Origin: an uncultured Candidatus Saccharibacteria bacterium
GTDB lineage: Bacteria; Patescibacteriota; Minisyncoccia; Phycocordibacterales; UBA918
Length of the DNA stretch: 64,000 nucleotides
NCBI GenBank assembly: GCA_964350645.1
Contig: CAYGJY010000002.1
Location: forward strand, 246,431-310,430
Direction of reading: 5' to 3'
In this document: positions 1 through 64,000 of the stretch, one piece after another
Numbering within the stretch: position 1 is the first letter of the stretch
Layout: the number at the start of each line of letters is the position of its first letter
Position numbers and translations under genes: made by a program
Notes under the pieces: model-generated
What the model was told of the DNA's origin: nothing
Databases searched by the model: none
What the model saw: only the letters and a program-made list of their open reading frames with translations

Positions 1-138
1 GTCAGTCACTCGCGAGTATCGTTGGAGATTTTAAAAAGTATGTTGACGACCCAAAGCATTATCGACCCTCACACCAGTCATTTCGGAAATAAATATGATT
101 GAAAACAAAACCAAACCTACAAAGATATCTGCCCCCGC

Positions 139-333
139 CTATATAAAATCATTACCGGCACCGAAGCAGTACCAGGCTAGGTTTCGCATCATGGTGTCAG
201 CATCCGTGTAGTGGTGGTCGCCGTTGATTTCAATATACAAGCCAGCTGAGTCTATTGAGAGGTCGATATGTTTGTGCCCATCCCACTTTTCAATTTCGAT
301 CAAATCGCAACTGTGCAATGATGAGTGAAGCAA
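139..333 (-). pseudogene. Possible DUF559/Vsr-like endonuclease-domain remnant (64 aa).
   Basis: Translation has '..YIEINGDHH..DADTMMRNLAWYCFGAG' resembling the DUF559 core (IELDGxxH ... D..R...L...G) but lacks ~50 N-terminal residues; overlaps ygjV-like stop by 44 nt. Confidence 0.25.
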
Positions 334-805
334 TAATCACAACCTGCACCAAGAGGGTCGGCATCGAATCAATCATAATAGCGTACGGCGCCCAAAGGAG
401 CGGGCCAACGTAACTCAAGATTCTGATCTGCTTTGGGTCATCGGCCCAGAGTGCAAAGGTCGAGGCGGTCACTGCTATTGCAGGCAAGAGGCTGTACCAG
501 CCTTGCCAAAAATAAAGAGAGGCTACTACAAGTATGGCAGAAAAAACATATGGCCAAAGATAATGACTTAAGGCAGGGTAGGTGGCTTTGTGACGAAAGA
601 CTAAGTTCCGCACGATCGTTGTGCCGTTGGCAAACGCTCCTGCCAGCGCACCAAGTAGTATTTGATGTGAAGCGAGTAGCACCATCCCGATAATAAGTGA
701 GGTGAGGATTTTAATCCGATCATTAAATTGATACGAAATAAAAATCGTCGCTACGGCAGCGTAGCCAAGTAGTTGTGTGAGGAGGGGAATATCACTGTCA
801 AACAT
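290..805 (-). CDS. YgjV-like polytopic inner-membrane protein (171 aa).
   Basis: Hydrophobic multi-TM ORF; clear paralog of the two tandem ORFs at 23417-24440, with shared N-terminal motif (VISQ.LVG.AF) and C-terminal 'SYWRFYIRK'. Confidence 0.5.
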   Translation of the reverse strand: MFDSDIPLLTQLLGYAAVATIFISYQFNDRIKILTSLIIGMVLLASHQILLGALAGAFANGTTIVRNLVFRHKATYPALSHYLWPYVFSAILVVASLYFWQGWYSLLPAIAVTASTFALWADDPKQIRILSYVGPLLWAPYAIMIDSMPTLLVQVVIIASLIIAQLRFDRN

Positions 806-883
806 ACAGTAATGGTATCACTTACCTCTTGCTAGTTTTTAATATAACTGTATTGTATGGAGAGAAAAAGGGGGGGGTAGCCC

Positions 884-1216
884 ATGGATAAGATTACTCG
901 ACTCTTTCGCCAGCCCGAAGAAGAAGGTCTTGACTACGATCTCCCGCATATCATCAGGGAGATTGAGGCTGCCGACATGGACAACGATGCAGCTTTTCAC
1001 GACATGATGCGTGCGTTGTATGAGGGCGAATCGGGCGAGAGCCTGATGGACCGCCTCGGAATCGCGATCTCGTTTCGTCTCTCTAATTCCACAATGGAGA
1101 GGTATGTGCAAGGTCTTTCTGCGCCACGGTACCTGAAGCGAAAGCAGGATATGCGAGACGCAATCGTGGCTGCTTTGAAACGAGCAGACGCAGATCTTCG
1201 GTCGGCGGGGCACTAG
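884..1216 (+). CDS. Hypothetical protein (110 aa).
   Basis: Intact ORF with GGGG-rich RBS region and a GGCTGC-TTCG-GCGGCC tetraloop hairpin terminator right after the stop. Confidence 0.4.
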   Translation: MDKITRLFRQPEEEGLDYDLPHIIREIEAADMDNDAAFHDMMRALYEGESGESLMDRLGIAISFRLSNSTMERYVQGLSAPRYLKRKQDMRDAIVAALKRADADLRSAGH

Positions 1217-1323
1217 GCTGCTTCGGCGGCCTTTTGCTTTGTAGATGGTGGAGAAATGTTGAACGGGCGTCGCCAGACGCCCGTTTTGCTTGCTGGTTTG
1301 GGGGATTGGGGTACACTCACTTT

Positions 1324-1965
1324 ATGAATCGTCTTGATATTCCATATGTAGGAAACTCGGGGCAAGCCTGCGCACTGGCCTGCTATACGATGGTCGCCAA
1401 GTACTTTTTTCCAGAAGTCACGTTTGAAGAAATTGGAGAGGTCTCACGTTGGAAGCAGGGGTATGCAGTATGGGAGATGCCATTCTGGAACTGGATCATG
1501 GAGCGAGGGGTTAGCGTTACCGACTATGACGTCATTGACTACCAAGCTTGGGCTGAGCAGGGTCTCTCTGGCCTAAAAAGCTCAGTCCCAGAGAAAGAGT
1601 TCATCTACTACGAGACACACACCCACAACCTAGATTCTTATACGGCAGATATTCAAGCGGCGGTACAAAATCCACATTTCACCCAACACAAACGCAACCC
1701 GACGTGGGACGATTTACTCTTCCAGTACAACAACGGCGCTGTTTGTGCTGCCGTGCTCGACGCCCGTACTCTTGATAATGCTGAAGGGTTTGATCTGCAT
1801 CAGGTTGTCGTATTAGATATAACTGACAATGAAATCACTTTCCATGACCCGAGAGGAGATGGAAAGGAACGGCCCCGTCGAACAGAAACACACGAACATT
1901 TCAAACGGGCCTGGCTGGAGGTTGTTGCTGCGCCATCGCTGTGTGCTTACAAGAGTGTTGGGTAG
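1324..1965 (+). CDS. Peptidase C39-like (papain-fold cysteine peptidase) domain protein.
   Basis: 'GNSGQACALACYTMV' (Q...C nucleophile region) and downstream 'DLHQVVVLDITDNEITFHDP' His block typical of Peptidase_C39_2; start trimmed to ATG 1324 from ORF 1234-1965. Confidence 0.5.
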   Translation: MNRLDIPYVGNSGQACALACYTMVAKYFFPEVTFEEIGEVSRWKQGYAVWEMPFWNWIMERGVSVTDYDVIDYQAWAEQGLSGLKSSVPEKEFIYYETHTHNLDSYTADIQAAVQNPHFTQHKRNPTWDDLLFQYNNGAVCAAVLDARTLDNAEGFDLHQVVVLDITDNEITFHDPRGDGKERPRRTETHEHFKRAWLEVVAAPSLCAYKSVG

Positions 1966-2030
1966 GTACTGACCGGGGCGTCGCTAGGCGCCCGTTTTGC
2001 TTGCTGGTTTTGGTGGTTGGGGTATAGTTT

Positions 2031-4418
2031 TTGAAAATGAAAATGTTTGAATTCAAAGGTATAAATTTTGAGAGCATAAAACTGAGTGTTGGTTCACTTG
2101 TTGGTGTTGGTAAAATTTTTCATAAAGAAGAGCACCAAGACAACCGGAAAATTCAACTAGAGCAAACGTCGCAAACCTACATAGCGAACCAGCTCAACCT
2201 CAGTCTTGAAGGCTTGACCCCAGAACAACAAACTGACCTCATTCAGAGTGCGTTGGGGAAAAAAGAACAGAATGACTCGGAGGTACTCGAGCCTCCAAAA
2301 GCTCAGACAACAGAGCCACTACCTCAACCAACTGAAGAAAGTGGTACTGAAAAATTCCTCAAGCAACGTTTGGAAGACTACAAAAGCAACCCTGAGTTGT
2401 TGCTTGATAGAGGTGCTTTATTGTCTGTATACACCGATCGAGAGAAGATTGGCTTTTCTGAAGAAGAGCTAGTTTTTCTTGTACAGTCTTCTATAAAAAA
2501 CGAGTTTCCCATTTGGTATTGGTCTTTCTACCAACGAGAGAACTTCGAAAGCGTCTCACCTATGTTCAAAAATGCGTATGCACATGAATCACTGAAAATA
2601 CGGTGTGGCGTGATCGAAGCTCTCACAAGTTTTTCTGACACGAGTGATGACATCATTGAATTGTGTGAGTCCGAAAGGAACCCTAAGGTTCTTGGATATG
2701 CAGCATCTGCATTTGCACGCAAAAAAGACTATCCAAGGCTTCAAAGAGTAGTGGCCAATGCACTTACTCGACGTATTGTGCCTGAGTTGACCGAGGAAGG
2801 GCGAGGACTGTTGAATAAGATCAGTATTGACCTTGGTGCGGCGGAACGACGTTTTTTGTGTGAAAAAATTGAGAATGGGTGGACTGAAGAAAAGATTTTG
2901 TCTTTAGGAATTCTTAGTACTTCTGCTGAAGAATCTGATTTGGAAACCCTTGAAAAATTTGTTGGAACATCTCTATTTATACGAGCTGAAGAGCTGGTGC
3001 TTTTGTGCATTGCAAAAATTGGTAAAACAACTAAGGCAGACAAAATTGAAAAAGAACTGCTTGAAACCAACAGGATTGAAACTTTCTATGCAGCACTTGA
3101 TGTTTTGGTGAAAATAAACTACGAGCCACTCTTTGATCAACTGCTTGAATGGCTTGGAAAAGCAGAGCGAATATCAGGAAGATTTTGGGGTGAGGTTGAT
3201 GACAGTAAAATCAAAGATAACATCCAAGACTCCTTGCTAGAGCTATTGAATGAGAAGAACTACAATAAATTTGTCGAGTATATCTTGGACAATTACGATG
3301 CTGACTATCGTGGAAACATCTGGAGCTGGCGTCATTTTTGGGTACTCAGAATGGCTTGTAAAAAGTCGGGGCTTCGCGACTTTATAAAGAAAGAAAAACG
3401 TCTCGTCGATTTTGAAAAATGGGCAGATGTAAAAGCTGAGCTGATTCAGGTGGAGGAAGTAGCGAAAGAAAGCCCCGATCAACTATTTGAAGCCGCAAAA
3501 GTCCAGACTTATAACAATAAACTTTTTATACTACGCAAGCTTTACACCCTGATCACTCCCGAGAAAGCCTTTGAAATGGCAGATCAATTTATTGAGGATC
3601 TACGCATAGACTTGAAACAACGCTTGAAAAAAGTGTCTGAGGAGGATCATCCAGAGGATGTAAAAAAGATCGCTGCAAATGATCTTGATAAATTCTTAGG
3701 TGAAAACCATTTCTTTTACCGCTTACAAAGGAAAAAGAAGAGGGGTAGACGTGCTGAAGATGAGGGCGAGAAAGATGTAGCCTTTGAGCAGCTCAGTGAA
3801 GACATTGATAAGTTCAATTACATTGAGAAAGAGTATCTCACGCACATTTTCAAAAGTGATGATAAGGTTATTCAGAAGAAACTCCTGGTTAGTATCGGGA
3901 GGCCTCATGAGTGCATATATGAGTCTCTGCAAACCTCAACGGGTGAGGTTGGTGCTCTTGAGCGCGCGCTAAATCAAGTCATCGTGTCTGACCCAAACAA
4001 GCTTCTCAAACTGAAGGCGATTGACGCGGCTTTGAGAATAGGAGTGTGTGAGAGAGCAGAATTACATTTGAAGACTCTTGAAATACTTGTGAACTCTAGG
4101 ACAATAGCTAAGGCACCACGAGGTGAAGATTATGATACTTGGTTTACGGGCGAGTTGACTTACGGCTGGGCAGTCAACACATTGAGTAAATTTGGTGATG
4201 TTATTGATTTCCCACTGATAAAAGAAGCTGAGAATCGTGAGAAAGTTATTTCACGCAGTTACCGACACTATGGTAGTTATCAAGATATTAGTGTTTTTGG
4301 TGAATTACTAGATTTGACTGAAATACTCGAAGACCCTGAGGATAAAGGAAACACTTTCTCTACTCTTGAGGATCTTGATTATAGATGGTCGAAAAAGATT
4401 TTGGGCATAGAAGATTGA
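2031..4418 (+). CDS. Large hypothetical protein (795 aa) with HEAT/PBS-lyase-like repeats; AT-rich.
   Basis: Long intact ORF; repeated 'E.NPKV...AA.AL' helical-repeat segments; noticeably lower GC than neighbouring core genes. Confidence 0.5.
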   Translation: MKMKMFEFKGINFESIKLSVGSLVGVGKIFHKEEHQDNRKIQLEQTSQTYIANQLNLSLEGLTPEQQTDLIQSALGKKEQNDSEVLEPPKAQTTEPLPQPTEESGTEKFLKQRLEDYKSNPELLLDRGALLSVYTDREKIGFSEEELVFLVQSSIKNEFPIWYWSFYQRENFESVSPMFKNAYAHESLKIRCGVIEALTSFSDTSDDIIELCESERNPKVLGYAASAFARKKDYPRLQRVVANALTRRIVPELTEEGRGLLNKISIDLGAAERRFLCEKIENGWTEEKILSLGILSTSAEESDLETLEKFVGTSLFIRAEELVLLCIAKIGKTTKADKIEKELLETNRIETFYAALDVLVKINYEPLFDQLLEWLGKAERISGRFWGEVDDSKIKDNIQDSLLELLNEKNYNKFVEYILDNYDADYRGNIWSWRHFWVLRMACKKSGLRDFIKKEKRLVDFEKWADVKAELIQVEEVAKESPDQLFEAAKVQTYNNKLFILRKLYTLITPEKAFEMADQFIEDLRIDLKQRLKKVSEEDHPEDVKKIAANDLDKFLGENHFFYRLQRKKKRGRRAEDEGEKDVAFEQLSEDIDKFNYIEKEYLTHIFKSDDKVIQKKLLVSIGRPHECIYESLQTSTGEVGALERALNQVIVSDPNKLLKLKAIDAALRIGVCERAELHLKTLEILVNSRTIAKAPRGEDYDTWFTGELTYGWAVNTLSKFGDVIDFPLIKEAENREKVISRSYRHYGSYQDISVFGELLDLTEILEDPEDKGNTFSTLEDLDYRWSKKILGIED

Positions 4419-4531
4419 GCCGTTAGCAGCAGAAGAAGCAAGGATAAAACAGCGTTGTGAGTGTGGTGTTTTTAGTGTTTGCTGTACTTTCGAGTTGAAA
4501 AAAATCACCAATTGACTTTTCGGAGTGATAA

Positions 4532-5110
4532 TCAATAAATCTTTTCCTTCTTCTTAAACATTTCGAGGTATTTTTCGGCGCGACGTTGCCGAGTCTCTTC
4601 TTTCTTTGCGCTCCGCAAGTTGTAGACGACTGAGTAGTGGTTGGCTTTGTTGAGGGTTTTGAAAAATGCGTAGGACTCTGGGTCTTTCTTAAGCTTCGTG
4701 ATGAACCAGGTCGGGACGGTCATGTTCTTCGGTGAGTCATACGCCGCGGCGAAGCGGCCGTCTTTCTTGGCTCGCTCGACTTCGGCGAGTCCTGGCGCTT
4801 TCATCTTTTTGTTTTTAATGAGGGTTTCTACGATCTCACGATTGATCTTTGACCAGGTGCTCCGGGGCCGACGCTTGGAGAATTTTATGAAGTAGTACTG
4901 CTCGTTGTGTTTGTTGATGAGTCCGTCGATCCAACCATAGCATAGCGCCACTTCACGCGCTTCTTCGTAGGTAAGGGAAGTAGCTCCGGTGCCTTTCTTG
5001 GCGAACTGAAGCCAGATACTGGCCGGTTGCTCAAAGTTTGACCGTAGCCACTTCGCAAAGTCAGCTTGTTTCTTGAAGTGATGAACGGCCAAGCCTTTGT
5101 GGGATTTCAT
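4532..5110 (-). CDS. YdeI/OmpD-associated family protein (DUF1801/DUF1905-like).
   Basis: 'WLQFAKKG...LTYEEAREVALCYGWIDG' N-terminal signature of the YdeI family plus lysine-rich C-terminus. Confidence 0.55.
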   Translation of the reverse strand: MKSHKGLAVHHFKKQADFAKWLRSNFEQPASIWLQFAKKGTGATSLTYEEAREVALCYGWIDGLINKHNEQYYFIKFSKRRPRSTWSKINREIVETLIKNKKMKAPGLAEVERAKKDGRFAAAYDSPKNMTVPTWFITKLKKDPESYAFFKTLNKANHYSVVYNLRSAKKEETRQRRAEKYLEMFKKKEKIY

Positions 5111-5252
5111 ACAGGTATTGTACCAATCTAGGTGGCTATGTATCTATGTTTATACTTCAAACATTCATCATAAAATTAGTAAAATTTATGTTGAAAACAG
5201 AACGACCACCAGAGGCGGTCGCCTGCAGGTGGTCTTGATGTGGTTTGCGCTC

Positions 5253-5486
5253 TTACCGGCGCTTTACCTTACGCGCTCTTTTGAGCTTTTTCTTCAGCTT
5301 CTTCCGCGCTCCCTCGTCGCCTTTGAGGCCCTCCGCTTCCGTAAGCAGTTCGAGAACCTGGCCCTCCAGATCTTGAAGGTCGCACGCCAGGGCATAGAGG
5401 CCCAGGCCTACCTTGTCAGGAATAGCGTTGATGCGATTCCAGAATTCCTCTGACTTCTCGCCAGAGTAAACCGTCCGGGCTTTCAT
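5253..5486 (-). CDS. Small basic hypothetical protein (77 aa).
   Basis: ORF trimmed to ATG preceded by AGGAGAA SD (revcomp of 5487-5500); lysine/arginine-rich C-terminus; hairpin terminator downstream (5195-5235). Confidence 0.4.
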   Translation of the reverse strand: MKARTVYSGEKSEEFWNRINAIPDKVGLGLYALACDLQDLEGQVLELLTEAEGLKGDEGARKKLKKKLKRARKVKRR

Positions 5487-5664
5487 GTGTTTTCTCCTTG
5501 CCGGTGTTTGTATGGGTCTTATACCACATGAATAATACCTTGTCACTATTAAGGAAAACGGGGTCAGCCACTATTTACTCAATACAAAAATGCAATTCAG
5601 AAATCTTTTAGCTGAAATGGACTGTAAAAACTTCAAGAGCTAATTCTTTTGGTATGATTAACCT

Positions 5665-6090
5665 ATGTCCAAATCTGCACATAAAACAGTGCCACGCAAA
5701 GTGTCGGTGACAGAATATATCAAATCGTTGCCGGCGGCAGAGCAAAAAGATGCCAAAGCATTATTAAAGCTTTTTAAAACGGTTACCACTATGAAGCCCG
5801 TCATGTGGGGAAACATGATTGGCTTTGGTTCCTACCACTACAAATACGACTCAGGCCGGGAAGGAGATTTTTTTGCCACTGGCTTTGCGCTTCGTAAAAG
5901 CGGGCCGACGATTTATATCATGCCTGGGTATCAGGACTACGGTGCGATTCTCAAAGATCTAGGTCCACACAAGTTAGGGAAGTCATGTCTGTATCTCAAG
6001 ACTCTTGATGAAATTGACCTCAAGGTACTGAAGAAATTAATTAAAACTGGCCTCAAAGATTTACGAAAAGTGTATCCGGTGAAGAAATAA
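5665..6090 (+). CDS. DUF1801 (YdhG-like) domain protein.
   Basis: 141 aa ORF with typical DUF1801 layout ('VTEYIKSLP...ALLKLFK...'); carries the shared upstream motif (5612-5639). Confidence 0.55.
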   Translation: MSKSAHKTVPRKVSVTEYIKSLPAAEQKDAKALLKLFKTVTTMKPVMWGNMIGFGSYHYKYDSGREGDFFATGFALRKSGPTIYIMPGYQDYGAILKDLGPHKLGKSCLYLKTLDEIDLKVLKKLIKTGLKDLRKVYPVKK

Positions 6091-6207
6091 AAAACTGACT
6101 CCATTGAGTCGGTTTTTTGTGTGGAGCAATCAGTAGAAATACACAGTGCATGTGAAGTTATAAACAGGTACCTTGCATTGCATAGTACCTTATGATAATA
6201 TTCTGCT

Positions 6208-6582
6208 ATGACTGATTCATCAGCAAAAGAAGAAAATAAATATAATGTCGAGAACGCCCAGTCACAGATGCGCAAAGGATTTCTAGAATTTCCGGTTCTG
6301 CTCATCATTGCAGCGAAGGCGACCTATGCCCCTGATATTCTCAAGCAACTTAAGAAAGCCAACTTGCTTGTAGTCGAGGGCACGCTCTATCCGCTCTTGT
6401 CACGTTTGAAGCGGTTCGCGCTTGTCGAATACGAGTGGCAGGAAAGTAAGAGTGGGCCACCGCGCAAAATGTATTCCATCACTCCCGAAGGGAAGGAGGT
6501 GCTAGCTCAACTTGAAGGGTCGTGGCAGTCGCTCGATGAATCAATGACCATGCTTATTAAGAAATCAGACACTAAGAAGTAA
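6208..6582 (+). CDS. PadR family transcriptional regulator.
   Basis: 'EGTLYPLLSRLKR...E..W.....RKMYSITPEGK' winged-helix PadR signature. Confidence 0.7.
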   Translation: MTDSSAKEENKYNVENAQSQMRKGFLEFPVLLIIAAKATYAPDILKQLKKANLLVVEGTLYPLLSRLKRFALVEYEWQESKSGPPRKMYSITPEGKEVLAQLEGSWQSLDESMTMLIKKSDTKK

Positions 6583-6584
6583 TT

Positions 6585-7814
6585 ATGAAAAAAGTAATCA
6601 ACATCACCCTTGGCAGTATCGTGTTTGCCATCGAGCAAGAAGCCTACGAGATTCTCGCTTCGTACTTAGAGAGTATCAAGCACAACATCGCTGACAACGA
6701 CGATGCGGCTGAAATTGTAGCCGATATCGAACGCGCCATTGCTGAAAAATTCCTCGCTCGTAAGCGAAGTGAAAAGGTGGCGGTAACAAGCGAGGATGTC
6801 TCGGTCGTTACTACAGAGATGGGTAGTCCAGCCGACTTTAGTGAAAGCGATGTGAAGGTAGGAGGTGAGAGCGACCAGGATGAAGCCCAGGCTACAACTC
6901 CACCAGTCGCACCCGAGTCAGAAACAAAAAAGCGACTATACCGCGATACTGATGACGCTATCATTGCGGGTGTAGCCTCTGGTTTGGCACGATACTTTGA
7001 TATTGATCCAGTGATTGTCCGGGTGCTATTCATCGTGGCTGTCTTCTTCAACGGGTTAGGTATATTGGCGTATATCGTTCTTTGGCTCGTCGTACCAGCT
7101 GCTGAAACAACTGCCCAAAAATACGCCATGCGTGGTGAGCGCGTGACTGTCGAGCAAATAACCGAGCGAGTAAAACGGAAAATCGGCGAGGTAGATACCG
7201 ACGCACTCAAAGATGGTGCAAAAAGTACCTGGGGTGGTCTGCGGCCAGTCTTGGTGAAGTTTTTTGAAGTAATCGGAATACTGGTCAAAGCGTCTTTGTC
7301 TGTTCTTAGGTACGTTGTTGGTTTTGCATTTTTGATCGGAGGGGCACTCTCGGTTGCAGGTATGGTGTCGGTATACAGTATTGTCCTGCTTTCAGACCGG
7401 GTGTTGCTCCCAGCAGACGCTCAGGTGGCTGTCGATACCATGCTCAGTAGTGCTCTGGGAATAGTTGCTATCTCAGCTTCGTTTATCATGATGTTCGTTC
7501 CGTTTCTGGTACTGATTTTGGCTGGCGGTAGTATGGTAGCCAAGAGAAACATGTTCACCGTGTCGAAAAGCATCACCTTGGCAGTCGTGTGGATTGTGGC
7601 GGTGGTTCTCGCTGGTACGACGTCAGTGCTGCAGCTAGAAAAAGTCATGTCCATTATAGATCCAGAGGGCTTTGAGCACGGTAGCTATGAGTTACCGATC
7701 GATAGTGATTACGATCCAGCAGAACCTGACACTGCCCCAGTGCCACCAGTAGAACAAGACGTGCCGAGCGCTCCGCCGGCTAGTGACCCGATTGATTTAC
7801 CGGTGGTTCAGTAG
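6585..7814 (+). CDS. PspC-domain membrane protein (stress-responsive), translationally coupled to padR.
   Basis: 'LYRDTDDAIIAGVASGLARYFDIDPVIVRVLFIV' PspC domain followed by several TM segments; ATG 3 nt after padR stop. Confidence 0.7.
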   Translation: MKKVINITLGSIVFAIEQEAYEILASYLESIKHNIADNDDAAEIVADIERAIAEKFLARKRSEKVAVTSEDVSVVTTEMGSPADFSESDVKVGGESDQDEAQATTPPVAPESETKKRLYRDTDDAIIAGVASGLARYFDIDPVIVRVLFIVAVFFNGLGILAYIVLWLVVPAAETTAQKYAMRGERVTVEQITERVKRKIGEVDTDALKDGAKSTWGGLRPVLVKFFEVIGILVKASLSVLRYVVGFAFLIGGALSVAGMVSVYSIVLLSDRVLLPADAQVAVDTMLSSALGIVAISASFIMMFVPFLVLILAGGSMVAKRNMFTVSKSITLAVVWIVAVVLAGTTSVLQLEKVMSIIDPEGFEHGSYELPIDSDYDPAEPDTAPVPPVEQDVPSAPPASDPIDLPVVQ

Positions 7815-7888
7815 GAGAGGTGGGTGCGTTCTATGAAAACACCTGTTGGGTGTTTTTCTCGTATGTGGAGCAGTTTAACTCAAGTTAA

Positions 7889-7949
7889 AACCTCTTTGAT
7901 TGAAATGGAGTGTGCGAACTTTCTGAAGGTAGTTGATCTGTGGTAGATG
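7889..7949 (+). repeat. ~60-nt conserved element, copy A: 'aacctctttgattgaaatggagtgt...gaaggtagttgatctgtggtagatg'.
   Basis: Direct sequence match to copy B at 8988-9048 (first 25 nt identical, remainder ~80% identical) and partial match to 5612-5639. Confidence 0.8.
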
Positions 7950-7995
7950 AAAGCCTTTAGTCTGACTACTTTCAAAGGTATACTGATCAATAACT

Positions 7996-8898
7996 ATGTG
8001 GCTTTTATATACATTCGGGTATGCCTTTGCTCAAGCGCTGGTTCTCTATGTCGATGAATACTTAAGTATCAGTAATGTTGTTACTGAATCTTCTAGTTCT
8101 CATAAACGCATTGGCGCGGTTTTGATCACTTCAGCATTAGTGGGATTTTTAGGTGCACTTGGTGTGTTTCTTTATCTTGGTGATGTAACAGCAACAACAT
8201 ATGTGATGACACTCAGTCTTTTGTCAGCAATACCAATGGTTACTGTATATGCTTCTTACTTTTACCTCTTACTCAACAACCCTTCGTATTTGATTGCACC
8301 GTTTTTCCAGTTCAGCGTAGTCTGGATGTTGCTGTATGAATTAGCACTAGGTGCAACGATTACTTTAGCTGGGTTACTTGGTATTTTCCTTTTGATTTAT
8401 GGAGTGTATATGCTCGATGTTAAATCTTTACGTTGGAAAATTCCAACTCGATTGCTCATGTACATGATACCTGCAAGTCTATTGTGGGCACTCGTAGTAA
8501 TAATGACACAAGCTGCCACACAAGAGGCTTCCGCGCAGGTTGTTGTCTTTTATCAAATGCTGGGCACTGGTTTTGTTGGTCTTGCGCTTCTCTTGTTCGT
8601 AAAACCGTATCGTGAGGGGCTGGTGTTCCGAATGAAAAACCAAGGCAAGAGCTTTATTGCTGCAAGCGTGGTGAACGAACTTTTTTGGCAAATCAGTCTT
8701 TTATTTGCAGTATTGGCAATTGCTTCGGCACCACTCGTTGCTTACTTTGGTGCTGCTGGTGGTGTACACAACCTTATAGTACTTGGACTATTCTTCCTCT
8801 TTCCTCTGCACGAACGTAATAAAATCACTTGGGTGCAAGTATTGGCGATAGCATTGATTATCTTTGGTATTTTTAGTATCGAATTTTGGCGAGTATAG
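7996..8898 (+). CDS. Polytopic membrane protein, function unknown (300 aa).
   Basis: Highly hydrophobic intact ORF, ~9-10 predicted TM segments. Confidence 0.5.
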   Translation: MWLLYTFGYAFAQALVLYVDEYLSISNVVTESSSSHKRIGAVLITSALVGFLGALGVFLYLGDVTATTYVMTLSLLSAIPMVTVYASYFYLLLNNPSYLIAPFFQFSVVWMLLYELALGATITLAGLLGIFLLIYGVYMLDVKSLRWKIPTRLLMYMIPASLLWALVVIMTQAATQEASAQVVVFYQMLGTGFVGLALLLFVKPYREGLVFRMKNQGKSFIAASVVNELFWQISLLFAVLAIASAPLVAYFGAAGGVHNLIVLGLFFLFPLHERNKITWVQVLAIALIIFGIFSIEFWRV

Positions 8899-8941
8899 GT
8901 AAAAGTAAAGAAGCTTACTCTCTCGAGCAAACTTCCATATT

Positions 8942-8970
8942 CTTCTATATATTTCCATGTTTGGTGGAAG
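8942..8970 (+). repeat. Imperfect direct repeat of the ssrA (tmRNA) 3' end plus flank; att-like.
   Basis: 'cttctatatatttccatgtttggtggaag' matches 10007-10035 'cttctagatatttccatgtctggtggaga' at 26/29 positions; the latter is the tmRNA 3' terminus (revcomp UCUCCACCA). Confidence 0.6.
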
Positions 8971-8987
8971 ACTTTGTACCAAGTAAG

Positions 8988-9048
8988 AACCTCTTTGATT
9001 GAAATGGAGTGTCCTAATTTCCTTAAGGTTGTTGAGTTGTGGTAAATT
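8988..9048 (+). repeat. ~60-nt conserved element, copy B (upstream of SRPBCC gene).
   Basis: See copy A; contains plausible sigma70-like -35/-10 (tttcct-N19-taaatt). Confidence 0.8.
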
Positions 9049-9055
9049 TAAATAT

Positions 9056-9496
9056 ATGCAAAAAATGCACTTTTCAATCACAATAGACGCACCAAAGGAA
9101 AAAGTGTGGGACACCATGCTTGAAGACGCTACTTATAGAGAGTGGACTAAAATATTTGAGCCGGGATCTCACTATGAAGGAAGCTGGGAAGAAGGTTCAG
9201 AAATAAAATTTTTCTCAGCAGACGAAAAAATGGTTATGTACAGCCGTATTAAAGAGAATCGTCTTCATGAATATGTTTCTATCGAACATATCGGAATAAT
9301 AAAAGATGGTGTTCTCGATACTACCAGTGACGAAGTTAAAAAATGGGCTCCGTCATACGAAAACTACACTTTTACCACCACCGATAATGGTACTGAACTA
9401 TCAGTTGATATAGACATAAATGATGAGTACAAAACTTCGTTTGAAGAAATGTGGCCCAAAGCGCTTGAGGTTTTGAAAGCCTTAGTAGAAAAATAG
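9056..9496 (+). CDS. SRPBCC-fold protein (AHSA1/activator-of-Hsp90-ATPase-like).
   Basis: 'HFSITIDAPKEKVWDTMLEDATYREWT' START/Bet-v1-like N-terminus; start trimmed to ATG 9056. Confidence 0.6.
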   Translation: MQKMHFSITIDAPKEKVWDTMLEDATYREWTKIFEPGSHYEGSWEEGSEIKFFSADEKMVMYSRIKENRLHEYVSIEHIGIIKDGVLDTTSDEVKKWAPSYENYTFTTTDNGTELSVDIDINDEYKTSFEEMWPKALEVLKALVEK

Positions 9497-9520
9497 CACA
9501 GTTTCTCTTCAATTTAATAC

Positions 9521-9973
9521 ATGATAGAAATTAAAAAAATAACTCTAGAGGATAATTTCGACGAAATAGTTGATGCTATTAAGAATTCTTCTTGGGCTGA
9601 GAAGTCAGAAATTGATCCAAGTGACTATTCCTTCGAACATATCGAAGAATCACTGAGACAAGACGATCATCTTTTTTGCATTGCCTACCATGATGGTCAG
9701 TTCGGTGGTATGGCCTCAGCGTTTGCTCTCACGAAGCCTGATGGAGACAAGTGGTTATATGTTAATGAAGTTGATGTACCAATAGAGAAGCAAAGGAGAG
9801 GTGTTGGTACTGAGTTGATGAAGTTTCTGAAAGCAGAGGGAAAAAGACTTGGGTGTATAGAGATGTGGCTTGGTACTGAAAAGGACAATACTGCCGCGAA
9901 TGCACTCTACAATTCTTTAGAACCAACAGAGGTAGAAGAATTTGTTGGTTACACATACAAATTCAAGTTATAG
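9521..9973 (+). CDS. GNAT acetyltransferase, aminoglycoside 6'-N-acetyltransferase (AAC(6')-I)-like.
   Basis: GNAT motif A 'QRRGVGTELM' and C-terminal 'GCIEMWLGTEKDNTAANALYNSL' resembling AAC(6')-I family 'GCREMASDTSPENT...'. Stem-loop terminator 9981-10004. Confidence 0.55.
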   Translation: MIEIKKITLEDNFDEIVDAIKNSSWAEKSEIDPSDYSFEHIEESLRQDDHLFCIAYHDGQFGGMASAFALTKPDGDKWLYVNEVDVPIEKQRRGVGTELMKFLKAEGKRLGCIEMWLGTEKDNTAANALYNSLEPTEVEEFVGYTYKFKL

Positions 9974-10027
9974 ACAAGAAAACCGCCTCAAAGGCGGTTT
10001 TCTATTCTTCTAGATATTTCCATGTCT

Positions 10028-10419
10028 GGTGGAGATGGGGGTATTGAAACCCCGTCCGAATTAATCTGCCGTTGTGCGTCTACAGTGTGTAGTCGTTTCT
10101 TTGATTTAAAGTAGTGGCCTAAAGAAAAGACAAAACAATCACTACTCGAGTTGCTGCATCTTGGGCACTTGGCACAACCGACCAAGTTTCCACAGTCTGA
10201 TGTTTATTCCACCCGTACTACCTTACCAGACATGGGGTAGACGAGCGTCGTACCGGCGAGCGAGTGGTTACGCTACAGCGGGTGCGAATCCGAACGCGTT
10301 AGCGTACGGACTTGGTACAGATTTGTTTGCATCTATACGTAGCCGCCTTTTAACGAATGGCGGCCAATTTCGACACTGCACACAATGACAACAACTAACC
10401 GTCGATGCCTAGCATCCCC
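10028..10419 (-). ncRNA. ssrA: tmRNA (ssrA), ~392 nt.
   Basis: Minus-strand 5' GGGGAUGCUAGGCAUCGAC and 3' ...GGACGGGGUUUCAAUACCCCCAUCUCCACCA (tRNA-like end, acceptor pairs with 5' end); internal tag ORF GCA AAC AAA ... GCU GUA GCG UAA = ANKSVPSPYANAFGFAPAVA*; smpB adjacent. Confidence 0.75.
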
Positions 10420-10547
10420 TGCAAAGACGCGGAGCGTCTTTGCAGTTGAGTGTTATACGTAATCAAAATACTGATGACGCTTCTACTCACTGAAGTCCAA
10501 TGCGGTATGCTATCGGAACTCCATATCCTTGCAGGGGAGTATGTACA

Positions 10548-10997
10548 TTAGTTTTGACTTTTCAAAATACGATCGATGTCTCGTTTATTGTCGCGAGCCT
10601 TAAGCGCTTCACGCTTGTCGGCTTTCTTCTTACCACGACCAATACCAATTTCGAGCTTCAACTTTCGGCCCGCATTATACAATCGAATTGGCACTATTGT
10701 CAAACCAGCTTGCTCACTTTTTTCTTCGAGCTCCTTCAGTTCTTTTTTTGATAAAAGCAGCTTACGAACCCTTTCTGGCTCATAGTCTTTCGGCATGTTG
10801 GCTGGTTGATAGGGAGCAACCGAGCTGTTTACTAAGAAAGCCTCACTGCCGCGAATAAGAACGTGGGCTCCGTCGAGCTTCGCTCGGCCGGTTTTGATGG
10901 ATTTTACCTCATAGCCAGCCAGTACTAAACCCGCCTCGAAGGTGTCGAGGATCTCATAATCAAAGCGGGCCTTTTTGTTACTGATGAGGTTACTCAT
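10548..10997 (-). CDS. smpB: SsrA-binding protein SmpB.
   Basis: 'KKARFDYEIL...EAGLVLAGYEVKSIK' canonical SmpB N-terminus, 149 aa. Confidence 0.9.
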   Translation of the reverse strand: MSNLISNKKARFDYEILDTFEAGLVLAGYEVKSIKTGRAKLDGAHVLIRGSEAFLVNSSVAPYQPANMPKDYEPERVRKLLLSKKELKELEEKSEQAGLTIVPIRLYNAGRKLKLEIGIGRGKKKADKREALKARDNKRDIDRILKSQN

Positions 10998-11091
10998 GTG
11001 TCCATACTATAGTCGCTTCGAATCGTCTAAGCAAATAGGTTAGTGGTATTTCACTCGCAAAATAAAGGTATTTCTGTATAATGGCGCGACT

Positions 11092-13158
11092 ATGGATGAT
11101 AATAAAAAAACACCAGTACCAGAGAACAGTGCCGATATGCCGGAGACAGCAAAAGATTCGGCAGCGATGAAAGAATCAACTGAGAAGAAAAAACCTGATC
11201 AAAAATCGAAAGGACCAAAAATGCCAAATTTAAAAGGAAAGATGCCGGTTGGGCCGGGAAATTTTTGGAATAATATTCTCTCGACCGTGCTTTTCTTGGT
11301 GATGCTTACCGCTGTCTATACGTATGTGACTGAAAATAAAACCGTACCGGAAGAGCTCTCCGTTTCACAAATCGCTGAACAAGTAAAAGCGGGTGAGGTG
11401 AGTGAGATTATTGTCCGGGGTTCGCAACTTGAGGTGAATTACACTGATGAGACACGCAATAGTGGTGAAGCTAAAAAAGAGACCGATTCGTCAATTACTG
11501 AGACGCTGATAAATCTTGGAGTGACGACTGAACAGATTTCAACAATTACACTTGATGTTCAGAATCCGACTGGTTTCTCATATTGGTTGAGTAATCTTGC
11601 CCCGTTTATTTTTCCGTTGCTATTTTTAGGAATTATCATTTGGTTCTTCACCCGTTCAGTAAAAGGAGCTGGCATGCAGGCGTTAAACTTCGGCACTAGC
11701 AAAGCTCGGATGATTGACCCGGATGACACAGCCAACAAAGTTACCTTTAAAGATGTTGCTGGCGCCAAAGAAGCGAAGCAAGAGCTCGAAGAGATTGTGG
11801 ATTTCTTAAAGAATCCAAAGAAGTTTCTCGACATTGGAGCGGAGATCCCGAAGGGTGTGATGATGATGGGTTCGCCAGGAACCGGAAAGACACTACTCGC
11901 TCGGGCAGTCGCCGGAGAAGCCGGTGTGCCATTTTTCTCAATCTCTGGTTCAGAGTTTGTTGAGATGTTTGTGGGGGTTGGTGCGAGCCGGGTACGTGAT
12001 CTATTTCAGATGGCGAAGAAAGCTGCACCAGCGATCATCTTTGTTGATGAAATTGATGCGGTGGGACGAATCCGTGGTACTGGAATTGGTGGTGGTAATG
12101 ACGAACGAGAACAAACCCTTAACCAGATCTTGGTGGAAATGGACGGCTTTGAACCAAATGCAAAGGTAATTGTGATGGCAGCGACCAACCGACCAGACGT
12201 ACTTGATCCAGCGTTGCTTCGACCAGGTCGCTTCGACCGACGAGTCACTATTGATCTACCGGACCGTGATGATCGGGAAAAAATTCTTGAAGTACATGCC
12301 CGCAAGAAGCCACTACAGGAAGATGTGAACTTAGGAATTGTGGCTCAGCGTACACCAGGTTTTTCTGGGGCTGATTTGCAGTCACTCATGAACGAAGGAG
12401 CGATTTTAGCAGCCCGCGAAGGCCGCAAGAAGGTAGGGCAGTTTGATTTGATTCGCTCAATCGAGAAAGTGATGCTTGGTCCAGAGCGAAAGAGTCATGT
12501 GTTGTCGCGCAAAGAACGGGAAGTGACTGCCTATCATGAAGTCGGACACGCCCTGGTTGCTTCGGTATTGCCCTACGCTGACCCGGTCCAGAAAATCTCA
12601 ATCATTTCTCGGGGACGCGCTGCTGGGTATACCCTAAAGTTGCCAGACGAAGATCGTCGAATGCACACCAAGAAAGAATTTATTGATGATATTGCGATGA
12701 CACTTGGTGGGTATGTTACAGAAGAAATGGTGTTTGGTGATCTTACAACCGGCCCAAGCAACGACCTCCAAGTCGTTGCTAACCTCGCTCGGGATATGGT
12801 TACGAAGTATGGTATGAGTGAACTTGGTCCAATTGCACTTGAAGGTACGGGCGGTCGTATGATCGGTGGTGGCGTCAGTGAAGATCGTGGCTATAGTCCA
12901 CAGATTGCTAAAGCGATTGATGATGAGGTTGCAAAGTTGATTGAGGCTGGTAAGCAAACTGCTCGTGAGATTCTTGAAAAACACCGCACAGCTTTGGATT
13001 CAATTTCTAAGAAACTGGTTGAAGTGGAGACACTTGAACGAGAAGAATATGAAGCTTTACTGAAAGCTGAAGGCGTCGTGATTAAAGATTTTTACCGCGA
13101 TGAGCGAGAGAAAGAAGCAGCATTAGTAGGTGATTTGTCTAAATCAGTCGAAGTATAA
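11092..13158 (+). CDS. ftsH: ATP-dependent zinc metalloprotease FtsH.
   Basis: AAA Walker A 'GSPGTGKT', SRH region, zinc-binding 'HEVGHAL'; TM anchor near N-terminus. Terminator 13169-13196. Confidence 0.95.
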
Positions 13159-13210
13159 ATGCACACAAAAAGCCGGCGCGTAGCGCCGGCTTTTTGTGTA
13201 TTCACAAGGA

Positions 13211-13912
13211 CTAGGTGGACTGTACTTTGATATTGGTAATGAGGCCGTCTTCCATTTCAATAATTCGATCACACCCAACGGCGTATTCAGGTTCGTGGGT
13301 TACCATGACAACCGTCTGGCCAGACTCTTTATGTAGTTTTGTGATTAGGTCGATCACTTGCTGACCGGAGACACTGTCGAGGTTGGCGGTCGGTTCATCA
13401 GCAAAGAGAATCTTTGGTTTACCCGCAATCGCTCGCGCCACTGATACTCGTTGTTGCTCGCCACCAGAAAGCTCTCCTGGTAGATTTTTATATTTACCAA
13501 CTAAGCCAACTGAGTCGAGTGACGTGTCAGCAATTTTTTCAGCTTTTTCCCAGTCAATACCACGCATCAGAAGGGGCACCATGATATTCTCGCGAGCATT
13601 GAGGTCAGGCACAAGAGCATAATCTTGGAAGACATACCCAAGGGTATTAAGTCGAAAGGTGGTTCGTTCAGTTTCCGAGAGGTCACTCACGGTCACACCG
13701 TCGATAACCAAGGTGCCTTCGGTTGGAACATCGAGGACAGAGAGTTGATACATGAGGGTTGATTTACCAGCACCAGATTTACCCATGATAGCGATAAATT
13801 CACCTGCAGCGACCTCAAGATCGATACCTTTAAGAATGTGCGACTCAAGATTACCTGTGCCAAATGTTCGGTGAATGTTGTGTGCTGAAATCATCATACT
13901 ATTTGCGACCAA
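13211..13912 (-). CDS. ABC transporter ATP-binding protein (MacB/LolD-like).
   Basis: Walker A 'GKSGAGKST', signature 'LSGGEQQR', Walker B 'ILFADEPT'. Confidence 0.9.
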   Translation of the reverse strand: MVANSMMISAHNIHRTFGTGNLESHILKGIDLEVAAGEFIAIMGKSGAGKSTLMYQLSVLDVPTEGTLVIDGVTVSDLSETERTTFRLNTLGYVFQDYALVPDLNARENIMVPLLMRGIDWEKAEKIADTSLDSVGLVGKYKNLPGELSGGEQQRVSVARAIAGKPKILFADEPTANLDSVSGQQVIDLITKLHKESGQTVVMVTHEPEYAVGCDRIIEMEDGLITNIKVQST

Positions 13913-15146
13913 GGATTGAGTTAAGGGTATTTTGCCGGGCGATCATCCATGCTGGCATAAAGCCAGCAATCAGCGTGATAATAAAAAGGACGATAAATCG
14001 ATAGAAAGTACCCTCAGGATCAGCCACTAGAATGCCGTCACTAAAAGGGAACTGAATTGGGTTGTTATCGAAGTAGGGGATTAAAACCATATACGTAATA
14101 ATTGTACCTATGAGTGAACCACTCAGAGCGTAAAATGCTGCTTGGATTACATAGGCGTACTCGATTGCTCGGCGCTCGATTCCGATACCCTTGAGAATAC
14201 CAATATGTCGTCGTCGGGAAAGGGCATTGATAAAGATAATAATAAAAATAGTAATTGACGCCACCACAATACCAATTGAGCCAATAAATGTTCCTAAGAT
14301 ATTGAAGGTATTTTTAATATCCGTAATAAATTTTGGTTTACCCTCGTCGTAGGTCTGAATTTTAGCTAATTCGCCAAGGCCCCCAGCGACCATAGCTTCC
14401 TTGACGGCAGTTTCGTTAGCGTTTGGCGTGGTGCGAATGACAATTTGATCGGCGTTTCGGTCGATGCGATTAAACAAACGACGAAACTCTCGCTCAGGGA
14501 TATAGGTGTTGAGGGATACTTCGTCAACTTTAGATTGCACAATGCCTTTAATAATAAATTCTTTACTAACGGTACCTGAAGTGAGTCGAACGGTGTCGCC
14601 AACAGCGACACCGCTAATAGTCTCAAAGATGTCACCAAAGTTTTGGGCATATTCTTCAGTGTAGAGTGCACCGAGTAAGATGTACCCCTCTTCTGTTGGG
14701 TCGAGGTACTCACCGGCAATAACACTCTGAGACAGCCCACTCATGGCGTCTTCTTTCTCTGCATCAATACCAGTTACAGATACATTAGCAATGTCTCGAT
14801 CAGCCGACAGATCGCGCCGTTCCTTGTAATTGGCTTCGAGGATGCCTCCATCTGAGAAGCGTACTGAATAGGTGGCGATTTCAGGGAAAGCAGCTAGTTC
14901 ACGGACGAAGGTTTCAGTTTCGAGGATGGTATCTTCACCATCGAGTTCACTGACAATAATATCGCCAAGTGATTCGGCGCGCACTGCTCGCTCAGCTCCT
15001 TCAATTAAGCCAACCAAAATACCTGAGACGGCAATCAGATTAAGAAAGGTAAGCATCATCACAAAGATGATGAGAATGGTTGTCCAAATACTAGCGCGCT
15101 GAATTTGGCGCAGTCCCAAAAGAATACCAATGCGGAGCGAACGCAT
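13899..15146 (-). CDS. ABC transporter permease, FtsX/MacB-like with large periplasmic domain.
   Basis: N-terminal TM, long extracytoplasmic domain, C-terminal 3-TM FtsX-like bundle; overlaps ATPase gene by 14 nt. Confidence 0.8.
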   Translation of the reverse strand: MRSLRIGILLGLRQIQRASIWTTILIIFVMMLTFLNLIAVSGILVGLIEGAERAVRAESLGDIIVSELDGEDTILETETFVRELAAFPEIATYSVRFSDGGILEANYKERRDLSADRDIANVSVTGIDAEKEDAMSGLSQSVIAGEYLDPTEEGYILLGALYTEEYAQNFGDIFETISGVAVGDTVRLTSGTVSKEFIIKGIVQSKVDEVSLNTYIPEREFRRLFNRIDRNADQIVIRTTPNANETAVKEAMVAGGLGELAKIQTYDEGKPKFITDIKNTFNILGTFIGSIGIVVASITIFIIIFINALSRRRHIGILKGIGIERRAIEYAYVIQAAFYALSGSLIGTIITYMVLIPYFDNNPIQFPFSDGILVADPEGTFYRFIVLFIITLIAGFMPAWMIARQNTLNSILGRK

Positions 15147-15147
15147 G

Positions 15148-16737
15148 TTACGGAGCGACTATTGTGTCGCCTTCAGTTACACCAGTAATTTCGACAAAAC
15201 CATCATTGCCTGTGAAGATAACTTCGATTGGGACAGGTATTACAGAGTCGCTGTTAGCCTGTGGTATTAAGACACTGGCTCCGGCTTCTGTTTTAATCAA
15301 GAAGCGTTTTGGAATCCGCAACACGTCTTCAGAGCGCTCAGCGATAATGTTGATGTCTGCGTTCAGTCCTGAGCGCATCCAGGTTGGCGTGTCATCGAGC
15401 ACGATAGTAGCTTTGAAATAGGCGACACCGTCAATCTCGGTTGCGAGTGGTGAAATAAAACTTACTCGTCCTGATAGGACAGTATTGCTGGCAGCGTCAA
15501 AGATAACTTCAACTGGTTGGTCAGGAATAATCTTGGTTATATCTATTTCGGGAATACGAGCAGTGAGTTCAAAGCTGTTATTGGCAAGGAGGGTAATCAC
15601 TGGGTTAGCACCAGCTGTCTCTCCAGGTAAAATATCAACATCAGTGATTACGCCACTAAAAGGCGCAACGATAGAACGATCAGCTATTCGGGCATCGATG
15701 GCTTGGATCCGAGCACGCGCTTGGGTAACAGCGGCGTTTTTTCGGGCGAGTTCTTCACTGCGTGGGTCAGCGTTGCTTAAGCTAGCTTCTTCTTTAGCCA
15801 GGGCAAGAGAATTTTCGGCTGCTCTGATCGCCTCTTGCTGTTCAATAACTGCTAATGTGTAAGCGTTGAGGTTTGTTTGGTAGACAGCGCTTTGTTTGTT
15901 GGGGATATCAATCAGCCATACCGAGTCTCGGTAGAGTGTGTCTGGGTCAAACTGTAAAAATAAACCGCACGTCCCCATGGCGCCTGGGCTTTGGAAAAAA
16001 GCTCTGTAGTTGCCACTTTCTAAACCAGTGACACGATAAGAAAAATCGGTGAACGTGTCAGCATTATACGTAGTTATTTGATACGTGCCCTCAGTATCAC
16101 AGGTATAGGTACCTGACACGGTCGGGGCGGTGGCGGTTTCGTCTGATTCTTTAGCTCTGGAAATGAGACTTGAAGAAAGCAGAGTACGCTTGGCGTTCTC
16201 GACACGCTCGTTTGTTTCGTTGGTAATTTTGCTTAGATTTTGTTCAGCGTTACGGATGGTTTGGGTAGTAACCGCGCGGGCTTCTGCCCGTGGCCCGGCA
16301 ATCAATTCCGCTTGGTCTGCCTCGGCAGTTTGGAGAGCAGCTAAGGCATCGAGACGTTCAGCAACAAGCTCTGCTGACGCGAGGGTTGCTAACACAGCAC
16401 CACTTTCAACACTGGCACCTTCTTCAGCAAAGACTGTAGTGACGATACCTGAGACGGGGAAGGCTAGTTTGGCTGTTTGTTTCGCCTCCACCACTCCTGA
16501 GACTGAGACAATTTCGAGGACGTCGCCGCGTTCAACAAATGTAGTAACCCGTTCAACTTTTTGCCCGCTCAGAGTGGTGAAGAGTAAGGTAAGGGCAAAC
16601 CCAACCAAGATGACAGCACCAAAGATATAAAAGGAATTTGAATGAAGGATCAATCGCATCTCACCTAGTATAGCAATATCACACAGTCTCTTAGCGCTTA
16701 CCTGGTAATAAGGTATACTCGAAAGTATATGATCCAT
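15148..16737 (-). CDS. HlyD/MacA-family periplasmic adaptor (efflux/secretion). Start uncertain; M27 at 16659 is an alternative.
   Basis: Signal-anchor then coiled-coil rich region and beta-barrel/lipoyl-like C-terminus typical of membrane-fusion proteins; operon with ABC ATPase and permease. Confidence 0.75.
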   Translation of the reverse strand: MDHILSSIPYYQVSAKRLCDIAILGEMRLILHSNSFYIFGAVILVGFALTLLFTTLSGQKVERVTTFVERGDVLEIVSVSGVVEAKQTAKLAFPVSGIVTTVFAEEGASVESGAVLATLASAELVAERLDALAALQTAEADQAELIAGPRAEARAVTTQTIRNAEQNLSKITNETNERVENAKRTLLSSSLISRAKESDETATAPTVSGTYTCDTEGTYQITTYNADTFTDFSYRVTGLESGNYRAFFQSPGAMGTCGLFLQFDPDTLYRDSVWLIDIPNKQSAVYQTNLNAYTLAVIEQQEAIRAAENSLALAKEEASLSNADPRSEELARKNAAVTQARARIQAIDARIADRSIVAPFSGVITDVDILPGETAGANPVITLLANNSFELTARIPEIDITKIIPDQPVEVIFDAASNTVLSGRVSFISPLATEIDGVAYFKATIVLDDTPTWMRSGLNADINIIAERSEDVLRIPKRFLIKTEAGASVLIPQANSDSVIPVPIEVIFTGNDGFVEITGVTEGDTIVAP

Positions 16738-17793
16738 GAACCATTCTATGATCCAACCAAATCGTATTATGAGAATTATGAGGCTGGGCCGTTCGGGGCT
16801 TTTAGAGATGGCAAGTTCATTGAGCGGTCGTCACCACCGCGTGAATTTTTTCTTGGTCAACCGGTCTACACCAAGTTTGGTATTCCGGCTGGGCCGCTTC
16901 TCAATAGTAACTATGTCATAGCGGCTTTAGATAAAGGCTTTGATTTACCGATTTATAAGACAGTTCGTTCTGGCGTTCATGGCTGTCATGAGTATCCCAA
17001 TGTTCTGCCAGTTGATGTGACTGATGACCTCACACTTGAAAAAGCTGATGCTGGTTTGGTGACTAAGGAAGGGTACACTGAGCCTCTTTCGATCACGAAC
17101 TCGTTTGGTGTGCCGTCGTTTGATCCAGATGCTTGGCAGCCAGATGTCGAGAAGGCAGTAGAATATGCTAAAGACGGGCAGATAGTCGGACTTAGTTTCC
17201 AAGGAACAAAACAGGACGGTATGAGCGCTGAAGCATTTATCGCTGATTGGGTAACGACTGCTAAGTTGGCCGCTGCAACTGGCGCCCCGTACTTGGAGGC
17301 AAACTTCAGTTGTCCAAACGAAGGTACGACGGCACTCTTATGTTTTGATGTTGAGCGAGTGGGAAAGATTTCACGCGCAATTAAAGAAGCGATTGGAGAT
17401 GTACCGCTGCTGTTAAAGATTTCATATTTTCGCGAGCAAGAGCAACTTGAATCGCTAGTGAATGAAGTAGGCAAGGTAGTGCAGGGATTTTCGACAATTA
17501 ATACTATTTCGGCTGAAGTGCGCACCCCGGGAGGTGAACAGGCATTACCTGGAGAAGGGCGTTTACGTAGTGGTGTATGTGGCACCACAATCAAGTGGGC
17601 TGGCCTTGAAATGGTTGAACGGTTTGTTGCCTTGCGTGCGCTGCAGGGACTTGATTTTGTAGTTGTCGGTGTTGGTGGGGTGACTCAAGCAGAAGAGTAT
17701 ACAGAATATATTGAGGTAGGTGCTGACGCAGTGATGTCAGCAACCGGTGCAATGTGGAATCCCTTCCTTGGTGAAGAAGTCTATAAAGCCTAG
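16729..17793 (+). CDS. pyrD: Dihydroorotate dehydrogenase-like (PyrD family, class 1).
   Basis: 'FGIPAGPLLNS', 'NSFGVPSF', 'EANFSCPNEG', 'LLLKISYF' TIM-barrel DHOD motifs; upstream of pyrB-pyrC. N-terminal ~50 aa extension, so start may be overcalled. Confidence 0.7.
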   Translation: MIHEPFYDPTKSYYENYEAGPFGAFRDGKFIERSSPPREFFLGQPVYTKFGIPAGPLLNSNYVIAALDKGFDLPIYKTVRSGVHGCHEYPNVLPVDVTDDLTLEKADAGLVTKEGYTEPLSITNSFGVPSFDPDAWQPDVEKAVEYAKDGQIVGLSFQGTKQDGMSAEAFIADWVTTAKLAAATGAPYLEANFSCPNEGTTALLCFDVERVGKISRAIKEAIGDVPLLLKISYFREQEQLESLVNEVGKVVQGFSTINTISAEVRTPGGEQALPGEGRLRSGVCGTTIKWAGLEMVERFVALRALQGLDFVVVGVGGVTQAEEYTEYIEVGADAVMSATGAMWNPFLGEEVYKA

Positions 17794-17841
17794 TGCCTTG
17801 ACGCTCCCTTGGGGTAGTGTAGGATGGCATGAATTTGAGTC

Positions 17842-18849
17842 ATGGGTGAAATTATCACGAGCGAACAACACGAACAAAATCTCATCGCCATTCGCGATGG
17901 TCGGGATGTTTCATTTTTTGACCTCTATTCTATTGATCAAATGAGTGCCAGTGATTTGGCACTCATTTTTGCTATTGCGCGCGGTTTTCGCGAAGCGAAA
18001 ACCGCCAAGCTGTCCCTCTGCAAAGGCAACACGCAGATCAACTGTTTTTTTGAAGCGTCGACCCGAACCCAATCTAGTTTCGACCTTTCGGCCAAACATC
18101 TCTCAATGGATACCACCAATGTCGGTGGTGGTAGTGCAACGAAGAAAGGTGAAAGTTTCATCGATACGGTCGAAACCCTCGACGCGTACAACGTGAAAAC
18201 GATTGTGATTCGCTCAGCTGAAGCTGGGGTGTCTGAAGTGGCAGCCCGGCACGTTCGTGCGAGTGTTCTCAATGCTGGTGACGGGTGGCACGAGCATCCA
18301 ACTCAAGGTCTGCTCGATGCGCTCACGATGCTTGATTACTTTGAGTCTGAGAACTTGAACGGGCGGGTGGTGACAATCGTCGGTGACATCACACACTCAC
18401 GGGTGTTTGGTTCACTCGTCCGAGTACTAAAGAAGCTTGGTGCAACTGTGCGCGTAGCCGCACCAGCGACATTTTTGCCAACTGGCATTGAACAGTTTGG
18501 TCTGACTACCTATTACAATATTGAAGAAGCCTTGAAAGATGCCGACGTAGTCTACGCGCTACGCGTACAGGAAGAGCGCGGCGCTAAAGGCTTTATTCCA
18601 ACTTTGCGTGAATACTCCAAGACCTTTGGTATTAGTGAGAAGCGGCTCAATCTGGCGAAGCCAGACGCGATTTTGATGCACCCAGGACCAGTGATTCGCG
18701 ATATCGACGTGCACTCAGCTTTGGTGTCGCGTCATCCAAAATCGCGCATTTTGACGCAAGTCGAAAATGGCATGGCGATCCGCAAGGCACTGCTATGGAC
18801 GATGTGCCACCGCTTCGATGACAAGACGAAAGCGTCACAATTAATATAA
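17842..18849 (+). CDS. pyrB: Aspartate carbamoyltransferase catalytic subunit.
   Basis: 'STRTQSSFDLSAKHLS' (STRTR motif) and 'HPTQGLLD' (HPxQ) signatures. Confidence 0.9.
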   Translation: MGEIITSEQHEQNLIAIRDGRDVSFFDLYSIDQMSASDLALIFAIARGFREAKTAKLSLCKGNTQINCFFEASTRTQSSFDLSAKHLSMDTTNVGGGSATKKGESFIDTVETLDAYNVKTIVIRSAEAGVSEVAARHVRASVLNAGDGWHEHPTQGLLDALTMLDYFESENLNGRVVTIVGDITHSRVFGSLVRVLKKLGATVRVAAPATFLPTGIEQFGLTTYYNIEEALKDADVVYALRVQEERGAKGFIPTLREYSKTFGISEKRLNLAKPDAILMHPGPVIRDIDVHSALVSRHPKSRILTQVENGMAIRKALLWTMCHRFDDKTKASQLI

Positions 18850-18854
18850 ATACT

Positions 18855-20147
18855 ATGGCAAGCATTCTCATCAAAAACGGACAGGTAGTCGACCCGAAAA
18901 ACGGGGTTGATGCTGTGTGTGATGTGTTGGTAGTCGATGGCAAAATTGCCAAAATAGCCAAGGATATTTCCGACACAGCCGATGAGACGATTGATGCGAC
19001 TGGCCTACATGTCACACCGGGCTTGCTTGACCTCCAGGTGCACTTCCGCGAACCAGGACGAGAAGATCGCGAGACGATTCTGACTGGTTCGCGAGCTGCT
19101 TTGAAAGGGGGGGTGACCTCTGCGGTAGCGATGCCAAACACCACCCCAGAAGCTGATAACCAAGCCGTAATTGAGTTTGTGTTAAAGCGAGCCAAAGAGG
19201 TTGGTCTCATCAATATTTTCCCGACTGGTGCGATTACAAAGGGACAAGATGGTGATCGTCTTGCTGAGATGAAAGAGTTGCAGAACTCAGGAGCAGTAGC
19301 GGTGACCGATGATGGCTTTGATGTGCAAAGCCCAGCTATCTTGCGAAAAGCTATGGAATACGCCAAGACCCATGACATGCTCATCATGAGTCATTGTGAG
19401 ACCGATTCACTGACCGATGGTGGGGTGATGCACGAAGGCTGGGTATCCACCCAGCTTGGTCTTCCGGGGACACCAGCAGTGAGCGAAGACTTGGCAGTAG
19501 AGAAAAACATCATGCTCGCAAAGCTGACTGGCGCACGTTTGCACCTGTTGCATAACTCTACTACGGGCGCAACTGCAGCAATTGCCCGAGCGAAGGCTGA
19601 AGGACTGAGTAATGTGACCGCAGAAGTGTCAGTCCAGCACTTTGCCCTCACCGATGAAGAGTGTCTTTCGTACAACACCGACGCCAAGATGTATCCACCC
19701 TTGCGGGACAGCAGCCATGTCGAAGCTGTGGTAGCGGCGATTAAAGCCGGAGTGATTGATGCGCTGACGACCGATCATGCGCCGCACATCGAGCCAGACA
19801 AGTTGCTACCATTTGCCGACGCTGCCATGGGCAGCGTCGGCCTCGAAACCTTCTTTGCTGTCGGCTACACCTACTTGGTACAACCAGGGCACATTACATT
19901 TTCAGAACTGATTGCCTTAATGACTTACAAACCAGCAGAAATCATTCGCGTCGACAAAGGCTCACTTGAAGTCGGGGCTGACGCTGATATTGCCATTTTT
20001 GATACTGAAAAAGAGTGGGTGGTTGATCCAAAAGACTTTGAATCTAAAGGAAAGAACTGTGTATTTACCGGCAAGACCCTAAAGGGGAAAGCGGTCCATG
20101 CGATTGTTGGCGGGGTAGTGAAGATGAAGGCAGGGGTGATTGGCTAG
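18855..20147 (+). CDS. pyrC: Dihydroorotase (multifunctional/allantoinase-type).
   Basis: 'HVTPGLLDLQVHFREPG' metal-binding HxH region, 430 aa amidohydrolase. Confidence 0.9.
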   Translation: MASILIKNGQVVDPKNGVDAVCDVLVVDGKIAKIAKDISDTADETIDATGLHVTPGLLDLQVHFREPGREDRETILTGSRAALKGGVTSAVAMPNTTPEADNQAVIEFVLKRAKEVGLINIFPTGAITKGQDGDRLAEMKELQNSGAVAVTDDGFDVQSPAILRKAMEYAKTHDMLIMSHCETDSLTDGGVMHEGWVSTQLGLPGTPAVSEDLAVEKNIMLAKLTGARLHLLHNSTTGATAAIARAKAEGLSNVTAEVSVQHFALTDEECLSYNTDAKMYPPLRDSSHVEAVVAAIKAGVIDALTTDHAPHIEPDKLLPFADAAMGSVGLETFFAVGYTYLVQPGHITFSELIALMTYKPAEIIRVDKGSLEVGADADIAIFDTEKEWVVDPKDFESKGKNCVFTGKTLKGKAVHAIVGGVVKMKAGVIG

Positions 20148-20523
20148 ACTTTCTATTTTTTTTGAGTTAGGTTGAGATATCGGCTCGCACAGAGAAGGGA
20201 GATGACGCTGATGGATCACCATCCGAATCCTGTCCACGTGTTTGTGTACATGGACATGGAGCCCGGAAGAAAATCGGGCAGTCCTGTGAACAGATTGACC
20301 GGAGTAGGCTACTCGATTCGGCGTGCTCATGGAAAAGTTCCACACGCTGTGGCAATCTGTTCTGATCGGTCTACTGTTCGTGAGGTCGCAGAAGGGATGA
20401 TCATGGCTGATGTCAACTCTATTGTTGGCGCTGCCCGTGTGTCTGTGACCTTTCAGCAGGTCCGCTGAAGAAAATCGCCCCGCCCTGGAATGAGCCCGGG
20501 CGGGAGAGGGGAGAGATAGATAG

Positions 20524-20556
20524 TTGCCCACCATTTACCCGGTGGGTTTTGTGTTG
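20524..20556 (+). terminator. Rho-independent terminator ending a + strand transcript downstream of pyrC.
   Basis: 'gcccaccatttacccggtgggttttgtgttgttt' hairpin + U-tract on + strand only. Confidence 0.55.
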
Positions 20557-20563
20557 TTTGGTC

Positions 20564-21298
20564 TTACCAAAGTTGGCTGGCGGCGATCAAGACAGCTACG
20601 GCAAAGCCACCGCGCAGGACGAGTTTTTGAATATTTCCAGACAGTGATCCTGAGCGTTTTAAAATCAGCCCACCACAGTAGCCACCGATGATTGCCCCTG
20701 CCGCCCAGGTGAGGGCGATCGGTAGCGAAAACAAACCGGCATACATCACAACTCCGACCGATAGCGCCGTGAGTACTGTTTCTAAGAAAAGCGCATCAGC
20801 GCGAGTTTTATAAATCGCTTGATCGTCGTTTTGTTTGATCCGCAGCAAGGCAACGATGAGGAGTGATATACCAGCCCCAAAGATTCCGCCGTACGCTCCC
20901 ACTAAAAAAGTAATGGCAACGTACAATGTCGGTGGAACGAATTTTTCAATTGATTTGGCGTATTCGGTGATCAAAAATCCGATCAGGAGAATCGGCAACA
21001 CAAACGCTTGAGACATATGCACAATGCCAAAGGCACCAACCACACTCCCTAGAGCCAGTGGAATGAGTAAAAAGAGGAGGCCGCGGTAATTGATGTCATG
21101 ACGCAGCGGCAGCAGTGACGCCACGTTGCGCACCACACTACCTGGTTTGATGTTGCCAATTAAGGCGCCGAGGGTCATCTCTGGAAAGAGAATTTGAAAA
21201 ACTGGAACTGAGAAAAACATCGTGCCACCAAATACAATGGCACAGATCCCAATTGGAATCGCTGCCAAAAATAAAATGATCAGGGTTGGATCAATCAT
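20564..21298 (-). CDS. Sulfite exporter TauE/SafE family (DUF81) membrane protein.
   Basis: 244 aa, 7-8 TM, glycine-rich repeats typical of TauE/SafE. Confidence 0.7.
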   Translation of the reverse strand: MIDPTLIILFLAAIPIGICAIVFGGTMFFSVPVFQILFPEMTLGALIGNIKPGSVVRNVASLLPLRHDINYRGLLFLLIPLALGSVVGAFGIVHMSQAFVLPILLIGFLITEYAKSIEKFVPPTLYVAITFLVGAYGGIFGAGISLLIVALLRIKQNDDQAIYKTRADALFLETVLTALSVGVVMYAGLFSLPIALTWAAGAIIGGYCGGLILKRSGSLSGNIQKLVLRGGFAVAVLIAASQLW

Positions 21299-21947
21299 GG
21301 AGCAGGTGCTGGTTGTAGCCAGCGGTCACTAAGTATTCCCAAGCTGACGTCACTTCGATTGGAATGTCTTGCTCAATTTGAAAACCTCGTTTTGGGTATT
21401 CTTTGATCCGTTGCAGGTCACCGGCCATTATATTAATAACTGCTTCTCGCCTGATAGGTCCGTCGCAGTATTCATCGAAGTTCAACGGTGGTGAGGTGAG
21501 AGTTTGATTAAGTTCCGGCCAGACAATTTTTCCGGTCGCAAAGGTACGGCGTTCCATGTAGGGCTTTTGTACGATGATGGCAGAATCTATTTTGAAGCTA
21601 GAAGTCTCGGCAATTTTCTTTGAGAAACTAAAGTTTTCGGCAGTGTTATTAGCTTTCTTTTCAAGTACTATTTTTTCTTTTGGAATGCCGGCAGCAATCA
21701 TGATTTCAGCAAATACTTCCGCTTCAGTTTGTCCAGCGTGGGTATCTCGTAGCAAAGCACTATGGTGGTTGGTGCCATCTCCAGAAACAATGACAATTGG
21801 CGCTAGCTTTTTAGGCCAGAGCGTCGCCGCGTACGCGGCGACGCGGGTATCGTTAGAACAAAAAACAAAAAATGCATCTGCTGGCTTCAGCGAATGATGT
21901 AGCTGATGATAGTCCCAAATCAGTTTGATTGCTTCAGCTTCGGTCAT
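21291..21947 (-). CDS. YdcF/ElyC (DUF218) family protein.
   Basis: 'FVFCSNDTRVAAYAATLW...IVIVSGDG' DUF218 core; ORF-track start (22106) overlaps the tRNA, trimmed to ATG at 21947. Confidence 0.6.
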   Translation of the reverse strand: MTEAEAIKLIWDYHQLHHSLKPADAFFVFCSNDTRVAAYAATLWPKKLAPIVIVSGDGTNHHSALLRDTHAGQTEAEVFAEIMIAAGIPKEKIVLEKKANNTAENFSFSKKIAETSSFKIDSAIIVQKPYMERRTFATGKIVWPELNQTLTSPPLNFDEYCDGPIRREAVINIMAGDLQRIKEYPKRGFQIEQDIPIEVTSAWEYLVTAGYNQHLLHD

Positions 21948-22048
21948 GGTTACCTCTATGTTACTTCGAGTACTATTCAGCGATTTTACGTGACGCTTGC
22001 ATAGATTGAGTATAGCGTAAATTCGCGGTACAGTAATACCCAAGCCAA

Positions 22049-22121
22049 CCGCCTGTAGCTCAGTTGGTAGAGCGCGAAGCTTATACCTTCGTGGTCCCAG
22101 GTTCAAGTCCTGGCGGGCGGA
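22049..22121 (+). tRNA. tRNA with anticodon UAU (Ile, AUA-decoding type).
   Basis: Cloverleaf: acceptor CCGCCTG/CGGGCGG (T6:G wobble), D-arm TAGCTCAGTTGGTAGAGC, anticodon stem CGAAG/CTTCG with loop CTTATAC, T-arm CCAGGTTCAAGTCCTGG; Ile-like backbone. Confidence 0.7.
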
Positions 22122-22135
22122 CTAGTTTCAGTAAT

Positions 22136-23341
22136 ATGTTTATCCCAACTAAAACACAAGCAGAAGCAATTCGACAGGAGTTTGGCACACCGGTTTTTGT
22201 GTCTGATGCAGCCACGATTAGAACTAATGCTCAGAACCTGTTAGAAGCATTTGCAGATCTCAATCTAAAAATCTTCTACGCGGTTAAGGCGAACTATAAT
22301 CCGACGGTTGTGAAAACCGTCAAGGAAGCTGGGGTCTATGGTATCGACGCGGTATCAGTAAATGAGATCAAACACGTCATGAAGCTTGGTTACACGGCAG
22401 AACAAATCATCTTCACACCGAGTAATCCATCGACAGAAGAAATGAAGATGGTGGGGGAGTTGGGTGTGTTGCAAAATTTAGGTTCAATTTCTGAGCTCAA
22501 GCGTTTTGGTGAATTATTTCCGGGCGGCAAGGTGTCAGTGCGGATTTGTCCTAAAGTTGGGGCAGGGGAATTTAAGCAGGTAACGACAGGTGGTGAGTCG
22601 TCGAAGTTTGGGGTGTCGTTTGCTGATCTTGATAAAGTGGCCAAGGTTTGTAATGAAGCGAATGTCACAGTGGTAGGAATCCATAGTCATATTGGTTCTG
22701 GCTTTTATGATGCAGTGGCATTTAAATATTCAGTTGAAGCGGTACTCGATGTGGCACGCCGGTTTGGTTCGGTACAACACGTCGACTTCGGCGGCGGTTT
22801 TGGTGTGCAGTATCATATAGACAAACCAGAAATTAACTTGGCAGAATTTGCTGCTGCAATTATGGCACCGGTACAAGCGTATAAGGAAGATACAGGGATT
22901 GATCTTGAGCTTCGGATTGAACCAGGGAAATATTTGGTTTCAAACGCCGTGGCCCTCTTAGCAGAAGTGACAACGGTAAAGCAAAAAGGAGATATTACGT
23001 TTGTTGGACTGAATACAGGTTTTAATCATTTGATTCGACCAGCAATGTATAACGCGTATCACCATATTGTGAATGTAAGCGATCCTGAGGGTACTAGGAA
23101 ATGGGTTGAGGTAGTTGGAAATGTTTGCGAGACGTGCGATGTCTTTAACGGTGGAATTGAAGTGGCAGACCCGAAAGAAGGTGATGTGTTGGCAATCTTA
23201 GTCGCTGGTGGGTATGGGGCAGCAATGAGTAGCAACTATAATATGCAGTCACTGGCCGCTGAGGTGATGATTGATGGTGATGATATGAAACTCACCCGTC
23301 GCCGACAGACATTGGAAGATATCACCGCGCAGTTTATATAA
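22136..23341 (+). CDS. lysA: PLP-dependent decarboxylase of the Orn/DAP/Arg family (likely diaminopimelate decarboxylase).
   Basis: 'FYAVKANYNPTVV' PLP-lysine motif, 'GGGFGV' and C-terminal beta-domain; start trimmed to 22136 (ORF-track start overlaps tRNA). Terminator 23361-23397. Confidence 0.75.
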   Translation: MFIPTKTQAEAIRQEFGTPVFVSDAATIRTNAQNLLEAFADLNLKIFYAVKANYNPTVVKTVKEAGVYGIDAVSVNEIKHVMKLGYTAEQIIFTPSNPSTEEMKMVGELGVLQNLGSISELKRFGELFPGGKVSVRICPKVGAGEFKQVTTGGESSKFGVSFADLDKVAKVCNEANVTVVGIHSHIGSGFYDAVAFKYSVEAVLDVARRFGSVQHVDFGGGFGVQYHIDKPEINLAEFAAAIMAPVQAYKEDTGIDLELRIEPGKYLVSNAVALLAEVTTVKQKGDITFVGLNTGFNHLIRPAMYNAYHHIVNVSDPEGTRKWVEVVGNVCETCDVFNGGIEVADPKEGDVLAILVAGGYGAAMSSNYNMQSLAAEVMIDGDDMKLTRRRQTLEDITAQFI

Positions 23342-23416
23342 AGCAATGTAGTGAAGAGAAAACAGCCGGCTGTCCCGTAGGGACACCCGGCTGTTTTCTA
23401 CGCTATACTTGTATTC

Positions 23417-23923
23417 ATGCTCTCAGCTTTTGTTATTTCTCAGATTCTTGTTGGGTTTGCCTTTGTCGCGGACATTGCGTCATTCCAGTTTAAAGCTCGA
23501 AAGACTACGTTATTGCTATTTGCTTTCTCTGCCGGGGTGCTGTCAGCACATTTCTTTTTACTTGGAGCAACAACTGCCGGCTTTGTTGTGGCCGTTAGTG
23601 CCAGTCGGTTTGTTGTTTCTGCGTTTACCACCGATAAGCGATTAAAGTATTTTTTCCTCGTACTTATTCTGGCCTTAGGTATTTGGACATACGATGGCTA
23701 TGAGGATATTCTCATTACAACCGCAATGCTGTTGTCTACAATCGCTGCCTTCCATGCCAACGAAAGGCGTTTGCGAGAAATTATGATGATCACAACCACT
23801 CTAGTGATTACCCATAATTTTATTATCTTTACTCCCGGAGGAATTTTAGTTGAATCCTTCTTCCTCTCTTCTAACCTTCTCAGCTACTGGCGGTTTTATA
23901 TTCGTAAGCAGCCCGCTCAGTAA
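23417..23923 (+). CDS. YgjV-like inner-membrane protein, tandem paralog 1.
   Basis: Paralogous to 290-805 and 23931-24440 (shared motifs incl. 'LSYWRFYIRK'). Confidence 0.5.
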   Translation: MLSAFVISQILVGFAFVADIASFQFKARKTTLLLFAFSAGVLSAHFFLLGATTAGFVVAVSASRFVVSAFTTDKRLKYFFLVLILALGIWTYDGYEDILITTAMLLSTIAAFHANERRLREIMMITTTLVITHNFIIFTPGGILVESFFLSSNLLSYWRFYIRKQPAQ

Positions 23924-23930
23924 TAGCTAT

Positions 23931-24440
23931 ATGTTTTCTGCCTTTGTTATTTCGCAGCTGGTTGTCGGGATTGCGTTTGTTCTTGGGTTAAGCTCGTTTC
24001 AATTTAAAAACCGTACACATACTCTTTTGCTACTTGGTGTGGCCCAGCTATTAAATGGTCTCCACTTTTTTATTTTGGGAGCTACTACGGCTGGTTTCAT
24101 GCTGTTGTTGTCAGCAGTTCGGCTCGTTACCGGAACATATACAAAAAAACGCTGGGTGATGTTTGGTTTTATTTTTTTAGCAGTTGTAATCGGTATTCTC
24201 ACGTTTGAAAAAATATACGACGTACTGCCTGTAATTGGAGTTATCCTGGGAACCGTTGGCACATTTTGTCGAGATGACAGAAAGATGCGCTCGTTTATGT
24301 TGGGTGGTTCGACTAGTGGTATTGTATTTAACGCACTGATCTTTTCTCCAGTTGGGTTTGTGTTGGAATTATTCTACCTACTTTCAAACCTAACCAGCTA
24401 CTGGCGGTTTTATATTCGAAAAGGTGAGGTAACTAAGTGA
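23931..24440 (+). CDS. YgjV-like inner-membrane protein, tandem paralog 2.
   Basis: Start trimmed to ATG 23931 ('MFSAFVISQLVVG'), ends 'TSYWRFYIRK'. Confidence 0.5.
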   Translation: MFSAFVISQLVVGIAFVLGLSSFQFKNRTHTLLLLGVAQLLNGLHFFILGATTAGFMLLLSAVRLVTGTYTKKRWVMFGFIFLAVVIGILTFEKIYDVLPVIGVILGTVGTFCRDDRKMRSFMLGGSTSGIVFNALIFSPVGFVLELFYLLSNLTSYWRFYIRKGEVTK

Positions 24441-24442
24441 GA

Positions 24443-26611
24443 TTACTCCATATGCAACTGCTCACCAATTTGAGAGACTTTGTGGGCGATGAGGGGGAAG
24501 TCTTGGTTGAGTTTGGGGTGGTTGGTAACTAAGTTCTGTGCTTCGGTGCGGGCGGCTTCAACGAGCTTCAGGTTTTTGATCGCTTCCATGCCGAGGTCAG
24601 ACAGGCCGGACTGCTTGGCGCCATAGAGCTCACCAGAGCCACGAAACTGCAGGTCATGCTCGGCCAGTTCAAAGCCATTCTTGGCAGTGCTGAGCGCTTT
24701 CAGGCGCTCTTTGGTTTTGTCACTCTTGCTTTCCGTCACGGCAAAACAGTAGGGTTGGTGGGTTCCACGAATCACTCGACCACGCAGCTGGTGGAGTTGC
24801 GAGAGACCAAAGCGTTCGGCGCCTTCGATGATGATATTGGTGGCGTTGGGGACGTTTACGCCGACTTCCACTACTGAAGTGGCGACCAAGATATCAATCT
24901 CGTGGTTAGCAAACTGCAACATCACCGCATCTTTCTCGGCTGGTTTCATTTTGCCGTGCAAGACACCAATCTCGTAATCTTGGAAGACATCTTTTTTGAG
25001 ACGTACCGCTTCAGCTTTCACACTCTTGAGCTGAAGGGCAGTGGCTTTATCTGGGTCAGGCTCGTCGATGCGCGGACAAATGACATAGGCTTGTCGGCCG
25101 GCCGCTAGTTCGGAGCGGACATGCTCGTACATCTTTTTTTGCTGACTCGGGCCGACTATTTCAGTCTTCACTGGTTTGCGGCCGGCCGGCATCTCATCGA
25201 GCAGGGTGATATCAAGGTCGCCATAGATGGTGAGCGCTAAGGTGCGAGGAATTGGGGTGGCGGTCATTGAAAGTAAGTGTGGCATTCGAGCATCTTTCTT
25301 CGCTAGCTGCTTGCGTTGGTTGGTACCAAAGCGGTGTTGTTCGTCGATAATGACATAGGCAAGATGTTTAAATTCGACCGACTTATAAATAAGCGCGTGA
25401 GTCCCAATCAAAATCGGGATCTCGCCATTTTTCACCCACTTGAGTAGCTGGGCGCGGGAGATGTTGGTCGGCTTGGTGGGATCGACTTTGCTGGGGAACT
25501 TCTGGCAGCCCGAGCCAGTGATCAGACCAATTGAGATTGGGAGGTGATGAAAGTACTCGATAAAACTCTCGAAGTGTTGTTTGGCGAGGATCTCAGTTGG
25601 CGCCATGTAGGCGACCTGAAGATTACCCCAATCCTTGGCGTTGTCTGGCCGCGAAGTAGCGACAGCATAGGCAGTGGTAGCAGCGACAGCGGTTTTACCT
25701 GAGCCTACGTCACCTTCAAGCAAGCGACTCATGGCGTGATTACCATTGAAGTTTTTGAGGATCTCACCAATTGATTTGTCTTGACTTTTGGTGAGTGTGA
25801 AAGGGAAGCGTTCGGTAAAGGCTTCAACGTGCTCCGACGTGGTCTTAAAGCTGTAGGTACTGGCGGCATTGGCCAGCGCCCGGTTCTGGGCGTTTTGGAC
25901 TTGGATATAAAATACTTCCTCAAAGGCAAAGCGTTTGCGAGCGCTCTCGGCGTGCTCGGCTTTCTTCGGGGAGTGGATCCAGACGAGTGCAGTTTTTAAT
26001 ACGGGCAGTTTGTAGCGTTTCAAAATCTCTGCGGGAATTGGGTCATGAATTGTATCTAATATGCCTTTCTCAAAACACTTTAGTGCTGTGTGGTAAAACC
26101 ACTTACTCGTCACACCCTTAGTTTCACGATAGACCGGATAGATGGTCTCGTCGATCTCGGCGTCCGTGCCTTTAAAGATGGAGTCATGTCGATCAATCGG
26201 CAAAGCGTCGAGCTTCTCGACTTCCGGGTTGGCAATATACAGCTTGCCTTCTGAGCCAGTGACTTTCCCAGCTACTTTCACGTACATCCCGTCGCTATAC
26301 ATCTTGGCCAAGTAGGGTTGGTTAAACCACATGATCTTAATCTTAGCCGAACCATCTTCAATGTAGCCTTCAGCGATTGGGCGCTTGGTGGTCCAGGCTT
26401 TCCGGCTCTTCAAACCCGAGAGCTGACCATAGACGATCGCTTCTTGGTCTTTCTGTAAGCCGCCAACTGACTGCACATCAGAAATATCTTCGTACCGAGC
26501 GGGGAGGTGGTACAGTAAATCTTCCACCGTGGCGATCCGTAAACGCTTCAGTGCTTTCTGGTGCGGCTGGTCGATCCGAAAGTGATCGGTGAGGAGGTCG
26601 TGTGCTTGCAT
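24443..26611 (-). CDS. recG: ATP-dependent DNA helicase RecG.
   Basis: Wedge domain, Walker A 'GDVGSGKT', DEQH box 'IIDEQHRFG', helicase C-terminal motifs; start trimmed to M at 26611. Confidence 0.9.
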   Translation of the reverse strand: MQAHDLLTDHFRIDQPHQKALKRLRIATVEDLLYHLPARYEDISDVQSVGGLQKDQEAIVYGQLSGLKSRKAWTTKRPIAEGYIEDGSAKIKIMWFNQPYLAKMYSDGMYVKVAGKVTGSEGKLYIANPEVEKLDALPIDRHDSIFKGTDAEIDETIYPVYRETKGVTSKWFYHTALKCFEKGILDTIHDPIPAEILKRYKLPVLKTALVWIHSPKKAEHAESARKRFAFEEVFYIQVQNAQNRALANAASTYSFKTTSEHVEAFTERFPFTLTKSQDKSIGEILKNFNGNHAMSRLLEGDVGSGKTAVAATTAYAVATSRPDNAKDWGNLQVAYMAPTEILAKQHFESFIEYFHHLPISIGLITGSGCQKFPSKVDPTKPTNISRAQLLKWVKNGEIPILIGTHALIYKSVEFKHLAYVIIDEQHRFGTNQRKQLAKKDARMPHLLSMTATPIPRTLALTIYGDLDITLLDEMPAGRKPVKTEIVGPSQQKKMYEHVRSELAAGRQAYVICPRIDEPDPDKATALQLKSVKAEAVRLKKDVFQDYEIGVLHGKMKPAEKDAVMLQFANHEIDILVATSVVEVGVNVPNATNIIIEGAERFGLSQLHQLRGRVIRGTHQPYCFAVTESKSDKTKERLKALSTAKNGFELAEHDLQFRGSGELYGAKQSGLSDLGMEAIKNLKLVEAARTEAQNLVTNHPKLNQDFPLIAHKVSQIGEQLHME

Positions 26612-26756
26612 AGCTGCTACATGATAGCAGGAAGTAGCTGAAGAAACAGTAGGGGTGCTCGCTGTCGCTCGCACCCCATCCACCCAAAATTTGACAACCT
26701 AAAGAAACTATTACTATTCAATAAAATCTGCTTGCCAAGGCAAGAGAGAGAGTACT

Positions 26757-27080
26757 TTGGGTGGTACCGGAGGCACCAACGCCGAAGGAAACGCAATTTC
26801 CGGCCGAGGCGCCGGGAGACAAAGGAGAAGACGATGAAGACGCTTATGATGGGCCCCCAGACCGCCGCCGTTCACACCCCGGCCGACATGGGTGGCCGCG
26901 GCACGGGCTTCCCGAAGGTGATGGCGCCGGAAACCGACGGCGCCCGCGATCCCGACCGGCTTGCAGGCGCCGTCGACAAGACCGACGACACCAACGCGTC
27001 GGCGGTCTGACATCAAGTTCGCCGCCGGCTTCGGCTGGCATCGTTGCAACCAGGGGGGGGTGGCGCAGCCACCCCCAACC
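26757..27080. other. ~68% GC island in a ~45% GC context; contains a 58-aa high-GC3 ORF and GC hairpins.
   Basis: Abrupt compositional shift; ORFs open in nearly all six frames (a hallmark of high-GC DNA); hairpin gggggtggc-gca-gccaccccc at 27056-27076. Confidence 0.7.
26834..27010 (+). CDS. Small high-GC ORF (58 aa: MKTLMMGPQTAAVHTPADMGGRGTGFPKVMAPETDGARDPDRLAGAVDKTDDTNASAV).
   Basis: AGGAGA SD 5 nt upstream of ATG; ~90% G/C at codon third positions, coherent with a coding sequence from a high-GC organism; followed by GC hairpins. Confidence 0.3.
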   Translation: MKTLMMGPQTAAVHTPADMGGRGTGFPKVMAPETDGARDPDRLAGAVDKTDDTNASAV

Positions 27081-27297
27081 AACCTTGAATAGTTTGCACC
27101 TACCCATTTTGGGAAGAAAGGTGACCAGACTATCAAGGTTGCTTTTCGTTTTACTGACCAGGTATTTTTGTCCAACTAGCAAGGCATGTCCCGCTCTTAC
27201 TTTTGTGCGACTGTGTTTAACAGTACAAAAGTAAGGGGAGGCATTGCTTTTCGTTTAGAGAAGAGAATTTTTATAGTAGATAGTAGAGGGGATGATG

Positions 27298-27339
27298 GGC
27301 AGCTGGCCGGCAAAAGCAATCGCTTTTGCCGGCCAGCTG
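27298..27339. promoter_or_regulatory. Perfect 19-bp inverted repeat (gcagctggccggcaaaagc-aatc-gcttttgccggccagctgc) upstream of the malic enzyme gene.
   Basis: Read directly; 19/19 complementary arms with a 4-nt spacer. Confidence 0.6.
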
Positions 27340-27366
27340 CGTAGTGTGTATACTAGTCACTTACCT

Positions 27367-28515
27367 ATGCCAAAGAAAAAACCAGACTACAATCAGCTTG
27401 CGCTGAAGCTGCACAAAAAACTAAAAGGCAAAGTGGCGCTGCAGGTAAAGGGGTCACTAAAAACCACGACCGACTGGAGCATCATGTACACCCCTGGAGT
27501 AGCGGCAGTATCTTCATATTTGGCCAAGAAGCCACAGGACGCTCGACAGTACACCAGCAAAGGCAATACAGTCGCCGTCGTCTCTGACGGCTCAGCGGTC
27601 TTAGGACTCGGCAATATCGGCCCACTCGGTGCCTTGCCAGTGATGGAAGGGAAAGCGGCAATTTTTAAGTCGATGGCTGACGTCGACGCCTGGCCGCTCG
27701 TTTTAGGCACGCAAGACACCGAAGAGATCATTAAGACCGTGAAAGCGATCGCTCCCGGTTTTGGTGGGATCAACCTTGAGGATATCAGCGCGCCGCGCTG
27801 CTTCGAGATTGAAGAACGACTTAAAAAAGATTTAGCTATTCCGGTATTTCATGATGACCAGCACGGCACGGCGATTGTAGTCCTAGCTGGTTTGATCAAT
27901 GCGGCTAAGGTAGTAAAGAAAAAGCTAGAGACGTTGCGAGTCGTCGTGGTAGGCGCTGGCGCTGCTGGACGAGCGATTACGCTGATCCTCTTGCAAGCCG
28001 GTATTACCGATGTGGTCGTGACTGATAGCACGGGCGTGCTTCATACTGGTCGTGCGAATACTTCAGGTTATAAAAAAGATTTAGCTAAAGCGACCAACCC
28101 GCGTGGTGTGACCGGGGAAGTGCTCGACGCTGTGACTGGTGCTGATGTGATTGTTGGGGTATCAGGCCCAGGTACAATCTCACGGCATCATGTTGAGCAA
28201 ATGAATAAGGACGCAATCGTGTTTGCACTGGCAAATCCAATCCCTGAGATTAAACCAGAAGATGCGAAGGTCGCGGGCGCCGCGGTCATTGCGACTGGCC
28301 GGAGTGATTATCCGAATCAGGTCAACAACTCACTCGTGTTCCCGGGAATTTTCCGCGGTGCTCTCGATAAAGGCGTGCGGGACATTACCGATGATATGAA
28401 ATTGGCTGCTGCCAAGAAACTAGCTGCGCTGGTAAAAAATCCAACCGCCGGTGAGGTGATCCCGCACATCAGTACAAAAAACTTGGTACAAACGATTGCG
28501 AGTGCAATTAGATAA
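27367..28515 (+). CDS. NAD(P)-dependent malic enzyme (short form).
   Basis: Malic-enzyme N-terminal domain and Rossmann 'VVVGAGAAGRAI'; start trimmed to 'MPKKKPDYNQLALK' at 27367. Confidence 0.85.
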   Translation: MPKKKPDYNQLALKLHKKLKGKVALQVKGSLKTTTDWSIMYTPGVAAVSSYLAKKPQDARQYTSKGNTVAVVSDGSAVLGLGNIGPLGALPVMEGKAAIFKSMADVDAWPLVLGTQDTEEIIKTVKAIAPGFGGINLEDISAPRCFEIEERLKKDLAIPVFHDDQHGTAIVVLAGLINAAKVVKKKLETLRVVVVGAGAAGRAITLILLQAGITDVVVTDSTGVLHTGRANTSGYKKDLAKATNPRGVTGEVLDAVTGADVIVGVSGPGTISRHHVEQMNKDAIVFALANPIPEIKPEDAKVAGAAVIATGRSDYPNQVNNSLVFPGIFRGALDKGVRDITDDMKLAAAKKLAALVKNPTAGEVIPHISTKNLVQTIASAIR

Positions 28516-28529
28516 TACTATTAAATATT

Positions 28530-29012
28530 ATGGAAGAAATTAACATTCCAGAAAAAACTAGTCCTATTGCACTGGATCTATATCTTGAAACTATCTCAAA
28601 GTTTGATGAAATTAACGGGGAACTCCCACAGACTGAGCTGCACGGATTTTACTTGTGGCACGCTGTCACCGACCCAGATTTTAAGGTGGAGGGTTTTTCT
28701 ATGCTCGACACCTATCGCCATAATGTACTCGAGGGCGAGATGTCAGAGGAACGGTTTAGAGAGTGGTGTGATGACTTTAATTTGCCGTACCCTTTGTTGC
28801 CAAAGGTTAATGTCTTAACTGGAGAAGGAAAAGAATACAGCACGTGGTATCAATCTGAAACAGAGAAGCGTATTGATGCGTATGAAGCGTGGGCTGAGGA
28901 ACAAGGGATTAATACTCGCCCGGGAACAGTAATGATTTTTATAGATGCAGAAGGTAATTCGTATCGTGTAAAAACTGATGCAGACAGTCGCGGTGAGATT
29001 ATTGTAGCGTAA
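28530..29012 (+). CDS. Hypothetical protein (160 aa).
   Basis: Intact ORF; convergent with next gene; two hairpins 29022-29060 and 29092-29113 between them. Confidence 0.45.
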   Translation: MEEINIPEKTSPIALDLYLETISKFDEINGELPQTELHGFYLWHAVTDPDFKVEGFSMLDTYRHNVLEGEMSEERFREWCDDFNLPYPLLPKVNVLTGEGKEYSTWYQSETEKRIDAYEAWAEEQGINTRPGTVMIFIDAEGNSYRVKTDADSRGEIIVA

Positions 29013-29133
29013 ACACCATAACGAAACGCCCGACAATCAAGTCCGAAAGTCGGATGATTCGTCGGGCGCGGTGCCCTGGTTTTGATTTTGAGTGCGAGCG
29101 GTCGATGCCGCTCGCCGTCTCTTGCGCGACTGA

Positions 29134-29466
29134 TTATTCAGAAGCTTGCTCGGCAGCTGCTTTTCTTGCTGCCTTCTCATGTTGGGAGGCCACTTCCTCT
29201 GCATCTTTGTGAAGGCAGTGTTGATGCAGACCCGCCATAGTCATTGGAAGCAGGTCCTCGCCAGGTCCCGACAAATCTACCTTCAACTCATCAGTCAGTG
29301 CGAGAATAAGTTCCTGCGCATCGACAGGGGTGAAACCCATGCCTTCCAAAGTAGTGTCAGGACAAGAAGAAATCAGAGCTGGTTGGAAGCGCTTGAGGCC
29401 CTCAAATGCTGCACACGCTTTTGAAAACTGCATTTGAAATTGGGCGATACCCTTAGCAACGCTCAT
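29134..29466 (-). CDS. Hypothetical protein (110 aa).
   Basis: ORF trimmed to 'MSVAKG' with GGAGG SD 8 nt upstream (revcomp of 29467-29483). Confidence 0.45.
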   Translation of the reverse strand: MSVAKGIAQFQMQFSKACAAFEGLKRFQPALISSCPDTTLEGMGFTPVDAQELILALTDELKVDLSGPGEDLLPMTMAGLHQHCLHKDAEEVASQHEKAARKAAAEQASE

Positions 29467-29587
29467 TTTATTATCCTCCGTTTGGGTTGAAGCATATAAT
29501 TCCATATATACATGAGTTTAGCAATGCATTTGAACTAGAAGAGTCACCCGGTATATGCTATTCTACCAGCCACAATCAAATACATAT

Positions 29588-29674
29588 GGAGGGTTGGCTG
29601 AGTGGTCGAAAGCGCTTCACTGCTAACGAAGTAAGGGGTTAAACCCTTCAAGGGTTCGAATCCCTTACCCTCCG
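29588..29674 (+). tRNA. tRNA-Ser (anticodon GCU).
   Basis: Acceptor GGAGGGT/ACCCTCC, long variable arm GTAAGGGGTTAAACCCTTCAAG, T-arm GGGTTCGAATCCC, anticodon loop CTGCTAA; discriminator G. Confidence 0.8.
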
Positions 29675-29707
29675 CATCCTCGAGCTAGCTCGAGACATTA
29701 AATTAAT

Positions 29708-29971
29708 ATGAAAACATATATTATTTCATATGACCTAAGAAAGGTGAGAGATTACGAAGGCCTTTATGCTGCCATAAAATCTTATGGCACGTGGGCTCAC
29801 GTGCTGGAGTCTCTTTGGGCTGTTCATACTTCTAGTTCAGCAAAAGAAATTCGTGAAAATCTACTTTCTTACATGGATTCTGATGACGGTATCTTTATAG
29901 TAAAGTCTGGAGGCGAGGCTGCTTGGAGGAAGGTAATATCAAGGAATGCTTGGTTGAAGAAATATCTATAG
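29708..29971 (+). CDS. Small soluble protein (87 aa) with Cas2/VapD-like predicted beta-alpha-beta topology.
   Basis: 'KTYIISYDL' strand, then '...AAIKSYGTWAHVLESLWAV...' and C-terminal 'DSDDGIFIVK', reminiscent of the Cas2/VapD ferredoxin-like fold; similarity is pattern-level only. Confidence 0.4.
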   Translation: MKTYIISYDLRKVRDYEGLYAAIKSYGTWAHVLESLWAVHTSSSAKEIRENLLSYMDSDDGIFIVKSGGEAAWRKVISRNAWLKKYL

Positions 29972-29975
29972 AATC

Positions 29976-30377
29976 ATGGACACGAATTCTACACAACATG
30001 AATCAGAACATGATAGCAAGGTCCAAGTTAAACGTGGCAAGGTGGATTCGTTGGACGTGTACGAAGTTACAGGGGATGAGTTAGAGCTTATTGAAAGAGG
30101 TTCACCAAATTCATTATATTTAAACTTTTCAATTTTTCTTATCTCAATAGGAACAGCTTTCTTAATCACTTTGCTCACTGTAGACATTGTGCCTATCTCA
30201 AAGATGTTTATAATTTTCACTCTAGTAACCATTGTTGCATTTGTAGTGGGGGTATTCCTATTCATTCTTTGGTATAGAAATCGAAGTTCACTTTCAGGTG
30301 TATTTAGTAAAATTAAGGGACGTATGCAACCAGATTCAATTCCACCAGAATTGAGTAGTGAGACAGAGACCCCATAA
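29976..30377 (+). CDS. Small membrane protein (133 aa) with two adjacent TM helices and acidic/polar termini.
   Basis: Hydrophobic segments 'LYLNFSIFLISIGTAFLITLLTV' and 'IIFTLVTIVAFVVGVFLFILWY'; ATG 5 nt after upstream stop (operon). Confidence 0.45.
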   Translation: MDTNSTQHESEHDSKVQVKRGKVDSLDVYEVTGDELELIERGSPNSLYLNFSIFLISIGTAFLITLLTVDIVPISKMFIIFTLVTIVAFVVGVFLFILWYRNRSSLSGVFSKIKGRMQPDSIPPELSSETETP

Positions 30378-30695
30378 ATATCATATGCTCGAGACACTAT
30401 CAAATCAGAATCTGAAAATAACTAAATTGGTCAAGCAGGGCTTGGCATCACACGGTTCTAACTTGAGACAGCCCGCAAAGCAAATACTGCCGCCGCAAGG
30501 CGGTTTTGTGTTTGTGGAGGCTAAAGTAACAGTCCGGGGGACTGTTGCGTGGGATTCGAAAAGCTTTTGAGTTATTTTCAAGCTAGCGCTGAAAATAGCC
30601 AAAAGGTATACTGTCTATGTAATGGAAGAATCCCTTCCGCATCCTCAAGCTAGCACGAGACACTCTGTTTTTGCTAGTTTTGCTATAATTGATCT

Positions 30696-31814
30696 ATGAA
30701 AAAAACTATTCTTATTGTACTAGCCGGTTGTGTTGCGCTGTTCGTACTTATCGCACTAGCCGGTATGTATAAATTTAATTACCTGGCTTCGCAGCCTGGG
30801 TATGACGTCGATGGAAATAAAATTGAAGCCACCGACACCTTTGAAGTGATTGAGGTTTTAGGTCAGAGTTGCCAGACTACTAGTGACTGCGAAATTCCAG
30901 CCGAGTACGCATTGCAGTCAAATTGTCCCTATGATTCAGTATGTATAGAAAATAGCTGTGCAGTTATTTGCCCGTATCCTTTTTCTGGCAAGAGTACAGC
31001 TGGGTCTGGTTTCCAAAATGCAACATATAGTATCAATGGTGAATCAGTAGTTTTGGTTGATGGTTTTGCTGAAACAGACGCTGCCCCGGGTGCAGCTGCA
31101 AAAATAATCACACGTTATTTTGGTAACGAGGTTCGTACTGATCTCAATGATGATGGTAGAGAAGATGTAGTATTTTTGCTTACGCAAGAGACAGGTGGCA
31201 CTGGGACCTTTTTCTATGCTGTAGCAGCGCTTAATAGAGAGGGCGGTTGGGAGGGCTCCCAAGCGTTTTTCTTAGGAGACAGAATTGCGCCACAAACCAC
31301 GGAAATGAGTCAGAACCCTGATCATAAAAACGTAATTGTGTTCAATTATGCAGATCGAGAAACCAGCCAAGCAATGTCAGAACAGCCAGCAGTCGGTAAA
31401 AGTGTTTGGCTTAAGCTCGATGTAGAGTCGATGACTTTTGGTGAAGTCGCTCAAGATTTTGAAGGCGAAGCTGATCCAGATATCATGGCTCTTGATATGC
31501 AGACCTGGACGTGGGTAAAAACTCAGTACAGTAATGATATTGAATTGGTACCCAATCAGCCAAATACTTTTACTATCACGTTCAATGGTGAGGGATCAGT
31601 TTCGGCAACGACAGACTGTAACGCAATGAGTGGAACGTACGAACTGGATGGAAATCAGATTATATTTGGACCAATAGCGATGACCAAAATGTTTTGCTCA
31701 AATTCGCAGGAGCAGGAATTTGCATCCATGTTAGCTGAAGCGCACTCTTTCTTCTTTACACGAAAAGGAGAACTTATTTTTGAGTTTGATAGGGGCACCG
31801 CTACTTTCCGTTAA
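30696..31814 (+). CDS. Secreted/membrane-anchored protein with Cys-rich region and C-terminal META (HslJ-like) domain.
   Basis: N-terminal signal anchor; C-terminal 'ATTDCNAMSGTYELDGNQIIFGPIAMTKMFC' matches the META domain pattern. Confidence 0.55.
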   Translation: MKKTILIVLAGCVALFVLIALAGMYKFNYLASQPGYDVDGNKIEATDTFEVIEVLGQSCQTTSDCEIPAEYALQSNCPYDSVCIENSCAVICPYPFSGKSTAGSGFQNATYSINGESVVLVDGFAETDAAPGAAAKIITRYFGNEVRTDLNDDGREDVVFLLTQETGGTGTFFYAVAALNREGGWEGSQAFFLGDRIAPQTTEMSQNPDHKNVIVFNYADRETSQAMSEQPAVGKSVWLKLDVESMTFGEVAQDFEGEADPDIMALDMQTWTWVKTQYSNDIELVPNQPNTFTITFNGEGSVSATTDCNAMSGTYELDGNQIIFGPIAMTKMFCSNSQEQEFASMLAEAHSFFFTRKGELIFEFDRGTATFR

Positions 31815-31892
31815 AGACTAGACATATCCACAGCTATATAGCTTAAAATTGTTATACTTGTCGAGTATTTATAATTATATCCACCGATACTC

Positions 31893-32420
31893 ATGAAAAA
31901 AATTCTTTTGATCTCAGGTTCGCTACGCGCAAAATCATTTAACACAGCATTACTTCGTAGTTTTGATGCTAAGTTGGCTGGCCAGGCAGAGGTGGAGTGG
32001 GCGGATATTCAATTGCCACTTTTTAACGAAGAGCTTGAAGCGGATTTCCCAAAATCAGCTGAGGTGTTACGACAACAAATTTTAGCTGCGGATACAATTG
32101 TGATTGCAACTCCAGAATATAATCGAGGTATGACTGGTGTTCTCAAAAACGCTATCGACTGGGCGTCTCGCCCGTACGGTCAAAATGCCTGGAAGGGTAA
32201 AGAGGTGCTCGTCGTGGCAGCGGCGTACGGCATGCCGGGCGGGGCGCTCGCCCTCTATCAGGTGAAGCAAGTATTGCTCCATCTTGGTGCTCATGTGCTT
32301 GGTTCGCCAGAATTTATGGTGGCGCAAGCTCAAAATAAGTTTGATGAGACTGGGGCAATTACTGATGAGTCAACTCGAGATCACGTCACGTCGGCAGTCG
32401 CTGTCCTGCTCCAGGAATAG
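31893..32420 (+). CDS. NADPH-dependent FMN reductase family protein.
   Basis: 'KILLISGSLRAKSFNTAL' flavodoxin-like N-terminus typical of NADPH-dependent FMN reductases. Confidence 0.8.
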   Translation: MKKILLISGSLRAKSFNTALLRSFDAKLAGQAEVEWADIQLPLFNEELEADFPKSAEVLRQQILAADTIVIATPEYNRGMTGVLKNAIDWASRPYGQNAWKGKEVLVVAAAYGMPGGALALYQVKQVLLHLGAHVLGSPEFMVAQAQNKFDETGAITDESTRDHVTSAVAVLLQE

Positions 32421-32430
32421 CGTGTGAAAC

Positions 32431-32856
32431 CTATCTTTCAAGTTTTGACTGCAGATAAAAACGACTACCAATATAGGTCATGATGCTGAGACTAAGAGTA
32501 ATAAGTACGTGAGCGACTAAGAAGCGTCGGGTGAAGGTGTAGAGTTGGTTGAGTAGTTCAAAGTCGTATTCTACGATTGGCATGCCTGAAAAGAGTATTG
32601 AGCCAAGGTGGAAGCTGAAGAGATAGATGGGGATTTGCACAATCGGGTTCCAGATAATCAGCGCGAGGAAAATAGTCGGTCGGTTGATGTGAGGAAAAAG
32701 AAAAATAACTACCAATGCGAGGAGGGCACTAAAACCAAATGTCGGCAACAACGCAATAATAGTGCCGATCGCTAAACCGAGCGCCATGTGATGGGTGGTA
32801 AAGTCGCCGAGTAGTATCTTGGCCCACTCTTGCTTTAGATGACGAGTTAATTTCAT
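32431..32856 (-). CDS. DUF2062-like small membrane protein.
   Basis: 141 aa, 3-4 TM segments, N-terminal basic stretch. Confidence 0.45.
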   Translation of the reverse strand: MKLTRHLKQEWAKILLGDFTTHHMALGLAIGTIIALLPTFGFSALLALVVIFLFPHINRPTIFLALIIWNPIVQIPIYLFSFHLGSILFSGMPIVEYDFELLNQLYTFTRRFLVAHVLITLSLSIMTYIGSRFYLQSKLER

Positions 32857-32912
32857 AGGGTAACAATACCAAAGAATTATAGATTGTGTGTCTACCTTAG
32901 TCAGTTACACAA

Positions 32913-33095
32913 TTGCAAATTGAGAATATCCTGATGGTTGAAGCAATTCTAGCAGCTGCTCTGGTAGGGATTTCATCTCTAATCGGGGCTCTTTTCTTTG
33001 GAAATACTAGACGATTAATCGGTGCACAACGTTATGTGGTGCCGATGGCAGTAGGAGTGTTTTTGAGTTTGGTGTTGTTACAGGGCAGTACGTAA
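32913..33095 (+). pseudogene. Truncated duplicate of the ZIP transporter N-terminus (60 aa).
   Basis: 'SLIGALFFGNTRRLIGAQRYVVPMAVGVFLSLVL' is ~75% identical to residues 14-50 of the ZIP protein at 35633-36436, then stops. Confidence 0.5.
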
Positions 33096-33224
33096 TTTTG
33101 TAATAAGAATCTTTGGGCGTTGTAGTAAAGGGTGAGGCAGAGGTGTTATATACACGAATGACGCTGCTTCACCAACACTCCTTTGCAAAGAGTAGCACTA
33201 TTACTTATCTATTACGTACACACT

Positions 33225-33728
33225 ATGATTAAACACATTATGATCCCGGTAGCAGCATTCGCTGTTACAGTGACCGGAGCGAGCGCATTTAATAGCGACA
33301 TGCTCGAAAAACTCGATATCAATCTAACTGACACACAGATTTCTGCGCTCGAAGAAGCTCATGAATTGAAGCAAGCTGGAGCAGAGCGTGAAGACGTCAA
33401 GGCAGTAATTGAAGCGGCTGGTCTTGACCGCGACGATCTGAAAGAGATTCGCCAAAGAATGCACGAAGTCCGAAAAGAAAATCGTGCGGCAGTGAAAGCA
33501 GCAGTAGAAGCAAATGATTACAACGCATTCACTGATGTTGCTCCAGAGAAATTGACTGACGCGATTGATTCAGCAGCCGATTTTGCCAAGTTAGTAGAAG
33601 CGCATGAATTGAGAGAAGCTGGTGACAAGGAAGGGGCAAAAGAAATTATGGCTGAACTAGGAATTGAAAAGCCAGAGCGTGGCGGCCACAAGGGTGGAAT
33701 GCACGGCGAACGACCAGAACAGAACTAA
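33225..33728 (+). CDS. Secreted helical protein with duplicated 'LxxxQ / EEAHELKQAG' motifs (CpxP/ZraP/Spy-like candidate).
   Basis: Signal peptide 'MIKHIMIPVAAFAVTVTGASA'; internal repeat EEAHELKQAG / VEAHELREAG; 'LTDTQISAL' LTxxQ-like. Confidence 0.4.
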   Translation: MIKHIMIPVAAFAVTVTGASAFNSDMLEKLDINLTDTQISALEEAHELKQAGAEREDVKAVIEAAGLDRDDLKEIRQRMHEVRKENRAAVKAAVEANDYNAFTDVAPEKLTDAIDSAADFAKLVEAHELREAGDKEGAKEIMAELGIEKPERGGHKGGMHGERPEQN

Positions 33729-33852
33729 GCTCATCATCGGTGGTCCTGACTTTATAGAGGTCGGCAGTCAGCTGAGAGAGGGGACAAAAGACGCGGCCTG
33801 GCCGCGTCTTTTGTAATATTAAGCTGGCTATGGTGTAGTAGATAGTACACGT

Positions 33853-34425
33853 ATGTCTGACAATACTGATGAACGCGTTGCAGAGGCTGTGCAAGCTGGT
33901 GATGCTGAAGCATTTGGCATACTGATTGAGCGCTATGAAGCAAAACTAAAGCGGTATGCGCGGAAGTTTTTGAACTACCAGGAAGAAATCGAAGATTTGG
34001 TTCAGGATGTATTTATTAAATCTTATACAAACATTCAGTCTTTTGATTCACGACAAAGATTTTCTCCGTGGATTTACCGCATCGCACACAATGCCTTTGT
34101 AAATGAACTTAAGCGTAAGGAGCGGAGGAGCTTTATCTTCTTTGATGCTGACACGATTTTACCGCAGTTGCCAGCCAAAGAAACCACTGACAAAGCAGTG
34201 CTTGATGCTGAGTTGCAGACTGAACTTGACTCGCTGATTGTTGAGCTGCCGGCAAAATATCGTGAGGCCTTGGTCCTGCATTATTATGAAGAACTGAGTT
34301 ATCAAGAAATCAGTGAAGTGCTACAGATACCAGTGACGACAGTCGGTGTTCGTATGAGCCGCGCTCGAGACAAGCTTAAACGTAGCTATGTAGAGAAAAG
34401 AGAGCATAACAACATTAATATATGA
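33853..34425 (+). CDS. ECF-family RNA polymerase sigma factor.
   Basis: Region 2 'DLVQDVFIKSY...FSPWIYRIAHN' and region 4 'LSYQEISEVLQIPVTTVGVRMSRARDKLK'. Confidence 0.85.
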   Translation: MSDNTDERVAEAVQAGDAEAFGILIERYEAKLKRYARKFLNYQEEIEDLVQDVFIKSYTNIQSFDSRQRFSPWIYRIAHNAFVNELKRKERRSFIFFDADTILPQLPAKETTDKAVLDAELQTELDSLIVELPAKYREALVLHYYEELSYQEISEVLQIPVTTVGVRMSRARDKLKRSYVEKREHNNINI

Positions 34426-35165
34426 GTGACACCAAACACGACATTCTTACAAAAATACAATCAGGCGAGGTCGATATGAGGCCGCGCTGGCACTTTGCAC
34501 TCCGTAGCTTACTCTTGATTTTTGGGGTGCTGACGGCAGCATTGATTGTGGTCTATCTGCTCAGTTTTGTACTGTTCGCGCTGCGTCAGAGTGGGGTTGG
34601 ATTTTTCCCGCTGTATGGTTTTCGTGGTTTGAGTGTGTTTGTGATGAGTTCGCCGTGGTTGCTGATTGCTTCAGCTGGTGCTCTGGTCGTGGTCCTGCAA
34701 CTTTTGGTACACAAATATTCATTTAGTTATCGTCAACCTTTGCTGTATTCGGTTGTGGTACTGGTGGGAGTGACATTACTGGGGTCGTATATGATTGGCC
34801 AAAGTCAGTTGCATCAGCACCTTGAGAGTTTTGCCCGTGAACGTACTACCCCGGTGCTTGACCGGTTATACCGTGGCATTGATGAGCGGCAACCAGAAAA
34901 TATTATGTTTGGCACGGTGACCAGTACATCTGACACTGGTTTTGTACTAGTAACTGATCGGGGTGAAGAGTTACAGATAATTGTTTCAAAGCGCACCAGG
35001 CAGCCGCGCCGGCTAGAACACAAAGCAGGAGAGAGAGTAATTGTCTTTGGGGATCGAGACGGAGACAGGGTCGACGCGCTAGGGGTTCGTCCAGCACCAA
35101 ACGATTTTGTCCGAGGTAAACCTCGCCGTGGGGGATCAGAACAACAGCCTGTTCGAATTCAGTAA
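34422..35165 (+). CDS. Membrane protein, putative anti-sigma factor (overlaps sigma gene stop).
   Basis: 4-nt overlap with ECF sigma gene; TM helices; C-terminal extracytoplasmic domain. Confidence 0.4.
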   Translation: MSDTKHDILTKIQSGEVDMRPRWHFALRSLLLIFGVLTAALIVVYLLSFVLFALRQSGVGFFPLYGFRGLSVFVMSSPWLLIASAGALVVVLQLLVHKYSFSYRQPLLYSVVVLVGVTLLGSYMIGQSQLHQHLESFARERTTPVLDRLYRGIDERQPENIMFGTVTSTSDTGFVLVTDRGEELQIIVSKRTRQPRRLEHKAGERVIVFGDRDGDRVDALGVRPAPNDFVRGKPRRGGSEQQPVRIQ

Positions 35166-35172
35166 CTGACTA

Positions 35173-35544
35173 CTAGTTATTTTTGTGAGCTGTGCAGGTT
35201 CCTCGTACCGTCACCTCAATATCATCAATCGTAAAGTGTTCAAGTTGTAAGAGGTCTTTCATTTTTTTGTCAGCGGCTGTGAAGTGAAATACTTTGTTGC
35301 AGTCAGAACAGACCGCGTGATGGTGGGGTTCGGTCTGGTATTCGTAGGTGGTGTTGGTGCCAGAGAAATTGATTGCTTTGATCATTTTTTCTTGGACAAA
35401 TAGATCAAGGCTGCGGTAGATGGTGACGAGGTCAATATCTGGAAGGTGCTCGTGCAGCTCTTTAGCAGTGCATGTGCCGTGGTGGTTTTTGAGCTCATCG
35501 AGAATAGCTTGGCGTTTTTTTGTTAGTTTTATAGACATATGCAA
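35173..35544 (-). CDS. zur: Fur-family metalloregulator, likely Zur.
   Basis: Winged-helix N-terminus, 'HHHAVCSDCNKV' and C-terminal Cys/His metal sites; divergent from ZIP transporter with palindromic boxes between. Confidence 0.75.
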   Translation of the reverse strand: MHMSIKLTKKRQAILDELKNHHGTCTAKELHEHLPDIDLVTIYRSLDLFVQEKMIKAINFSGTNTTYEYQTEPHHHAVCSDCNKVFHFTAADKKMKDLLQLEHFTIDDIEVTVRGTCTAHKNN

Positions 35545-35598
35545 ATGACTTGCATTTTAGCATACGCTTGGTATACTGACAATTGCAAATCATTTGCA
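35539..35598. promoter_or_regulatory. Two Fur/Zur-box-like palindromes in the zur-ZIP divergent intergenic region.
   Basis: 'ATGCAAATGACTTGCAT' (35539-35555, near-palindrome) and perfect 7-1-7 palindrome 'TGCAAATCATTTGCA' (35584-35598). Confidence 0.65.
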
Positions 35599-35632
35599 CT
35601 TATTTCATTTACAATTTTAATATAGTTTAAGT

Positions 35633-36436
35633 ATGTTTGAAGCCTTGCTCGCCGCTGTTGCTGTCGCCGCCACCTCCTTGGTTGGGGCTTTGTTTTTTGG
35701 TAATACAAAAGGTCTTCATGGTGCACAGCGTTTTGTTGTCCCCGTAGCGGTTGGGGTGTTTTTGAGTCTAATTCTGTATGAGTTGATTCCAGAGACCCTG
35801 GCTCAAGCACCTGAGTATGGTGGGCTGGCGGTCGCGTTCGGATTTATTGCTTTTTATATTTTGGCTCAGGTGTTGCACCGTAGATATCATCATCTTGAAG
35901 CAGATGATTGCGATCGTAAAGGAGCGGCCATGCTGCTATTGGTTGGTGACGGTATTCATAATATTGCTGATGGTGTCATCTTAGGAGGGGCGTTTTTGAT
36001 TGATCCGACAGTAGGTATTGCAACAGCAATTGGATTGGCGCTGCACGAGATTCCTCAGGAGATAGTGGAATTTGGTGTGTTGATCCGGGCGGGGTATACC
36101 CGGACACAAGCGATGCTTCGGAACTTTATATCAGCTAGTAGTGTCATTCTTGGTACACTCCTGATCTATGGATTGTCTGAACATGCAGCAGACTATGTGT
36201 GGGTTATCACCGGTGTTGCAGCGGGTAACCTGCTCTTCTTGGCAGCGAGTGATTTGCTCCCACGGATCCACGGTAACTTAAAAAACTACGGTAGTATCTG
36301 GAATGCGTCTATCGCGATTGTAGTTGGGTTTGTGGTTATGACTGGCGTTTTGAATTGGACACACGCTGAGTTTGGTCATGGACATATTGACAGTGAGCAT
36401 GGTACGCATGATACACATGATGGTCACGACCACTAA
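35633..36436 (+). CDS. ZIP-family divalent metal (zinc) transporter, ZupT-like.
   Basis: 'HNIADGV', 'HEIPQE' metal-binding motifs; His-rich C-terminus 'HGTHDTHDGHDH'. Confidence 0.85.
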   Translation: MFEALLAAVAVAATSLVGALFFGNTKGLHGAQRFVVPVAVGVFLSLILYELIPETLAQAPEYGGLAVAFGFIAFYILAQVLHRRYHHLEADDCDRKGAAMLLLVGDGIHNIADGVILGGAFLIDPTVGIATAIGLALHEIPQEIVEFGVLIRAGYTRTQAMLRNFISASSVILGTLLIYGLSEHAADYVWVITGVAAGNLLFLAASDLLPRIHGNLKNYGSIWNASIAIVVGFVVMTGVLNWTHAEFGHGHIDSEHGTHDTHDGHDH

Positions 36437-36448
36437 AATAGTATTGCT

Positions 36449-37177
36449 ATGGAAACTACCTTTTCACTACCAACAGCAGACGACCATCGTATCTACGGAA
36501 CATGTAATTCAGTGTCTAGTTCTAAGGCGATAATTTTGGTACATGGACTAACCGGGTACCAACATGAGCAACACTACATGCGGGCTATTCCTTTTTTCAA
36601 CGCTGCTGGCTTTGATGTAGTGCGGTTTAACTTTTATAGTGATCAACCGAAAGCTCGTACACTGGCTGATTCATCAATTCCACTGCAGACAGAAGACTTG
36701 AATACTGTTATTGAGCATTTTAATCAGCAGTATGAAGAACTGTATGTGGTTGGACATAATCTGGCTGGGCCAGTTATCTTGGGAGCTGATCAGAGTTTGG
36801 TTTCAAGGCTTGTGCTTTGGGATCCAACATCAGGAGTACCTTCAGCAGAAGCCTTGGTTGCTAAAGGTTGTGTGTACGATGAGCGGATTGATCGGTATGT
36901 GTTTAATAGTATTGGACGGGATATTTTGCTTGGGCAGGCAATGGTTGATAGCTGGATTGCCGCAGCAGATGTTAATAGGTATGCAGCCATGGCTGCAAAG
37001 CCACTGAAGGTAATTTTTGCAGGTGAAGATACTAACAAAGATATCTGGATACCATATCTTGATACACTCGAAGTTGAGCATAAGTACACCATTATTGCTG
37101 GTGCAACCCATGGGTTTGTGGAAGAGGGAACACTCGAAAAACTATACGAAGAGACACTGAGTTGGATTGCGTCTTAG
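36449..37177 (+). CDS. Alpha/beta-hydrolase-fold protein with Asn in the nucleophile elbow (GHNLAG).
   Basis: 'AIILVHGL' oxyanion region and 'VVGHNLAGPV' in place of GxSxG. Confidence 0.45.
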   Translation: METTFSLPTADDHRIYGTCNSVSSSKAIILVHGLTGYQHEQHYMRAIPFFNAAGFDVVRFNFYSDQPKARTLADSSIPLQTEDLNTVIEHFNQQYEELYVVGHNLAGPVILGADQSLVSRLVLWDPTSGVPSAEALVAKGCVYDERIDRYVFNSIGRDILLGQAMVDSWIAAADVNRYAAMAAKPLKVIFAGEDTNKDIWIPYLDTLEVEHKYTIIAGATHGFVEEGTLEKLYEETLSWIAS

Positions 37178-37788
37178 TGAGCGAGGGCTAGACAGGTAAT
37201 TGAAGCGGGGCAGTGCGGCGAAAGCGCAGCTTTCGCCGCACTGAGAGTCGCACCAGTGGTGGTGACATCATCGAGTAGTAGTATGTGCTGATTTGTAATG
37301 TGTTGTGTTGGGTCTTTCGCGAGCACAAAAGCACCGTGCACATTTGTCAGTCTTTCTTTACGAGCGAGGGTTGTTTGAGGGGTCGTGTCAACCACACGAA
37401 GCAGTACATCTGTCACGATGGTTATATTTTTCAGATGGGTCATTTTTTCGGTGAGAAGTTCGATTTGGTTGTACCCACGACTACGCTTTCGTTGCTTGGA
37501 TAGAGGTATTGGTAGCACTACATAATTTTTTGTCTGTTGACGCATATAGGTATCAAGTACGGTGGATAGCATATGTATTGCTTGTGAATTGCGATGATAT
37601 TTTAATTCGTGAATACAGGCTCGAACGAGGGGGTTTTGGTAGGGTAGCAGTGCGGCAGCTTCACCAGTGTACGTCGGCTGGACATACTCAAGGAGAGCAG
37701 TGTGTGAGTACTTAGCGATGAAGGCTGCATCAGTGCGCTGGGGGAACAATGAGTCGATTATATTAGTTAGTGTTTGTTTCCAGTGCAT
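37174..37788 (-). CDS. comF: ComF-family phosphoribosyltransferase-domain protein.
   Basis: C-terminal PRTase motif 'ILLLDDVTTTGATL'; 204 aa. Confidence 0.7.
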   Translation of the reverse strand: MHWKQTLTNIIDSLFPQRTDAAFIAKYSHTALLEYVQPTYTGEAAALLPYQNPLVRACIHELKYHRNSQAIHMLSTVLDTYMRQQTKNYVVLPIPLSKQRKRSRGYNQIELLTEKMTHLKNITIVTDVLLRVVDTTPQTTLARKERLTNVHGAFVLAKDPTQHITNQHILLLDDVTTTGATLSAAKAALSPHCPASITCLALAH

Positions 37789-37825
37789 AAACTTAAAACT
37801 CTCATGTTAGAATTATGACACAATC

Positions 37826-38920
37826 ATGGCCTTTGATTTTAAGAAAATCTTTTCTTCATTAAAAAACTCTGTTCCTCAAGTCCCCAAGCGGGTGATGGGG
37901 ATTGATATTGGTTCGTCATCGATTAAGGTGGTTGAGGTAGAACAGACTGATGTGGCGCTGACTCTACGCACCTATGGTGAATTGCAACTTGGTCCTTATG
38001 CTGACAAGGACTTGGGTGAAGCTGTTACGCTTGAGCCCCAACGCCTCACTGAAGCGGTGGTTGATGTGATGCGTGAGTCAGGCGTACAAGCGACTTCAGG
38101 TGTTTTGGCGCTGCCGCTGGGAGCTAGTTTTGTGACGGTTGTGCCGATTTCAGTGACTGCAACTGAAGACATTGATTCTAAGATTAGAGTTGAAGCACGA
38201 AAGTATATTCCGGTACCACTATCTGAAGTTATTTTAGATTGGTCTGAACTCGATCAATATGGAGATAAAAATAGCCAGGTACATGAAGTATTATTGGCTG
38301 CAATTCAAAGTGAGGCATACAGGCGGTATCAAAAATTAATGAGTGATGTTGGCTTGGCTTCTGAACCAGCTGAGATAGAGCTTTTTAGTACTGTGCGCGG
38401 GATTTTTAGACCAGAAGACACCACAATTGGAATTATTGATCTTGGTGCACAAACGAGCAAACTTTACATTGCTGCTGAGGGAAATCTTGAACGTATCCAT
38501 CGCGTGTACGAAGGAGGGGCTGCGTGTACCAAACGCATCTCTAAGATGCTGTCCGTTTCTTTTAGAGAAGCTGAGATTATGAAGCGAAATTACACACCAG
38601 GTGATGCGGCCGGTGAAGATATAAAAAAAGCCTATAGCAGCACTATCGAGCGTTCGGCACAAGAATTTAAGCGAGTTATTGAACAGTATGAAGCCCGTAA
38701 AGGGGCACCGCTTGGGCGAGTAGTTATTACTGGTGGTGCGGCTGCATTCCCTGGAGTTGAAGCTCACCTAAGTGATTTATTTTCCCGAGATGTTGTTAAG
38801 GTACGACCGTTTGGCAAGTTGGCTTATCCAGCTTTTATGGAAGATACGTTACAAGAAGCTGGCTTGTCATTTGCGCCAGCGCTTGGTGCCGCTATCAGAC
38901 CTTTTTATTTAAACAACTAA
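37826..38920 (+). CDS. pilM: Type IV pilus assembly protein PilM (actin-like ATPase fold).
   Basis: 'VMGIDIGSSSIKVVEV' N-terminal actin-fold motif, 364 aa. Confidence 0.85.
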   Translation: MAFDFKKIFSSLKNSVPQVPKRVMGIDIGSSSIKVVEVEQTDVALTLRTYGELQLGPYADKDLGEAVTLEPQRLTEAVVDVMRESGVQATSGVLALPLGASFVTVVPISVTATEDIDSKIRVEARKYIPVPLSEVILDWSELDQYGDKNSQVHEVLLAAIQSEAYRRYQKLMSDVGLASEPAEIELFSTVRGIFRPEDTTIGIIDLGAQTSKLYIAAEGNLERIHRVYEGGAACTKRISKMLSVSFREAEIMKRNYTPGDAAGEDIKKAYSSTIERSAQEFKRVIEQYEARKGAPLGRVVITGGAAAFPGVEAHLSDLFSRDVVKVRPFGKLAYPAFMEDTLQEAGLSFAPALGAAIRPFYLNN

Positions 38921-38978
38921 ACTACCTGTCCACAAGGAACACGATAATGTTTTTTAGTTTCGCGTATAATTATTAGTA

Positions 38979-39725
38979 ATGGATAGTTCTCCGAGTGGAT
39001 CTTTTATACCAAAACGAAATGTGGCTCACCAACCACGCCGACCTGTTGGGAAGCGGATTTATCTGTTCAGCTATGTTGCGTACACGTTCTTTTTTGGGAC
39101 ATTACTCGGGGTGGTAGGTATTTTCTTTTTAAATCAACAAGCAGATAAAAAACTTAATGAAACCATAGCTTTAGTTAGTGTCGCACAGGCCGATTTCGAC
39201 CGGGAACAAATCAAAGAAATTACTGATATTGATGCTCGCATTCGATTGGCAAAGCAAGTACTTGATGCACATGTAACCTTACGATCAGTCTTTGCGGGAT
39301 TGGAAAGTTCGGTAGTTGAATCTGTTCAGTTTTCTTCATTTGGGTATACATATAATGATGGAGAACCAGTCAAAATAAAACTTGAAGCTTCAGCACCAGA
39401 TTTTGATACCATTCTATTCCAACGAGAAATGCTAGCTGGAAGTTTACTGTTTAGCGATGCCCAGTTCAGTGAAATAATGTATGGAACTGCCGCGAATGAG
39501 TCTGAGGATACAGAAGAAATTTCTAGTGAAGTGAGATTTGTGATTGAAGCATCTATACCAGTTGCTGATTTAGCGTATCAGCCGCTGAACCCTGAGAGGG
39601 CAGCACCAGTTATAGAAACTGAGGTGTTTGATGAAATAAATGTGGAGGGAAGTGAAGAAATTGAAGAAATTAATGAAGCAGCAGCAGAGATCAGAGCTGA
39701 TATTAGTAATCAAGAAAATCTCTAG
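38979..39725 (+). CDS. PilN-like bitopic pilus-assembly protein with acidic C-terminal tail.
   Basis: Single N-terminal TM 'IYLFSYVAYTFFFGTLLGVVGIFFL', position between pilM and pilO-like. Confidence 0.5.
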   Translation: MDSSPSGSFIPKRNVAHQPRRPVGKRIYLFSYVAYTFFFGTLLGVVGIFFLNQQADKKLNETIALVSVAQADFDREQIKEITDIDARIRLAKQVLDAHVTLRSVFAGLESSVVESVQFSSFGYTYNDGEPVKIKLEASAPDFDTILFQREMLAGSLLFSDAQFSEIMYGTAANESEDTEEISSEVRFVIEASIPVADLAYQPLNPERAAPVIETEVFDEINVEGSEEIEEINEAAAEIRADISNQENL

Positions 39726-39728
39726 TTT

Positions 39729-40307
39729 ATGGGCGCTCGAACTACAATTCAGATAGCATTGATCGTTATTTCGATCATTATTATAGCTACTTTTATTAAT
39801 CCGAAATTTCAAGTATTAAAAGCAACTCAAGACGAAACTGTGGAATATCAAGAGGCGCTTGATAATGCAAATTCATTTCAATCTGAGCTGCAACGTTTAC
39901 AGACTCAAGTTGATAGTTTTTCTGCCACTCAGTTGTCTGCTCTTGAAACGTATTTGCCTGACACTGTTGATCCAGTAGTAGTAATGCGTGACTTGGCAGC
40001 AATCGCAGAGCAAGTCGGTTTGGATGTGACTTCATTAGCAACTGCTGAGGGATTTGAATCGAGAAGTGCTAATTCAGTCGCTGCACAGGGTCAAGCATTT
40101 GAGGAGGAAAGATCATCAGTGACTCTAGCCACTACTCAAGTGAGTTTGGGTGTGATCGGAGACTATGAACAGCTTAAAAATTTTCTCAACTTTGTTGAGC
40201 AAAACAAGTACCCTCTTCGCGTGACTGCAATGAGCTTTACGGCAAGTGGAGATGTATTGTTTTCAGTCGAATTTACTATTGAAACCTATTCCTTAGCAAC
40301 ATCATAA
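39729..40307 (+). CDS. PilO-like pilus-assembly protein.
   Basis: N-terminal TM, coiled-coil 'ELQRLQTQVDSF', gene order. Confidence 0.5.
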   Translation: MGARTTIQIALIVISIIIIATFINPKFQVLKATQDETVEYQEALDNANSFQSELQRLQTQVDSFSATQLSALETYLPDTVDPVVVMRDLAAIAEQVGLDVTSLATAEGFESRSANSVAAQGQAFEEERSSVTLATTQVSLGVIGDYEQLKNFLNFVEQNKYPLRVTAMSFTASGDVLFSVEFTIETYSLATS

Positions 40308-40309
40308 CT

Positions 40310-40603
40310 ATGACACCTTTTGTAAAAAACGGCCTTATACTCCTCGGCATTCTCGTCATTGGCGGTTTGGGTTATTACTTATTCGTTCTTAATAGTGATG
40401 CTGATCTAGTCGTTTCTACGACAACTACAAATGCCGCGCAATTAGCAAGTGAACAATTCTTGCGTGAGCTCAATACTATTAAGACGGTTAATTTGTCAGG
40501 TGACTTATTTTCAGATCCGCGTTTCCTATCCTTGACTGATTTCTCAGAGCCATTGGTTGAGAAGTCAGTTGGTCGAAATAACCCTTTCTTCCTGGCGCAA
40601 TAG
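40310..40603 (+). CDS. Small bitopic membrane protein in pilus operon (PilP-like position).
   Basis: TM 'GLILLGILVIGGLGYYLFVL'; translationally coupled. Confidence 0.4.
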   Translation: MTPFVKNGLILLGILVIGGLGYYLFVLNSDADLVVSTTTTNAAQLASEQFLRELNTIKTVNLSGDLFSDPRFLSLTDFSEPLVEKSVGRNNPFFLAQ

Positions 40604-40606
40604 CGT

Positions 40607-42400
40607 ATGGATGTATTACAAAGTTTACAATCACAGCAGATCATCTCACCTGAGGTAGTTACTAAGGTTGAACAAAGAGTTGGTAAAGATGGTGAATCAT
40701 ACGAATTAGCTCTCCTGGCGGAAGGAGTTTCGTCTGATGTGTTGAGAGATTCTTTTTCGTCATATTATGGTGTGCCGAGTCATATCTTTCGAGAAGAAGA
40801 TGAAGTCACCGAGGAAATACTTTCATACATACCTGAAGATTCTGCGCGACATTATAAAATTATCCCGCTCAAAGTAGAGGATGAGGTACTTGTTGTTGGT
40901 GTCAACGACCCGGAAGATTTACAGATTCGCGAAGTTCTGAGTTTTATCAGTAGCAAACACGGTTTGCCGTATAAGTTAGTCTTCATGCTGAAGGCTGATT
41001 TGGAGAAAGCGCTGCAGGCATATGACAACTTAACCGGTGAAGTTGACGAAGCCCTCACCTCACTTGAAGATGAACTGAGTGCCAAAACAGACCCTAAATC
41101 GAAAGAAGAAGAATCAAAAGATGCCCTTGAGCACCTTAAAGAGGACGCTCCTGTTACTAAAATTGTGGCTACAATTTTACGTTATGCAGTAGACGGTGGA
41201 GCTTCTGATATTCACGTTGAACCAAATGATACTAAAGTCAAAGTTCGTTTCCGAGTAGATGGTATTTTAGCGACTAGTTTAGAATTACCAGTAAAAGTCC
41301 AATCGGCAGTGGTGGCGCGAGTAAAGATTTTGTCCTCAATGCGCCTTGATGAGAGACGTAAGCCACAAGATGGTCGATTCTCGGCGACCTTTGACGGTCG
41401 GAAGATTGACTTCCGTGTTTCAATTCTCCCGACAAATCATGGCGAAAAGATTGTGATGCGTATTTTAGATAATGTGAAGGGCGTCAGCACTTTAGCTGAT
41501 ACTGGAATTTCAGAACGCCATATCGAATCTATTCGACGAATGGTACAAGAGCCGTTTGGTATTATTTTAATCTCGGGTCCAACTGGATCTGGTAAGTCGA
41601 CTACGTTGTACGCCATGTTAGGCGAGATCGATAAACAAAGTAAAAATGTTTTGTCACTAGAAGATCCAGTTGAGTATAATATTGAAGGAGTCAGTCAATC
41701 TCAAGTACGACCAGAGATTGGGTATACGTTTGCAGCCGGGCTGCGTACGGCGCTCCGTCAAGATCCTGACGTGATTCTCGTGGGTGAGATTCGTGATAAA
41801 GAAACCGCTCAACTAGCGATTCAGGCTGCTCTTACTGGTCACTTGGTTCTATCTACTATTCACACCAACAACTCGATTGGAGTGATTCCGCGTCTTATTG
41901 ACATGGGGGTTGATCCTTATTTGATCGCTCCGACTCTGAAGCTCGCAATTGCCCAACGATTGGCTCGTCGCATTTGCCCTGGCACTGGTAAAGAAGAGTC
42001 AATTGACGGTAGTATCGAAACTATGATGAATCGCGAGTTTGAAACCCTGCCAGAGCGATATCATTCAGTCATTCCAAAATCTCGGACTGTATTGCATCCA
42101 GAACCGTCGGCGGGGTGTGCCACTGGTACTAAGGGGCGGGTAGCAGTGACGGAATTATTTGAAGTGACAACCGAAATAGAGGGTTTGATTTTACGCGGTG
42201 CGTCAGAAGAAGATATGTATCAAGCGGCTCGTAAAAATGGATTTGTGAGTATTAAAGAAGACGCTATCATTAAAGCGCTTAATCATACTATTCCGTATGA
42301 AGAAGTCAGTGTCTTCGGTACGAAGGTTGGTCAAGAAAATGTATTACAAGAAGAGTCTCCTGTCGATAACCTGCTAAAAGAAGATTCACTTGACGTATAA
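40607..42400 (+). CDS. pilB: Type IV pilus assembly ATPase PilB (GspE family).
   Basis: Walker A 'GPTGSGKSTT', Asp box, His box, tetracysteine-like region 'CPGTG...CATGTKGR'. Confidence 0.9.
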   Translation: MDVLQSLQSQQIISPEVVTKVEQRVGKDGESYELALLAEGVSSDVLRDSFSSYYGVPSHIFREEDEVTEEILSYIPEDSARHYKIIPLKVEDEVLVVGVNDPEDLQIREVLSFISSKHGLPYKLVFMLKADLEKALQAYDNLTGEVDEALTSLEDELSAKTDPKSKEEESKDALEHLKEDAPVTKIVATILRYAVDGGASDIHVEPNDTKVKVRFRVDGILATSLELPVKVQSAVVARVKILSSMRLDERRKPQDGRFSATFDGRKIDFRVSILPTNHGEKIVMRILDNVKGVSTLADTGISERHIESIRRMVQEPFGIILISGPTGSGKSTTLYAMLGEIDKQSKNVLSLEDPVEYNIEGVSQSQVRPEIGYTFAAGLRTALRQDPDVILVGEIRDKETAQLAIQAALTGHLVLSTIHTNNSIGVIPRLIDMGVDPYLIAPTLKLAIAQRLARRICPGTGKEESIDGSIETMMNREFETLPERYHSVIPKSRTVLHPEPSAGCATGTKGRVAVTELFEVTTEIEGLILRGASEEDMYQAARKNGFVSIKEDAIIKALNHTIPYEEVSVFGTKVGQENVLQEESPVDNLLKEDSLDV

Positions 42401-42409
42401 TGTATTTAT

Positions 42410-42775
42410 ATGAAACTTCTGCTCGTTGATGATGATGCCTTTTTACGTGATATGTACGCGACAAAGTTCACGGAGGCTAAACACGATGTTTCAGTAGTAA
42501 AGAGTGGCGAGGAAGCACTTATTCTGCTTGATCAGGGAGAGGCATTTGATGTGATTGTTATGGATATGGTTATGCCAGGGATTACTGGTGTAGAGTTGCT
42601 AAAGAAAATTAAAAAAATTGGAAGTGGAGAAACCGCCAAATGTGTCATTCTTTCAAATCAGGGTGAACAATCAGACATTCAGGCAGCTACAGCAGCTGGA
42701 GCGGTTGGTTATATTGTCAAAGCTGAATCTATCCCGAGTCAAGTGGTAAAAAAAATTGAAGAGTTAGCAGCATAA
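42410..42775 (+). CDS. Stand-alone CheY-like response-regulator receiver domain (PilH-like).
   Basis: 'LLLVDDDAFLR', phospho-acceptor region 'DVIVMDMVMPG', 'GYIVK'; 121 aa. Confidence 0.8.
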   Translation: MKLLLVDDDAFLRDMYATKFTEAKHDVSVVKSGEEALILLDQGEAFDVIVMDMVMPGITGVELLKKIKKIGSGETAKCVILSNQGEQSDIQAATAAGAVGYIVKAESIPSQVVKKIEELAA

Positions 42776-42784
42776 TAGTTATAT

Positions 42785-43855
42785 ATGGCAGCCGTAGATT
42801 ACAAAAAAGAACTTAATGACTTAATGGAAGTGGTGACATCAGAAGATGGTTCTGATCTACACTTCTCTGTTGGGGTACACCCAATGGTGCGAGTAGCTGG
42901 CTCGCTTATACCGTTGGTAAAAAAGCCAATTTTGACTAATGATGATATGCATGGCTTTTGTAAAGTCCTTATGACTAAAGAGCAGTATGATACATATATT
43001 GAACTTCATGAGATGGACTTCTCGTATGCATATAAAGAAGGAGTACGTTTTCGTGGTAATGGCTATTTCGAGCGAGGCAATTTATCGGTTGCGTTACGCT
43101 TGATTCCCAATGAAATTCGTACCTTTGAAGAACTCAACCTTCCGACTATCCTTGAGAGTTTCGTAATGCGGCCACAGGGGTTTTTTCTTTGTGTTGGTCC
43201 AGTTGGACAAGGTAAGTCGACAACCCTTGCAGCGATGATTGAGCTAATTAATCAAACTCGATCAGAACATATTGTAACTATTGAAGATCCAATTGAATAT
43301 ATCTTTGAACCCAAAAAGTCTCTGATTGATCAGCGAGAGGTGAAAGTTGATACTAAAGATTTTGCAACTGCACTCAATGCTGCGTTCCGGCAAGATGTCG
43401 ACGTGATTATGGTGGGGGAGATGCGTAACCCAGAAACAATCTCTACAGCAGTAACGGCAGCTGAGACCGGTCACTTGGTGCTTTCGACCTTGCACACCAA
43501 CAGTGCAGCGCAGACAATTGATCGTATTATTGACAGTTTCCCGGCTGGCCAGCAGGGCCAGATTCGTATGCAGCTCTCAACCTCATTGGCTGGTATTTTC
43601 TCGCAGCGTCTCATTCCGCGTATTTCTGGAGGCATGGTGCCTACGTATGAACTCTTGATTAACAACAGTGCCGTTGCTAACTTAATTCGCGAAAAGCGCA
43701 CTCATGAGATTCAGACATTGATTGAAACTGGTCTTGAGCAAGGTATGATTGATATGAACCGTTCGCTAGTTGATCTAGTTAAGAAAGGAGAGATTACCGT
43801 TGAGAACGCATTTGCCTATTCAATTAATCCTAAGGGTCTTGAGCGACTCATGTAA
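42785..43855 (+). CDS. pilT: Twitching motility (retraction) ATPase PilT.
   Basis: Walker A 'GPVGQGKSTT', 'AAFRQDVDVIMVGEMR', His box 'GHLVLSTLHT'. Confidence 0.9.
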   Translation: MAAVDYKKELNDLMEVVTSEDGSDLHFSVGVHPMVRVAGSLIPLVKKPILTNDDMHGFCKVLMTKEQYDTYIELHEMDFSYAYKEGVRFRGNGYFERGNLSVALRLIPNEIRTFEELNLPTILESFVMRPQGFFLCVGPVGQGKSTTLAAMIELINQTRSEHIVTIEDPIEYIFEPKKSLIDQREVKVDTKDFATALNAAFRQDVDVIMVGEMRNPETISTAVTAAETGHLVLSTLHTNSAAQTIDRIIDSFPAGQQGQIRMQLSTSLAGIFSQRLIPRISGGMVPTYELLINNSAVANLIREKRTHEIQTLIETGLEQGMIDMNRSLVDLVKKGEITVENAFAYSINPKGLERLM

Positions 43856-43857
43856 AT

Positions 43858-45066
43858 ATGATTTTTTCTTATAAGGCGATTGACCAAAATAACGCTTCTC
43901 GTGAAGGAACTGTCGAGGCAACCAACATTGACGCAGCGATTTCAACAGTACAAAAGCGAGGTTATACGGTAATTTCGATTGAACCGATTGAAGAAAAAAA
44001 AGCGTTTTATGAAATTCAGTTTGACTGGTTTCAGGGAGTTTCGAATAAAGAGGTAGTAATCCTCTCGCGGCAGCTTGCAACGTTGTTTGATGCGCAAGTT
44101 TCAGCGCTACGTATTTTCCGTTTAATGGCAGCAGAGTCTGAGAGTCCCCAGTTACGCAATGTGCTCAACACAATCGCTGATGATTTGCAGTCAGGAAGCT
44201 CAATCTCGAGAGCGCTTGCCGGTCATCCAAGTGTGTTTTCGTCTTTTTATGTCAACATGGTGAAAGCTGGTGAAGAGTCAGGTTCACTTGAACAATCATT
44301 TGCATACCTGGCAGATTATCTTGATCGGACCTATCAAATCGTTACTAAAGCACGTAACGCTCTTGTTTATCCAGCCTTTGTGGTGGGAGTGTTTGTGTTG
44401 GTGATGGGACTCATGCTCACCTTGGTTATTCCAAAGATCGCTCAGATTTTGACTGATTCAGGTCAGGAATTGCCAATTTATACCAAAATCGTAATTGGTC
44501 TGTCTTCATTTCTCTCGAACTACATTGGCCTCATATTAGTGCTCGGTTCGTTTGTTGGAGTAGGTATCTGGAAGTTTGCTCAAACCGACGTTGGTAAACG
44601 AGCTCTCGATGAGCTTAAGATTAGCGTGCCATACTTAGGCGACCTTTTCAGAAAACTCTACCTCACTCGTATTTGTGATAACTTAGCCACGATGTTGAGT
44701 AGTGGTATTTCAATGGTGCAAGCACTCGAAGTAACTGGTGAAGTGGTTGATAATGCTGTCTACAAAGAAATTATTACCAACACGCTAATTGAAGTCAAAG
44801 GTGGACGATCATTTTCAGATTCTATTTCTGCCTACCCGGAAATCCCAGGCGTATTGTCACAAATGGCTAAGGTTGGAGAAGAGACGGGTAACTTATCTGA
44901 AATTTTGACGACCTTAGCCACATTCTATCAACGTGAAGTGAATAATGCGGTGGACACTCTAATCGGACTCATTGAGCCATTAATGATTGTGATGCTTGGT
45001 CTTGGGGTTGGAACTTTGCTGGCTTCAGTTTTGATGCCTATTTACAATCTGACGAGCGCTATTTAG
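43858..45066 (+). CDS. pilC: Type IV pilus platform protein PilC (GspF family).
   Basis: Two GspF repeats, 402 aa, 3 TM. Confidence 0.9.
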   Translation: MIFSYKAIDQNNASREGTVEATNIDAAISTVQKRGYTVISIEPIEEKKAFYEIQFDWFQGVSNKEVVILSRQLATLFDAQVSALRIFRLMAAESESPQLRNVLNTIADDLQSGSSISRALAGHPSVFSSFYVNMVKAGEESGSLEQSFAYLADYLDRTYQIVTKARNALVYPAFVVGVFVLVMGLMLTLVIPKIAQILTDSGQELPIYTKIVIGLSSFLSNYIGLILVLGSFVGVGIWKFAQTDVGKRALDELKISVPYLGDLFRKLYLTRICDNLATMLSSGISMVQALEVTGEVVDNAVYKEIITNTLIEVKGGRSFSDSISAYPEIPGVLSQMAKVGEETGNLSEILTTLATFYQREVNNAVDTLIGLIEPLMIVMLGLGVGTLLASVLMPIYNLTSAI

Positions 45067-45243
45067 GAAAATAAGAAGTCCGCAAAGCGGACGGCTATAT
45101 GTCCTTAAGCATTCTTGTCCACACCTCGTCACCGTTTCATTATAGTTCTACGTATAATTATAGGTAAACCCTGTAACGTAGGGCAGTCTATCGAAGCAAA
45201 CAGCTGTGGCTTCGATGGAAATCATTAATAAATAAAAGTTTTT

Positions 45244-45708
45244 ATGACAAAACAACTATTCAAACGAGGGTTTACCCTCATCGAACTCCTGGTGGTGATT
45301 GCCATCATCGGTATCTTGGCTTCTGTTGTGCTGGCTTCTTTGAACTCCGCGCGAGACAAGGGAACTGATGCAGCGATTCAGTCTGGGGTTAATAACTTCC
45401 GAGCCCAAGCAGAAATTATTGGCCAGCAAGCCAATGGTTCAGTCAATTATGACACTGTCTGTAGTGGTACGGGTGCAGGTTCGACTGAGGCTTTGCGAAC
45501 AGATGTCGATGCAAAAAATGGAGCAACTGCTTCTAATATGTATTGTGCAGATGACCAAGACGAATGGGTATTTGCTACCCAATTGGTTGGGGCACCTGGA
45601 GATTTCATTTGTATTGACTCAACTGGAGCTTCTGGGGTTACAACTGGGGTAATCGATGCGGCTTCGACAGGCAATAACTGTGCAGCTGTGATCGCTTCAA
45701 GTCCGTAA
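45244..45708 (+). CDS. Type IV pilin (major pilin candidate).
   Basis: Class III signal '[23 protein letters not shown]' with G-1/F+1/E+5; two terminator-like hairpins downstream (45729-45756; perfect 19-bp-stem palindrome 45757-45797). Confidence 0.8.
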
Positions 45709-45806
45709 AGTTTTACGTACAAACAAAAAAAGCGCCTTTTGGCGCTTTTTTTGTTTGTACAGTATGTTCGGCGCCTGCGGCGCCGAACATACTGTACAAT
45801 TAAGCA

Positions 45807-46634
45807 ATGGAAATACCGTTCCTTTCATACTACCTCGCGTTCACTGTGTTTGTTTTTGGAGCCATTATCGGTAGTTTTTTGAATGTAGTTATATATCGTT
45901 TCCATACGGGTAAGTCCCTCAATGGCGATTCACACTGTTTGTCGTGCCTTGAGCCATTACGTTGGTTTGAATTATTTCCACTCGTATCGTATCTCTGTCT
46001 GCGAGGAAAGTGCCGTACCTGTGCCTCCTATATACCACCTCGTTATTTTGTGGTTGAACTAGCTACTGCCTTGGGATTCTTGGGTATCTACAGTCTTGGG
46101 AGCTCTTTTATAACTATGTTTTTCTTGGGGATGGTCTTGGCAGTCCTGATTGTGATTGCTGTCTATGATCTCTATCATTTTGTCATTCCCAATGAGCTTG
46201 TGCTTTTGCTTGGCGTTATTGCGGTAGCAGAATCTGGCTATCGTTTGTACGAAGGAATGGCCTATACAGCTCTACTCAATCCGGTACTCTCAGCGCTAGG
46301 GGCGTTTATGTTTTTTGCTAGCTTATGGAAATTCTCCAAAGGTCGCTGGATTGGATTTGGTGATGCCAAGTTAGCGATACCGCTCGGTTTCATGGCTGGA
46401 TTTCCGGCAGTCTTTTCACTAGTCGTTTTATCGTTTTGGATCGGGGCAGTGCTCAGTGTGGCTTTATTAGGTTTACAACAATTAAGCCACAGGGGAAAAT
46501 TATCCTTACAATTTTATGGTGCAGAACTTACAATGAAGAGTGAGATTCCGTTTGCGCCATTTCTTATCCTTGGCTTTATCCTCAGTACTATATATAGAAT
46601 TGATGTGCTGACAATAATTACGTATGTTTTTTAA
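45807..46634 (+). CDS. pilD: Prepilin peptidase PilD (A24 family).
   Basis: N-terminal tetracysteine 'CLSCLEPL...CRTCASYI', catalytic Asp region, multi-TM. Confidence 0.85.
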   Translation: MEIPFLSYYLAFTVFVFGAIIGSFLNVVIYRFHTGKSLNGDSHCLSCLEPLRWFELFPLVSYLCLRGKCRTCASYIPPRYFVVELATALGFLGIYSLGSSFITMFFLGMVLAVLIVIAVYDLYHFVIPNELVLLLGVIAVAESGYRLYEGMAYTALLNPVLSALGAFMFFASLWKFSKGRWIGFGDAKLAIPLGFMAGFPAVFSLVVLSFWIGAVLSVALLGLQQLSHRGKLSLQFYGAELTMKSEIPFAPFLILGFILSTIYRIDVLTIITYVF

Positions 46635-47244
46635 GTTGTTTAAAATTAAACGCGGTACTACGAGAGGTTTCTCTTTGATTGAAGTACTCATCACTTCTGC
46701 AATTATTGGTATTTTAACGGGAGTTGTCTTGGTACGATACAATGGCTTTAACAGTTCAGTCTTGCTTAAAAATCAAGCGTTTGAGCTGGCGCTTGCAATT
46801 CGTGAAGCTCAGGTATTTTCGGTCAGCATCAGGGGTGACGGTAGTGAATTTCGTGAAGCTTATGGTGTACATATCGATCTAACAAGTGGTCCAACTCAAA
46901 CGTACACCTTGTTCCTAGACAACGGTAGTGATGCTGAGTTATTTGATGCCAGTGATCAGATAGTTGAGACCGTGTTGATTGACTCACGTTTTGAGATACA
47001 TGATATATGCGTGACTATCGGTGGGTCAGAGCGTTGTTCGTCTGCATCAGGAAATAGTGACCCTAATTCGCTCGATGTTTCATTTAGACGACCAAACTTT
47101 GATGCACGAATTGGTGGGGTGAGAAACAGCGGTAGTAATTTTACAAGACAGGATTCAGCTAGAATCTTATTACGCAGTATCGGGATAGATTCTATAGAAC
47201 GACAGTTGGTGATTAATAGTACTGGGCAGATTACGGTAGAATAA
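46624..47244 (+). CDS. Pseudopilin / minor pilin 1.
   Basis: 'RGFSLIEVLITSAIIGIL' prepilin signal. Confidence 0.7.
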   Translation: MFFKLFKIKRGTTRGFSLIEVLITSAIIGILTGVVLVRYNGFNSSVLLKNQAFELALAIREAQVFSVSIRGDGSEFREAYGVHIDLTSGPTQTYTLFLDNGSDAELFDASDQIVETVLIDSRFEIHDICVTIGGSERCSSASGNSDPNSLDVSFRRPNFDARIGGVRNSGSNFTRQDSARILLRSIGIDSIERQLVINSTGQITVE

Positions 47245-47246
47245 AT

Positions 47247-47879
47247 ATGATGCGGCGTACTCAACAACAGCGTGGCTTTACTCTCGTAGAAATGCTCGTT
47301 TCACTTGGCCTTTTTTCAGTTGTGGCGACCATGAGTGTTGGGACACTTCTAGTGTTGATCGATGCTAATGCTCGGGCTCAGAGTATGCAGCTGGTAATGA
47401 CTAATCTCTCTTTCTCAATGGACAGTATGACTCGCGAACTTCGTACTGGTTTTAATTGGTATTGCGGAGCTGCTGATACAACTGTCGATGGTGATGATAA
47501 GCAAGATTGCTCTGTGGCCGATAACGCTGAGATGATCTCGTTGGTTGAAAGTGGTCGCAATACGACCGGGGGGTCAAACTTCGATGAGCGGCGAATTAAT
47601 TATTATTTTGATGCTGATTATTACGGTACTGGCAGAGGTGCAATTTTGCGTTTGCTTGGTCAGGGTGGGACGCCACAGCCTCTTACTGGAGGCGACATTG
47701 ACGTCGATCAATTTGAATTGGTAGTTACTGGGACAGCGGTCGGTTCAGATGGTAATAATGAGCAACCCAATGCGAGTATTTTTATTAAAGGAAAAGCAGA
47801 CGTCATCGCTGGTGGGCAAGTGGGATCCCGGGAATTTGCGTTGCAGACCACGGTAACGCAGCGTTTAATTGATTATTAA
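47247..47879 (+). CDS. Pseudopilin / minor pilin 2.
   Basis: 'RGFTLVEMLVSLGLFSVV' prepilin signal. Confidence 0.7.
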   Translation: MMRRTQQQRGFTLVEMLVSLGLFSVVATMSVGTLLVLIDANARAQSMQLVMTNLSFSMDSMTRELRTGFNWYCGAADTTVDGDDKQDCSVADNAEMISLVESGRNTTGGSNFDERRINYYFDADYYGTGRGAILRLLGQGGTPQPLTGGDIDVDQFELVVTGTAVGSDGNNEQPNASIFIKGKADVIAGGQVGSREFALQTTVTQRLIDY

Positions 47880-48485
47880 TATGAAATTGCAGACACGCAT
47901 AGATGGATATTCTTTAGTTGAAGCACTAGTGGCGATCTCGATTTTATTGATTGCAATTGTTTCTCCGATGACGATTGCGGTTCAGGGAATTAAAACGTCA
48001 AATTACGCCCTCGAGCAAAATACTGCGTTCTTTTTGGCCCAAGAAGGAATTGAGTCACTGTTTGCTTTGCGAAGTGATCATGAGCTGTTAACTTTTTATG
48101 ATTCAGGTTACTCAGGAGATTGGATTAGCAATGAACTAAATGGCTCTGGCCCTTGCGCGTTAAATAGCACTGGGGATACTTGTAGTTTTGGAGTGAGCTT
48201 TGCCGCAGACGGTACGGTTGTATTCAATCATGGGTCTAATCAGTGTTCGTCTGGCAACGAAGAGCGTTGTCGATTGTATTATGACGAGGCGGACGTACCC
48301 TCGACCTATTCACACAGCGCAGCAGGTGCGGGCGCATCCGCAAGTCAATTTATTCGAATTATCACGGTGACCTATGAGCAGCCGTATGTCGTGAGTGTCG
48401 TTTCTGAGGTCATCTGGAATTCGGTGGTCTTTGGTGGCGCAGCTCAAACGGTAACTTTAGAAACTAGTTTGTTTGATTTAAGTTT

Positions 48486-48489
<4 letters not shown>
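47869..48489 (+). CDS. Pseudopilin / minor pilin 3.
   Basis: 'DGYSLVEALVAISILLIAIV' prepilin-like signal; Cys-rich globular domain. Confidence 0.65.
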
Positions 48490-51076
<2,587 letters not shown>

Positions 51077-51101
51077 GGTTAGTGGTATCATCGTTTTTAC
51101 T

Positions 51102-51395
51102 ATGACTAAAGAAGAAGTATTGCGACTTGGTGAATTAGCTAGAATACAATTGTCAGAGGCAGAAGTGACTCAGTTTCAAAAAGAAATTGGTGATATTTTA
51201 GGCTACGTGAGTACCATCGATGATGTTGTAAAAGAAGGAGCGCTTGAGAAAAAAGTAGGGGCAGTTTTCAATGTTTTTCGCGAAGATGAAATAACCAACG
51301 AACCAGGTTCTTACACGGCTGATTTGTTAGCTGAGATGCCAGATACCGATGGAAACTATCTGCGCGTTAAAAAAATTCTAAAACAAGACGATTAA
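51102..51395 (+). CDS. gatC: Glu/Asp-tRNA amidotransferase subunit C.
   Basis: 97 aa, 'LARIQLSEAEV...' GatC pattern, immediately upstream of gatA. Confidence 0.8.
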   Translation: MTKEEVLRLGELARIQLSEAEVTQFQKEIGDILGYVSTIDDVVKEGALEKKVGAVFNVFREDEITNEPGSYTADLLAEMPDTDGNYLRVKKILKQDD

Positions 51396-51398
51396 CCT

Positions 51399-52829
51399 AT
51401 GACTATTACTGATTTACGGAAAAAGTTTTTGGATGGGTCGTATACACCGACCGACGCAGTTAATGCTACATTGGGAATTATTAAAGAGAAGGATACTGAT
51501 GTCCATGCGTATTTAGAGGTGTATGAAGATGCGGTCGAGGGAGCAAAGTTGGCCACGACAAAGTTTTCCGAGTCAGGAGCAGCTGATTTACCGCTTTTAG
51601 GGGTGCCGTTGGCTATTAAAAATAATATTTTAATTAAGGGCAAGAAAGCGACGGGGGGATCAAAAATTCTGGAAAATTATACTGCTACCTATGATGCTAC
51701 TGTCATCACTAAACTCAAAGCGGCGGGAGCAATTTTTGTCGGGGCCACCAACCTAGATGAGTTTGCTATGGGTGGCTCAACTGAAAATTCAGCTTATGGC
51801 CCAACCAAAAACCCACGTGACCTCACTCGAGTGCCAGGGGGTTCTTCTGGAGGATCAGCAGCAGCGGTGGCAATGGATTCAGTGCCAGCAGCGATTGGGA
51901 CTGATACTGGTGGTTCTATCCGCCAACCAGCCAGTTTTTGTGGTTTGGTTGGCTTCAAGCCAACTTATGGAGCGGTTTCTCGCTATGGATTGATGGCCAT
52001 GGGTTCAAGCTTTGACCAGGCAGGGCCACTTACAAATTCAGTTACTGACGCAGAACTCTTGCATGGAATTATGGCGGGTCGTGATCAAAATGATATGACC
52101 ACTATTAGTCCAGACACTTATCCAGAAGTTGTCACCAAAGATACATACACTATCGGTGTGCCACGAGATTTCCTGGCATCTGGAGTTGATGCGGCAGTGA
52201 TGAAAGAATTTGAAAAGCACCTTGAGACTATGCAGGCGGCTGGTCATGAAGTTGTTGATATCGACCTGCCACTGTTCAAAACCGGTCTAGCAGCATACTA
52301 CATTTCTATGCCTGCTGAAGTGTCATCAAACTTAGCTCGTTATGATGGTATGCGCTATGGCACCAGAATAGCGGGGGATGACCTGTTAGCAGAATATCTA
52401 CATTCACGAGGCGAAGGATTTGGCCCCGAAGTAAAGCGTCGAATCTTGATTGGTACCTACGTGTTATCTTCTGGATATTATGACGCCTATTATGGAAAGG
52501 CCGAGGCGCTTCGTCGCATGATGCGGGCAGAACTGCAGGATACTTTTGCTAAAGTCGATCTTATTACAATGCCAACAGCACCAACCCCAGCCTTCAAACT
52601 TGGGGAAATCTCAGATCCACTGGCAGCGTATGCGCAAGATATTTTTACCGTACCAGTCAATCTGACTGGAGTGCCAGCCATCTCCTTACCAGTTGGTTCG
52701 GTGTCAGCTATAACCGACAGTCAACAACCGGGAGCGGCAAAGCTACCAGTTGGGGTACAATATATAGCACCACACGCAGGTGACGCTCGACTCTTTGACC
52801 TCGGTAAAAAAGTCATGGGCGAAGCCTAG
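51399..52829 (+). CDS. gatA: Glu/Asp-tRNA amidotransferase subunit A (amidase signature).
   Basis: Amidase signature 'GGSSGGSAAAVA' and Ser-cisSer-Lys triad context. Confidence 0.9.
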   Translation: MTITDLRKKFLDGSYTPTDAVNATLGIIKEKDTDVHAYLEVYEDAVEGAKLATTKFSESGAADLPLLGVPLAIKNNILIKGKKATGGSKILENYTATYDATVITKLKAAGAIFVGATNLDEFAMGGSTENSAYGPTKNPRDLTRVPGGSSGGSAAAVAMDSVPAAIGTDTGGSIRQPASFCGLVGFKPTYGAVSRYGLMAMGSSFDQAGPLTNSVTDAELLHGIMAGRDQNDMTTISPDTYPEVVTKDTYTIGVPRDFLASGVDAAVMKEFEKHLETMQAAGHEVVDIDLPLFKTGLAAYYISMPAEVSSNLARYDGMRYGTRIAGDDLLAEYLHSRGEGFGPEVKRRILIGTYVLSSGYYDAYYGKAEALRRMMRAELQDTFAKVDLITMPTAPTPAFKLGEISDPLAAYAQDIFTVPVNLTGVPAISLPVGSVSAITDSQQPGAAKLPVGVQYIAPHAGDARLFDLGKKVMGEA

Positions 52830-52838
52830 TGGCTTTCT

Positions 52839-53441
52839 ATGCCTGACAGCAATGACATTACGTATCAAGCCTATCAAATTGATTTTGTCTTCTTAGGACG
52901 ACGCCTGTTTGATATTTTTGGTTTAGATGCACTGTCTTTTGATGCGGTACTTTCTTTTCTCAATACTGCTTGGGATATTTTTACAGTTATCTCGCTGGGC
53001 ATATCAACGCTGCTCGTGATCGGGATTATTTATGCGTATATCAGGTATAACCAAATGGGAGATTTGGAAACTGTCCAGGTTCAAACTCAAGAACGTTTGT
53101 GGGATGAATTGTATGGCAAAGACGCCACAAACAATCGCTGGGAAGATATTCAGAGTCATATTAGTACGGATAGCCCAAATGACTGGAAGTTAGCAATTAT
53201 TGAAGCCGATGTCATGCTTGAAGAAATGCTTGAGTCTGCCGGATACGCGGGTAATAGTATTGGTGATAAATTAAAAGGCGCTTCACCAAGCAACTTCCAG
53301 ACGCTTGATGCTGCCTGGAAAGCCCATCGCATTCGAAACCAGATTGCACACGGGGGTGCAGATTTTGTGTTAACTAAGAAAGTGGCTCAAGAAACCATTA
53401 CTCAATACCGGCAGGTGTTTCAGGAGTTCGGGGTGGTTTAG
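52839..53441 (+). CDS. TM-anchored protein with C-terminal HEPN-like motif 'HRIRNQIAHGG' (DUF4145/Apea-like candidate).
   Basis: TM helix 'IFTVISLGISTLLVIGIIYAYI'; C-terminal helical domain with R-N-x-x-A-H-G matching the HEPN Rx4-6H consensus. Confidence 0.4.
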   Translation: MPDSNDITYQAYQIDFVFLGRRLFDIFGLDALSFDAVLSFLNTAWDIFTVISLGISTLLVIGIIYAYIRYNQMGDLETVQVQTQERLWDELYGKDATNNRWEDIQSHISTDSPNDWKLAIIEADVMLEEMLESAGYAGNSIGDKLKGASPSNFQTLDAAWKAHRIRNQIAHGGADFVLTKKVAQETITQYRQVFQEFGVV

Positions 53442-53447
53442 TTATAT

Positions 53448-54104
53448 ATGGAAAATTTTCATAAAATTATACTTGAGTTCATCAGTAATAACGCTGGTCA
53501 GAGAATGATTATTGCAGTCGATGGTATTGATGCATCTGGTAAGTCCTGTTTTGCAAAAAAACTATATGAAACCATCGAAGCTCAGCATAAGCACACTATA
53601 CTAAGCTCAATTGATCATTTTCATAATCCTAGAATAGAGCGGTATAAAAAAGGTGTAGATTCACCGATTGGTTTCTATCAAGACTCCTTCAATCTACAGA
53701 TGTTGAAAGAAAAATTACTAAATCCATTTAAAACGGGCGAAACAATGGTCACATTAAAAGCGTTTGATTGTGATCTTGATGCACCTACCCAGACTGACCC
53801 TGTCACAGTTTTTGATGATTCTATTTTAATTTTTGAAGGAGTATTTGTTCAACGGGCTGAGCTTCGTAATTACTGGGATCTGACAATTTTTTTAGATATT
53901 ACGTTTGAAACTGCGCTAAAACGTAATATTGATCGTCAAGTTGATAAGGATAGAATTGGTTCAAAAGAGGAAATAATTAGTAGATACCAAACAAGATATC
54001 AGCCTGGTCAGCAATTATATTTCGATGAAGCAAAACCTAAAGAAAATTCAGATATCTTGATTGATAATAATGATTTTAATCAACCAATCTTGATAAGAGG
54101 TTAG
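53448..54104 (+). CDS. Uridine kinase-like P-loop nucleoside kinase; AT-rich gene.
   Basis: Walker A 'IAVDGIDASGKS', 'ILIFEGVF', 'DLTIFLDITFETALKRNIDR' collinear with Udk motifs. Confidence 0.6.
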   Translation: MENFHKIILEFISNNAGQRMIIAVDGIDASGKSCFAKKLYETIEAQHKHTILSSIDHFHNPRIERYKKGVDSPIGFYQDSFNLQMLKEKLLNPFKTGETMVTLKAFDCDLDAPTQTDPVTVFDDSILIFEGVFVQRAELRNYWDLTIFLDITFETALKRNIDRQVDKDRIGSKEEIISRYQTRYQPGQQLYFDEAKPKENSDILIDNNDFNQPILIRG

Positions 54105-54115
54105 ATTGTCAGTGG

Positions 54116-55102
54116 TTACGCTTCGTTACCAACTTTGCGAGCTCGGACAGGATTATCGAGATCAGTGCCAAGCTCTAATCCAACTGCAATCAATATCTGC
54201 CAAGTCGCGAGCAGTTGTAGGTAGGGATTAAAGTTTTCTAACTGAGGAATTTTAATAGTGGGGAAGCTGGTGTCTCGGTGACTGATAGCAATCACGCTTA
54301 GTCCAACACCATCCACAAGTACTTCTCTAATTTTTTCTTCCTCAGATTCGAACGGATCAATGACAATAACAACTTCATTTTTATCCATGACTTCTTCAAT
54401 CCCGTGTACACAGTATGTCCCTTCAAGATAGTCAGATTTTTTTCTAATTATTTCATTAGTTTTTAGAGCAGCTTCTTCGGCAACTCCGTTGTTTCTGCCA
54501 GAGAAATAGACCATATCTGCTTTCGCAATAGCTGTTACAACATCACTATCGATTGGTGTATTCAGCACCGTAGTTGCGGCGTCTGCTAAGTGCGTTAATT
54601 CAGATGCATCAATTGGATTTTCATTATATTCCCTAAATAATGAGTGATAAAACAAAGCTTGCTCAAAGACACTTTTAGTGGCGGCAGTCGCATGTTCAGA
54701 ACCACAGCTTAGGATAAATTCACCGTCGCTCAGTTCGCCAAGCTGCGTGCCTTGATGGGCAGTGAGGGCAAACTGCTGATTTGCTTTATTCATTTTGAAT
54801 AGTTCGATCACTTCTTTAGTTTTTCCAGAATTTGAAGCACCAAAGAGTGTATATGAAGATAAATCATACTCAGCTGCTTGCCGTGCTCCTTCGGTTACAA
54901 CTGCTATGTCTGGATCACTAATTTGAGCCAGATAGCGTAAGTGTTTTGCAGGGAAAATTCGCGAAGATCCCTCGCCACTTAAGAATAGCTTCTTAGTCTT
55001 TTTTAGTGACGTGAGTGGGGTGGTAAGGTCTGAGGTTGAAAATTTTTGTATAATAGTTGGAACCTCATTTGCTTCGCTGATTAAATTATAAGAGTAATTC
55101 AT
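54116..55102 (-). CDS. SIS-domain phosphosugar isomerase/aminotransferase-like protein.
   Basis: 'LFLSGEGSSR' and 'VYFSGRNNG' SIS phosphate-binding loops. Confidence 0.6.
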   Translation of the reverse strand: MNYSYNLISEANEVPTIIQKFSTSDLTTPLTSLKKTKKLFLSGEGSSRIFPAKHLRYLAQISDPDIAVVTEGARQAAEYDLSSYTLFGASNSGKTKEVIELFKMNKANQQFALTAHQGTQLGELSDGEFILSCGSEHATAATKSVFEQALFYHSLFREYNENPIDASELTHLADAATTVLNTPIDSDVVTAIAKADMVYFSGRNNGVAEEAALKTNEIIRKKSDYLEGTYCVHGIEEVMDKNEVVIVIDPFESEEEKIREVLVDGVGLSVIAISHRDTSFPTIKIPQLENFNPYLQLLATWQILIAVGLELGTDLDNPVRARKVGNEA

Positions 55103-55159
55103 TCATTTAAAATAGCAAACAAAATCCGCACAGACAAGCAGTGCGGATTTTGTAATTTG

Positions 55160-55230
55160 TTGCGGGGCCCGGACTCGAACCGGGGTCTGGAGGTTATGAG
55201 CCTCCCGAGGTACCACTCCTCTACCCCGCT
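55160..55230 (-). tRNA. tRNA-Met (CAU), initiator-like (tRNA-fMet candidate).
   Basis: Minus strand AGCGGGG...CCCCGCA-A with 1:72 mismatch, A11:U24, anticodon loop CUCAUAA, T-arm CCCGGTTCGAGTCCGGG; terminator hairpin downstream (55128-55155). Confidence 0.7.
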
Positions 55231-55337
55231 AGGGGACCGTAAAGGTACGTGAGACTATACAATATTTATATCTGTAGTGCAAATACCGCGGCGCTCTTTT
55301 TTGTAAAAAAAGAGCGCCGCGGTATACTTGCTGGTAT

Positions 55338-56018
55338 ATGCAATGCGTTATTTTAGCGGCCGGAAAGGGTTCGCGACTGAGACCTCTTACAGATGAAAAA
55401 CCAAAACCATTGGTTGAAGTATGTGGTAAACCATTACTCGATCATATAGTTGAAGCCTTTCCTTCAGCGATTAAAGAATTGATTATTGTGGTCGGCTATA
55501 AGGGAGAAATGATTCGCGACTATTGTGGTGAAACATTCCACGGCCGTCCAGTTACATACATTGAGCAAACAGAGATCAATGGGCCAGCTAAAGCACTTTG
55601 GCTCTGCAAGGGTCTCATTAAGGGTCGGTTCTTGTTCATGTTTGCTGATGATATCCATGGAGCAGATGATATGGCGAGAGCAGTGTCATATACGCGATCA
55701 ATCTTGGCAACTACTAGTCAGAACCCAGAAAGATTTGGCGTAATAGTTCGTAACCCTGACGGAACAATCGCTGAGATGGTAGAGAAACCAGCCGCGCCTT
55801 CTTCAAACCTAGTGGCGACTGGTCCGATGGTGCTTGATACACATATATTTGAATTTCCCCCAGAAGCACCAATCAACGATGAATACTTCATGCCTGAAAT
55901 TATTATGCGTTATAAAGAGCAGTATCCGATTGCTGTCGTAGAAGAACAATTGTGGTTGGCCGTTGGTTATCCAGAGGATATTGATCGAGCAGAGCAAAAG
56001 CTTTGCCCAGGAGCATAA
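55338..56018 (+). CDS. Sugar-phosphate nucleotidyltransferase (NTP_transferase) family protein, paralog 1.
   Basis: 'ILAAGKGSRLRPLT...KPLVEV' G-rich nucleotide-binding loop. Confidence 0.75.
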   Translation: MQCVILAAGKGSRLRPLTDEKPKPLVEVCGKPLLDHIVEAFPSAIKELIIVVGYKGEMIRDYCGETFHGRPVTYIEQTEINGPAKALWLCKGLIKGRFLFMFADDIHGADDMARAVSYTRSILATTSQNPERFGVIVRNPDGTIAEMVEKPAAPSSNLVATGPMVLDTHIFEFPPEAPINDEYFMPEIIMRYKEQYPIAVVEEQLWLAVGYPEDIDRAEQKLCPGA

Positions 56019-56027
56019 TCTATTTGT

Positions 56028-56726
56028 ATGCAGTGTGTATTAATTTGTGCAGGAAAGGGGACGCGCATGCGACCACTGACAGAGACGACACCAAAACCAC
56101 TAATTCCTGTGTGTGGTAAACCAGTACTTCAGCATATTATTGAAGCCCTACCACCAGAAATTGACGAACTTGTCTTAGTTGTGGGATATCTTAAAGAGCA
56201 AATTAAAGCGTATTGTGGAGATGAGTATCTAGGCAAAAGAGTTAGGTACTGCGAACAGGAAGATTTTGCTGCTGGGACTGGTGATGCGCTGTGGTGTGCA
56301 AAAGACTTGCTTCATGACACATTCCTGTTTATGTACGCTGACGATATCCATGGGGCACCGGCCCTGCAATCAATCGTTCGAGAAAAGCATGCCATGCTAG
56401 CCCAACGCTCAGATACACCAGAACGTTTTGGTGTATTGGTTCAGAACGAAGATGGGACGCTAAAAGAGATTATCGAGAAACCAGAGCATCCTCAATCAGA
56501 CTTGGTTAATGTTGGCGGTTTTTTGTTTACTGAAGCGATCTTTTCTTACTACGACACAATTCAAAAAAAAGATGATTCTTACTTAGTTGAATTGGTAGAA
56601 GCTTATGCTGCTGAGCATCCTGTTAAGGTCATTGTTCAGGATTCCTGGTTGCCGATTGGATATCCGGAACATATTGCTGCAGCAGAAGCAGTCTTGTGCC
56701 CGGATATGATTGATCAGCCGGACTAA
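56028..56726 (+). CDS. Sugar-phosphate nucleotidyltransferase family protein, tandem paralog 2.
   Basis: 'LICAGKGTRMRPLT...KPLIPV'; ~45% identical to paralog 1. Confidence 0.75.
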   Translation: MQCVLICAGKGTRMRPLTETTPKPLIPVCGKPVLQHIIEALPPEIDELVLVVGYLKEQIKAYCGDEYLGKRVRYCEQEDFAAGTGDALWCAKDLLHDTFLFMYADDIHGAPALQSIVREKHAMLAQRSDTPERFGVLVQNEDGTLKEIIEKPEHPQSDLVNVGGFLFTEAIFSYYDTIQKKDDSYLVELVEAYAAEHPVKVIVQDSWLPIGYPEHIAAAEAVLCPDMIDQPD

Positions 56727-56752
56727 ATATAGTAGTCTAGGGCACTGCAAAT

Positions 56753-56826
56753 GTCGGCGTAGCTCAGTTGGTTAGAGCGTGGGACTCATAAACCCAAGGT
56801 CGGAGGTTCGACCCCTCCCGTCGACA
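56753..56826 (+). tRNA. Elongator tRNA-Met (CAU).
   Basis: GTCGGCG-TA-GCTCAGTTGGTTAGAGC..CTCATAA..GGAGGTTCGACCCCTCC-CGTCGAC-A; D-arm identical to E. coli elongator tRNA-Met. Confidence 0.75.
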
Positions 56827-56830
56827 CAAA

Positions 56831-56870
56831 CAGCAATGACCCAGAAACAATTGTTTCTGGGTCATTGCTG
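56831..56870. terminator. Perfect 18-bp-stem hairpin between convergent tRNA genes.
   Basis: 'cagcaatgacccagaaac-aatt-gtttctgggtcattgctg' followed by ttt; a second nested palindrome at 56926-56968. Confidence 0.6.
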
Positions 56871-56964
56871 TTTGTAGGCGATGGAAAGGTTCAGAAAGCA
56901 AACTGTAGTAACAGCTTGCTTTGGCCGCGCAAACAAAAAACCCCTAAAGGGGCTCTTTTGTTTG

Positions 56965-57038
56965 CGCGGCCAAAGGGACTCGAACCCTCAACCTCCCGCG
57001 TGACAGGCGGGTGCTCTAACCAATTGAGCTATGGCCGC
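56965..57038 (-). tRNA. tRNA-Asp (GUC).
   Basis: Minus strand GCGGCCA-TA-GCTCAATTGGTTAGAGC-A-CCCGC-CTGTCAC-GCGGG-AGGTT-GAGGGTTCGAGTCCCTT-TGGCCGC-G. Confidence 0.8.
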
Positions 57039-57145
57039 AGACAACCTATATCCTCATAGGAATAAGTGAGCCAGAGTATATAGTTTTTAGACATATTTTG
57101 CAATATGATTTGCTATAATCCAGATATATCGATAACTGTATACAC

Positions 57146-57739
57146 ATGTCTGATTCAATTGAAACTTTTCCCGTTCCAGTATTTGTAGCAAAAGGTGATC
57201 TTTTAGAAAGTGAGCGAGCGTTTGAAGATCTCACAACAGCAGAGAAGATGCAACGACTTGGGGATGAGTTAGCTCGGAACTACGGTATTGTAGTGAATCC
57301 AGAACGCTATAAAGATAGTTCGGAATCAGTTAGTCCAGATGAGGAGCGTCGAGAACTCATTCGAGCGGCTTTGCATGTGGTTTTAACTGAAGTTGCACCA
57401 AAAGATAGTCATCGCACAATTGCCGGGGTTACGATTACGTTTCCTCAAGAAGGAGCGATAGTTCCTCGAGCTGATATATATCAACCAGACGTCTCCACCG
57501 AGACACAAGCCTATGCTAATTCACATCATGCGATTGTGGCGGAAGTCACTGAGCGAGTTCTGACGCCAGCGGGAAAGACTTTGGAAGAGGTAAAGCAATA
57601 TATTCTTGTGCCTGAGATTGTGGTTGACGGTCTCGATGGATCAATTATTTTTGCTGATGAAAATGATGCTGTCGATGCCAATGGCGAGGCAATCAAACAT
57701 CACACCACGTTCACAGTTTTAGAAAAAACTAATTACTAA
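57146..57739 (+). CDS. Hypothetical protein (197 aa).
   Basis: Intact ORF, acidic; no recognisable motif. Confidence 0.4.
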   Translation: MSDSIETFPVPVFVAKGDLLESERAFEDLTTAEKMQRLGDELARNYGIVVNPERYKDSSESVSPDEERRELIRAALHVVLTEVAPKDSHRTIAGVTITFPQEGAIVPRADIYQPDVSTETQAYANSHHAIVAEVTERVLTPAGKTLEEVKQYILVPEIVVDGLDGSIIFADENDAVDANGEAIKHHTTFTVLEKTNY

Positions 57740-57745
57740 CAAAGT

Positions 57746-58336
57746 ATGAAATATCTATATTTGTTCACTGGAACCTACTTGACTCTTGCCGGAGTATATT
57801 TTCTTCGCGATTTTAACTTCGAATTTGTAATTTACGTGGCTGTTATTATCGTGATATTTACGGGGGTGTTGATGACTGTACCTGCAACCCGCTTCCCATT
57901 GTGGATGTTGTGGCTACTGTCGATCTGGGGTTTGATGCATGTGCTCGGGGGTTTAGTGCAGACGCCTGATGGCGTATTGTTTGCGTATCGCATCTATCCG
58001 TTTCTAGATCTGGGTGGAGATTTTTATATCTTAAAATATGACCAAGTTGTACATGGCTATTTGTACGGGCTGGTAGCAGTGATGACCTACCACTTTCTCA
58101 GGCAGATTTTGTCAGTGCGGGAGTATACCGTCGGCGTAATATTACTTGCAGTACTTACGTCGGTCGGTATTTCGGGGCTGAATGAAATCATGGAGTTTTT
58201 GATTGCAGTGACCCTGGAACGTAACGGGGTTGGCGGATACGAGAATGCTATGCTTGATTTGATCTTTAATCTCAGTGGTGCAGTGATTGCTGCTCTTGGT
58301 TATTATTGGTATGAGAGAAAGCGATACTTATCCTAG
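57746..58336 (+). CDS. Polytopic membrane protein (DUF2238-like candidate).
   Basis: 196 aa, 5-6 TM segments. Confidence 0.45.
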   Translation: MKYLYLFTGTYLTLAGVYFLRDFNFEFVIYVAVIIVIFTGVLMTVPATRFPLWMLWLLSIWGLMHVLGGLVQTPDGVLFAYRIYPFLDLGGDFYILKYDQVVHGYLYGLVAVMTYHFLRQILSVREYTVGVILLAVLTSVGISGLNEIMEFLIAVTLERNGVGGYENAMLDLIFNLSGAVIAALGYYWYERKRYLS

Positions 58337-58371
58337 TTGTACGTGTAGATATAGTAGAAAGTTGTTTATAC

Positions 58372-58587
58372 TTGGGACATATGTTTAAAGAAAGTAACAA
58401 CCGTTGGTATTTAACCACCACCGCTATAATCTTTACGGTTATGGCAATCGCACATTTAGCAATCATCTTGTATCCAGCTCAAGCTGCCTTGTATGGCATT
58501 GAAGTGCCACTTTGGATAAATGGTGTGTTCGTGGTCCTTTCAGGATATTTGGCCACTCGCGGCTTTATGGTAGCCCATAAGCTTTAG
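58372..58587 (+). CDS. Small 2-TM membrane protein (71 aa).
   Basis: Two hydrophobic helices; weak support. Confidence 0.3.
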   Translation: MGHMFKESNNRWYLTTTAIIFTVMAIAHLAIILYPAQAALYGIEVPLWINGVFVVLSGYLATRGFMVAHKL

Positions 58588-58638
58588 GTTTATTTTTTCT
58601 ACCAGTCTGGTATGATGCCGGGGCATTAATTGTAATGC

Positions 58639-58721
58639 TGCGGCATTTGCCATCTTAGCTCAGTTGGTAGAGCGCATCCATGGTAAGGATGAGGTCAACA
58701 GTTCGATTCTGTTAGATGGCT
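58639..58721 (+). tRNA. tRNA-Thr (GGU); coordinates include discriminator.
   Basis: GCCATCT-TA-GCTCAGTTGGTAGAGC-G-CATCC-ATGGTAA-GGATG-AGGTC-AACAGTTCGATTCTGTT-AGATGGC-T; terminator 58725-58761. Confidence 0.8.
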
Positions 58722-58791
58722 CAGCACGAAAAAGCACTCCCTGCGGGAGTGCTTTTTCGTGCTATGCTTTAGAGAAATAATTATATTTTAT

Positions 58792-59541
58792 ATGAACAAA
58801 AAACTTTTAGTACTTGTAGTTGGGGTAGTTCTTGCAGTTGTTCTTGTGCTAGCACTGAAACAATCTGGTACGAGTAGTGATTCTGCCGAACAAGCTGTAC
58901 CAACTGTTCTGGCAATTGATGTGGCCGTCAGTTTTATGGACGATTGGCTTGATGCGCGCCAAGCAACAGACACCGATCCAGTACAGGCAGGATTGCTCAC
59001 GAGCGAATATTTAACGAGGGCATTTCAAGAGAAGTTAGCTGTAACTGAATTTTCTTTTGAAGAAGGCATCCAGGACCCAGTTTTGTGTCAACTGACAACC
59101 CCGAACAATATTCGTTCTAAGGTAATTGTTGATCAGCCGGAACAGGTACAAGTGTATGTCATCGCTACCAAAAATGAATCTGCTGGACAGGCAGTAGCGA
59201 CGCTGGTGATTGAAGATGGTGAATGGAAAATCAATGCGATTAAGTGTGGTTTTGGTGAAACCGGTCCAGAGATGGGAGAATATAGTTTTGAGCAAACAGG
59301 TCAGCTATTGAAGACAGTTCCACCACCACTTGATGCTAATTTTTGGTATCTAGTGTATGAAAGTGAGGGTGTCTTTGGGTACACTGCAAAACTTTTGTTT
59401 GACGATACAAGCATGTGTATTGCCGTTGATGGAACTGAGTCAGTTTGTGATCCGACTCAGTTTGTTGAAACGTCTCGCGTTATGTTACAAGGTGATATTG
59501 GTGAAGCAGGCGTGACTGTGAAGCGGATTATGATGCAGTAG
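58792..59541 (+). CDS. Secreted hypothetical protein.
   Basis: Signal peptide 'MNKKLLVLVVGVVLAVVLVLA'; start trimmed; terminator 59557-59603. Confidence 0.5.
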   Translation: MNKKLLVLVVGVVLAVVLVLALKQSGTSSDSAEQAVPTVLAIDVAVSFMDDWLDARQATDTDPVQAGLLTSEYLTRAFQEKLAVTEFSFEEGIQDPVLCQLTTPNNIRSKVIVDQPEQVQVYVIATKNESAGQAVATLVIEDGEWKINAIKCGFGETGPEMGEYSFEQTGQLLKTVPPPLDANFWYLVYESEGVFGYTAKLLFDDTSMCIAVDGTESVCDPTQFVETSRVMLQGDIGEAGVTVKRIMMQ

Positions 59542-59615
59542 CGAGAGAGGGAGAGTAACAAAACTGCCGGGAAGACACTTTGTGTCTTCCCGGCAGTTTT
59601 GTTAGACTCAATATC

Positions 59616-60089
59616 ATGACTGAAGAATCCATTCCGCTTACAATTGTTCGTTTTAGACCAGCTGATTTTGATCTGGCGGCTCTTGCTACACGTCTGACTG
59701 AATTTAAGGGAGTTGCCTCACGCACGCCGACACCCGTTACTGTCGAACAGTTACAAGCTATTGGGACCAGTGAAACAAATGTCCTCTTATTGCAAATGGC
59801 TGGTGAAATTGTTGTCGGTATGATTCATGTGGCAGTGATCTATCTTGAGGATCGAGCTCATATTGGACCAATCTGTGTTGATACCACCAACACACCTCGG
59901 GGACACGGCACGCCGCTGATGCAGGCCGCGATTGACTATGTAACAGCAAATTTTGCAGATCTGCGACGAATAGATTTAACCAATCGCCCCAGTCATGACA
60001 TTGGTGAATGGTATAAAAAATTTGGCTTCGAGCCTCGTACTGAGGCTGCGGGTGACCCAAGTACAGTCTACCGACTCTCTTTAAAATAA
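59616..60089 (+). CDS. GNAT family N-acetyltransferase.
   Basis: 'RGHGTPLMQAAIDYV' motif A; start trimmed to 'MTEESIP'. Confidence 0.6.
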   Translation: MTEESIPLTIVRFRPADFDLAALATRLTEFKGVASRTPTPVTVEQLQAIGTSETNVLLLQMAGEIVVGMIHVAVIYLEDRAHIGPICVDTTNTPRGHGTPLMQAAIDYVTANFADLRRIDLTNRPSHDIGEWYKKFGFEPRTEAAGDPSTVYRLSLK

Positions 60090-60964
60090 TGATTATTGAA
60101 ACACAAGCACGGATTGCTGAAATCGAAGCCGCGATGCTCCGGTCAGATTTTTGGAATGATTCGGGGAAAGCGCAAGCGATGATCAAAGAGCTGCAAGAGC
60201 TTAAAGATACCGCCGACGGAAAAGGTAAGTATGATCGTAACGATGCGGTGTTTACCATCGTAGCCGGCGCTGGCGGTGATGACGCTGAAGACTTCGCTCG
60301 TATGTTGGTTGAGATGTATCAGCGGTACGCTGAAGGCCGTGGGTGGGGAGTCACCATTCTTGATAGTACTACCAACGACCACAATGGCTACCGTAACATT
60401 ACTTTTCAAATTAGTGGTAAAGAAGCGTATGGCACATTGCAAAGTGAGGCTGGCGTGCATCGCTTGGTGCGCATCTCACCCTTCAATAGCAACGGCAAAC
60501 GCCAGACCTCGTTTGTATTAGTTGAAGTTTCACCTCAGGTTGATGATCTTAAAGAAATTGATTTACAGGAAGATGAGCTCGAGATTAGCTTTGCTAAATC
60601 GGGAGGAGCTGGTGGACAAAACGTCAACAAACGAGAAACAGCAGTGCGCATCGTCCACAAATCAACTAACATTGCAGTGTCAGTCTCGACCGAACGTTCA
60701 CAGCAACAAAATAGAGAAAAGGCTCTTTCACTCTTGGCAGGCCGAGTGTTTGCTTTTCGAGAAGAACAACACAAACGTGAGTTAAAAGGACTATCAGTGG
60801 AGAAATCATTGAAGATTGAATGGGGTAGCCAGATTCGATCGTACGTCCTTCATCCGTATCAGCTCGTAAAAGACCACCGGACCAACACTGAAGTGCGGGC
60901 AGTGGACGCAGTACTGGCTGGAGATATTCAGCAGTTTTTGGACACTGCCGCCAACATAGAGTAA
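60089..60964 (+). CDS. prfB: Peptide chain release factor 2, N-terminally short (291 aa), no programmed frameshift.
   Basis: 'SPF' stop-recognition tripeptide ('RISPFNS') and 'SGGAGGQNVNK' GGQ motif; TAATG overlap with upstream gene. Confidence 0.75.
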   Translation: MIIETQARIAEIEAAMLRSDFWNDSGKAQAMIKELQELKDTADGKGKYDRNDAVFTIVAGAGGDDAEDFARMLVEMYQRYAEGRGWGVTILDSTTNDHNGYRNITFQISGKEAYGTLQSEAGVHRLVRISPFNSNGKRQTSFVLVEVSPQVDDLKEIDLQEDELEISFAKSGGAGGQNVNKRETAVRIVHKSTNIAVSVSTERSQQQNREKALSLLAGRVFAFREEQHKRELKGLSVEKSLKIEWGSQIRSYVLHPYQLVKDHRTNTEVRAVDAVLAGDIQQFLDTAANIE

Positions 60965-60980
60965 AATAGTCTTCGTAGTT

Positions 60981-61664
60981 ATGATTTATTTCGATAACGT
61001 ATCGAAGCTGTACAACAGTGGAAATTCGAGTGCTATCCAGGAAGTTACTTTCCAGGTTGCACCTAAAGAATTCGTTTCAATCGTCGGTCACTCCGGCGCT
61101 GGTAAAACCACCCTACTGAAGATGCTTATCGCTGAAGATCGTCCCACCTCTGGTCAAGTGTTTTACGAATCACTCGACATCCACCAGATTCCCCGAGTGA
61201 AGTTACCGAAGTTTCGTCGCAAGATCGGCACCGTGTTTCAGGACTTCAAACTCCTCCCTCATAAGACTGCTTTTGAAAACATCGCTTTTGCGATGGAGGC
61301 TAATGGACGATCAGACGAAGAGATTGCTGAAAACGTACCACAAGCACTAGCCCTGGTTGATCTTGAAGATAAAATCTGGAATTTCCCGCATGAACTCTCT
61401 GGTGGAGAAAAACAACGCGTAGCGATTGCCCGAGCGATTGTGAATCAGCCAGACATCATCATTGCTGATGAACCAACTGGTAACCTTGATCCGATTGCCA
61501 CGTATGAGGTGGTACAAATCTTGCGTAAGATCAATGATCTCGGTACTACCGTAATCATGACGACGCACAATAAGGGTGTCATCGATGAACTCGGACGCCG
61601 AGTGATTACGATGGATGAAGGTAGAATTGTCCGCGACGATAAAGAAGGTAAATACGTTTTGTAA
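60981..61664 (+). CDS. ftsE: Cell-division ABC ATPase FtsE.
   Basis: Walker A 'GHSGAGKTT', 'LSGGEKQRVAIARA', 'IIADEPTGNLD'. Confidence 0.9.
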   Translation: MIYFDNVSKLYNSGNSSAIQEVTFQVAPKEFVSIVGHSGAGKTTLLKMLIAEDRPTSGQVFYESLDIHQIPRVKLPKFRRKIGTVFQDFKLLPHKTAFENIAFAMEANGRSDEEIAENVPQALALVDLEDKIWNFPHELSGGEKQRVAIARAIVNQPDIIIADEPTGNLDPIATYEVVQILRKINDLGTTVIMTTHNKGVIDELGRRVITMDEGRIVRDDKEGKYVL

Positions 61665-61665
61665 T

Positions 61666-62586
61666 ATGTGGACAGGATTTAAACGAATTGTTCGATCAGG
61701 ATTTATTGGGTTTTGGCGAAATGCCTTTGTTTCACTAGCAGCTATTTTTGTTATGACCGTAGCGCTATTTGTGATCGGCTCAACTATGTTACTTGACCAG
61801 CTTTTGGGTGCCTCACTCCAAAATATCCAAAGTAAGGTTGATATCAATGTGTATTTTGTTACATCGGCTGAAGAGACTGATGTGTTGGCTTTACAGACGT
61901 CACTTGAGTCCCTTCCCGAAGTGGCAGAGGTAACTTATACATCAGGCGAAGAAGCCTTAGCACTGTTTCGTGAACGGCATCGAAATGACGAAACGATCAT
62001 TCAGGGACTTGAAGAGCTCAATGAAAACCCTCTTGGGGCAACGTTGGCTGTGCGAGCGAAAGCCACCAACCAGTACGAAGGAATAGCGTCCTTCCTGAAA
62101 GAACAGCAAGAAAGTGAAAGTCCAGAGAATCCCTTGATTGATGAAGTTAACTTTGTAAAAAATAAAGAAGCCATCGACAAACTCACCTCGATTATTGAAG
62201 CAGTTGAAAGTTCAAGTCTCGTAGTTATGGTCTTTTTGATCGTTGCGGCTGTCTTGATTACCTTCAATACCATTCGTCTGGCAATCTACACCACGCGTGA
62301 AGAGATCTCAGTCATGCGTTTGGTTGGAGCTAGTAACATGTTTATTCGGGGACCGTTTATGCTCCAGGGCACCATGTACGGGCTTATCGCCGGTGTGGTA
62401 GCCTTGTTGTTGTTGTATCCAGTGTTATTGTGGATTGGTCCTGAAACTGAGCTGTTCTTTGAATTTAATTTGTTCACCTACTTTATCAATGACTTCGCCT
62501 ACATCTTTGGGGTGATCGTCGGGTCTGGTATGGTACTTGGCTTAGTCTCAAGTATCCTCGCCGTGTCACGCTATCTACGCGTGTAA
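61666..62586 (+). CDS. ftsX: Cell-division permease FtsX.
   Basis: N-terminal TM, periplasmic domain, C-terminal 3 TM; start trimmed to 'MWTGFKRIV'. Confidence 0.85.
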   Translation: MWTGFKRIVRSGFIGFWRNAFVSLAAIFVMTVALFVIGSTMLLDQLLGASLQNIQSKVDINVYFVTSAEETDVLALQTSLESLPEVAEVTYTSGEEALALFRERHRNDETIIQGLEELNENPLGATLAVRAKATNQYEGIASFLKEQQESESPENPLIDEVNFVKNKEAIDKLTSIIEAVESSSLVVMVFLIVAAVLITFNTIRLAIYTTREEISVMRLVGASNMFIRGPFMLQGTMYGLIAGVVALLLLYPVLLWIGPETELFFEFNLFTYFINDFAYIFGVIVGSGMVLGLVSSILAVSRYLRV

Positions 62587-62606
62587 TTAATCAGTAAGCC
62601 TTCAGT

Positions 62607-64000
62607 ATGAAAAAAACTAGCAAATCAAGAAAGTCGTCAACGCCGACTAAGTATCTCTTCGTAGTAGGTGGTGTTATGAGCGGTGTCGGAAAGGGTGTTG
62701 CTTCATCGTCAATGGCGAAAATTTTGCAGGGGCGCGGACTGAAGGTGACTGCGATTAAAATTGACCCTTACATCAACGTCGACGCTGGGACCATGAATCC
62801 AACTGAGCACGGCGAAGTGTTTGTCTTAAAGGATGGTCTCGAAACAGATCAAGATATGGGTAATTACGAGCGGTTCTTAGGAGAGGATCTGCCGTCAGAA
62901 AACTATATGACAACCGGGAGTGTGTATCTTTCAGTCATTGAAAAAGAGCGTAACTTAGAGTTTGGTGGTAAAAATGTTGAGGTAGTACCTGATATTCCAG
63001 AGGAGGTAATTCGAAGAATTAAGAAAGCTGGTGAGTTAGCGGGTGCAGATATAGTACTGACCGAAGTTGGGGGGACAGTTGGTGAATACCAAAATGTCCT
63101 TTTCTTGGAAGCAATCCGCATGATGAAGAGTGATACACCCGATGACATTGGTGTTGTGATGGTAAGCTACTTGCCAATTCCAGGTTCGATTGGTGAGATG
63201 AAGACTAAGTTAACTCAGACAGCGACAAGAATGCTGAACAGCGCCGGTGTGTTTGCTGATATTATTGTCGGTCGCAGCTCAGTACCAATTGACAAAAAAC
63301 GTAAAGAGAAAATTGCTAAGTTCTGCAATGTACGAGTAGAAGATGTCATCTCTGCGCCTGACGTCGAAAGTATTTACGATATTCCGCTTTCATTTGAAAA
63401 AGAACATTTGTCAGAGCGTCTCTGCTCTATGCTGCATTTGCCATGTAGTAAAAAAACTGATTTGTCAGATTGGAAGAAATTTGTATCTAAGTCAAAAAAT
63501 ACTAAAGATACAGTATCGATTGCTGTTGTTGGTAAATATTTCAGTTCTGGTGACTTTGTTTTATCGGATGTCTATATTTCTATCCTTGAATCGATTAAAT
63601 ATTCTGCCTATAAGCTTGGTCTGAAACCAGAAATACATTATTTGTCGTCAATTGAATTTGAAAATGGTAAAGACCTTAAAGAACTCAAGAAATATGATGG
63701 TGTGTTAGTGCCAGGCGGTTTTGGTAAGACGGGTATTGAAGGGAAGCTCAAGGTGATCGAATATATTCGTAAAAATAAGATTCCATATTTTGGTATCTGT
63801 TATGGTATGCAACTCGCGGTACTCGAGTATGGACGCAATGTTCTCAAGAAAAAAGATGCTAGCACTGAGGAAATTAACCCCAAGTCAGCCCACCTACTGA
63901 TTGGTGTCATGCCAGATCAGCGGGAGAAGATAGCTAACAAAGAAATGGGTGGTACGATGCGTCTCGGGCAATATCCAGCATTGCTGCAGAAGGGTACGAT
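62607..64000 (+). CDS. pyrG: CTP synthase (partial, continues past window end).
   Basis: 'GGVMSGVGKGV' N-terminal synthetase motif, 'YFGICYGMQLA' GATase catalytic Cys region. Confidence 0.9.
   Translation, partial: MKKTSKSRKSSTPTKYLFVVGGVMSGVGKGVASSSMAKILQGRGLKVTAIKIDPYINVDAGTMNPTEHGEVFVLKDGLETDQDMGNYERFLGEDLPSENYMTTGSVYLSVIEKERNLEFGGKNVEVVPDIPEEVIRRIKKAGELAGADIVLTEVGGTVGEYQNVLFLEAIRMMKSDTPDDIGVVMVSYLPIPGSIGEMKTKLTQTATRMLNSAGVFADIIVGRSSVPIDKKRKEKIAKFCNVRVEDVISAPDVESIYDIPLSFEKEHLSERLCSMLHLPCSKKTDLSDWKKFVSKSKNTKDTVSIAVVGKYFSSGDFVLSDVYISILESIKYSAYKLGLKPEIHYLSSIEFENGKDLKELKKYDGVLVPGGFGKTGIEGKLKVIEYIRKNKIPYFGICYGMQLAVLEYGRNVLKKKDASTEEINPKSAHLLIGVMPDQREKIANKEMGGTMRLGQYPALLQKGT

Follow-up and report, generated by a model that had tools for sequence, protein, structure and literature searches.

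A repeat found in an uncultured Candidatus Saccharibacteria bacterium, termed D1, is probably the left-end module of recombinase-less mini-cassettes that are stacked head to tail downstream of ssrA (tmRNA). The array is an integron-like variant of tDNA-targeted integrative elements. Patescibacteria (CPR bacteria) are ultra-small, obligate episymbionts with tiny genomes and few recognisable mobile elements, and to our knowledge the means by which they acquire and shuffle accessory genes are largely unknown. An ssrA-anchored array, if true, would be a general route to accessory-gene flexibility in these organisms, and D1 would be a simple sequence tag by which metagenomes could be mined for accessory genes and for differences between strains. 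A keyword search of the literature returned no published description of such an arrangement.

Repeat copies and cassette layout

All positions refer to the window, which is the whole 64,000-nt stretch of DNA that was analysed. A preceding sequence-only reading described two repeat copies, A and B, with an identical 25-nt core at 7889 and 8988, and the copies are as it described them. The core (AACCTCTTTGATTGAAATGGAGTGT) has exactly two occurrences in the window, at these positions, and 0 matches in 100 shuffles. The same reading judged the element to be ~60 nt long and ~80% identical between copies. The identity (79%) agrees, but the true length is 84 nt (7865-7948 versus 8964-9047, with the 25-nt exact core inside). 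A weaker copy, C, had been placed at 5612, and a D1 profile (nhmmer) ranks it as the third-best match in the window, on the same strand. However, this match is marginal (9.6 bits, E=0.047 across the 64-kb window); the one following it has E=6.3. Beyond copies A, B and C, the window contains no further D1 copy.

The window also holds a second repeat, D3, that the sequence-only reading did not mention. Its two 31-nt copies (8938-8968 and 10003-10033) are 94% identical, and the latter consists of 24 nt of trailer plus the final 7 nt of ssrA.

Each cassette is composed of a core, D1 (~85 nt), one or two cargo genes, and a right end that forms a new ssrA trailer and terminator. Neighbouring units join at the short core GTGGAG(AT), the complement of the last tmRNA nucleotides, which is seen at every junction. 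The features of the array and its surroundings are as follows.

5595-5643, plus strand: copy C, a putative decayed D1 remnant before the DUF1801 gene (nhmmer, E=0.047)
5617-5643, plus strand: copy C micro-ORF remnant MDCKNFKS*, from ATG to TAA
6120-6128, plus strand: TGTGGAGCA, a core-like 9-mer directly after the DUF1801 terminator
7836-7863: PspC terminator hairpin and 'ctcgta', the left flank of the array, common to strain L002
7864-7870, plus strand: junction core TGTGGAG, which bounds cassette A distally and is complementary to the tmRNA 3' end (..CTCCACA)
7865-7948, plus strand: D1 copy A (repeat family D1; nhmmer, E=2e-24)
7865-7904, plus strand: conserved non-coding part of copy A
7905-7946, plus strand: copy A micro-ORF MECANFLKVVDLW*, stop TAG
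7996-8898, plus strand: cassette A cargo, EamA-like membrane transporter of 300 aa (Pfam EamA, E=3.2e-5)
8899-8963: cassette A right end, R1 type (minus-strand terminator and D3 match to the true tmRNA trailer)
8909-8936, minus strand: terminator hairpin acting on the minus (tmRNA) strand, then AT-rich trailer
8951-8957, 8958-8964 and 8965-8971: cassette A junction, composed of ATTTCCA, spacer TGTTTGG and opposing TGGAAGA
8964-9047, plus strand: D1 copy B (repeat comparison, core match and D1 profile)
9004-9045, plus strand: copy B micro-ORF MECPNFLKVVELW*, stop TAA
9056-9496, plus strand: cassette B cargo, SRPBCC/AHSA1-like protein (Pfam)
9521-9973, plus strand: cassette B cargo, GNAT acetyltransferase (Pfam)
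9974-10026: cassette B right end, the present ssrA trailer (terminator match and second D3 copy)
9977-10003, both strands: bidirectional terminator
10016-10022, 10023-10029 and 10030-10036: cassette B junction, composed of ATTTCCA, spacer TGTCTGG and opposing TGGAGAT
10027-10419, minus strand: ssrA (tmRNA), the docking site (ARAGORN; Rfam RF00023, 110.6 bits)
within 10027-10419, minus strand: last nucleotides of ssrA, ..ATCTCCACCA, which form the core
10548-10997, minus strand: smpB, conserved neighbour of ssrA on the side opposite the array (Pfam SmpB)

The placement of the copies relative to start codons had been given correctly: the ORF stop of copy A (7946) lies 49 nt upstream of the EamA ATG, and that of copy B (9045) lies 10 nt upstream of the SRPBCC ATG. 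The -35/-10 pair that had appeared plausible in the copies was not recovered. A sigma-70 consensus scan found no promoter-like site within A or B, and no -35/-10 boxes with 16-18 nt spacing inside 7865-7948 or 8964-9047. A structured RNA family was also considered and rejected, as Rfam gives tmRNA alone in the region and D1 shows no covariation. The 9-mer TGTGGAGCA occurs twice in the window, at 6120 and where copy A begins, against a chance expectation of 0.63; the occurrence at 6120 may hint at a fourth, nearly erased junction before PadR-PspC. In another sample, the EamA cargo was assembled on a contig of its own, 1074 nt long.

Across many loci the ~150-nt junction behaves as a single conserved unit, with identity of up to 89.5% (75-90% between cassettes). 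R1-type junctions have the form ATTTCCA-N7-TGGA(A/G)AT, and complementarity of the arms is enriched solely at 7-bp spacing. Such inverted arms are confined to this type, and the other right-end types have none. As in tDNA islands, the array lies at the ssrA 3' end, the right end of cassette B restores the trailer and terminator, and the units are flanked by direct repeats that include a tDNA fragment, although the ssrA part of only ~7 nt is unusually short. At its head the array has ssrA-smpB-ftsH, without an integrase gene.

Distribution, strain variation and decay polarity

D1 profile searches yielded 159 copies in 87 loci (86 non-redundant). All of the matches to named genomes (22/22) are Patescibacteria MAGs, and no D1 was found in viral contigs, phages or plasmids. 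Arrays carry up to six D1 copies, whose orientation is never mixed. Cassettes recur every 389-2794 nt (median 836), and one or two genes are present in 65 of the 72 units. These cargos include toxin-antitoxin pairs, transporters, acetyltransferases and small metabolic enzymes and, across the 72 cassettes, 49 point in the same direction as D1 and 55 in the opposite one. Among 37 informative loci, ssrA directly follows the last D1 in convergent orientation in 27, and no alternative arrangement was seen; the other 10 have at least 3 kb of room yet no ssrA. A cassette array at this place would explain why assemblies break just downstream of ssrA.

The D1 copy with the lowest score is the one farthest from ssrA in 13 of 16 arrays (29% expected, p=2e-5). 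The weak score of copy C is consistent with this rule, by which the most distant D1 is the most decayed.

Strain variants were found by using smpB as the anchor, and contigs encoding an identical SmpB protein differ in cassette content. Strain L002 has identical SmpB and ~96% identical flanks, but carries one D1+HigBA cassette versus the two in the window; positions 7945-9978 (the EamA and SRPBCC+GNAT cassettes) are replaced. The left flank is shared with L002 as far as the core, and identity falls beyond it. Copy C is missing from this strain, where DUF1801 is present with no D1 upstream. A second pair, L088 and L051, has flanks that are 99.8% identical and a swapped segment that extends exactly from core to core: its left boundary falls immediately after ...GGTGGA[G/C]AT and its right boundary immediately before AGTGGAGATGG. 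The exchange point maps to the core equivalent to 7864-7870. Because the swapped unit in L051 carries no D1, D1 may not be strictly needed.

D1 and SRPBCC together form a unit shared with locus L019, in which homology begins at the core, and homologous cassettes in different contexts likewise align from the core onward. As in satellite cassettes, att sites lie on both sides of the units, recombination genes are absent, and content varies among close strains. Between the window and locus L008, D1 is 88-91% identical versus 70.5% for tmRNA and 67% for smpB, and its conservation thus exceeds that of the host backbone. Strain mosaicism also occurs elsewhere, with a breakpoint inside DUF1801. One of two interpretations offered by the sequence-only reading, that the repeats are att-like boundaries of tandem cassettes downstream of ssrA, is upheld by the strain replacement, the core-bounded swaps, the arrays of up to six copies and the convergent linkage to ssrA.

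A selected micro-ORF within D1

The 3' end of D1 is a 13-codon ORF, MEC[A/P]NFLK[V/I]VDLW*, in which the differences between copies A and B are mostly synonymous. For the ORF statistics, D1 copies were located by an anchor that lies beyond the ORF itself. Entropy by codon position is 0.52/0.22/0.96, and 58% of changes are synonymous in frame versus 17% expected, with the other five frames reaching at most 32%. Leu is encoded by all six of its codons, TTY being absent, and 42 of 52 copies have a stop codon (TGA/TAA/TAG) at a shared position. The coding signal is restricted to the final ~12-13 codons and the stop position; the 5' half of D1, an internal control, has none. Conservation does not extend past the ORF stop, and cargo genes of the opposite strand, unrelated to one another, end 0-6 nt beyond it.

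These patterns give a clear indication of selection at the amino-acid level, whichever way the cargo points. ORF intactness is independent of cargo orientation, and because the ORF shows no dependence on the orientation of the downstream gene, coupling to cargo translation cannot be its general role. The ORF is presumably translated and would serve the cassette itself rather than cargo expression. Its start codon is not universal (ATA, AGG or AAA in some otherwise intact copies), and neither a Shine-Dalgarno sequence nor a promoter is evident for it. Searches of Pfam and NCBIfam with the peptide gave no match at E<=10, and among 5.8 billion clusters the peptide is contained in just two predicted proteins, both short.

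The peptide might be cis-acting, might be of the arrest type, or might be a small recombination accessory. ORF-11 in integron attI1 is a short ORF by a recombination site, and TnaC is a regulatory arrest peptide. Both are very short, as is the D1 ORF, which shares with ORF-11 its adjacency to a site. As with arrest peptides, selection on the D1 ORF bears only on its C-terminal ~12 residues and the position of the stop. Unlike TnaC-type leaders, the D1 ORF shows no dependence on the orientation of the downstream gene. We know of few precedents for a recombination site that contains a conserved micro-ORF under selection, and this one poses a concrete, testable question.

Integration model, alternatives and relation to known systems

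We propose a circular cassette in which right end, core and D1 are joined into a ~150-nt attP-like site; recombination between this site and the core of the ssrA 3' end would integrate the cassette. The newcomer would insert beside ssrA and displace older cassettes outward, where their D1 copies would decay; copy C would be one such displaced D1. D1 takes the place of the tmRNA body at every junction, and it is therefore most likely a recombinase-binding arm. A site-specific recombinase, probably of the tyrosine type, would act from a gene located outside the array; this enzyme is hypothetical because no recombinase gene was found at the arrays. Searches by phmmer with E. coli XerD (an approximate query), Pfam scans that also covered neighbouring genes, and ORF clustering revealed no recombinase gene in the 64-kb window, among the cargos or across the retrieved loci (~0.55 Mb). 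There is no tyrosine-recombinase-like ORF in the window or loci that could be the element's own integrase in the Islander sense, and clustering of ORFs across loci produced no recurrent large protein family. Neither a circular intermediate nor an empty site was observed among the loci examined. A tentative extension of the model is that the array might constitute an undescribed CPR gene-capture platform, anchored at tmRNA and served by a recombinase in trans, whose site encodes a translated 13-residue peptide that aids or regulates recombination or maintenance. The ssrA array could also serve as a natural landing pad for Saccharibacteria genetic tools.

Saccharibacteria can be naturally competent, and cells might instead take up DNA from relatives and exchange cassettes through RecA-dependent homologous recombination, with D1 and the right ends providing portable homology and no dedicated recombinase. 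The 'minimal mobile elements' known in naturally competent bacteria would be a parallel. It fits the lack of a recombinase near any array and the mosaicism of strain genomes at other places, such as DUF1801, and a ~150-nt junction that is 75-90% identical between cassettes could support crossovers. However, the L088/L051 swap is bounded on each side by a core of 5-8 nt, the flanking right ends are unrelated and one partner has no D1, so that too little homology is available for RecA. The single orientation, the anchoring at the ssrA 3' end, the decay polarity and the 7-bp-spaced inverted arms are also left unexplained, and we consider this route unlikely. A mobile unit consisting of the ~150-nt junction itself, as a MITE-like selfish repeat or small-protein gene among resident genes, would account for a junction that is far better conserved than both the separated genes and the host backbone and that carries its own selected micro-ORF. 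Yet entire D1+cargo units vary between near-identical strains, and D1+SRPBCC moves as a unit with homology from the core onward. Copies have one orientation at one type of locus, by ssrA, rather than being scattered, with no other copy in the 64-kb window, which makes this alternative highly improbable.

The other interpretation given by the sequence-only reading was a shared promoter or operator of a small stress regulon under the neighbouring PadR. All three copies in the window do lie upstream of same-strand genes, and the final bases of copy B (TGGTAAATT) could provide a leaderless SRPBCC mRNA with an extended -10 box. This proposal is contradicted by the 49 same versus 55 opposite cargo orientations across 72 cassettes, by the many opposite-strand genes that end 0-6 nt from D1, and by the presence of a PadR gene near D1 in only ~4 of 86 loci. 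D1 contains no consensus promoter, and the -10 box of EamA lies outside it. Moreover, no such element precedes DUF1801 in the sister strain L002, and D1 is not palindromic, whereas PadR operators usually are palindromes. Comparative data thus already largely refute a PadR operator or promoter, and we give it almost no weight. A true integron or CALIN, with attC sites recombined by an IntI-type integrase, would share the array of small, mostly single-gene cassettes, the many toxin-antitoxin cargos and the newest-first polarity. However, there is no intI, the cargo genes have no common direction, and docking is at ssrA instead of attI. Sequence is conserved rather than structure, with no attC-like folded palindrome: 60 D1 copies yield no consensus structure of the attC type (-1.4 kcal/mol), and the 156-nt junction, folded as single-stranded DNA, does no better than shuffled sequences (z = -1.43, -0.20). 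An integron in the strict sense is therefore extremely unlikely.

Mini-cassettes docked at ssrA can be compared with several known systems. The pdif modules of Acinetobacter plasmids have 28-bp dif-like sites in alternating orientation and are acted on by host Xer in trans. The pdif/IMEX elements resemble D1 cassettes in being toxin-antitoxin-rich modules of one to three genes with short core sites and, under the proposed model, in relying on a host recombinase in trans. D1 sites differ in that they are direct repeats of ~150 nt, chromosomal and tied to ssrA. The pdif/IMEX site has an 11-6-11 organization, whereas the D1 core has 7-bp arms and a 7-bp spacer, in R1-type junctions only. A dif-like 11-6-11 site was not recognised. 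CIMEs in Streptococcus are att-flanked decay products of same-site ICEs that lack an integrase and accrete in tandem. They are similar to D1 cassettes in being non-autonomous, flanked by att sites, arranged in tandem with relatives and presumably mobilised in trans. In contrast to CIMEs, D1 cassettes have no parent element at any of the 86 loci and form long regular arrays across the whole superphylum.

Islander/TIGER islands and tycheposons, like the D1 array, dock at the 3' end of tDNA (including tmRNA) and restore what lies downstream in the gene; their units are bordered by short direct repeats of the tDNA end, and newcomers displace older ones. In Prochlorococcus, tycheposons are docked at tDNA, older units are pushed away from it and remnants decay (bioRxiv 10.1101/2020.12.28.424599). 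These islands are kilobases in size, with their own tyrosine recombinase and often genes for replication or packaging. D1 cassettes, in contrast, have a median of 0.84 kb, carry one or two genes without a recombinase, and possess a ~150-nt conserved junction with a selected micro-ORF, while ~7 nt of tmRNA are duplicated. Integrons and CALINs share with D1 arrays the small one-gene cassettes with one site each, the toxin-antitoxin and unknown-function cargos, insertion at one end of the array, and the tight packing of the gene end against the site. However, attC sites conserve a folded structure, whereas the D1 junction conserves sequence with no significant fold. D1 cassettes further differ from integron cassettes in that their cargo is randomly oriented, they have their own terminators and apparently their own promoter, and they dock at ssrA.

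Cassette layout and exchange between strains

The 25-nt sequence that the sequence-only reading described as an identical core has exactly two occurrences in the window (7889 and 8988) and none in 100 shuffles. With a repeat finder, the two copies grow to 84 nt (copy A, 7865-7948; copy B, 8964-9047) with 79% identity; this repeat is termed D1. The third copy proposed at 5612 (copy C) is marginal when scored with a profile of D1 copies, at 9.6 bits and a window-wide E of 0.047, and ranks third among the window's matches, on the same strand and well above noise. The repeat finder also returned a 31-nt repeat that had gone unnoticed (8938-8968 and 10003-10033, 94% identical), whose second copy consists of the final 7 nt of the tmRNA (ssrA) gene and the first 24 nt of its trailer. 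From left to right, the region is arranged as follows:

PspC gene and PspC terminator
TGTGGAG and D1 copy A
EamA-type transporter gene
hairpin acting as a minus-strand terminator, then a trailer-like stretch
TGGTGGA and D1 copy B
SRPBCC and GNAT genes
bidirectional terminator, then the actual trailer of ssrA
10027-10419, minus strand, tmRNA gene, followed by smpB and ftsH

In this layout copies A and B, which had been noticed to flank a single gene, flank one cassette. Neighbouring cassettes meet at a core, GTGGAG, which is the complement of the tmRNA 3' end.

Contigs from sister samples were located by look-up of the identical SmpB protein. One of them (L003) has the same arrangement as the window. 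Another (L002) matches the window at about 95-96% identity on either side (window 5697-7944 and 9979-20162), and between PspC and tmRNA carries one unit, consisting of TGCGGAG and D1, an opposite-strand HigA/HigB pair, and a right end abutting tmRNA. Thus, two cassettes have been swapped for one different cassette between strains. In L002, a response-regulator gene directly precedes DUF1801, and copy C is absent.

A second pair of loci, L088 and L051, has flanks that are 99.8% identical. Their common sequence extends on the left up to ...GGTGGA[G/C]AT and resumes on the right at AGTGGAGATGG; between these boundaries are two cassettes (3247 nt) in L088 versus an unrelated 861-nt unit in L051. 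Breakpoints away from the cores were rejected, because the sequences place both boundaries at cores. The exchange point therefore maps to the 5-8-nt GTGGAG core.

Other differences between the window and L002 were observed. A mosaic breakpoint lies within the DUF1801 gene (window 5697-5860, L002:13760-13930); the 3' two-thirds of the gene are near-identical, and the two strains differ throughout the 5' third and the sequence before it. There, positions 2031-5546 of the window hold a 795-aa ORF, a gene of the OmdA family and a small ORF, and L002 has response-regulator, SET, PfkB and AdoHcyase genes. Thus, the variable region reaches left of the cassette array. The tmRNA T-stem shows a compensatory pair at window positions 10039 and 10052 (GGGGG/CCCCC versus GGCGG/CCGCC), and the 3'-terminal CCA of tmRNA is encoded in one of the two strains (CCACCA) and not in the other (CCACA); these differences may have arrived with the cassette or may reflect ordinary divergence. 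Assemblies of further samples from this study break exactly at cassette junctions (L001, equivalent to window 7884-8957, and L095, equivalent to 8931-10082), individual cassettes emerge as their own contigs of ~1.1 kb, and one contig (L004) stops just beyond smpB. Such breaks are consistent with each cassette having alternative neighbours in the population.

The stretches leading up to the start codons of PadR (6190-6207), DUF1801 (5647-5664), EamA (7981-7995) and SRPBCC (9040-9055) are without Shine-Dalgarno sequences, and contain -10-like boxes (GATAAT, TATGAT, TATACT and TAAATT, respectively) 6-12 nt before the start, which suggests that mRNAs of this organism are leaderless or have very short leaders. 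Unusually for bacteria, in which AUA is normally decoded by a lysidine-modified CAU tRNA, a tRNA-Ile predicted at window 22049-22122 and at L076:10419-10493 has the anticodon TAT (UAU).

Junctions, arrays and linkage to ssrA

The right end, core and D1 (~150 nt) are conserved between loci as a single unit, with up to 89.5% identity over 143 nt. When homologous cassettes lie in differing contexts, their alignment begins at the core; for example, D1 and SRPBCC of the window align with locus L019 from 8964 through the SRPBCC stop. Cross-class horizontal transfer of this cassette was considered and set aside, as its 76.7% identity to L019 equals the ftsH level (76.2%) and vertical descent would also account for it.

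On the tmRNA strand, the common right-end type, R1, is a trailer followed by a terminator; a newly inserted cassette therefore supplies ssrA with a fresh 3' flank. In R1-type junctions the core sits within ATTTCCA-N7-TGGA(A/G)AT, and complementarity of the arms is enriched only at the 7-bp spacing. Tyrosine-recombinase core sites have the same layout, which other right-end types lack. The relation of D1 to the tmRNA 3' end appears to be one of positional analogy only: ATTGAAA and the core are in common, but the D1 profile misses real tmRNA ends, and the idea that D1 is a tmRNA end that was displaced or has degenerated was rejected. A diversity-generating retroelement repeat was likewise rejected, since differences between copies are not adenine-specific.

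Several variant junctions were observed. A second kind of right end contains the tmRNA 3' end as an inverted pseudo-copy (L032:1306-1420; also L010, L011, L017, L035, L044 and L031, where it adjoins the tmRNA gene), made up of the T-loop, the T-stem 3' strand, an inserted covarying hairpin and then CATCTCCACCA. Facing each other across a bidirectional terminator, pseudo-copy and real end form palindromes that are perfect over as much as ~23 bp, core included. Inside the arrays of L088 and L051, in direct orientation to ssrA, is a fragment (L088, reverse strand, 4708-4920; L051:3423-3630) beginning AGTGGAGATGGCGG(T/G)AGTTG that matches the tmRNA 3' end for ~19 nt, as far as the T-loop, before diverging; it looks like an ssrA end displaced by a different integration type, with crossover in the T-loop. 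A "long" D1 variant (L008, L015, L026, L037, L044, L072 and others) has an insertion of ~54-57 nt (GACCTAG...GGAAATGCCCTGGTGGTG) that separates the core region from AAAACCTC. This insertion terminates in the core-like TGGTGGTG, which suggests that part of the junction has been duplicated.

The peptide region of D1, written as a degenerate pattern, matched 22 species-representative genomes, all 22 of them Patescibacteria MAGs (labelled Saccharibacteria, Paceibacteria, Kaiserbacteria, Nomurabacteria or Minisyncoccia), and gave zero matches to viral contigs. A further pattern, whose anchor lies outside the putative ORF, matched 64 metagenome contigs. Profile searches yielded 159 D1 copies at 87 loci (86 non-redundant). 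Junction and D1 had no match among phage and plasmid records, Rfam, Pfam or NCBIfam. Arrays contain up to six copies, never in mixed orientations, with D1-to-D1 distances of 389-2794 nt (median 836). One gene is present in 43 of the 72 complete units, and two genes in 22.

At 27 loci a tmRNA gene comes straight after the last D1, always convergent, and no other arrangement was found. The remaining loci comprise 49 that are too short to judge and 10 that have room (at least 3 kb) and no tmRNA gene. The Rfam model finds tmRNA genes at L025:6831-7224 (97 bits) and L078:4665-5057 (81 bits) that ARAGORN misses; thus, ARAGORN-only counts underestimate ssrA linkage. For some D1 copies (L047, L087, L089 and L034), several kb of surrounding sequence contain no tmRNA gene. 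Two of these loci, L047 and L087, belong to one genome and lie on the same 1.03-Mb contig, Ga0209864_1000001; in L089, a convergent tRNA-Gln without a GTGGAG core lies ~500 nt from D1. These copies are possibly secondary docking sites or rearrangements.

In arrays with at least three copies, the lowest profile score belongs to the copy farthest from the ssrA side in 13 of 16 cases (29% expected, p=2e-5). This polarity fits insertion adjoining ssrA with ageing outward, and given it, copy C is plausibly an old remnant.

A micro-ORF closing D1

Differences among copy A, copy B and the D1 of L002 in the last 39 nt are almost all synonymous, and stops occur at one shared position (TAG, TAA and TGA, respectively). 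Statistics for this micro-ORF were derived from the metagenome set, retrieved with an anchor that leaves the ORF part free. Entropies by codon position are 0.52/0.22/0.96, and 58% of codon differences from consensus are synonymous versus 17% expected (4-32% in the five other frames). All six codons for Leu are present at the first Leu position, and TTY is found zero times versus ~7.7 expected under independent variation. The stop codon is at the identical place in 42 of 52 copies. No coding signal was detected in the 5' half of D1 (core to ..KTSLI); the selected product is therefore ~13 residues, MEC[A/P]NFLK[V/I]VDLW.

Conservation stops exactly at the micro-ORF stop codon, and the ends of opposite-strand cargo genes, which represent at least 15 unrelated families, lie 0-6 nt past it. 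The micro-ORF is intact equally often for both cargo directions (57% and 58%) and is therefore not for cargo expression. The ATG is missing from some copies that are otherwise intact, and a Shine-Dalgarno sequence cannot be seen; the window's genes seem largely leaderless, with -10-like boxes 6-8 nt before ATG. In being confined to the last dozen residues and the stop, selection here recalls regulatory nascent peptides, although the likeness is only an analogy.

Other explanations of D1 were rejected. An ORF of at least 27 aa from the core ATG or the right end is contradicted by the lack of coding signal in the 5' half of D1 and by frames broken in several copies, and an antisense ORF by synonymous changes of at most 30% in all three antisense frames. 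D1 was also rejected as the C-terminus of an integration-split gene (SSV-type integrase): among 5.8 billion protein clusters, the junction peptide retrieved just two short proteins (56 and 46 aa). An attC-like folded site or structured RNA was dismissed for want of structure and covariation: no conserved RNA structure was found in D1, and single-stranded DNA folds of the junction are no better than shuffles.

Cassette accretion and related systems

The cargo consists of typical accessory genes, of which some encode HigB/HigA, MazEF, GNAT, EamA, DUF305, DoxX, NUDIX and DUF1801 and others encode dihydroorotate dehydrogenase, an MscS channel, a peptidase and a PurK-like enzyme. Relative to D1, 49 cargo genes have the same orientation and 55 the opposite; thus, D1 is not a general promoter. 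The proposal that the repeat is a PadR operator or promoter fails on this count, on PadR co-occurrence and on a promoter scan. The alternative proposal of att-like cassette boundaries at ssrA is borne out by the strain swaps, core-bounded exchange, arrays and convergent ssrA linkage.

No recombinase was found at E<=10 by phmmer, with E. coli XerD serving purely as a probe, among ORFs from all six frames of the window and of every locus, nor by Pfam scans of the cargo, including long cassettes, and of two tmRNA-proximal gaps (3.5-4.7 kb, L008 and L032). In ORF clustering, only SmpB, FtsH and an ABC transporter recur as large families. The whole picture is probably explained by site-specific recombination with an unlinked recombinase, in which an incoming cassette would be inserted next to ssrA and older ones pushed outward to age. 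The main rival is RecA-mediated exchange, with the junctions serving as portable homology. This is an improbable account, because the exchange point in L088 and L051 is confined to the 5-8-nt core, and homology of that length is insufficient for RecA.

Keyword searches confined to the open literature found no description of an ssrA-docked D1 cassette system. Integrons have a similar array architecture, but D1 arrays lack every defining integron feature that could be tested. CIME-type non-autonomous elements are also close. Closest are tDNA-targeted islands and tycheposons, which share both the docking logic and the outward displacement of older elements (for tycheposons, bioRxiv 10.1101/2020.12.28.424599). 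Unlike D1 cassettes, these islands and tycheposons carry their own integrase.

Follow-up and report, generated by a model that had tools for sequence, protein, structure and literature searches.

A probable tandem array of recombinase-less mini-cassettes at the ssrA 3' end of a Patescibacteria genome

Patescibacteria have tiny genomes with few recognised mobile elements, and their exchange of accessory genes is poorly understood. In staphylococci, the 3' end of rlmH (orfX) carries composite islands made up of SCC elements and ccr-less pseudo-SCC units. The ssrA islands of Dehalococcoides are arranged in tandem with a 20-bp bounding repeat and with DsiB beside ssrA on the reverse strand, and 15 of 31 islands are without an integration module (PMC3146451). 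The link to CcrB of SCC is cited in the same study. Here we analyse a 64-kb stretch of Patescibacteria DNA, referred to as the window, and regard its ssrA locus as a new miniature form of ssrA-targeted tandem islands.

As in Dehalococcoides, the units are found in tandem downstream of a single-copy ssrA, have ssrA or a short directly repeated piece of its 3' end as their border, and carry additional conserved sequence next to the repeat. Approximately half of the Dehalococcoides units lack an integration module and have been proposed to be cis-mobilizable, and the units here are integrase-less as well. In two relatives (L008 and L019) a large serine recombinase lies beside ssrA on the reverse strand; in L019 it is accompanied by a second, small one, which resembles the pair of DsiB and DsiA. 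In contrast to the Dehalococcoides islands of ~10 kb or more, the units here measure ~0.4-3.5 kb (median 0.9 kb) and hold one or two genes, and 0 of 58 cassettes contain an integrase. The identity block within ssrA comprises 5-7 nt instead of 20 bp, the crossover is located at the extreme 3' end and not in the T-loop, and the junction repeat is ~145 nt long with a coding signature in one arm. The host, too, is different, i.e. a Patescibacteria lineage.

Integrons and CALINs likewise comprise rows of small, mostly one-gene cassettes with a conserved recombination site of ~60-140 nt in between, and their arrays may also be found without a nearby integrase. Integrons are also similar in that cassettes are inserted at one fixed end and often carry toxin-antitoxin pairs, GNATs and small proteins of unknown function. 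Unlike integrons, the locus has no IntI-type tyrosine recombinase or attI and uses the ssrA 3' end as docking site; its junction is conserved in sequence and is not an imperfect palindrome of the attC type, its cassette ORFs are not co-oriented, and each cassette brings a terminator for the adjacent tmRNA. The comparison with SCC extends to cassettes that accrete in tandem at the 3' end of an essential single-copy gene, some of them without recombinase genes, to a replacement 3' end for the target supplied by the element and, as proposed here, to serine-recombinase logic. It ends at the target, which is an RNA gene, at the size of the units, which are ten to fifty times smaller, and at the ccr-like genes, none of which were seen in the X-family arrays described below. 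The tRNA/tmRNA-targeted islands as defined by Islander/TIGER and cis-mobilizable accretion elements are comparable in having an intact target at one end and a displaced 3'-end copy at the other, and in being polymorphic between strains and atypical in composition; here, in contrast, the unit contains no integrase, the displaced fragment is very short and the size is cassette-like. In the streamlined genomes of Prochlorococcus, flexible genes likewise form tandem modules beside tRNA/tmRNA genes, with partial repeats of the target on their flanks. The recombinase families and the site structure are different there and, to our knowledge, neither a conserved 145-nt junction nor a coding arm has been described. 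These modules comprise the tycheposons and the tRNA-flanked cargo modules of Prochlorococcus islands (bioRxiv 10.1101/2020.12.28.424599).

The docking site of the array is ssrA, a complete target gene that borders the insert on one side. It is flanked by SmpB and FtsH and encodes the tmRNA tag ANKSVPSPYANAFGFAPAVA. The anatomy and the unit boundaries can be followed directly along the + strand of the window, where each unit consists of a core GTGGA, an X arm of 85 nt, one or two cargo genes in either direction, an A arm and the next core (Table 1). Conserved A-core and core-X sites, which look like functional att sites, are present on both sides of each unit. Three junction types occur in the window, namely A to tmRNA (10003-10033), A to X (8902-9046) and flank to X (7862), the internal one adding up to ~145 nt of A arm, core and X arm.

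Table 1. Features of the ssrA locus, in window coordinates.
Feature	Position	Strand	Description
smpB	10548..10997	minus	Pfam SmpB 169 bits; just upstream of ssrA
ssrA (tmRNA)	10027..10419	minus	ARAGORN; Rfam RF00023, 110.6 bits, model positions 1-374 of 374
Core copy 1	10027-10033	+	TGGTGGA; last 7 nt of ssrA, complement of UCCACCA
A arm, proximal cassette	9977..10026	.	hairpin terminator 9977-10003 and 24-nt spacer with TTCYATRT-type repeats, then core
GNAT acetyltransferase, 150 aa, cargo	9521..9973	+	generic; not AAC(6') by curated models
SRPBCC/AHSA1-like protein, 146 aa, cargo	9056..9496	+	Pfam AHSA1 24.5 bits (cut-off 22.1)
X arm, SRPBCC-GNAT cassette	8961..9046	+	nhmmer 77.8 bits
Core copy 2	8962-8968		TGGTGGA; start of X arm, SRPBCC-GNAT cassette
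A arm, EamA-like cassette	8902..8961	.	hairpin and three phased TTCYATRT repeats
Terminator hairpin in EamA-cassette A arm	8909-8936	minus	relic tmRNA terminator
Membrane protein, 300 aa, second-cassette cargo	7996..8898	+	weak EamA match, Pfam 24.7 bits, below 28.2 cut-off
X arm, EamA-like cassette	7862..7946	+	nhmmer 75.2 bits; frame MWSSLTQVKTSLIEMECANFLKVVDLW, then stop
Core copy 3	7865-7869		GTGGA; in X arm, EamA-like cassette
PadR + PspC unit	6208..7860	+	PadR 6208-6582, PspC-domain protein 6585-7814, terminator 7838-7860
Decayed X + DUF1801 unit	5575..6090	+	X ~5575-5640, encodes ..RNLLAEMDCKNF..; DUF1801 gene 5665-6090

At least two cassettes are intact, one with the EamA-like gene and one with the SRPBCC and GNAT genes, and all lie downstream of ssrA. 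For the SRPBCC/AHSA1-like protein no relative was found among solved structures. The terminator noted next to the ssrA end is indeed present; a terminator scan calls this hairpin on the + strand, the match of the A model covers 9979-10033, and in our judgement its symmetry would allow it to act for ssrA too. The X arm of the SRPBCC-GNAT cassette contains a start-less frame at 8965-9046, WWKTLYQVRTSLIEMECPNFLKVVELW, closed by a stop. Further out, the PadR-PspC and DUF1801 units are probably two decayed cassettes, likewise downstream of ssrA. Of these, the PadR-PspC unit is probably an older cassette. In L121 this pair of genes forms a cassette bounded by X and A beside ssrA, and a decayed core/X (GTGGAGCAATCAG) begins near 6122, after a terminator at 6097-6110. 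The DUF1801 unit is probably the oldest recognisable one. Its decayed X is a weak match (tblastn E = 0.37), and DUF1801 genes are also found within or beside arrays in L097 and L134.

The original prediction described the SRPBCC-GNAT islet as an integration scar between direct repeats of the ssrA end, at 8942-8970 and 10007-10035. The repeat is real and encloses exactly the two genes named. We count 25 identical positions out of 29 where 26 had been claimed, and 29 out of 31 in the best register (8938-8968 versus 10003-10033). A 29-mer scan with up to three mismatches returns these two sites only, with 0.00 expected from 100 shuffles. The proximal copy does consist of the ssrA 3' terminus plus flank, with only 7 nt of the 31-nt repeat (10027-10033) within ssrA and the other 24 nt in the downstream flank. 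Core copies 2 and 3 are displaced copies of this 3' end. The GC content of the insert is 0.34-0.42 versus ~0.47-0.50 in the flanks, the dip spanning 7850-9800. A direct repeat including the ssrA end, a GC dip and the absence of an integrase would all be expected if one element had integrated at ssrA and decayed to two genes between att remnants, one of them an aminoglycoside 6'-acetyltransferase. A second repeat, missed in the original prediction (7865-7948 versus 8964-9047; 84 nt, 79% identity, 25 nt exact), directly adjoins the distal copy of the first, and the islet is thus one unit of a larger array. A solitary decayed element is already contradicted by this array structure, with an adjoining second cassette that has the same arms. 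It is further opposed by the full junction, which is 80-90% identical to junctions of unrelated metagenome arrays (L098, L124 and L128), by cassettes of ~0.9 kb being the rule in 58 cases, none with an integrase, by a toxin-antitoxin cassette that is conserved as a whole in 11 arrays or more, and by the low scores of the GNAT against all AAC(6') models. We consider it highly improbable. What stands is a site-specific insertion at the ssrA 3' end with a foreign-looking, strain-variable insert; what falls is its singleness, the islet being the ssrA-proximal member of a tandem array whose ~145-nt junction is common to many metagenomes. The SRPBCC-GNAT islet is likely to be the newest unit of this array of small recombinase-less cassettes.

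The identification of the GNAT as an AAC(6') aminoglycoside acetyltransferase was not borne out. Every AAC(6') model of NCBIfam failed (17-22 bits, cut-offs 140-300), and even the best scores, 33 bits for the RimI model against a cut-off of 86 and 32 bits for the AAC(3)-I model against one of 200, fall far short of threshold. RimI and AAC(3)-type enzymes are also the nearest solved structures in the PDB (E = 4e-5 to 1e-3), and homologues are labelled 'RimI-like' or 'GNAT family' in their sources. Judged by these matches, the islet acetyltransferase is a generic GNAT and no recognisable antibiotic-resistance enzyme. In practice, it ought not to be listed among resistance genes.

Using smpB as a conserved anchor for finding related loci, we detected X in 6 of 80 related species genomes, an unbiased sample. 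X is also present in 43 metagenome contigs. In the six genomes X lies downstream of ssrA wherever the tmRNA gene was detected. This wide recurrence is a direct observation and amounts to 102 X matches in 54 sources, with all X copies of a source on one strand and with the tmRNA gene convergent at the A end in 18 of 18 sources where it was found. Arrays reach up to six units. Viral contigs gave 0 matches to the X pattern. All + strand A matches that abut anything end at the core, followed by X or tmRNA; some arrays have no A arms, and there a plain terminator precedes X, which counts against the array model set out below. The 58 complete cassettes range from 435 to 3549 nt (median 894 nt) and contain 86 ORFs in 62 clusters, without bias in orientation (40 share the strand of X and 46 lie opposite). 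The same cassettes, i.e. toxin-antitoxin pairs, NUDIX, GNAT, glyoxalase and membrane proteins, recur in many metagenomes. In the literature searched, cassette arrays at the ssrA of Patescibacteria are not described.

Comparison of the ssrA loci of relatives revealed other cargo at the same place in a ~96%-identical strain. Three loci (L001, L004 and L005) with an SmpB protein 100% identical to that of the window hold one HigB(Gp49)/HTH toxin-antitoxin cassette where the window holds two cassettes; the backbone identity, measured on L001, is 95-96%. The arrangement of the window was assembled independently in L002 and L007. Thus, ~96%-identical strains differ by whole cassettes at one site. The toxin-antitoxin cassette, ~760 nt long, occurs in at least 11 arrays at varying positions and with 72-85% nucleotide identity. 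In nine of these arrays the identities of its own X and A arms follow the cargo identity (r = 0.40 and 0.69), in contrast to those of the neighbouring X and A (r = 0.04 and -0.29). L103 and L126 are 99% identical as far as ...TTGGTGGA and unrelated beyond, with the breakpoint exactly at the core. From these sequence comparisons, cassettes appear to move as whole units. The GNAT is partnered with DUF1801 and glyoxalase genes in L134, and the EamA-like homologue of the L098 cassette lies on the opposite strand relative to X; as the same cargo occurs with other partners or flipped between the same arms, it is also reshuffled by another process, a further point against the array model.

Such varied partners and orientations could point to the 145-nt block being a dispersed module, a terminator with a small gene or regulatory element, at which homologous recombination acts after DNA uptake with no site-specific recombinase. 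The copies are long and similar enough for this (80-90%), the type IV pilus/T2SS-like cluster of the genome could serve DNA uptake, no recombinase was found, and X resembles a small coding unit. A dispersed module does not explain why half-sites mark the array ends, an A arm alone beside ssrA and an X arm alone at the distal flank, why the L103/L126 breakpoint falls exactly at the core, or why the arms of a cassette co-vary with its cargo and the neighbouring arms do not. Moreover, X is seen only downstream of ssrA in one orientation and nowhere else in the window. We therefore regard exchange by homology alone as unlikely.

For the favoured array of site-specific cassettes, the chemistry of recombination, the enzyme behind it and any present-day mobility of the cassettes are inferred. 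A cassette would enter by site-specific recombination between its own A-core-X site and the ssrA 3' end UCCAC(CA), leaving this end intact and supplying a fresh terminator with its A arm. The earlier cassette would be pushed outward, and its old X arm together with the A arm of the newcomer would make up the ~145-nt internal junction. Because of this outward displacement at each insertion, the array would be left with two half-sites, A beside ssrA and X at the distal flank. The enzyme would act in trans. By analogy with related genomes it is most likely a large serine recombinase, with integrase-less units behaving as cis-mobilizable elements according to DsiA/DsiB or CcrAB-type logic.

A search of the 64-kb window and the arrays by motif regex, by Pfam on ~25 window ORFs, by annotation of neighbouring genes and by tblastn from three integrases returned no recombinase, and no tyrosine recombinase was found in the window. 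The window cassettes encode SRPBCC, GNAT and EamA-like proteins only, with no integrase within the island. Integrase-bearing elements are docked at ssrA in the relatives L008, L019 and L078. The large serine recombinases of L008 and L019 (~500 aa) have the domains Resolvase, Recombinase and Zn_ribbon_recom, and their genes are convergent with ssrA. The reading frames of these recombinase genes thereby cross the junction and stop 19 nt within ssrA. In the X-family array of L114 a 26-codon remnant of the 3' end of an L008-type recombinase is joined to the core of the first X. These elements and this remnant, together with the decayed X copies in the window, would be consistent with full-size islands or prophages that each carried an integrase, integrated repeatedly and then shrank, the cassettes never having been mobile as such. 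Independent decay would not repeatedly give the same compact unit of X, cargo and A, or a toxin-antitoxin cassette of ~760 nt in at least 11 arrays, and none of the 58 complete cassettes contains an integrase gene, whole or partial. Repeated shrinkage is thus very improbable. Two negative results count against the array model as well: no recombinase could be linked to this genome or to an array of the X family, and neither an excised circle nor an empty site was seen for this exact lineage. The normal reaction of large serine recombinases is restricted to attP and attB, so that repeated insertion at an attL-like site of tmRNA plus A is not automatically expected.

The locus shows a compact route of accessory-gene exchange with many traces in Patescibacteria. 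If the system is active, it could serve as a marker for strain-level variation in Patescibacteria, provide genetic tools for an uncultivated phylum in the form of a defined att site and candidate serine recombinases, and offer a small system, easy to handle, in which to study how cassettes accrete at an essential RNA gene.

X shows a strong protein-coding signature over 26 codons and has no start codon (example peptide TSLIEMECPNFLK). This signature is not accounted for by the array model. Conservation of X is lowest in codons 1-8, nearest the core; this would be unusual in an arm bound by a recombinase and also counts against the model. A structured RNA or attC-like hairpin was rejected, as RNAalifold with 53 unique copies gave ~0 kcal/mol and no consensus fold on either strand; matches to Rfam were sub-threshold noise only. 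An origin of X as the C-terminal end of a genuine protein, be it an integrase, a target gene or a sorting tag, was rejected too, and no parent gene was found. A word-index search with the X peptide returned four small ORFs, and an exhaustive profile search of 1.84 billion representatives gave 24 matches, comprising incidental ORFs of 29-141 aa and one unrelated repeat protein; the two longest-looking fusions (P0006 and P0024) are single contigs. No conserved gene lies upstream of the first X, where the neighbours vary (DUF1801, VOC, GNAT, NUDIX, acetate kinase). The A arm is kept as DNA and not as coding sequence, its frame relative to X shifting by ±1 nt in about one third of the junctions, and a stop codon is found at the core in some A to X junctions. 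Read-through from upstream cargo into X is in frame in 4 of ~12 cases, in our reading about chance. As the tail of L008-type recombinases X would, again in our reading, meet a stop after 3-10 codons, and this is therefore not its conserved frame.

A bolder possibility, which we put forward tentatively and hold to be rather doubtful, is an integron-like gene-capture platform at the ssrA 3' end of Paceibacteria-type Patescibacteria, in which ~0.9-kb recombinase-less cassettes would be exchanged via the ~145-nt site by a recombinase in trans, and X would be a functional start-less frame of 26 codons running from the crossover point. X might then act as a portable C-terminal and stop-codon module for a gene crossing the junction, or encode an unconventionally made peptide. 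Such a start-less, protein-constrained junction frame could point to an unrecognised coding arrangement. Finally, X was considered as a possible diverged copy of the ssrA 3' region, with which it shares in the window a significant 26-nt match at ssrA positions 72-96 from the 3' end (P <= 0.007). The match is weak or absent in most other loci, and 6 of 15 place TCTTTGRTTTAAA at the same spot.

The direct repeat at the ssrA 3' end is present, its best register pairing 8938-8968 with 10003-10033 at 29 of 31 positions, and a search with the 29-mer allowing up to three mismatches returned these two sites only (0.00 expected). The original prediction counted 26 identities in 29 for its own register, where we count 25, and described the sequence as the ssrA 3' terminus plus its flank; only the plus-strand TGGTGGA (10027-10033, the complement of UCCACCA) lies in ssrA, and the remaining 24 nt are downstream flank. 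Both predicted cargo genes and the terminator ahead of the ssrA end were found between the repeat copies. A second direct repeat, overlooked previously, adjoins the distal copy (7865-7948 and 8964-9047, 84 nt, 79% identical, 25 nt of it exact). We refer to the flank-side segment as the A arm and to the second-repeat segment as the X arm; they meet at a GTGGA core. The region comprises two tandem units with the same kind of ends: on the ssrA side there is an A half-site, on the distal flank an X half-site. Elements inserting one after another, site-specifically, at the 3' end of ssrA would leave such a trace. GC content is 0.34-0.42 over 7850-9800 and about 0.47-0.50 outside. Since the PadR-PspC pair forms an X/A-bounded cassette adjoining ssrA in the related locus L121, and decayed core/X sequence precedes both PadR (near 6122) and DUF1801 (5575-5640) in the window, the array is probably four cassettes deep.

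Features of the ssrA locus and plus-strand order of its units
Feature	Position	Strand	Detail
ssrA	10027-10419	minus	ARAGORN and Rfam
smpB			directly upstream of ssrA
SRPBCC/AHSA1 gene	9056-9496		between repeat copies
GNAT gene	9521-9973		between repeat copies
Hairpin terminator	9977-10003		between repeat copies
Distal unit		plus-strand order	PspC terminator, GTGGA, X1, EamA-like gene, A'
Proximal unit		plus-strand order	TGGTGGA, X2, SRPBCC, GNAT, A
ssrA end		plus-strand order	TGGTGGA, ssrA

The feature is widespread in one Patescibacteria lineage. A 22-base X pattern matched 43 metagenome contigs, eight of them twice, and had no match in viral contigs. A profile constructed from these matches detects 102 X copies in 54 sources, uniform in strand within every source, with up to six copies in one array (L098); in all 18 sources in which a tmRNA gene was found, that gene sits at the A end and converges on X. 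Among 80 species genomes collected via SmpB, and thus not selected for X, six contain X, downstream of ssrA wherever the tmRNA gene was detected; these genomes are catalogued as Patescibacteria (Paceibacteria/'Kaiserbacteria'-like). In the A arm, a terminator hairpin on the minus strand precedes three TTCYATRT repeats set at intervals of about 10 nt; the arm terminates at the core, after which comes X or the tmRNA; a few orphan A copies and a few A-less junctions are exceptions. The internal junction of the window (8902-9046) is 80-90% identical to those of three related loci (L098, L124, L128).

The cassettes were also assessed as mobile units. The 58 complete cassettes span 435-3549 nt (median 894) and carry one or two ORFs each, 86 in all, which fall into 62 clusters and show no orientation bias (40 versus 46). 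Their cargo includes Gp49/HTH toxin-antitoxin (TA) pairs, NUDIX, acyltransferase, DUF4386, phosphodiesterase, GNAT, glyoxalase, DUF1801 and PadR-PspC genes. At least 11 arrays contain the TA cassette, which occupies differing positions in them and shows 72-85% identity across its full X-to-A length. In nine TA cassettes cargo identity correlates with that of the cassette's own arms (r = 0.40 for X, 0.69 for A) and does not track that of the neighbouring arms (0.04 and -0.29). Moreover, loci L103 and L126 are 99% identical as far as TTGGTGGA and unrelated thereafter. Together, the cassette statistics, TA recurrence, arm-cargo correlations and this breakpoint place the limits of the units at the core, and on the same grounds we prefer site-specific recombination to homologous exchange inside the repeat as the explanation.

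The comparison of ssrA loci across relatives proposed with the original prediction shows differing cargo. Among close strains, i.e. contigs of the same sequencing project with 100% identical SmpB, L002 and L007 reproduce the window arrangement exactly, while L001, L004 and L005 carry one unit only between ssrA and the PspC gene, a Gp49/HigB-like toxin with an HTH antitoxin and its own X and A arms. Because these strains have a single TA unit in place of the window's two, with a common backbone 95-96% identical (measured on the window-L001 pair), cassette content varies among strains of about one species. L001, otherwise about 96% identical, has no counterpart of window 178-5696 (C39-peptidase-like, a 795-aa protein without Pfam match, OmdA/YdeI-like); response-regulator, SET-domain, PfkB and AdoHcyase genes stand in its place. 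This second strain-variable region begins beside the decayed X at about 5575. The tmRNA T-stem (window 10036-10050) shows a compensatory pair between window and L001 (GGGGG...CCCC versus GGCGG...CCGC), and the two also differ as to whether the gene encodes the terminal CCA (CCACCA, then GAC, versus CCAC, then ATAAAT).

The proposed AAC(6') identity of the GNAT did not hold: the protein matches Acetyltransf_1 (56.5 bits) but scores only 17-22 bits on AAC(6') NCBIfam models with cut-offs of 140-300. The scores for RimI (33 bits) and AAC(3)-I (32 bits) are a little higher and still far under those models' own cut-offs; among solved structures, RimI and AAC(3)-type enzymes come closest (E = 4e-5 to 1e-3). 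Homologues are named RimI-like or GNAT family in their sources. An 85% identical homologue occupies the ssrA-proximal cassette of L134 with glyoxalase and DUF1801 partners, not SRPBCC, and 66% identical homologues are located elsewhere in other genomes. The window protein belongs to the GNAT family without narrower assignment.

Searches of the cassettes, of the arrays and of the whole 64-kb window found no recombinase. In three related genomes (L008, L019, L078) a recombinase gene on the opposite strand converges on ssrA and ends with a stop codon 19 nt into the tmRNA gene, counted from the tmRNA 3' end. The enzymes of L008 and L019 are large serine recombinases (Resolvase + Recombinase + Zn_ribbon_recom), L019 having an additional small one upstream; that of L078 is a tyrosine integrase. 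An X-family array, L114, retains a 26-codon remnant of the L008-type 3' end fused to its first X core. In Dehalococcoides, the units of ssrA islands likewise stand in tandem and are delimited by a 20-bp ssrA repeat, with DsiB/DsiA serine recombinases adjoining ssrA on the reverse strand; 15 of 31 units lack an integration module and were suggested to be cis-mobilizable (PMC3146451). As the convergent serine recombinases, the L114 remnant and the tandem arrays match these islands, we file the islet by analogy as a miniature, integrase-less variant of this kind; among ssrA-targeted tandem islands it represents a new variant, of cassette size. The original observation stands and its interpretation was partly right. 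That a large serine recombinase acts on the window islet is our inference, possible but less likely than not.

The three recombinases are mutually unrelated (two serine, one tyrosine), yet all end in ..GDGG[N/D/S]*, the T-loop complement supplying the stop codon. The L008 gene lies between perfect 140-bp inverted repeats (7531-7670 and 9086-9225), each holding its last ~45 codons and the ssrA CCAC. The arrangement suggests a segment able to invert with the frame intact either way, or it may be an assembly artefact.

X was rejected as a structured RNA, no RNA structure having been found; it resembles plus-strand coding sequence. From core codons TGG TGG the frame reads W(K/S)(T/S)L(Y/L)(Q/E)V(R/K)TSLIEMEC(P/A)NFLK(V/I)VDLW, then a stop whose position is constant in 55 of 65 distinct copies (TGA 34, TAA 12, TAG 9). 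The synonymous share of codon differences is 39.5%, compared to 17.4 ± 3.5% (maximum 30%) in column shuffles, codon entropy ranks position 3 > 1 > 2, Leu-20 is encoded by TTG, CTT, CTG, CTA and CTC, and a ~45-nt insertion in some copies keeps the frame. No start codon is conserved among the X copies examined, the frame is not fixed in the upstream A arm, and no parent protein with the X C-terminus came up in a word-index search or in an exhaustive profile search across 1.84 billion proteins. Similarity to ssrA antisense is weak and inconsistent. X might provide genes that read across the junction, as recombinase genes of relatives do, with a portable C-terminus and stop codon, or it might be a peptide expressed unconventionally; we can only offer both as hypotheses. 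An in-frame insertion of ~16-18 codons in some X arms (L099, L107, L089, L093, L117, L126; protein P0004) encodes ..QVDLVFNDxxEYKNGNALVVKTSLIEMEC.. and is duplicated once. Its DNA shows a GTTTTTA/TAAAAAC hairpin, replaced by GAAAATA/TATTTTC in L117 and L125, so that peptide and hairpin constraints may both act on it.

A further element, E (~140-270 nt, 42 copies), occurs on the same strand as the tmRNA, either a short way downstream of ssrA or separating cassettes, in L009, L012, L017 (7466-7604), L021, L027 (4519-4703 and 4744-4898), L089, L091, L092, L096, L099, L103, L111, L122, L126, L134 and other loci; nhmmer found no match in the window. Its start, GTGGAGATGG-hairpin-CGGGAGTTGAA, is the tmRNA 3' end in reverse complement, and at its other end the final 15-20 nt of the tmRNA are repeated directly (...CCATCTCCACCA). 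RNAalifold predicts 44 pairs, 25 with compensatory changes, and Rfam gave no match; we regard E as a candidate for a new structured RNA closed by a tRNA-like stem. Like ssrA, it has cassettes docked at its 3' end.

Elsewhere in the window, genes resembling a type IV pilus/T2SS system cluster at 37826-49022 (PilM/FtsA-like, two T2SSE ATPases, T2SSF, prepilin peptidase, several N_methyl pilins), with DNA ligase and gatCA after them; the cluster might serve DNA uptake and in that way bear on cassette exchange. At 22049-22122 lies a tRNA-Ile gene whose anticodon is TAT (UAU), an uncommon bacterial way of reading AUA; the gene is also present in L001, L015 and L121.

What the first reader, a model, noticed from the sequence alone, without database searches (positions are those of the whole stretch)
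22049..22121. tRNA with UAU anticodon (AUA-decoding isoleucine type)
The cloverleaf is unambiguous and has an Ile-like backbone, but the anticodon loop CTTATAC gives anticodon UAU. Most bacteria decode AUA with a tRNA-Ile(CAU) modified to lysidine by TilS. A genomically encoded UAU tRNA is uncommon and is known from a few reduced genomes. It implies a different AUA-decoding strategy and possible loss of tilS. Separately, two CAU tRNAs are present in this window: an initiator-like one at 55160-55230 and an elongator Met at 56753-56826.
Basis: partly seen in the sequence, partly recalled or inferred. Interest (0 to 1): 0.5.

Follow-up and report, generated by a model that had tools for sequence, protein, structure and literature searches.

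The report
Isoleucine tRNA that reads AUA directly
This is a real, working isoleucine tRNA with a UAU anticodon in an ultra-small (Patescibacteria/CPR) bacterium, and it belongs to a tRNA family conserved across much of that phylum that appears to replace the usual lysidine-based way of reading the AUA codon.

Summary
ARAGORN and Rfam both call a tRNA at 22049-22121 (+) with anticodon UAU. The window comes from a Patescibacteria (Paceibacteria-like) genome.

The tRNA is not a pseudogene or a recent import. I collected 90 copies (73 distinct trimmed sequences were aligned) from 32 named genomes and 57 metagenome contigs. Most sit in the same RecG - tRNA - FtsH - SmpB neighbourhood. The anticodon loop is CUUAUAC in 86 of 90. 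In the alignment 99.9% of stem positions pair, and 16 of 21 pairs show compensatory changes.

AUA makes up 12% of Ile codons in the window and aligns with AUU/AUC/AUA in relatives, not AUG. So AUA still means Ile.

A published table of 95 complete Patescibacteria genomes shows two near-exclusive layouts. Either a genome has two non-CAU tRNA-Ile genes with two or fewer CAU tRNAs (40 of 45), or it has one tRNA-Ile with three or more CAU tRNAs (50 of 50). The window has exactly an initiator and one elongator CAU tRNA.

This is a new member of a known kind (Mycoplasma mobile, Bifidobacterium and Neorickettsia type). Its phylum-scale spread is not discussed in any paper I could search. Loss of tilS, the type of IleRS and the state of U34 could not be tested here.

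The parts
22049..22121 (+). tRNA-Ile(UAU), the proposed AUA decoder. C1-G72, C4-G69, U12-A23, loop CUUAUAC, A73, no encoded CCA.
   Evidence: ARAGORN; Rfam 69.1 bits; sequence. Member of a 90-copy family with strong covariation.
55160..55230 (-). Initiator tRNA-Met(CAU): A1.A72 mismatch, A11-U24, G30-C40 and G31-C39.
   Evidence: ARAGORN and Rfam; sequence.
56753..56826 (+). Elongator tRNA-Met(CAU): C11-G24, A73, A31.A39 mismatch. The only non-initiator CAU tRNA in the window.
   Evidence: Same class as the elongator CAU tRNAs of CPR loci L014, L015, L024 and L025. Best consistent E. coli match is the core tRNA-Met.
24443..26683 (-). recG, the conserved neighbour of the tRNA (context, not a functional partner). 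In the window lysA and two ygjV genes lie between them.
   Evidence: Pfam. A tRNA(UAU) lies downstream of recG in 46 of 49 related loci that have at least 3 kb of downstream sequence.
11092..13158 (+). ftsH (context). In many bacteria and in Saccharibacteria tilS sits just upstream of ftsH. Here that position holds smpB (10548-10997, -) and tmRNA (10027-10419, -).
   Evidence: NCBIfam FtsH; SmpB; tmRNA. Same layout in related loci: FtsH in 45 loci, SmpB in 32. TilS beside FtsH in Southlakia.

Best explanation
The gene at 22049-22121 encodes a functional minor isoleucine tRNA whose genomic UAU anticodon pairs directly with the AUA codon.

Inferred steps:
- It is cut out of a transcript shared with, or just upstream of, lysA.
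- It receives CCA from the CCA-adding enzyme.
- It is charged with isoleucine by an IleRS that tolerates U34.
- It reads AUA, while tRNA-Ile(GAU), which lies outside the window, reads AUU and AUC, and the single elongator tRNA-Met(CAU) reads AUG.

In this lineage it takes the place of the usual pair of tRNA-Ile2(CAU) and TilS (lysidine synthetase). The genome is therefore expected to hold only two CAU tRNAs, the two in this window, and probably no tilS.

Shown here: the tRNA is real, it is conserved under selection for its structure and its anticodon loop, it is vertically inherited across Patescibacteria, AUA is in use and still means Ile, and complete genomes with two non-CAU tRNA-Ile genes lack a third CAU tRNA.

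Inferred only: Ile charging, absence of tilS in this particular genome, the modification state of U34, and how AUG misreading is avoided.
For: 1. Real tRNA with anticodon UAU.

2. Conservation. A 28-base pattern of the anticodon arm, with position 34 left free, hit 32 species genomes. All carry T34, and nearly all are Patescibacteria MAGs. A recG-anchored metagenome scan gave 80 loci, and 57 carry tRNA(UAU). That is 46 of 49 among loci with at least 3 kb downstream of recG. No CAU tRNA occurs at that position.

3. Selection. The loop is CUUAUAC in 86 of 90 copies and CUUAUAU in 4. In the alignment of 73 distinct sequences, 99.9% of cells pair, 16 of 21 pairs have changes on both sides, and the covariation score is 0.665 against 0.169 when shuffled and at most 0.155 when the partners are slid. 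C32, U33, U34, A35, U36, A37 and A73 are invariant.

4. Host and synteny. FtsH, RecG and the ABC transporter are 70-85% identical to named CPR loci, in the same gene order.

5. AUA is used and means Ile. It accounts for 152 of 17,060 codons and 12.4% of Ile codons. Window AUA codons align with ATT, ATA and ATC in relatives (46% Ile, then Val and Leu). ATG is not among the eight commonest aligned codons. Window ATG codons align with ATG 62% of the time.

6. Complete genomes (PMC13011429 Table S2). Of 45 Patescibacteria genomes with two or more non-CAU tRNA-Ile genes, 40 have two or fewer CAU tRNAs. All 50 genomes with one tRNA-Ile have three or more.

7. Contrast case. The saccharibacterium Southlakia has TilS next to FtsH, three tRNA-Met genes and one tRNA-Ile.

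8. No PP-loop (SGGxDS) ORF in the window, in the 32 genome loci or in 1.02 Mb of metagenome loci.

9. Backbone. C4-G69, U12-A23, A37 and A73 are E. coli IleRS identity elements, and C4-G69 with C5-G68 are E. coli TilS determinants (established knowledge: Nureki 1994, Ikeuchi 2005, cited from memory). The only native-backbone E. coli matches are ileY-type tRNA-Ile2 alleles, and the match is weak (E = 0.1).
Against: - The rest of the source genome (a 449,760-bp contig plus others) could not be read. A tilS gene and a third CAU tRNA elsewhere are not excluded.
- The published table gives counts per amino acid, not anticodons. That the second tRNA-Ile is UAU is my inference from the loci.
- Five of the 45 genomes with two tRNA-Ile genes also have three CAU tRNAs, so coexistence does occur.
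- Two E. coli IleRS identity elements are not present here: position 38 is C rather than A, and pair 29-41 is A-U rather than C-G.
- No IleRS sequence from this lineage was available.
- No strong sigma-70 promoter match lies upstream of the tRNA.
Confidence: 0.8

Rival explanations
1. Redundant decoder. The genome still has tilS and a tRNA-Ile2(CAU) outside the window, and the UAU tRNA is a second, partly redundant AUA reader. This is the transitional stage described by Taniguchi et al. 2013.
For: Taniguchi et al. note bacteria that hold both a TAT tRNA gene and tilS. Five of 45 complete Patescibacteria genomes with two tRNA-Ile genes also have three CAU tRNAs. Only 64 kb of this genome was seen.
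Against: Forty of those 45 genomes have two or fewer CAU tRNAs. The window holds exactly one initiator and one elongator CAU tRNA, 1.5 kb apart. There is no PP-loop ORF beside ftsH, either here or in any related locus that carries ftsH.
Confidence: 0.13
2. The tRNA has a UAU anticodon but is not charged with isoleucine, so AUA is reassigned or ambiguous in this lineage.
For: Positions 38 (C) and 29-41 (A-U) differ from the E. coli tRNA-Ile identity set. About half the family, including the window copy, has an unusual C1-G72 first pair.
Against: Window AUA codons align with ATT, ATC and ATA in relatives, with a profile like that of ATT and ATC codons and unlike ATG. A73, A37, U12-A23 and C4-G69 fit Ile identity. 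MetRS needs a CAU anticodon (established knowledge).
Confidence: 0.03
3. The tRNA is a pseudo-tRNA, or a recently acquired phage or mobile-element tRNA with no core role.
For: In the window the tRNA is separated from recG by lysA and two ygjV genes, a local rearrangement compared with relatives.
Against: Stems show compensatory covariation, the anticodon loop is invariant across 73 distinct sequences, and synteny is conserved across classes. Phage records give only 78-80% matches, to tRNA-Lys and tRNA-Met genes. No integrase or mobile gene lies beside it in the window.
Confidence: 0.02

Closest known systems
Mycoplasma mobile tRNA-Ile2(UAU) (Taniguchi et al. 2013, PMC3575796)
   Same: It is a bacterial, genomically encoded UAU anticodon that reads AUA in a small genome and stands in for tRNA-Ile2(CAU) plus TilS. 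It has A37 (t6A in M. mobile) and A73.
   Different: In M. mobile, unmodified U34, the Arg865 change in IleRS and ribosomal rejection of AUG were shown by experiment. None of these is known here. The M. mobile case is one species inside a tilS-bearing clade. Here the tRNA is shared across many classes of a phylum, in a conserved neighbourhood, with a nearly fixed loop CUUAUAC (C38) and often a C1-G72 first pair.
Bifidobacterium and Neorickettsia tRNA-Ile(UAU) paired with a eukaryote-type IleRS
   Same: These bacteria lack tilS and carry a TAT tRNA gene. tRNAscan-SE 2.0 calls the type tRNA-Ile3(UAU).
   Different: They rely on a horizontally acquired eukaryote-type IleRS. The IleRS type of this organism could not be examined.
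Canonical bacterial tRNA-Ile2(CAU) plus TilS (lysidine)
   Same: It has the same job of decoding AUA as Ile. The window tRNA keeps C4-G69 and C5-G68 and an Ile2-like variable loop and T loop. Its only native-backbone E. coli matches are ileY alleles.
   Different: Position 34 is T in all 90 copies, so no lysidine is needed. No TilS-like ORF was seen in any sequence examined.
Eukaryotic tRNA-Ile(UAU) and the archaeal tRNA-Ile(UAU) of Nanoarchaeum and Korarchaeum
   Same: The UAU anticodon is encoded in the genome and replaces the C34-modification route.
   Different: They belong to different domains. Eukaryotic copies carry pseudouridine at positions 34 and 36 and an intron. No relationship by descent is implied.

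Membership tests
tRNA (Rfam RF00005) | Cloverleaf that scores above the family gathering threshold | tested here: met
   69.1 bits against 29, full model 1-71; ARAGORN call.
tRNA (Rfam RF00005) | Stems maintained by compensatory change in homologues | tested here: met
   99.9% of cells paired; 16 of 21 pairs changed on both sides; 0 of 500 shuffles reach the observed covariation score.
Bacterial tRNA-Ile(UAU) AUA decoder (M. mobile type, 'tRNA-Ile3') | Genomically encoded UAU anticodon in a 7-nt loop with U33 and A37 | tested here: met
   Loop CUUAUAC. C32 through A37 are invariant in 73 distinct sequences.
Bacterial tRNA-Ile(UAU) AUA decoder (M. mobile type, 'tRNA-Ile3') | AUA codons are in use and mean isoleucine | tested here: met
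   8.9 per 1000 codons. AUA aligns with ATT, ATC and ATA in relatives, not ATG.
Bacterial tRNA-Ile(UAU) AUA decoder (M. mobile type, 'tRNA-Ile3') | Isoleucine identity elements (E. coli set: A73, C4-G69, U12-A23, C29-G41, t6A37, A38) | tested here: inconclusive
   A73, A37 and U12-A23 are invariant. C4-G69 is present in the window and in 60 of 73 sequences. C38 replaces A38, and 29-41 is A-U in the window. The reference set is from E. coli and was recalled from memory.
Bacterial tRNA-Ile(UAU) AUA decoder (M. mobile type, 'tRNA-Ile3') | Genome lacks tRNA-Ile2(CAU), so it has only initiator and elongator CAU tRNAs | tested here: inconclusive
   The window has exactly two CAU tRNAs of those two kinds. 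Forty of 45 complete Patescibacteria genomes with two tRNA-Ile genes have two or fewer CAU tRNAs. The rest of the source genome was not seen.
Bacterial tRNA-Ile(UAU) AUA decoder (M. mobile type, 'tRNA-Ile3') | Genome lacks tilS | not testable with these tools
   No SGGxDS ORF in the window or in about 1.3 Mb of related loci, including the ftsH-upstream position. Whole genomes could not be scanned.
Bacterial tRNA-Ile(UAU) AUA decoder (M. mobile type, 'tRNA-Ile3') | IleRS adapted to U34 (a Trp905-equivalent change, or a eukaryote-type enzyme) | not testable with these tools
   There is no IleRS in the window or in any fetched locus. A KMSKS motif search found only one LeuRS-like ORF.
tRNA-Ile2(CAU)/TilS lysidine system | C34 in the gene, later converted to lysidine | tested here: not met
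   T34 in the window and in all 90 family members. The genome scan left position 34 free and returned 0 of 32 with C.
Phage or mobile-element tRNA, or pseudo-tRNA | Patchy distribution, mobile-gene context, decayed structure | tested here: not met
   Conserved synteny across classes. No integrase beside it. Phage matches are 80% or lower and fall on other isotypes.

The most novel reading that the evidence does not exclude
A large part of the Patescibacteria radiation decodes AUA with a vertically inherited, genomically encoded tRNA-Ile(UAU). The groups are most Paceibacteria, Microgenomatia, Dojkabacteria, WWE3, UBA1384, Doudnabacteria, and parts of ABY1 and Gracilibacteria. These lineages have dispensed with tRNA-Ile2(CAU) and, by inference, with TilS. 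Saccharimonadia, Absconditabacteria (JAEDAM01) and a few Paceibacteria keep the lysidine system.

If so, what textbooks treat as a handful of exceptions is the rule for a sizeable share of bacterial diversity. I found no paper that says this. A bolder version, which is not excluded, is that UAU is the retained ancestral state proposed by Taniguchi et al. rather than a reversal.
Probability: 0.5. Interest if true: 0.6.

Novelty: new member of a known kind. Interest (0 to 1): 0.45.

Why it matters
TilS is usually described as near-universal and essential in bacteria, and is discussed as an antibacterial target. Reviews state that prokaryotes have lost the UAU anticodon apart from rare cases.

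This window adds an instance from a phylum where the UAU route looks like the norm in several classes. That has three consequences:
- It offers a natural comparison, inside one phylum, between UAU-type and lysidine-type lineages. That comparison can address how IleRS, the ribosome and the elongator tRNA-Met adapt to keep AUA and AUG apart.
- It affects annotation. The second 'tRNA-Ile' in CPR genomes is the AUA reader, and a genome with only two CAU tRNAs is not incomplete.
- It warns against using tilS as a universal single-copy marker when estimating the completeness of CPR genomes.

Tried and rejected
- **Source contig.** Exact look-ups of window proteins returned only short Logan contigs (24.8, 19.0, 5.7 and 4.8 kb). 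They extend at most about 2.5 kb beyond the window and add nothing relevant.
- **LigA homologue search for taxonomy.** The few source names were contradictory (Azotimanducaceae, Acidimicrobiales, Patiriisocius). I judged them mislabelled MAG contigs.
- **tilS beside ftsH.** I looked in CPR loci L014 and L025. The genes there are XerC-like, DivIC and sortase, not TilS.
- **PP-loop motif scan of every fetched locus.** It gave one hit, an antisense ORF inside recG in L007 that I judged spurious.
- **IleRS motif scan.** It found only one LeuRS-like ORF.
- **Literature.** Searches linking Patescibacteria, CPR, Parcubacteria or Saccharibacteria with tilS, lysidine or AUA returned nothing relevant.
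- **Supplements of two CPR papers.** In Minisyncoccus the one 'tRNA(Ile)-lysidine synthase' label sits on a protein whose best match is an N-acetyl sugar amidotransferase. The stored file is cut before the recG region, so it settles nothing. The activated-sludge paper has no KO table held.
- **Phage origin.** Rejected.
- **Programmed frameshift in prfB.** Rejected: the upstream ORF is a GNAT acetyltransferase.
- **Not run.** I ran no further search on a TilS or IleRS probe. Without a query from this lineage, the 120 listed hits would come from other phyla, and their absence from the list would mean nothing.

Full report
**The observation**

The stretch 22049-22121 on the + strand is a tRNA by two independent methods. 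ARAGORN reports tRNA-Ile with anticodon tat. The Rfam tRNA model matches end to end at 69.1 bits against a gathering score of 29.

Read from the sequence, the molecule has:
- acceptor stem CCGCCUG/CGGGCGG, so the first pair is C1-G72
- D stem GCUC/GAGC
- anticodon stem CGAAG/CUUCG
- anticodon loop CUUAUAC
- five-base variable loop UGGUC
- T arm CCAGG-UUCAAGU-CCUGG
- discriminator A73

CCA is not encoded, and the same is true of all six tRNAs in the window. The one at 55160-55230 (-) has an unpaired 1-72 position (A.A) and A11-U24, which are initiator marks. The one at 56753-56826 (+) has an elongator D stem.

**What genome this is**

The window encodes FtsH, LigA, GatA, RecG, SmpB and tmRNA, a type IV pilus cluster, pyrimidine genes, LysA, FtsE/FtsX and a release factor. 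It is therefore a cellular bacterium, with about 45% G+C.

Source names attached to LigA homologues were contradictory. The tRNA itself gave the answer. A scan of one genome per species was run with the anticodon arm and position 34 left free. It returned 32 loci, nearly all from Patescibacteria (CPR) MAGs: Kaiser-, Nomura-, Pace- and Spechtbacteria, WWE3, and several labelled Saccharibacteria.

Window proteins are 70-83% identical to those loci, and up to 85% identical to metagenome relatives, in the same gene order. The organism is therefore a Paceibacteria-like member of the CPR. Some MAG labels are unreliable (Acidimicrobiales, Gammaproteobacteria, and probably many of the 'Saccharibacteria' labels). 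Those loci carry the same CPR genes.

**Is the tRNA functional?**

All 32 genome hits carry T at position 34, although the pattern allowed any base.

I then anchored a metagenome scan on RecG, the usual neighbour of the tRNA. It returned 80 loci with RecG 53-85% identical to the window's.
- ARAGORN finds tRNA(UAU) in 57 of them.
- Among loci with at least 3 kb downstream of recG, 46 of 49 have it, at a median of 608 bp from the recG stop.
- None has a CAU tRNA at that place.

Together with the window this makes 90 genes. The loop is CUUAUAC in 86 and CUUAUAU in 4.

I aligned the 73 distinct trimmed sequences and counted pairs against the cloverleaf.
- 99.9% of cells form standard pairs.
- 16 of 21 pairs have changes on both sides, including all seven acceptor pairs and all five anticodon-stem pairs.
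- The covariation score is 0.665, against 0.169 for shuffles (0 of 500 reach it) and at most 0.155 when the partners are slid.
- Invariant positions include U8, A9, G10, C11, U12, A14, C32-U33-U34-A35-U36-A37 and A73. C38 is at least 90% conserved.

This is the signature of a tRNA under selection for both its fold and its anticodon loop. It rules out a pseudogene. The conserved order malic enzyme - recG - tRNA - (ABC transporter) - ftsH - smpB - tmRNA across classes rules out a recent import. Phage records give only 78-80% matches, to tRNA-Lys and tRNA-Met genes.

**Does AUA need a reader, and what does it mean?**

In 57 window genes AUA occurs 152 times in 17,060 codons. That is 8.9 per 1000 codons and 12.4% of Ile codons.

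At LigA positions encoded by AUA, 119 homologues have I 48%, V 22%, L 16% and M 1%.

At the codon level, across all window genes with homologues in the loci, window AUA aligns with ATT 22%, ATA 13% and ATC 10% (46% Ile overall). That profile matches window ATT and ATC. Window ATG aligns with ATG 62% of the time. AUA is therefore an ordinary Ile codon here.

**Does it replace the lysidine system?**

The window holds no TilS and no IleRS. None of the ORFs of 80 residues or more in the window, the 32 genome loci or the 1.02 Mb of metagenome loci has a PP-loop motif. The single hit was an antisense ORF inside recG in L007, which I judged spurious. This covers only a small slice of each genome, so it says little on its own.

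It does cover the position where tilS often sits, just upstream of ftsH. That is the case in the saccharibacterium Southlakia epibionticum (SEML1_0730 TilS next to SEML1_0729 FtsH). It is also the case in Bacillus subtilis (my own knowledge). In the window and its relatives that position holds smpB and tmRNA.

Stronger evidence comes from a published table of tRNA counts in 95 complete Patescibacteria genomes (PMC13011429, Table S2). The paper does not discuss it in these terms. ARAGORN names tRNAs by anticodon, so its 'Met' column counts CAU genes.

| tRNA-Ile genes (tRNAscan-SE) | Genomes | CAU tRNAs (ARAGORN 'Met') |
|---|---|---|
| 2 or more | 45 | 2 or fewer in 40; 3 in 5 |
| 1 | 50 | 3 or more in all 50 |

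Fisher's exact test on the 2x2 table gives p about 1e-21, but the genomes are not phylogenetically independent.

- **Two-Ile layout:** Dojkabacteria, Doudnabacteria, Microgenomatia, WWE3, UBA1384, most Paceibacteria, and part of ABY1 and Gracilibacteria.
- **One-Ile layout:** Saccharimonadia, JAEDAM01, Kazan-3B-28 and five Paceibacteria.

Southlakia fits the second layout: three tRNA-Met, one tRNA-Ile and TilS.

The table lists no anticodons. That the second Ile gene is UAU is my inference from the 90 genes above. The window fits the first layout: one initiator and one elongator CAU tRNA, 1.5 kb apart. The elongator belongs to the same class as the elongator CAU tRNAs of other UAU-bearing CPR loci. 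It matches the core elongator tRNA-Met of E. coli rather than ileX or ileY, although the match is weak.

**Mechanism: what is shown and what is inferred**

Shown: the gene, its conservation, its anticodon, the use and meaning of AUA, and the complementary distribution of a second non-CAU tRNA-Ile gene and a third CAU tRNA.

Inferred, from the known biology of Mycoplasma mobile tRNA-Ile(UAU) (PMC3575796):
- The tRNA is charged by an IleRS that accepts U34.
- A37 carries t6A.
- Misreading of AUG through U.G wobble is limited by competition with tRNA-Met, by the ribosome, or by a U34 modification.

The backbone is compatible with Ile identity as defined in E. coli: A73, A37, U12-A23 and C4-G69. 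It also keeps C4-G69 and C5-G68, which E. coli TilS reads on tRNA-Ile2. This suggests descent from an Ile2-type gene by a C34-to-T change. It differs from the E. coli set at position 38 (C) and at pair 29-41 (A-U).

The only native-backbone E. coli matches to the window tRNA were two ileY alleles, which themselves carry TAT. The match is weak (E = 0.1), so I treat it as a hint only.

**Comparison with what is known**

Bacterial tRNA-Ile(UAU) is an established but supposedly rare kind.
- Nine species lacking tilS in 2013.
- 19 species in tRNADB-CE.
- 17 genomes in the tRNAscan-SE 2.0 survey.
- Still called 'rare cases' in 2026.
- A 2021 review states that prokaryotes have lost UAU.

Taniguchi et al. 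also mention 371 unassigned TAT tRNA genes in metagenomes. CPR genomes may account for many of these, which is speculation on my part.

I found no paper connecting Patescibacteria with UAU, tilS or lysidine. The held library omits many subscription papers, so this is absence of evidence only.

**Verdict**

The tRNA in this window is a new member of a known kind, not a new mechanism. The more interesting point lies outside the window. The same gene, in the same neighbourhood, runs through much of the CPR and tracks the absence of a third CAU tRNA.

Whether tilS is truly gone, what IleRS looks like, and whether U34 is modified all remain open. They need whole-genome scans and experiments.

Noticed in passing
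L005:4098-4185, L035:7021-7108, L043:2801-2888, L063:9312-9401, L072:8459-8546 and six more loci; compare window 29588-29675: A well-formed tRNA-Ser with anticodon ACU (loop UUACUAA) occurs in 11 CPR loci, usually beside tRNA-Ser(GCU) (nine of the eleven loci, from 70 bp to 4.5 kb apart) and, where malic enzyme and recG are in view, on the malic-enzyme side of recG (upstream). Its stems differ between loci in a compensatory way. A34 tRNAs other than Arg(ACG) are very rare in bacteria. The window's tRNA-Ser(GCU) shares its acceptor, D and T arms with the ACU-type gene of its closest relative (L035) but has G34.
   Followed up: partly
L115:1498-1573 (E. coli Z0117EC0133, NZ_CP098183.1 3550561-3550636); the same match in strain G47-1, NZ_CP195164.1: Two E. 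coli genomes carry a tRNA-Ile2 gene of the ileY type (next to ypjC) with a TAT anticodon (loop CTTATAA) instead of CAT. They appear to be natural C34-to-T alleles.
   Followed up: partly
window 60089-60964 (+): Release factor 2 is only 291 aa and matches positions 111-350 of the 353-position prfB model. Most of the N-terminal domain is missing. There is no programmed frameshift site, and the upstream ORF (59580-60089) is a GNAT acetyltransferase.
   Followed up: partly
window 56753-56826 (+); L014:4865-4941, L015:448-524, L024:56-131, L025:3017-3093: The elongator tRNA-Met(CAU) of these CPR genomes has a mismatch at the bottom of the anticodon stem: A31.A39 in the window and A31.G39 in the others. 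It sits next to the loop CUCAUAA.
   Followed up: no
window 22049-22121 and alignment A2: The first acceptor pair of the tRNA(UAU) family flips between C1-G72 (37 of 73) and G1-C72 (34 of 73). C1-G72 is unusual for bacterial tRNAs other than tRNA-Pro.
   Followed up: no
window 10027-10419 (-), 10548-10997 (-), 11092-13158 (+): tmRNA (tag ANKSVPSPYANAFGFAPAVA), smpB and ftsH form a conserved block. Among the recG-anchored loci, ftsH was found in 45 and smpB in 32, and where both are present smpB lies on the far side of ftsH from recG (adjacent within a few hundred bp in most, up to about 6.5 kb away in a few). This is the position that tilS occupies in Saccharibacteria.
   Followed up: partly
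L012, L019, L020, L023 and others among L003-L034: Public MAG labels disagree with gene content. Contigs labelled Acidimicrobiales or Saccharibacteria carry Paceibacteria-like RecG and FtsH (74-80% identical to the window where matched), and the contig labelled Gammaproteobacteria (L012) matched no window protein but has CPR-like genes. All carry the same tRNA(UAU).
   Followed up: partly

Follow-up and report, generated by a model that had tools for sequence, protein, structure and literature searches.

A GC-rich island with an orphan small gene in the strain-variable interval between recG and tRNA-Ser

Introduction

How did a short stretch of strongly GC-rich DNA come to lie between two genes of an AT-richer bacterial genome, and is it a gene, an RNA, an inert relic, or an error of assembly? 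The question is raised by positions 26757-27080 of a 64-kb stretch of DNA, which we analyzed as a whole and refer to as the window. Stable RNA genes in AT-richer genomes classically show up as GC-rich intergenic islands, a signal that GC-based ncRNA screens make use of. Lambdoid phages carry morons, which are autonomous promoter-ORF-terminator units that lie between genes and typically have a base composition unlike that of their neighbors. A first-pass annotation of this DNA had read the segment as a compositional island that holds a small ORF with the codon usage of a high-GC source such as Actinobacteria. Here, we weigh these readings against the composition, coding signal, folding, genomic context, and relatives of the island.

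Results and Discussion

No other part of the window deviates in composition as strongly as the island. Its GC content is 68.2% (0.682), compared with 45.0% (0.450) for the whole 64 kb, in keeping with the abrupt step from ~45% to ~68% that had been annotated. Windows of 100 nt within the island reach a GC content of 0.76, and the best 300-nt window (0.687) lies 5 sd above the mean (0.45, sd 0.046); the rest of the 64 kb stays well below it. Read on the plus strand, the island (26757-27080) comprises a 5' leader, a small ORF, and two G+C hairpins. The earlier statement that all six reading frames are open across it did not hold: just two of the six are fully open, and the other four contain one to three stops each. 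Furthermore, because the island has 68% GC, the length of an ORF carries no weight by itself.

The island sits in the 755-bp spacer between two divergently transcribed genes. On the left is recG (24443-26611, minus strand), whose start we take as the ATG at 26611; the alignments of its relatives break off between 26589 and 26633, and several do so at 26611 itself. On the right is a malic enzyme gene (27367-28515, plus strand), whose start we take as 27367 rather than 27292 or 27295, since the context ATGCC.GCACC.AAGAAAAAAGA is conserved in two relatives, L162 and L085. Protein domains agree with the previously proposed location between these two genes: recG homologues carry the Pfam domains RecG_wedge, DEAD, and Helicase_C, and the right-hand gene encodes PF00390 and PF03949. 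The spacer to the left of the island (26612-26756) is AT-richer and strain-specific, and holds a hairpin (26652-26677), a TTGACA hexamer (26691-26696), and the palindrome CTTGCCAAGGCAAG (26731-26744). Past the malic enzyme gene, a tRNA-Ser(GCT) gene (29588-29675, plus strand) forms the far boundary of a strain-variable interval: the tRNA gene is conserved in relatives, unlike the DNA that separates it from recG.

The genome is plausibly Saccharibacteria- or Patescibacteria-like, a possibility that had been raised earlier. The closest relative of the malic enzyme comes from a Candidatus Saccharimonas MAG, and one relative of recG is labeled 'Patescibacteria group bacterium'. There is also a type IV pilus gene cluster. 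Saccharibacteria have recently become amenable to genetic work through natural competence. A search of contigs with the malic enzyme gene returned distant relatives only (≤57% identity), without synteny. Two of these malic enzyme relatives (L027 and L052) have GC peaks upstream, of which one proved to be a collagen-like repeat gene and the other an unrelated ORF. The window itself has just two other local GC peaks, both short; one is at 5303-5408 and the other lies inside an ORF at 31893-32420, the translation of which looks FMN reductase-like by eye. Capture related to a CRISPR system was also considered and rejected, as a weak Cas2-like ORF lies nearby with no repeat array.

The island encodes a complete small gene. 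A 58-aa ORF runs from ATG to TGA on the plus strand (26834-27010), and a Shine-Dalgarno-like AGGAGA (AAGGAGAA), recognized by reading the sequence, stands 5 nt 5' of the ATG (26823-26828), where the GC content dips locally in a purine-rich stretch; both had been described earlier, and both are confirmed at these positions. The encoded peptide (MKTLMMGPQTAAVHTPADMGGRGTGFPKVMAPETDGARDPDRLAGAVDKTDDTNASAV) is rich in Ala, Thr, Gly, and Asp, is acidic (pI 4.9), contains Met at five of its 58 residues, and showed no fold with AlphaFold2 (pLDDT 63, pTM 0.14). On a Logan contig, the same ORF is annotated as a gene. Its GC contents by codon position are 0.68 (GC1), 0.56 (GC2), and 0.86 (GC3), and the order GC3 > GC1 > GC2 is typical of high-GC genes. 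The high GC3 and the foreign codon signature reported by the first-pass annotation therefore stand, although the third-position value is 0.86 and not the "about 0.90" given there.

Codon statistics confine the coding signal to this ORF. Its 3-base periodicity (max-min 0.305) was not equaled by any of 5000 dinucleotide-preserving shuffles. We scored the sequence with a high-GC codon table built from 61 long ORFs of high-GC actinobacterial loci. The ORF gains +25 bits in its own frame; the two shifted frames score -51 and -68 bits, and the frames of the opposite strand -4 to -78 bits. Shuffled versions score -19.3 +/- 6.6 and peak at 8.0, and none of 3000 matches the value of the ORF. The 75 nt from the left island edge to the ATG score negative in all three plus-strand frames. 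Since the leader scores negative and the frame of the ORF positive, the coding signal runs exactly from the Shine-Dalgarno motif and ATG to the stop codon. The locus thus has the features by which small genes are recognized, namely a ribosome-binding site at its start codon, a frame free of stops, and frame-specific codon statistics, and the ORF is a complete small gene rather than a fragment of a longer one. An alternative genetic code that would read through the TGA was rejected, because recG and the malic enzyme gene translate cleanly with code 11.

The codon usage of the ORF is foreign to the window. Among 34 long native ORFs, GC3 is 0.42 +/- 0.07 and nowhere above 0.60, which places the small ORF 6.4 sd out. 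No 59-codon stretch of these 34 native genes exceeds a GC3 of 0.73 (0 of 1108).

Could the island instead be a structured non-coding RNA, with the ORF incidental to it? It forms a GC peak between genes, contains several stem-loops, and has strong hairpins on its flanks. On the minus strand, the 351 nt from 26745 to 27095 fold somewhat better than shuffled sequences (z -2.55), and a minus-strand terminator-like site (26744-26731) lies at the left island edge. Against this, the plus strand of the same 351 nt has a z-score of only -1.65, and the 5' leader (~75 nt) is unstructured (z -0.53). Rfam 15 at gathering thresholds finds a tmRNA and six tRNAs only in the whole window, and no family in 26600-27400; at E ≤ 10, this region yields only spurious miRNA-type hairpins, the best of which scores 26.5 bits against a gathering score of 69. 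These searches, which the first-pass annotation had called for, agree with its failure to find an RNase P- or SRP-type RNA. The island has no homologue in the relatives or in the collections on which base-pair changes could be counted, and hence no covariation to support a fold. At 68-76% GC, it also lies far above the stable RNAs of its own genome (0.50 for the tmRNA match and 0.60-0.64 for two aligned tRNA matches). Furthermore, an RNA gene would not be expected to show 3-base periodicity this strong or codon usage specific to one frame. Thus, the island carries a high-GC-type protein-coding signature and no recognizable structured RNA, and we regard the RNA reading as distinctly improbable.

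The junctions of the island are reproduced in other assemblies. A short, compositionally foreign segment found in one population only is what might be expected if a piece of a co-occurring high-GC organism had been spliced into the contig, and the supporting contigs all come from one study (runs ERR35349xx). However, an internal insert of 320 bp requires two chimeric joins. Both joins recur in a 3,132-bp Logan contig of run ERR3534985 (L001), which is 100% identical to window positions 26486-29617, and the right join recurs in a contig of run ERR3534981 (L087), which is 100% identical to positions 26986-29622. The joins are therefore seen in independent assemblies, where those of a chimera should be irreproducible, and a matching high-GC source sequence is absent from all collections searched. 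An assembly chimera is very unlikely, and it is the reading of the locus to which we attach the lowest probability.

A transposon or MITE was likewise rejected. The island has inverted repeats at chance level only, no target-site duplication, and no second copy in the window. A 9-nt inverted repeat does flank it (26713-26721/27085-27093), and we estimate that about 1.5 such pairs would occur by chance per 900 nt. Neither an integrase nor direct repeats nor a duplicated target is tied to the island.

The island is missing from every related locus examined. RecG has many relatives at 78-99% amino-acid identity, and we compared ten of their loci. The closest are L082 and L083, in which RecG is 99% identical and the DNA about 93% identical; their runs belong to the same accession series as the contigs that support the window and presumably to the same study. 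Both loci are collinear with window positions 21315-26599 and then diverge completely, without the island. From recG to the same tRNA-Ser, their cargo is a ketoacyl synthase gene and a 166-aa ORF; in the window, the island, the malic enzyme gene, and two orphan ORFs take this place. In L162, recG and the malic enzyme gene are about 100 bp apart, which is in effect an "empty site". In L085, this gap holds a GtrA-like gene. L160 has a gene-free spacer of 1,065 bp, unrelated in sequence, with hairpins and mini-ORFs and no Rfam match. A split, higher-GC ilvC (GC3 0.78) adjoins recG in L084, and a serine recombinase gene and a Viral_Rep gene adjoin the tRNA-Ser gene in L158. In the window, the first ORF past tRNA-Ser(GCT) belongs to the phage family phrog_1090 (E 1.5e-24).

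The different cargo in each relative, together with these mobile and phage genes, marks the stretch from recG to tRNA-Ser as a hotspot of gene turnover that takes up foreign and mobile DNA. The island is one strain-specific item within this hotspot. It shows two marks of horizontal acquisition: its composition and codon usage deviate from those of the genome, and it is absent at the orthologous site, of which an empty form is known. A remnant of a neighboring gene was rejected as its source, since a tblastx comparison of the spacer with the loci of the relatives gave nothing significant.

A gene native to the lineage but aberrant in composition, for example one that encodes a small, rapidly evolving protein and owes its high GC to intrinsic causes, would fit with the native-looking AT-rich signals that surround the island (the TTGACA and the terminator-like sites described below). 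Such a gene is hard to reconcile with a GC3 this far above that of native genes, with absence from relatives as close as 93% DNA identity, and with the lack of a paralogue in the window. We therefore give very little weight to a native origin.

We consider it about an even chance that the island is a laterally acquired, moron-like small-gene cassette from a high-GC organism, lodged in a hypervariable interval. On this account, a short piece of high-GC DNA with one complete small gene would have been taken up laterally and inserted here. Plus-strand transcription would set out from the AT-rich spacer on the left, and translation of the ORF would yield a peptide that is small, acidic, and probably disordered. 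Two sites that combine a hairpin with a U tract would end the transcript, so that the promoter of the malic enzyme gene, a candidate for which is TTGCCG-17-TATACT at 27326-27354, would be insulated from it.

The sequence 3' of the ORF is rich in stem-loops. Two GC hairpins, including a 9-bp stem, had been annotated here, and both are present. The first, found by folding, is a GCCGGC-UUCG-GCUGGC tetraloop hairpin that lies 14 nt past the stop codon (27024-27039, plus strand). The second, found by repeat search and folding, is a 9-bp G/C hairpin, GGGGGUGGC-GCA-GCCACCCCC, which has no U tract (27056-27076, plus strand; arms 27056-27064/27068-27076). The fold of the region that contains them (27011-27082) has a free energy of -35.1 kcal/mol (z -2.47).

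Two terminator-like sites follow these hairpins. The first (27080-27152, plus strand) begins exactly at the right island edge and consists of a long hairpin (27080-27141) and then UUGCUUUUCGUUUU (-28.2 kcal/mol, z -4.70). The second (27181-27256, plus strand), about 100 nt further on, consists of a long hairpin (27181-27250) and then UUGCUUUUCGUUU (-31.7 kcal/mol, z -4.40). The tails of the two sites are identical (UUGCUUUUCGUUU). Both have the makeup of predicted intrinsic terminators, that is, a stable stem-loop with a U-rich tract next to it, and both are terminator-like on the plus strand only. They escaped a simple scanner because the predicted folds, which branch or bulge, are not plain stems with loops of 3-8 nt. 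Both sites stand in the AT-richer flank and could have another role or be relics. On the 5' side of the ORF, we found no convincing sigma-70-type promoter: the TTGACA is perfect, the -10 hexamers 16-18 nt from it match at no more than three of six positions, and a promoter scan returned none.

The main rival to an expressed cassette is an inert relic. In this account, a foreign high-GC fragment arrived by illegitimate recombination or DNA uptake and is unexpressed or functionless, recent junk in the hotspot that has so far been neither deleted nor ameliorated to the composition of the host. The island is found in this strain only, its peptide is unique among about 15 billion predicted proteins, and its ORF has no recognizable promoter. 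The composition of the peptide, with its five Met residues, and its lack of a fold or family would also suit a non-functional ORF. Furthermore, the decaying, split ilvC of L084 occupies the same slot and indicates that foreign DNA lands and rots there. What speaks for the cassette over the relic is that the ORF is intact, that it has a canonical Shine-Dalgarno motif and a coding signal that coincides with the span from ATG to stop, and that two plus-strand terminator-like sites lie 3' of it. Patescibacterial genomes are also compact, and a dead spacer of 755 bp should be short-lived in them. We regard an inert relic as possible, if on balance rather unlikely.

The donor of the island was sought among proteins and DNA. 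When 5.8 billion protein clusters were searched by word index, the 92-aa open frame of the peptide matched only itself, on one Logan contig, and an exhaustive HMMER search of 1.84 billion representatives found no homologue of the peptide but itself. The other five frames, searched as a concatenated query, gave no match at E ≤ 1, and scans of JGI metagenomes and IMG/VR with back-translated patterns gave no relative of the peptide. It has no family match in Pfam, NCBIfam, PHROGs, PADLOC, or PDB. As DNA, the island had no blastn match among plasmids and nothing real among phages (one 36-nt match, E 0.1), and its exact 21-23-mers are absent from IMG/VR; isolate genomes were covered through the protein databases. 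A 19-mer of the second hairpin does occur in 70 JGI metagenome contigs, whose likeness to the island is confined to the hairpin except for a few alignments of 43-47 nt at 77-84%. Because it is shared by 70 unrelated metagenome contigs, this hairpin is generic and names no lineage.

The proposal that the segment came from Actinobacteria, as the usual hosts of the clade, thus found no backing: neither the peptide, nor the other five frames, nor the DNA has a relative in any collection searched, and no donor lineage emerges. By the same searches, the small ORF has an identical copy and no further homologue in which purifying selection could be seen. The actinobacterial codon table is no proof of a donor either, since 58 codons are too few to separate Actinobacteria from other high-GC lineages. 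With no donor and no homologue, the argument for a foreign origin is one of composition and phyletic absence only. An actinobacterial donor is a guess and is unproven.

A more specific version of the acquisition can be imagined, in which a naturally DNA-scavenging episymbiont took the gene from a high-GC partner, perhaps its actinobacterial host or a phage of that host, and now expresses it from its own signals as a small acidic effector. Such an effector might possibly act as a mimic or an anti-defense-type peptide in the interplay between host and symbiont or phage and symbiont. The intact, codon-foreign ORF with its Shine-Dalgarno motif, the native-looking terminators, and the hotspot of mobile DNA are all compatible with a host-derived effector. 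This version has positive support neither for the host origin nor for the function, and we grant it only a slim chance.

We conclude that the island is laterally acquired DNA with an orphan small ORF, which is a known kind of sequence, and that it is no new kind of element. Its closest counterparts differ from it in instructive ways. Like a phage moron, the island is built around one small ORF that has a ribosome-binding site to itself, with stem-loops and terminator-like sites 3' of it, and lies between two unrelated genes; its GC content deviates sharply, and one strain has it while close relatives do not. Unlike a moron, it lies outside any recognizable prophage, with the phrog_1090 ORF past tRNA-Ser and the recombinase genes of a relative as the hints of mobile DNA, and it has neither a convincing promoter nor a homologue in phage and viral collections. 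The island also resembles the genomic islets or ORFans that lie in tRNA-linked hypervariable regions, in that its composition and codons deviate, its occurrence among relatives is patchy, and its interval is bounded by a tRNA gene and holds different cargo in each relative. It differs from them in its very small size (320 bp with one 58-aa ORF) and in that no integrase or donor was found.

With GC-rich ncRNA genes, the island shares an intergenic GC peak and stable hairpins, but it has no Rfam match, its fold z-scores are weak, it shows strong codon periodicity and frame-specific codon usage, and it lacks conservation. Terminators of the stem-loop type that lack a U tract have been described for high-GC Actinobacteria, and the two G+C stem-loops directly 3' of the stop codon likewise have none. 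The comparison is limited by the second hairpin, whose 19-mer is generic, and the two stem-loops are at most putative terminators.

If the island was indeed captured, it is a clean and very small case of the recent uptake of foreign DNA by a reduced Patescibacteria genome, documented at both junctions, at the empty site of a relative, and across the hypervariable slot from recG to tRNA-Ser. It would then be a useful marker of gene flux at the strain level and, given the high-GC genomes that co-occur in the same samples, a candidate for tracing links to a donor or host. A single orphan ORF of 58 aa, taken alone, changes nothing that is known and opens no long-standing question.

The right-hand part of the spacer holds one further structure. 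Just 5' of the promoter-like site of the malic enzyme gene lies a perfect 19-bp palindromic hairpin (27299-27340), which folds with -43.2 kcal/mol (z -8.67).

Gene turnover between recG and tRNA-Ser(GCT)

The interval between the start of recG and tRNA-Ser(GCT) (window 26600-29587) is a hotspot of gene turnover at strain level. We find that its content is rebuilt in all relatives compared (loci L082, L083, L084, L085, L086, L158, L159, L160 and L162), while both flanking anchors are kept. The cargo is a ketoacyl synthase, in some cases accompanied by FabA; a GtrA-like gene together with the malic-enzyme gene; the malic-enzyme gene only; a split ilvC; or orphan ORFs. The split ilvC (ketol-acid reductoisomerase) of L084 directly adjoins recG (1782-2794 of that locus) as ORFs of 228 and 109 aa, with a GC3 of 0.78-0.79 against 48% GC for the contig. 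It is a further higher-GC import, apparently in decay, in this relative's equivalent slot.

The recG/malic-enzyme spacer of another relative, L160, is gene-free over 1,065 bp (1591-2657), with neither an Rfam match nor similarity to the GC-rich island of the window. It contains two modules, each beginning with TTTTTTGTTTCTGGTA, and several hairpin-plus-T-run sites. Its mini-ORFs, MTQPPY* and MPLHPAGVPP*, have a Shine-Dalgarno sequence upstream and a Pro-Pro pair at or beside their end. The malic-enzyme gene of L027, a distant Saccharibacteria MAG, also has a GC peak upstream of it. This peak is unrelated to the island and corresponds to a minus-strand ORF of 160 aa (3421-3903 of that locus), which reads, judged by eye alone, as a collagen-like (Gly-Pro-X) repeat.

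Probable traces of mobile elements lie at the tRNA-Ser boundary. Directly after the tRNA, an 87-aa ORF (29708-29968) strongly matches the phage family phrog_1090 (E = 1.5e-24) and is probably the remnant of a tRNA-integrated mobile element. The same ORF has weak Cas2-like matches (Pfam, 5e-4; PADLOC, 4.8e-5), and the 64-kb window contains no CRISPR array. In L158, the orthologous tRNA-Ser has as neighbours (1-1571 of that locus) a Viral_Rep gene and a large serine recombinase with Resolvase, Recombinase and Zn_ribbon_recom domains, which points to an integrative element using that tRNA.

Hairpins and the malic-enzyme start codon

Tandem terminator-like sites separate the island from the malic-enzyme gene. 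The 64 kb contain exactly two copies of the 13-mer TTGCTTTTCGTTT (27139-27151 and 27244-27256), and each copy forms the tail of a long plus-strand hairpin. Further downstream, directly 5' of a promoter-like site of the malic-enzyme gene, lies a perfect 19-bp palindromic hairpin (27299-27340; -43 kcal/mol, z = -8.7). An 18-bp hairpin of unlike sequence occupies the equivalent position in L160 (1673-1714); the element could have a conserved role as insulator, terminator or operator. The ORF listing and the gene call on a Logan contig start the malic-enzyme gene at 27292/27295, a choice that makes the 19-bp hairpin coding. We place the true start at 27367 because the start context there, ATGCC.GCACC.AAGAAAAAAGA, is conserved in L162 and L085.

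RNA genes elsewhere in the window

At 22049-22122, ARAGORN predicts a tRNA-Ile whose anticodon is TAT; tRNA-Ile with a UAU anticodon is uncommon in bacteria, where AUA is mostly decoded by a lysidine-modified CAU tRNA. A tmRNA gene lies on the minus strand (10027-10419; Rfam RF00023, 110.6 bits), and its central pseudoknot region carries a large insertion relative to the RF00023 model.
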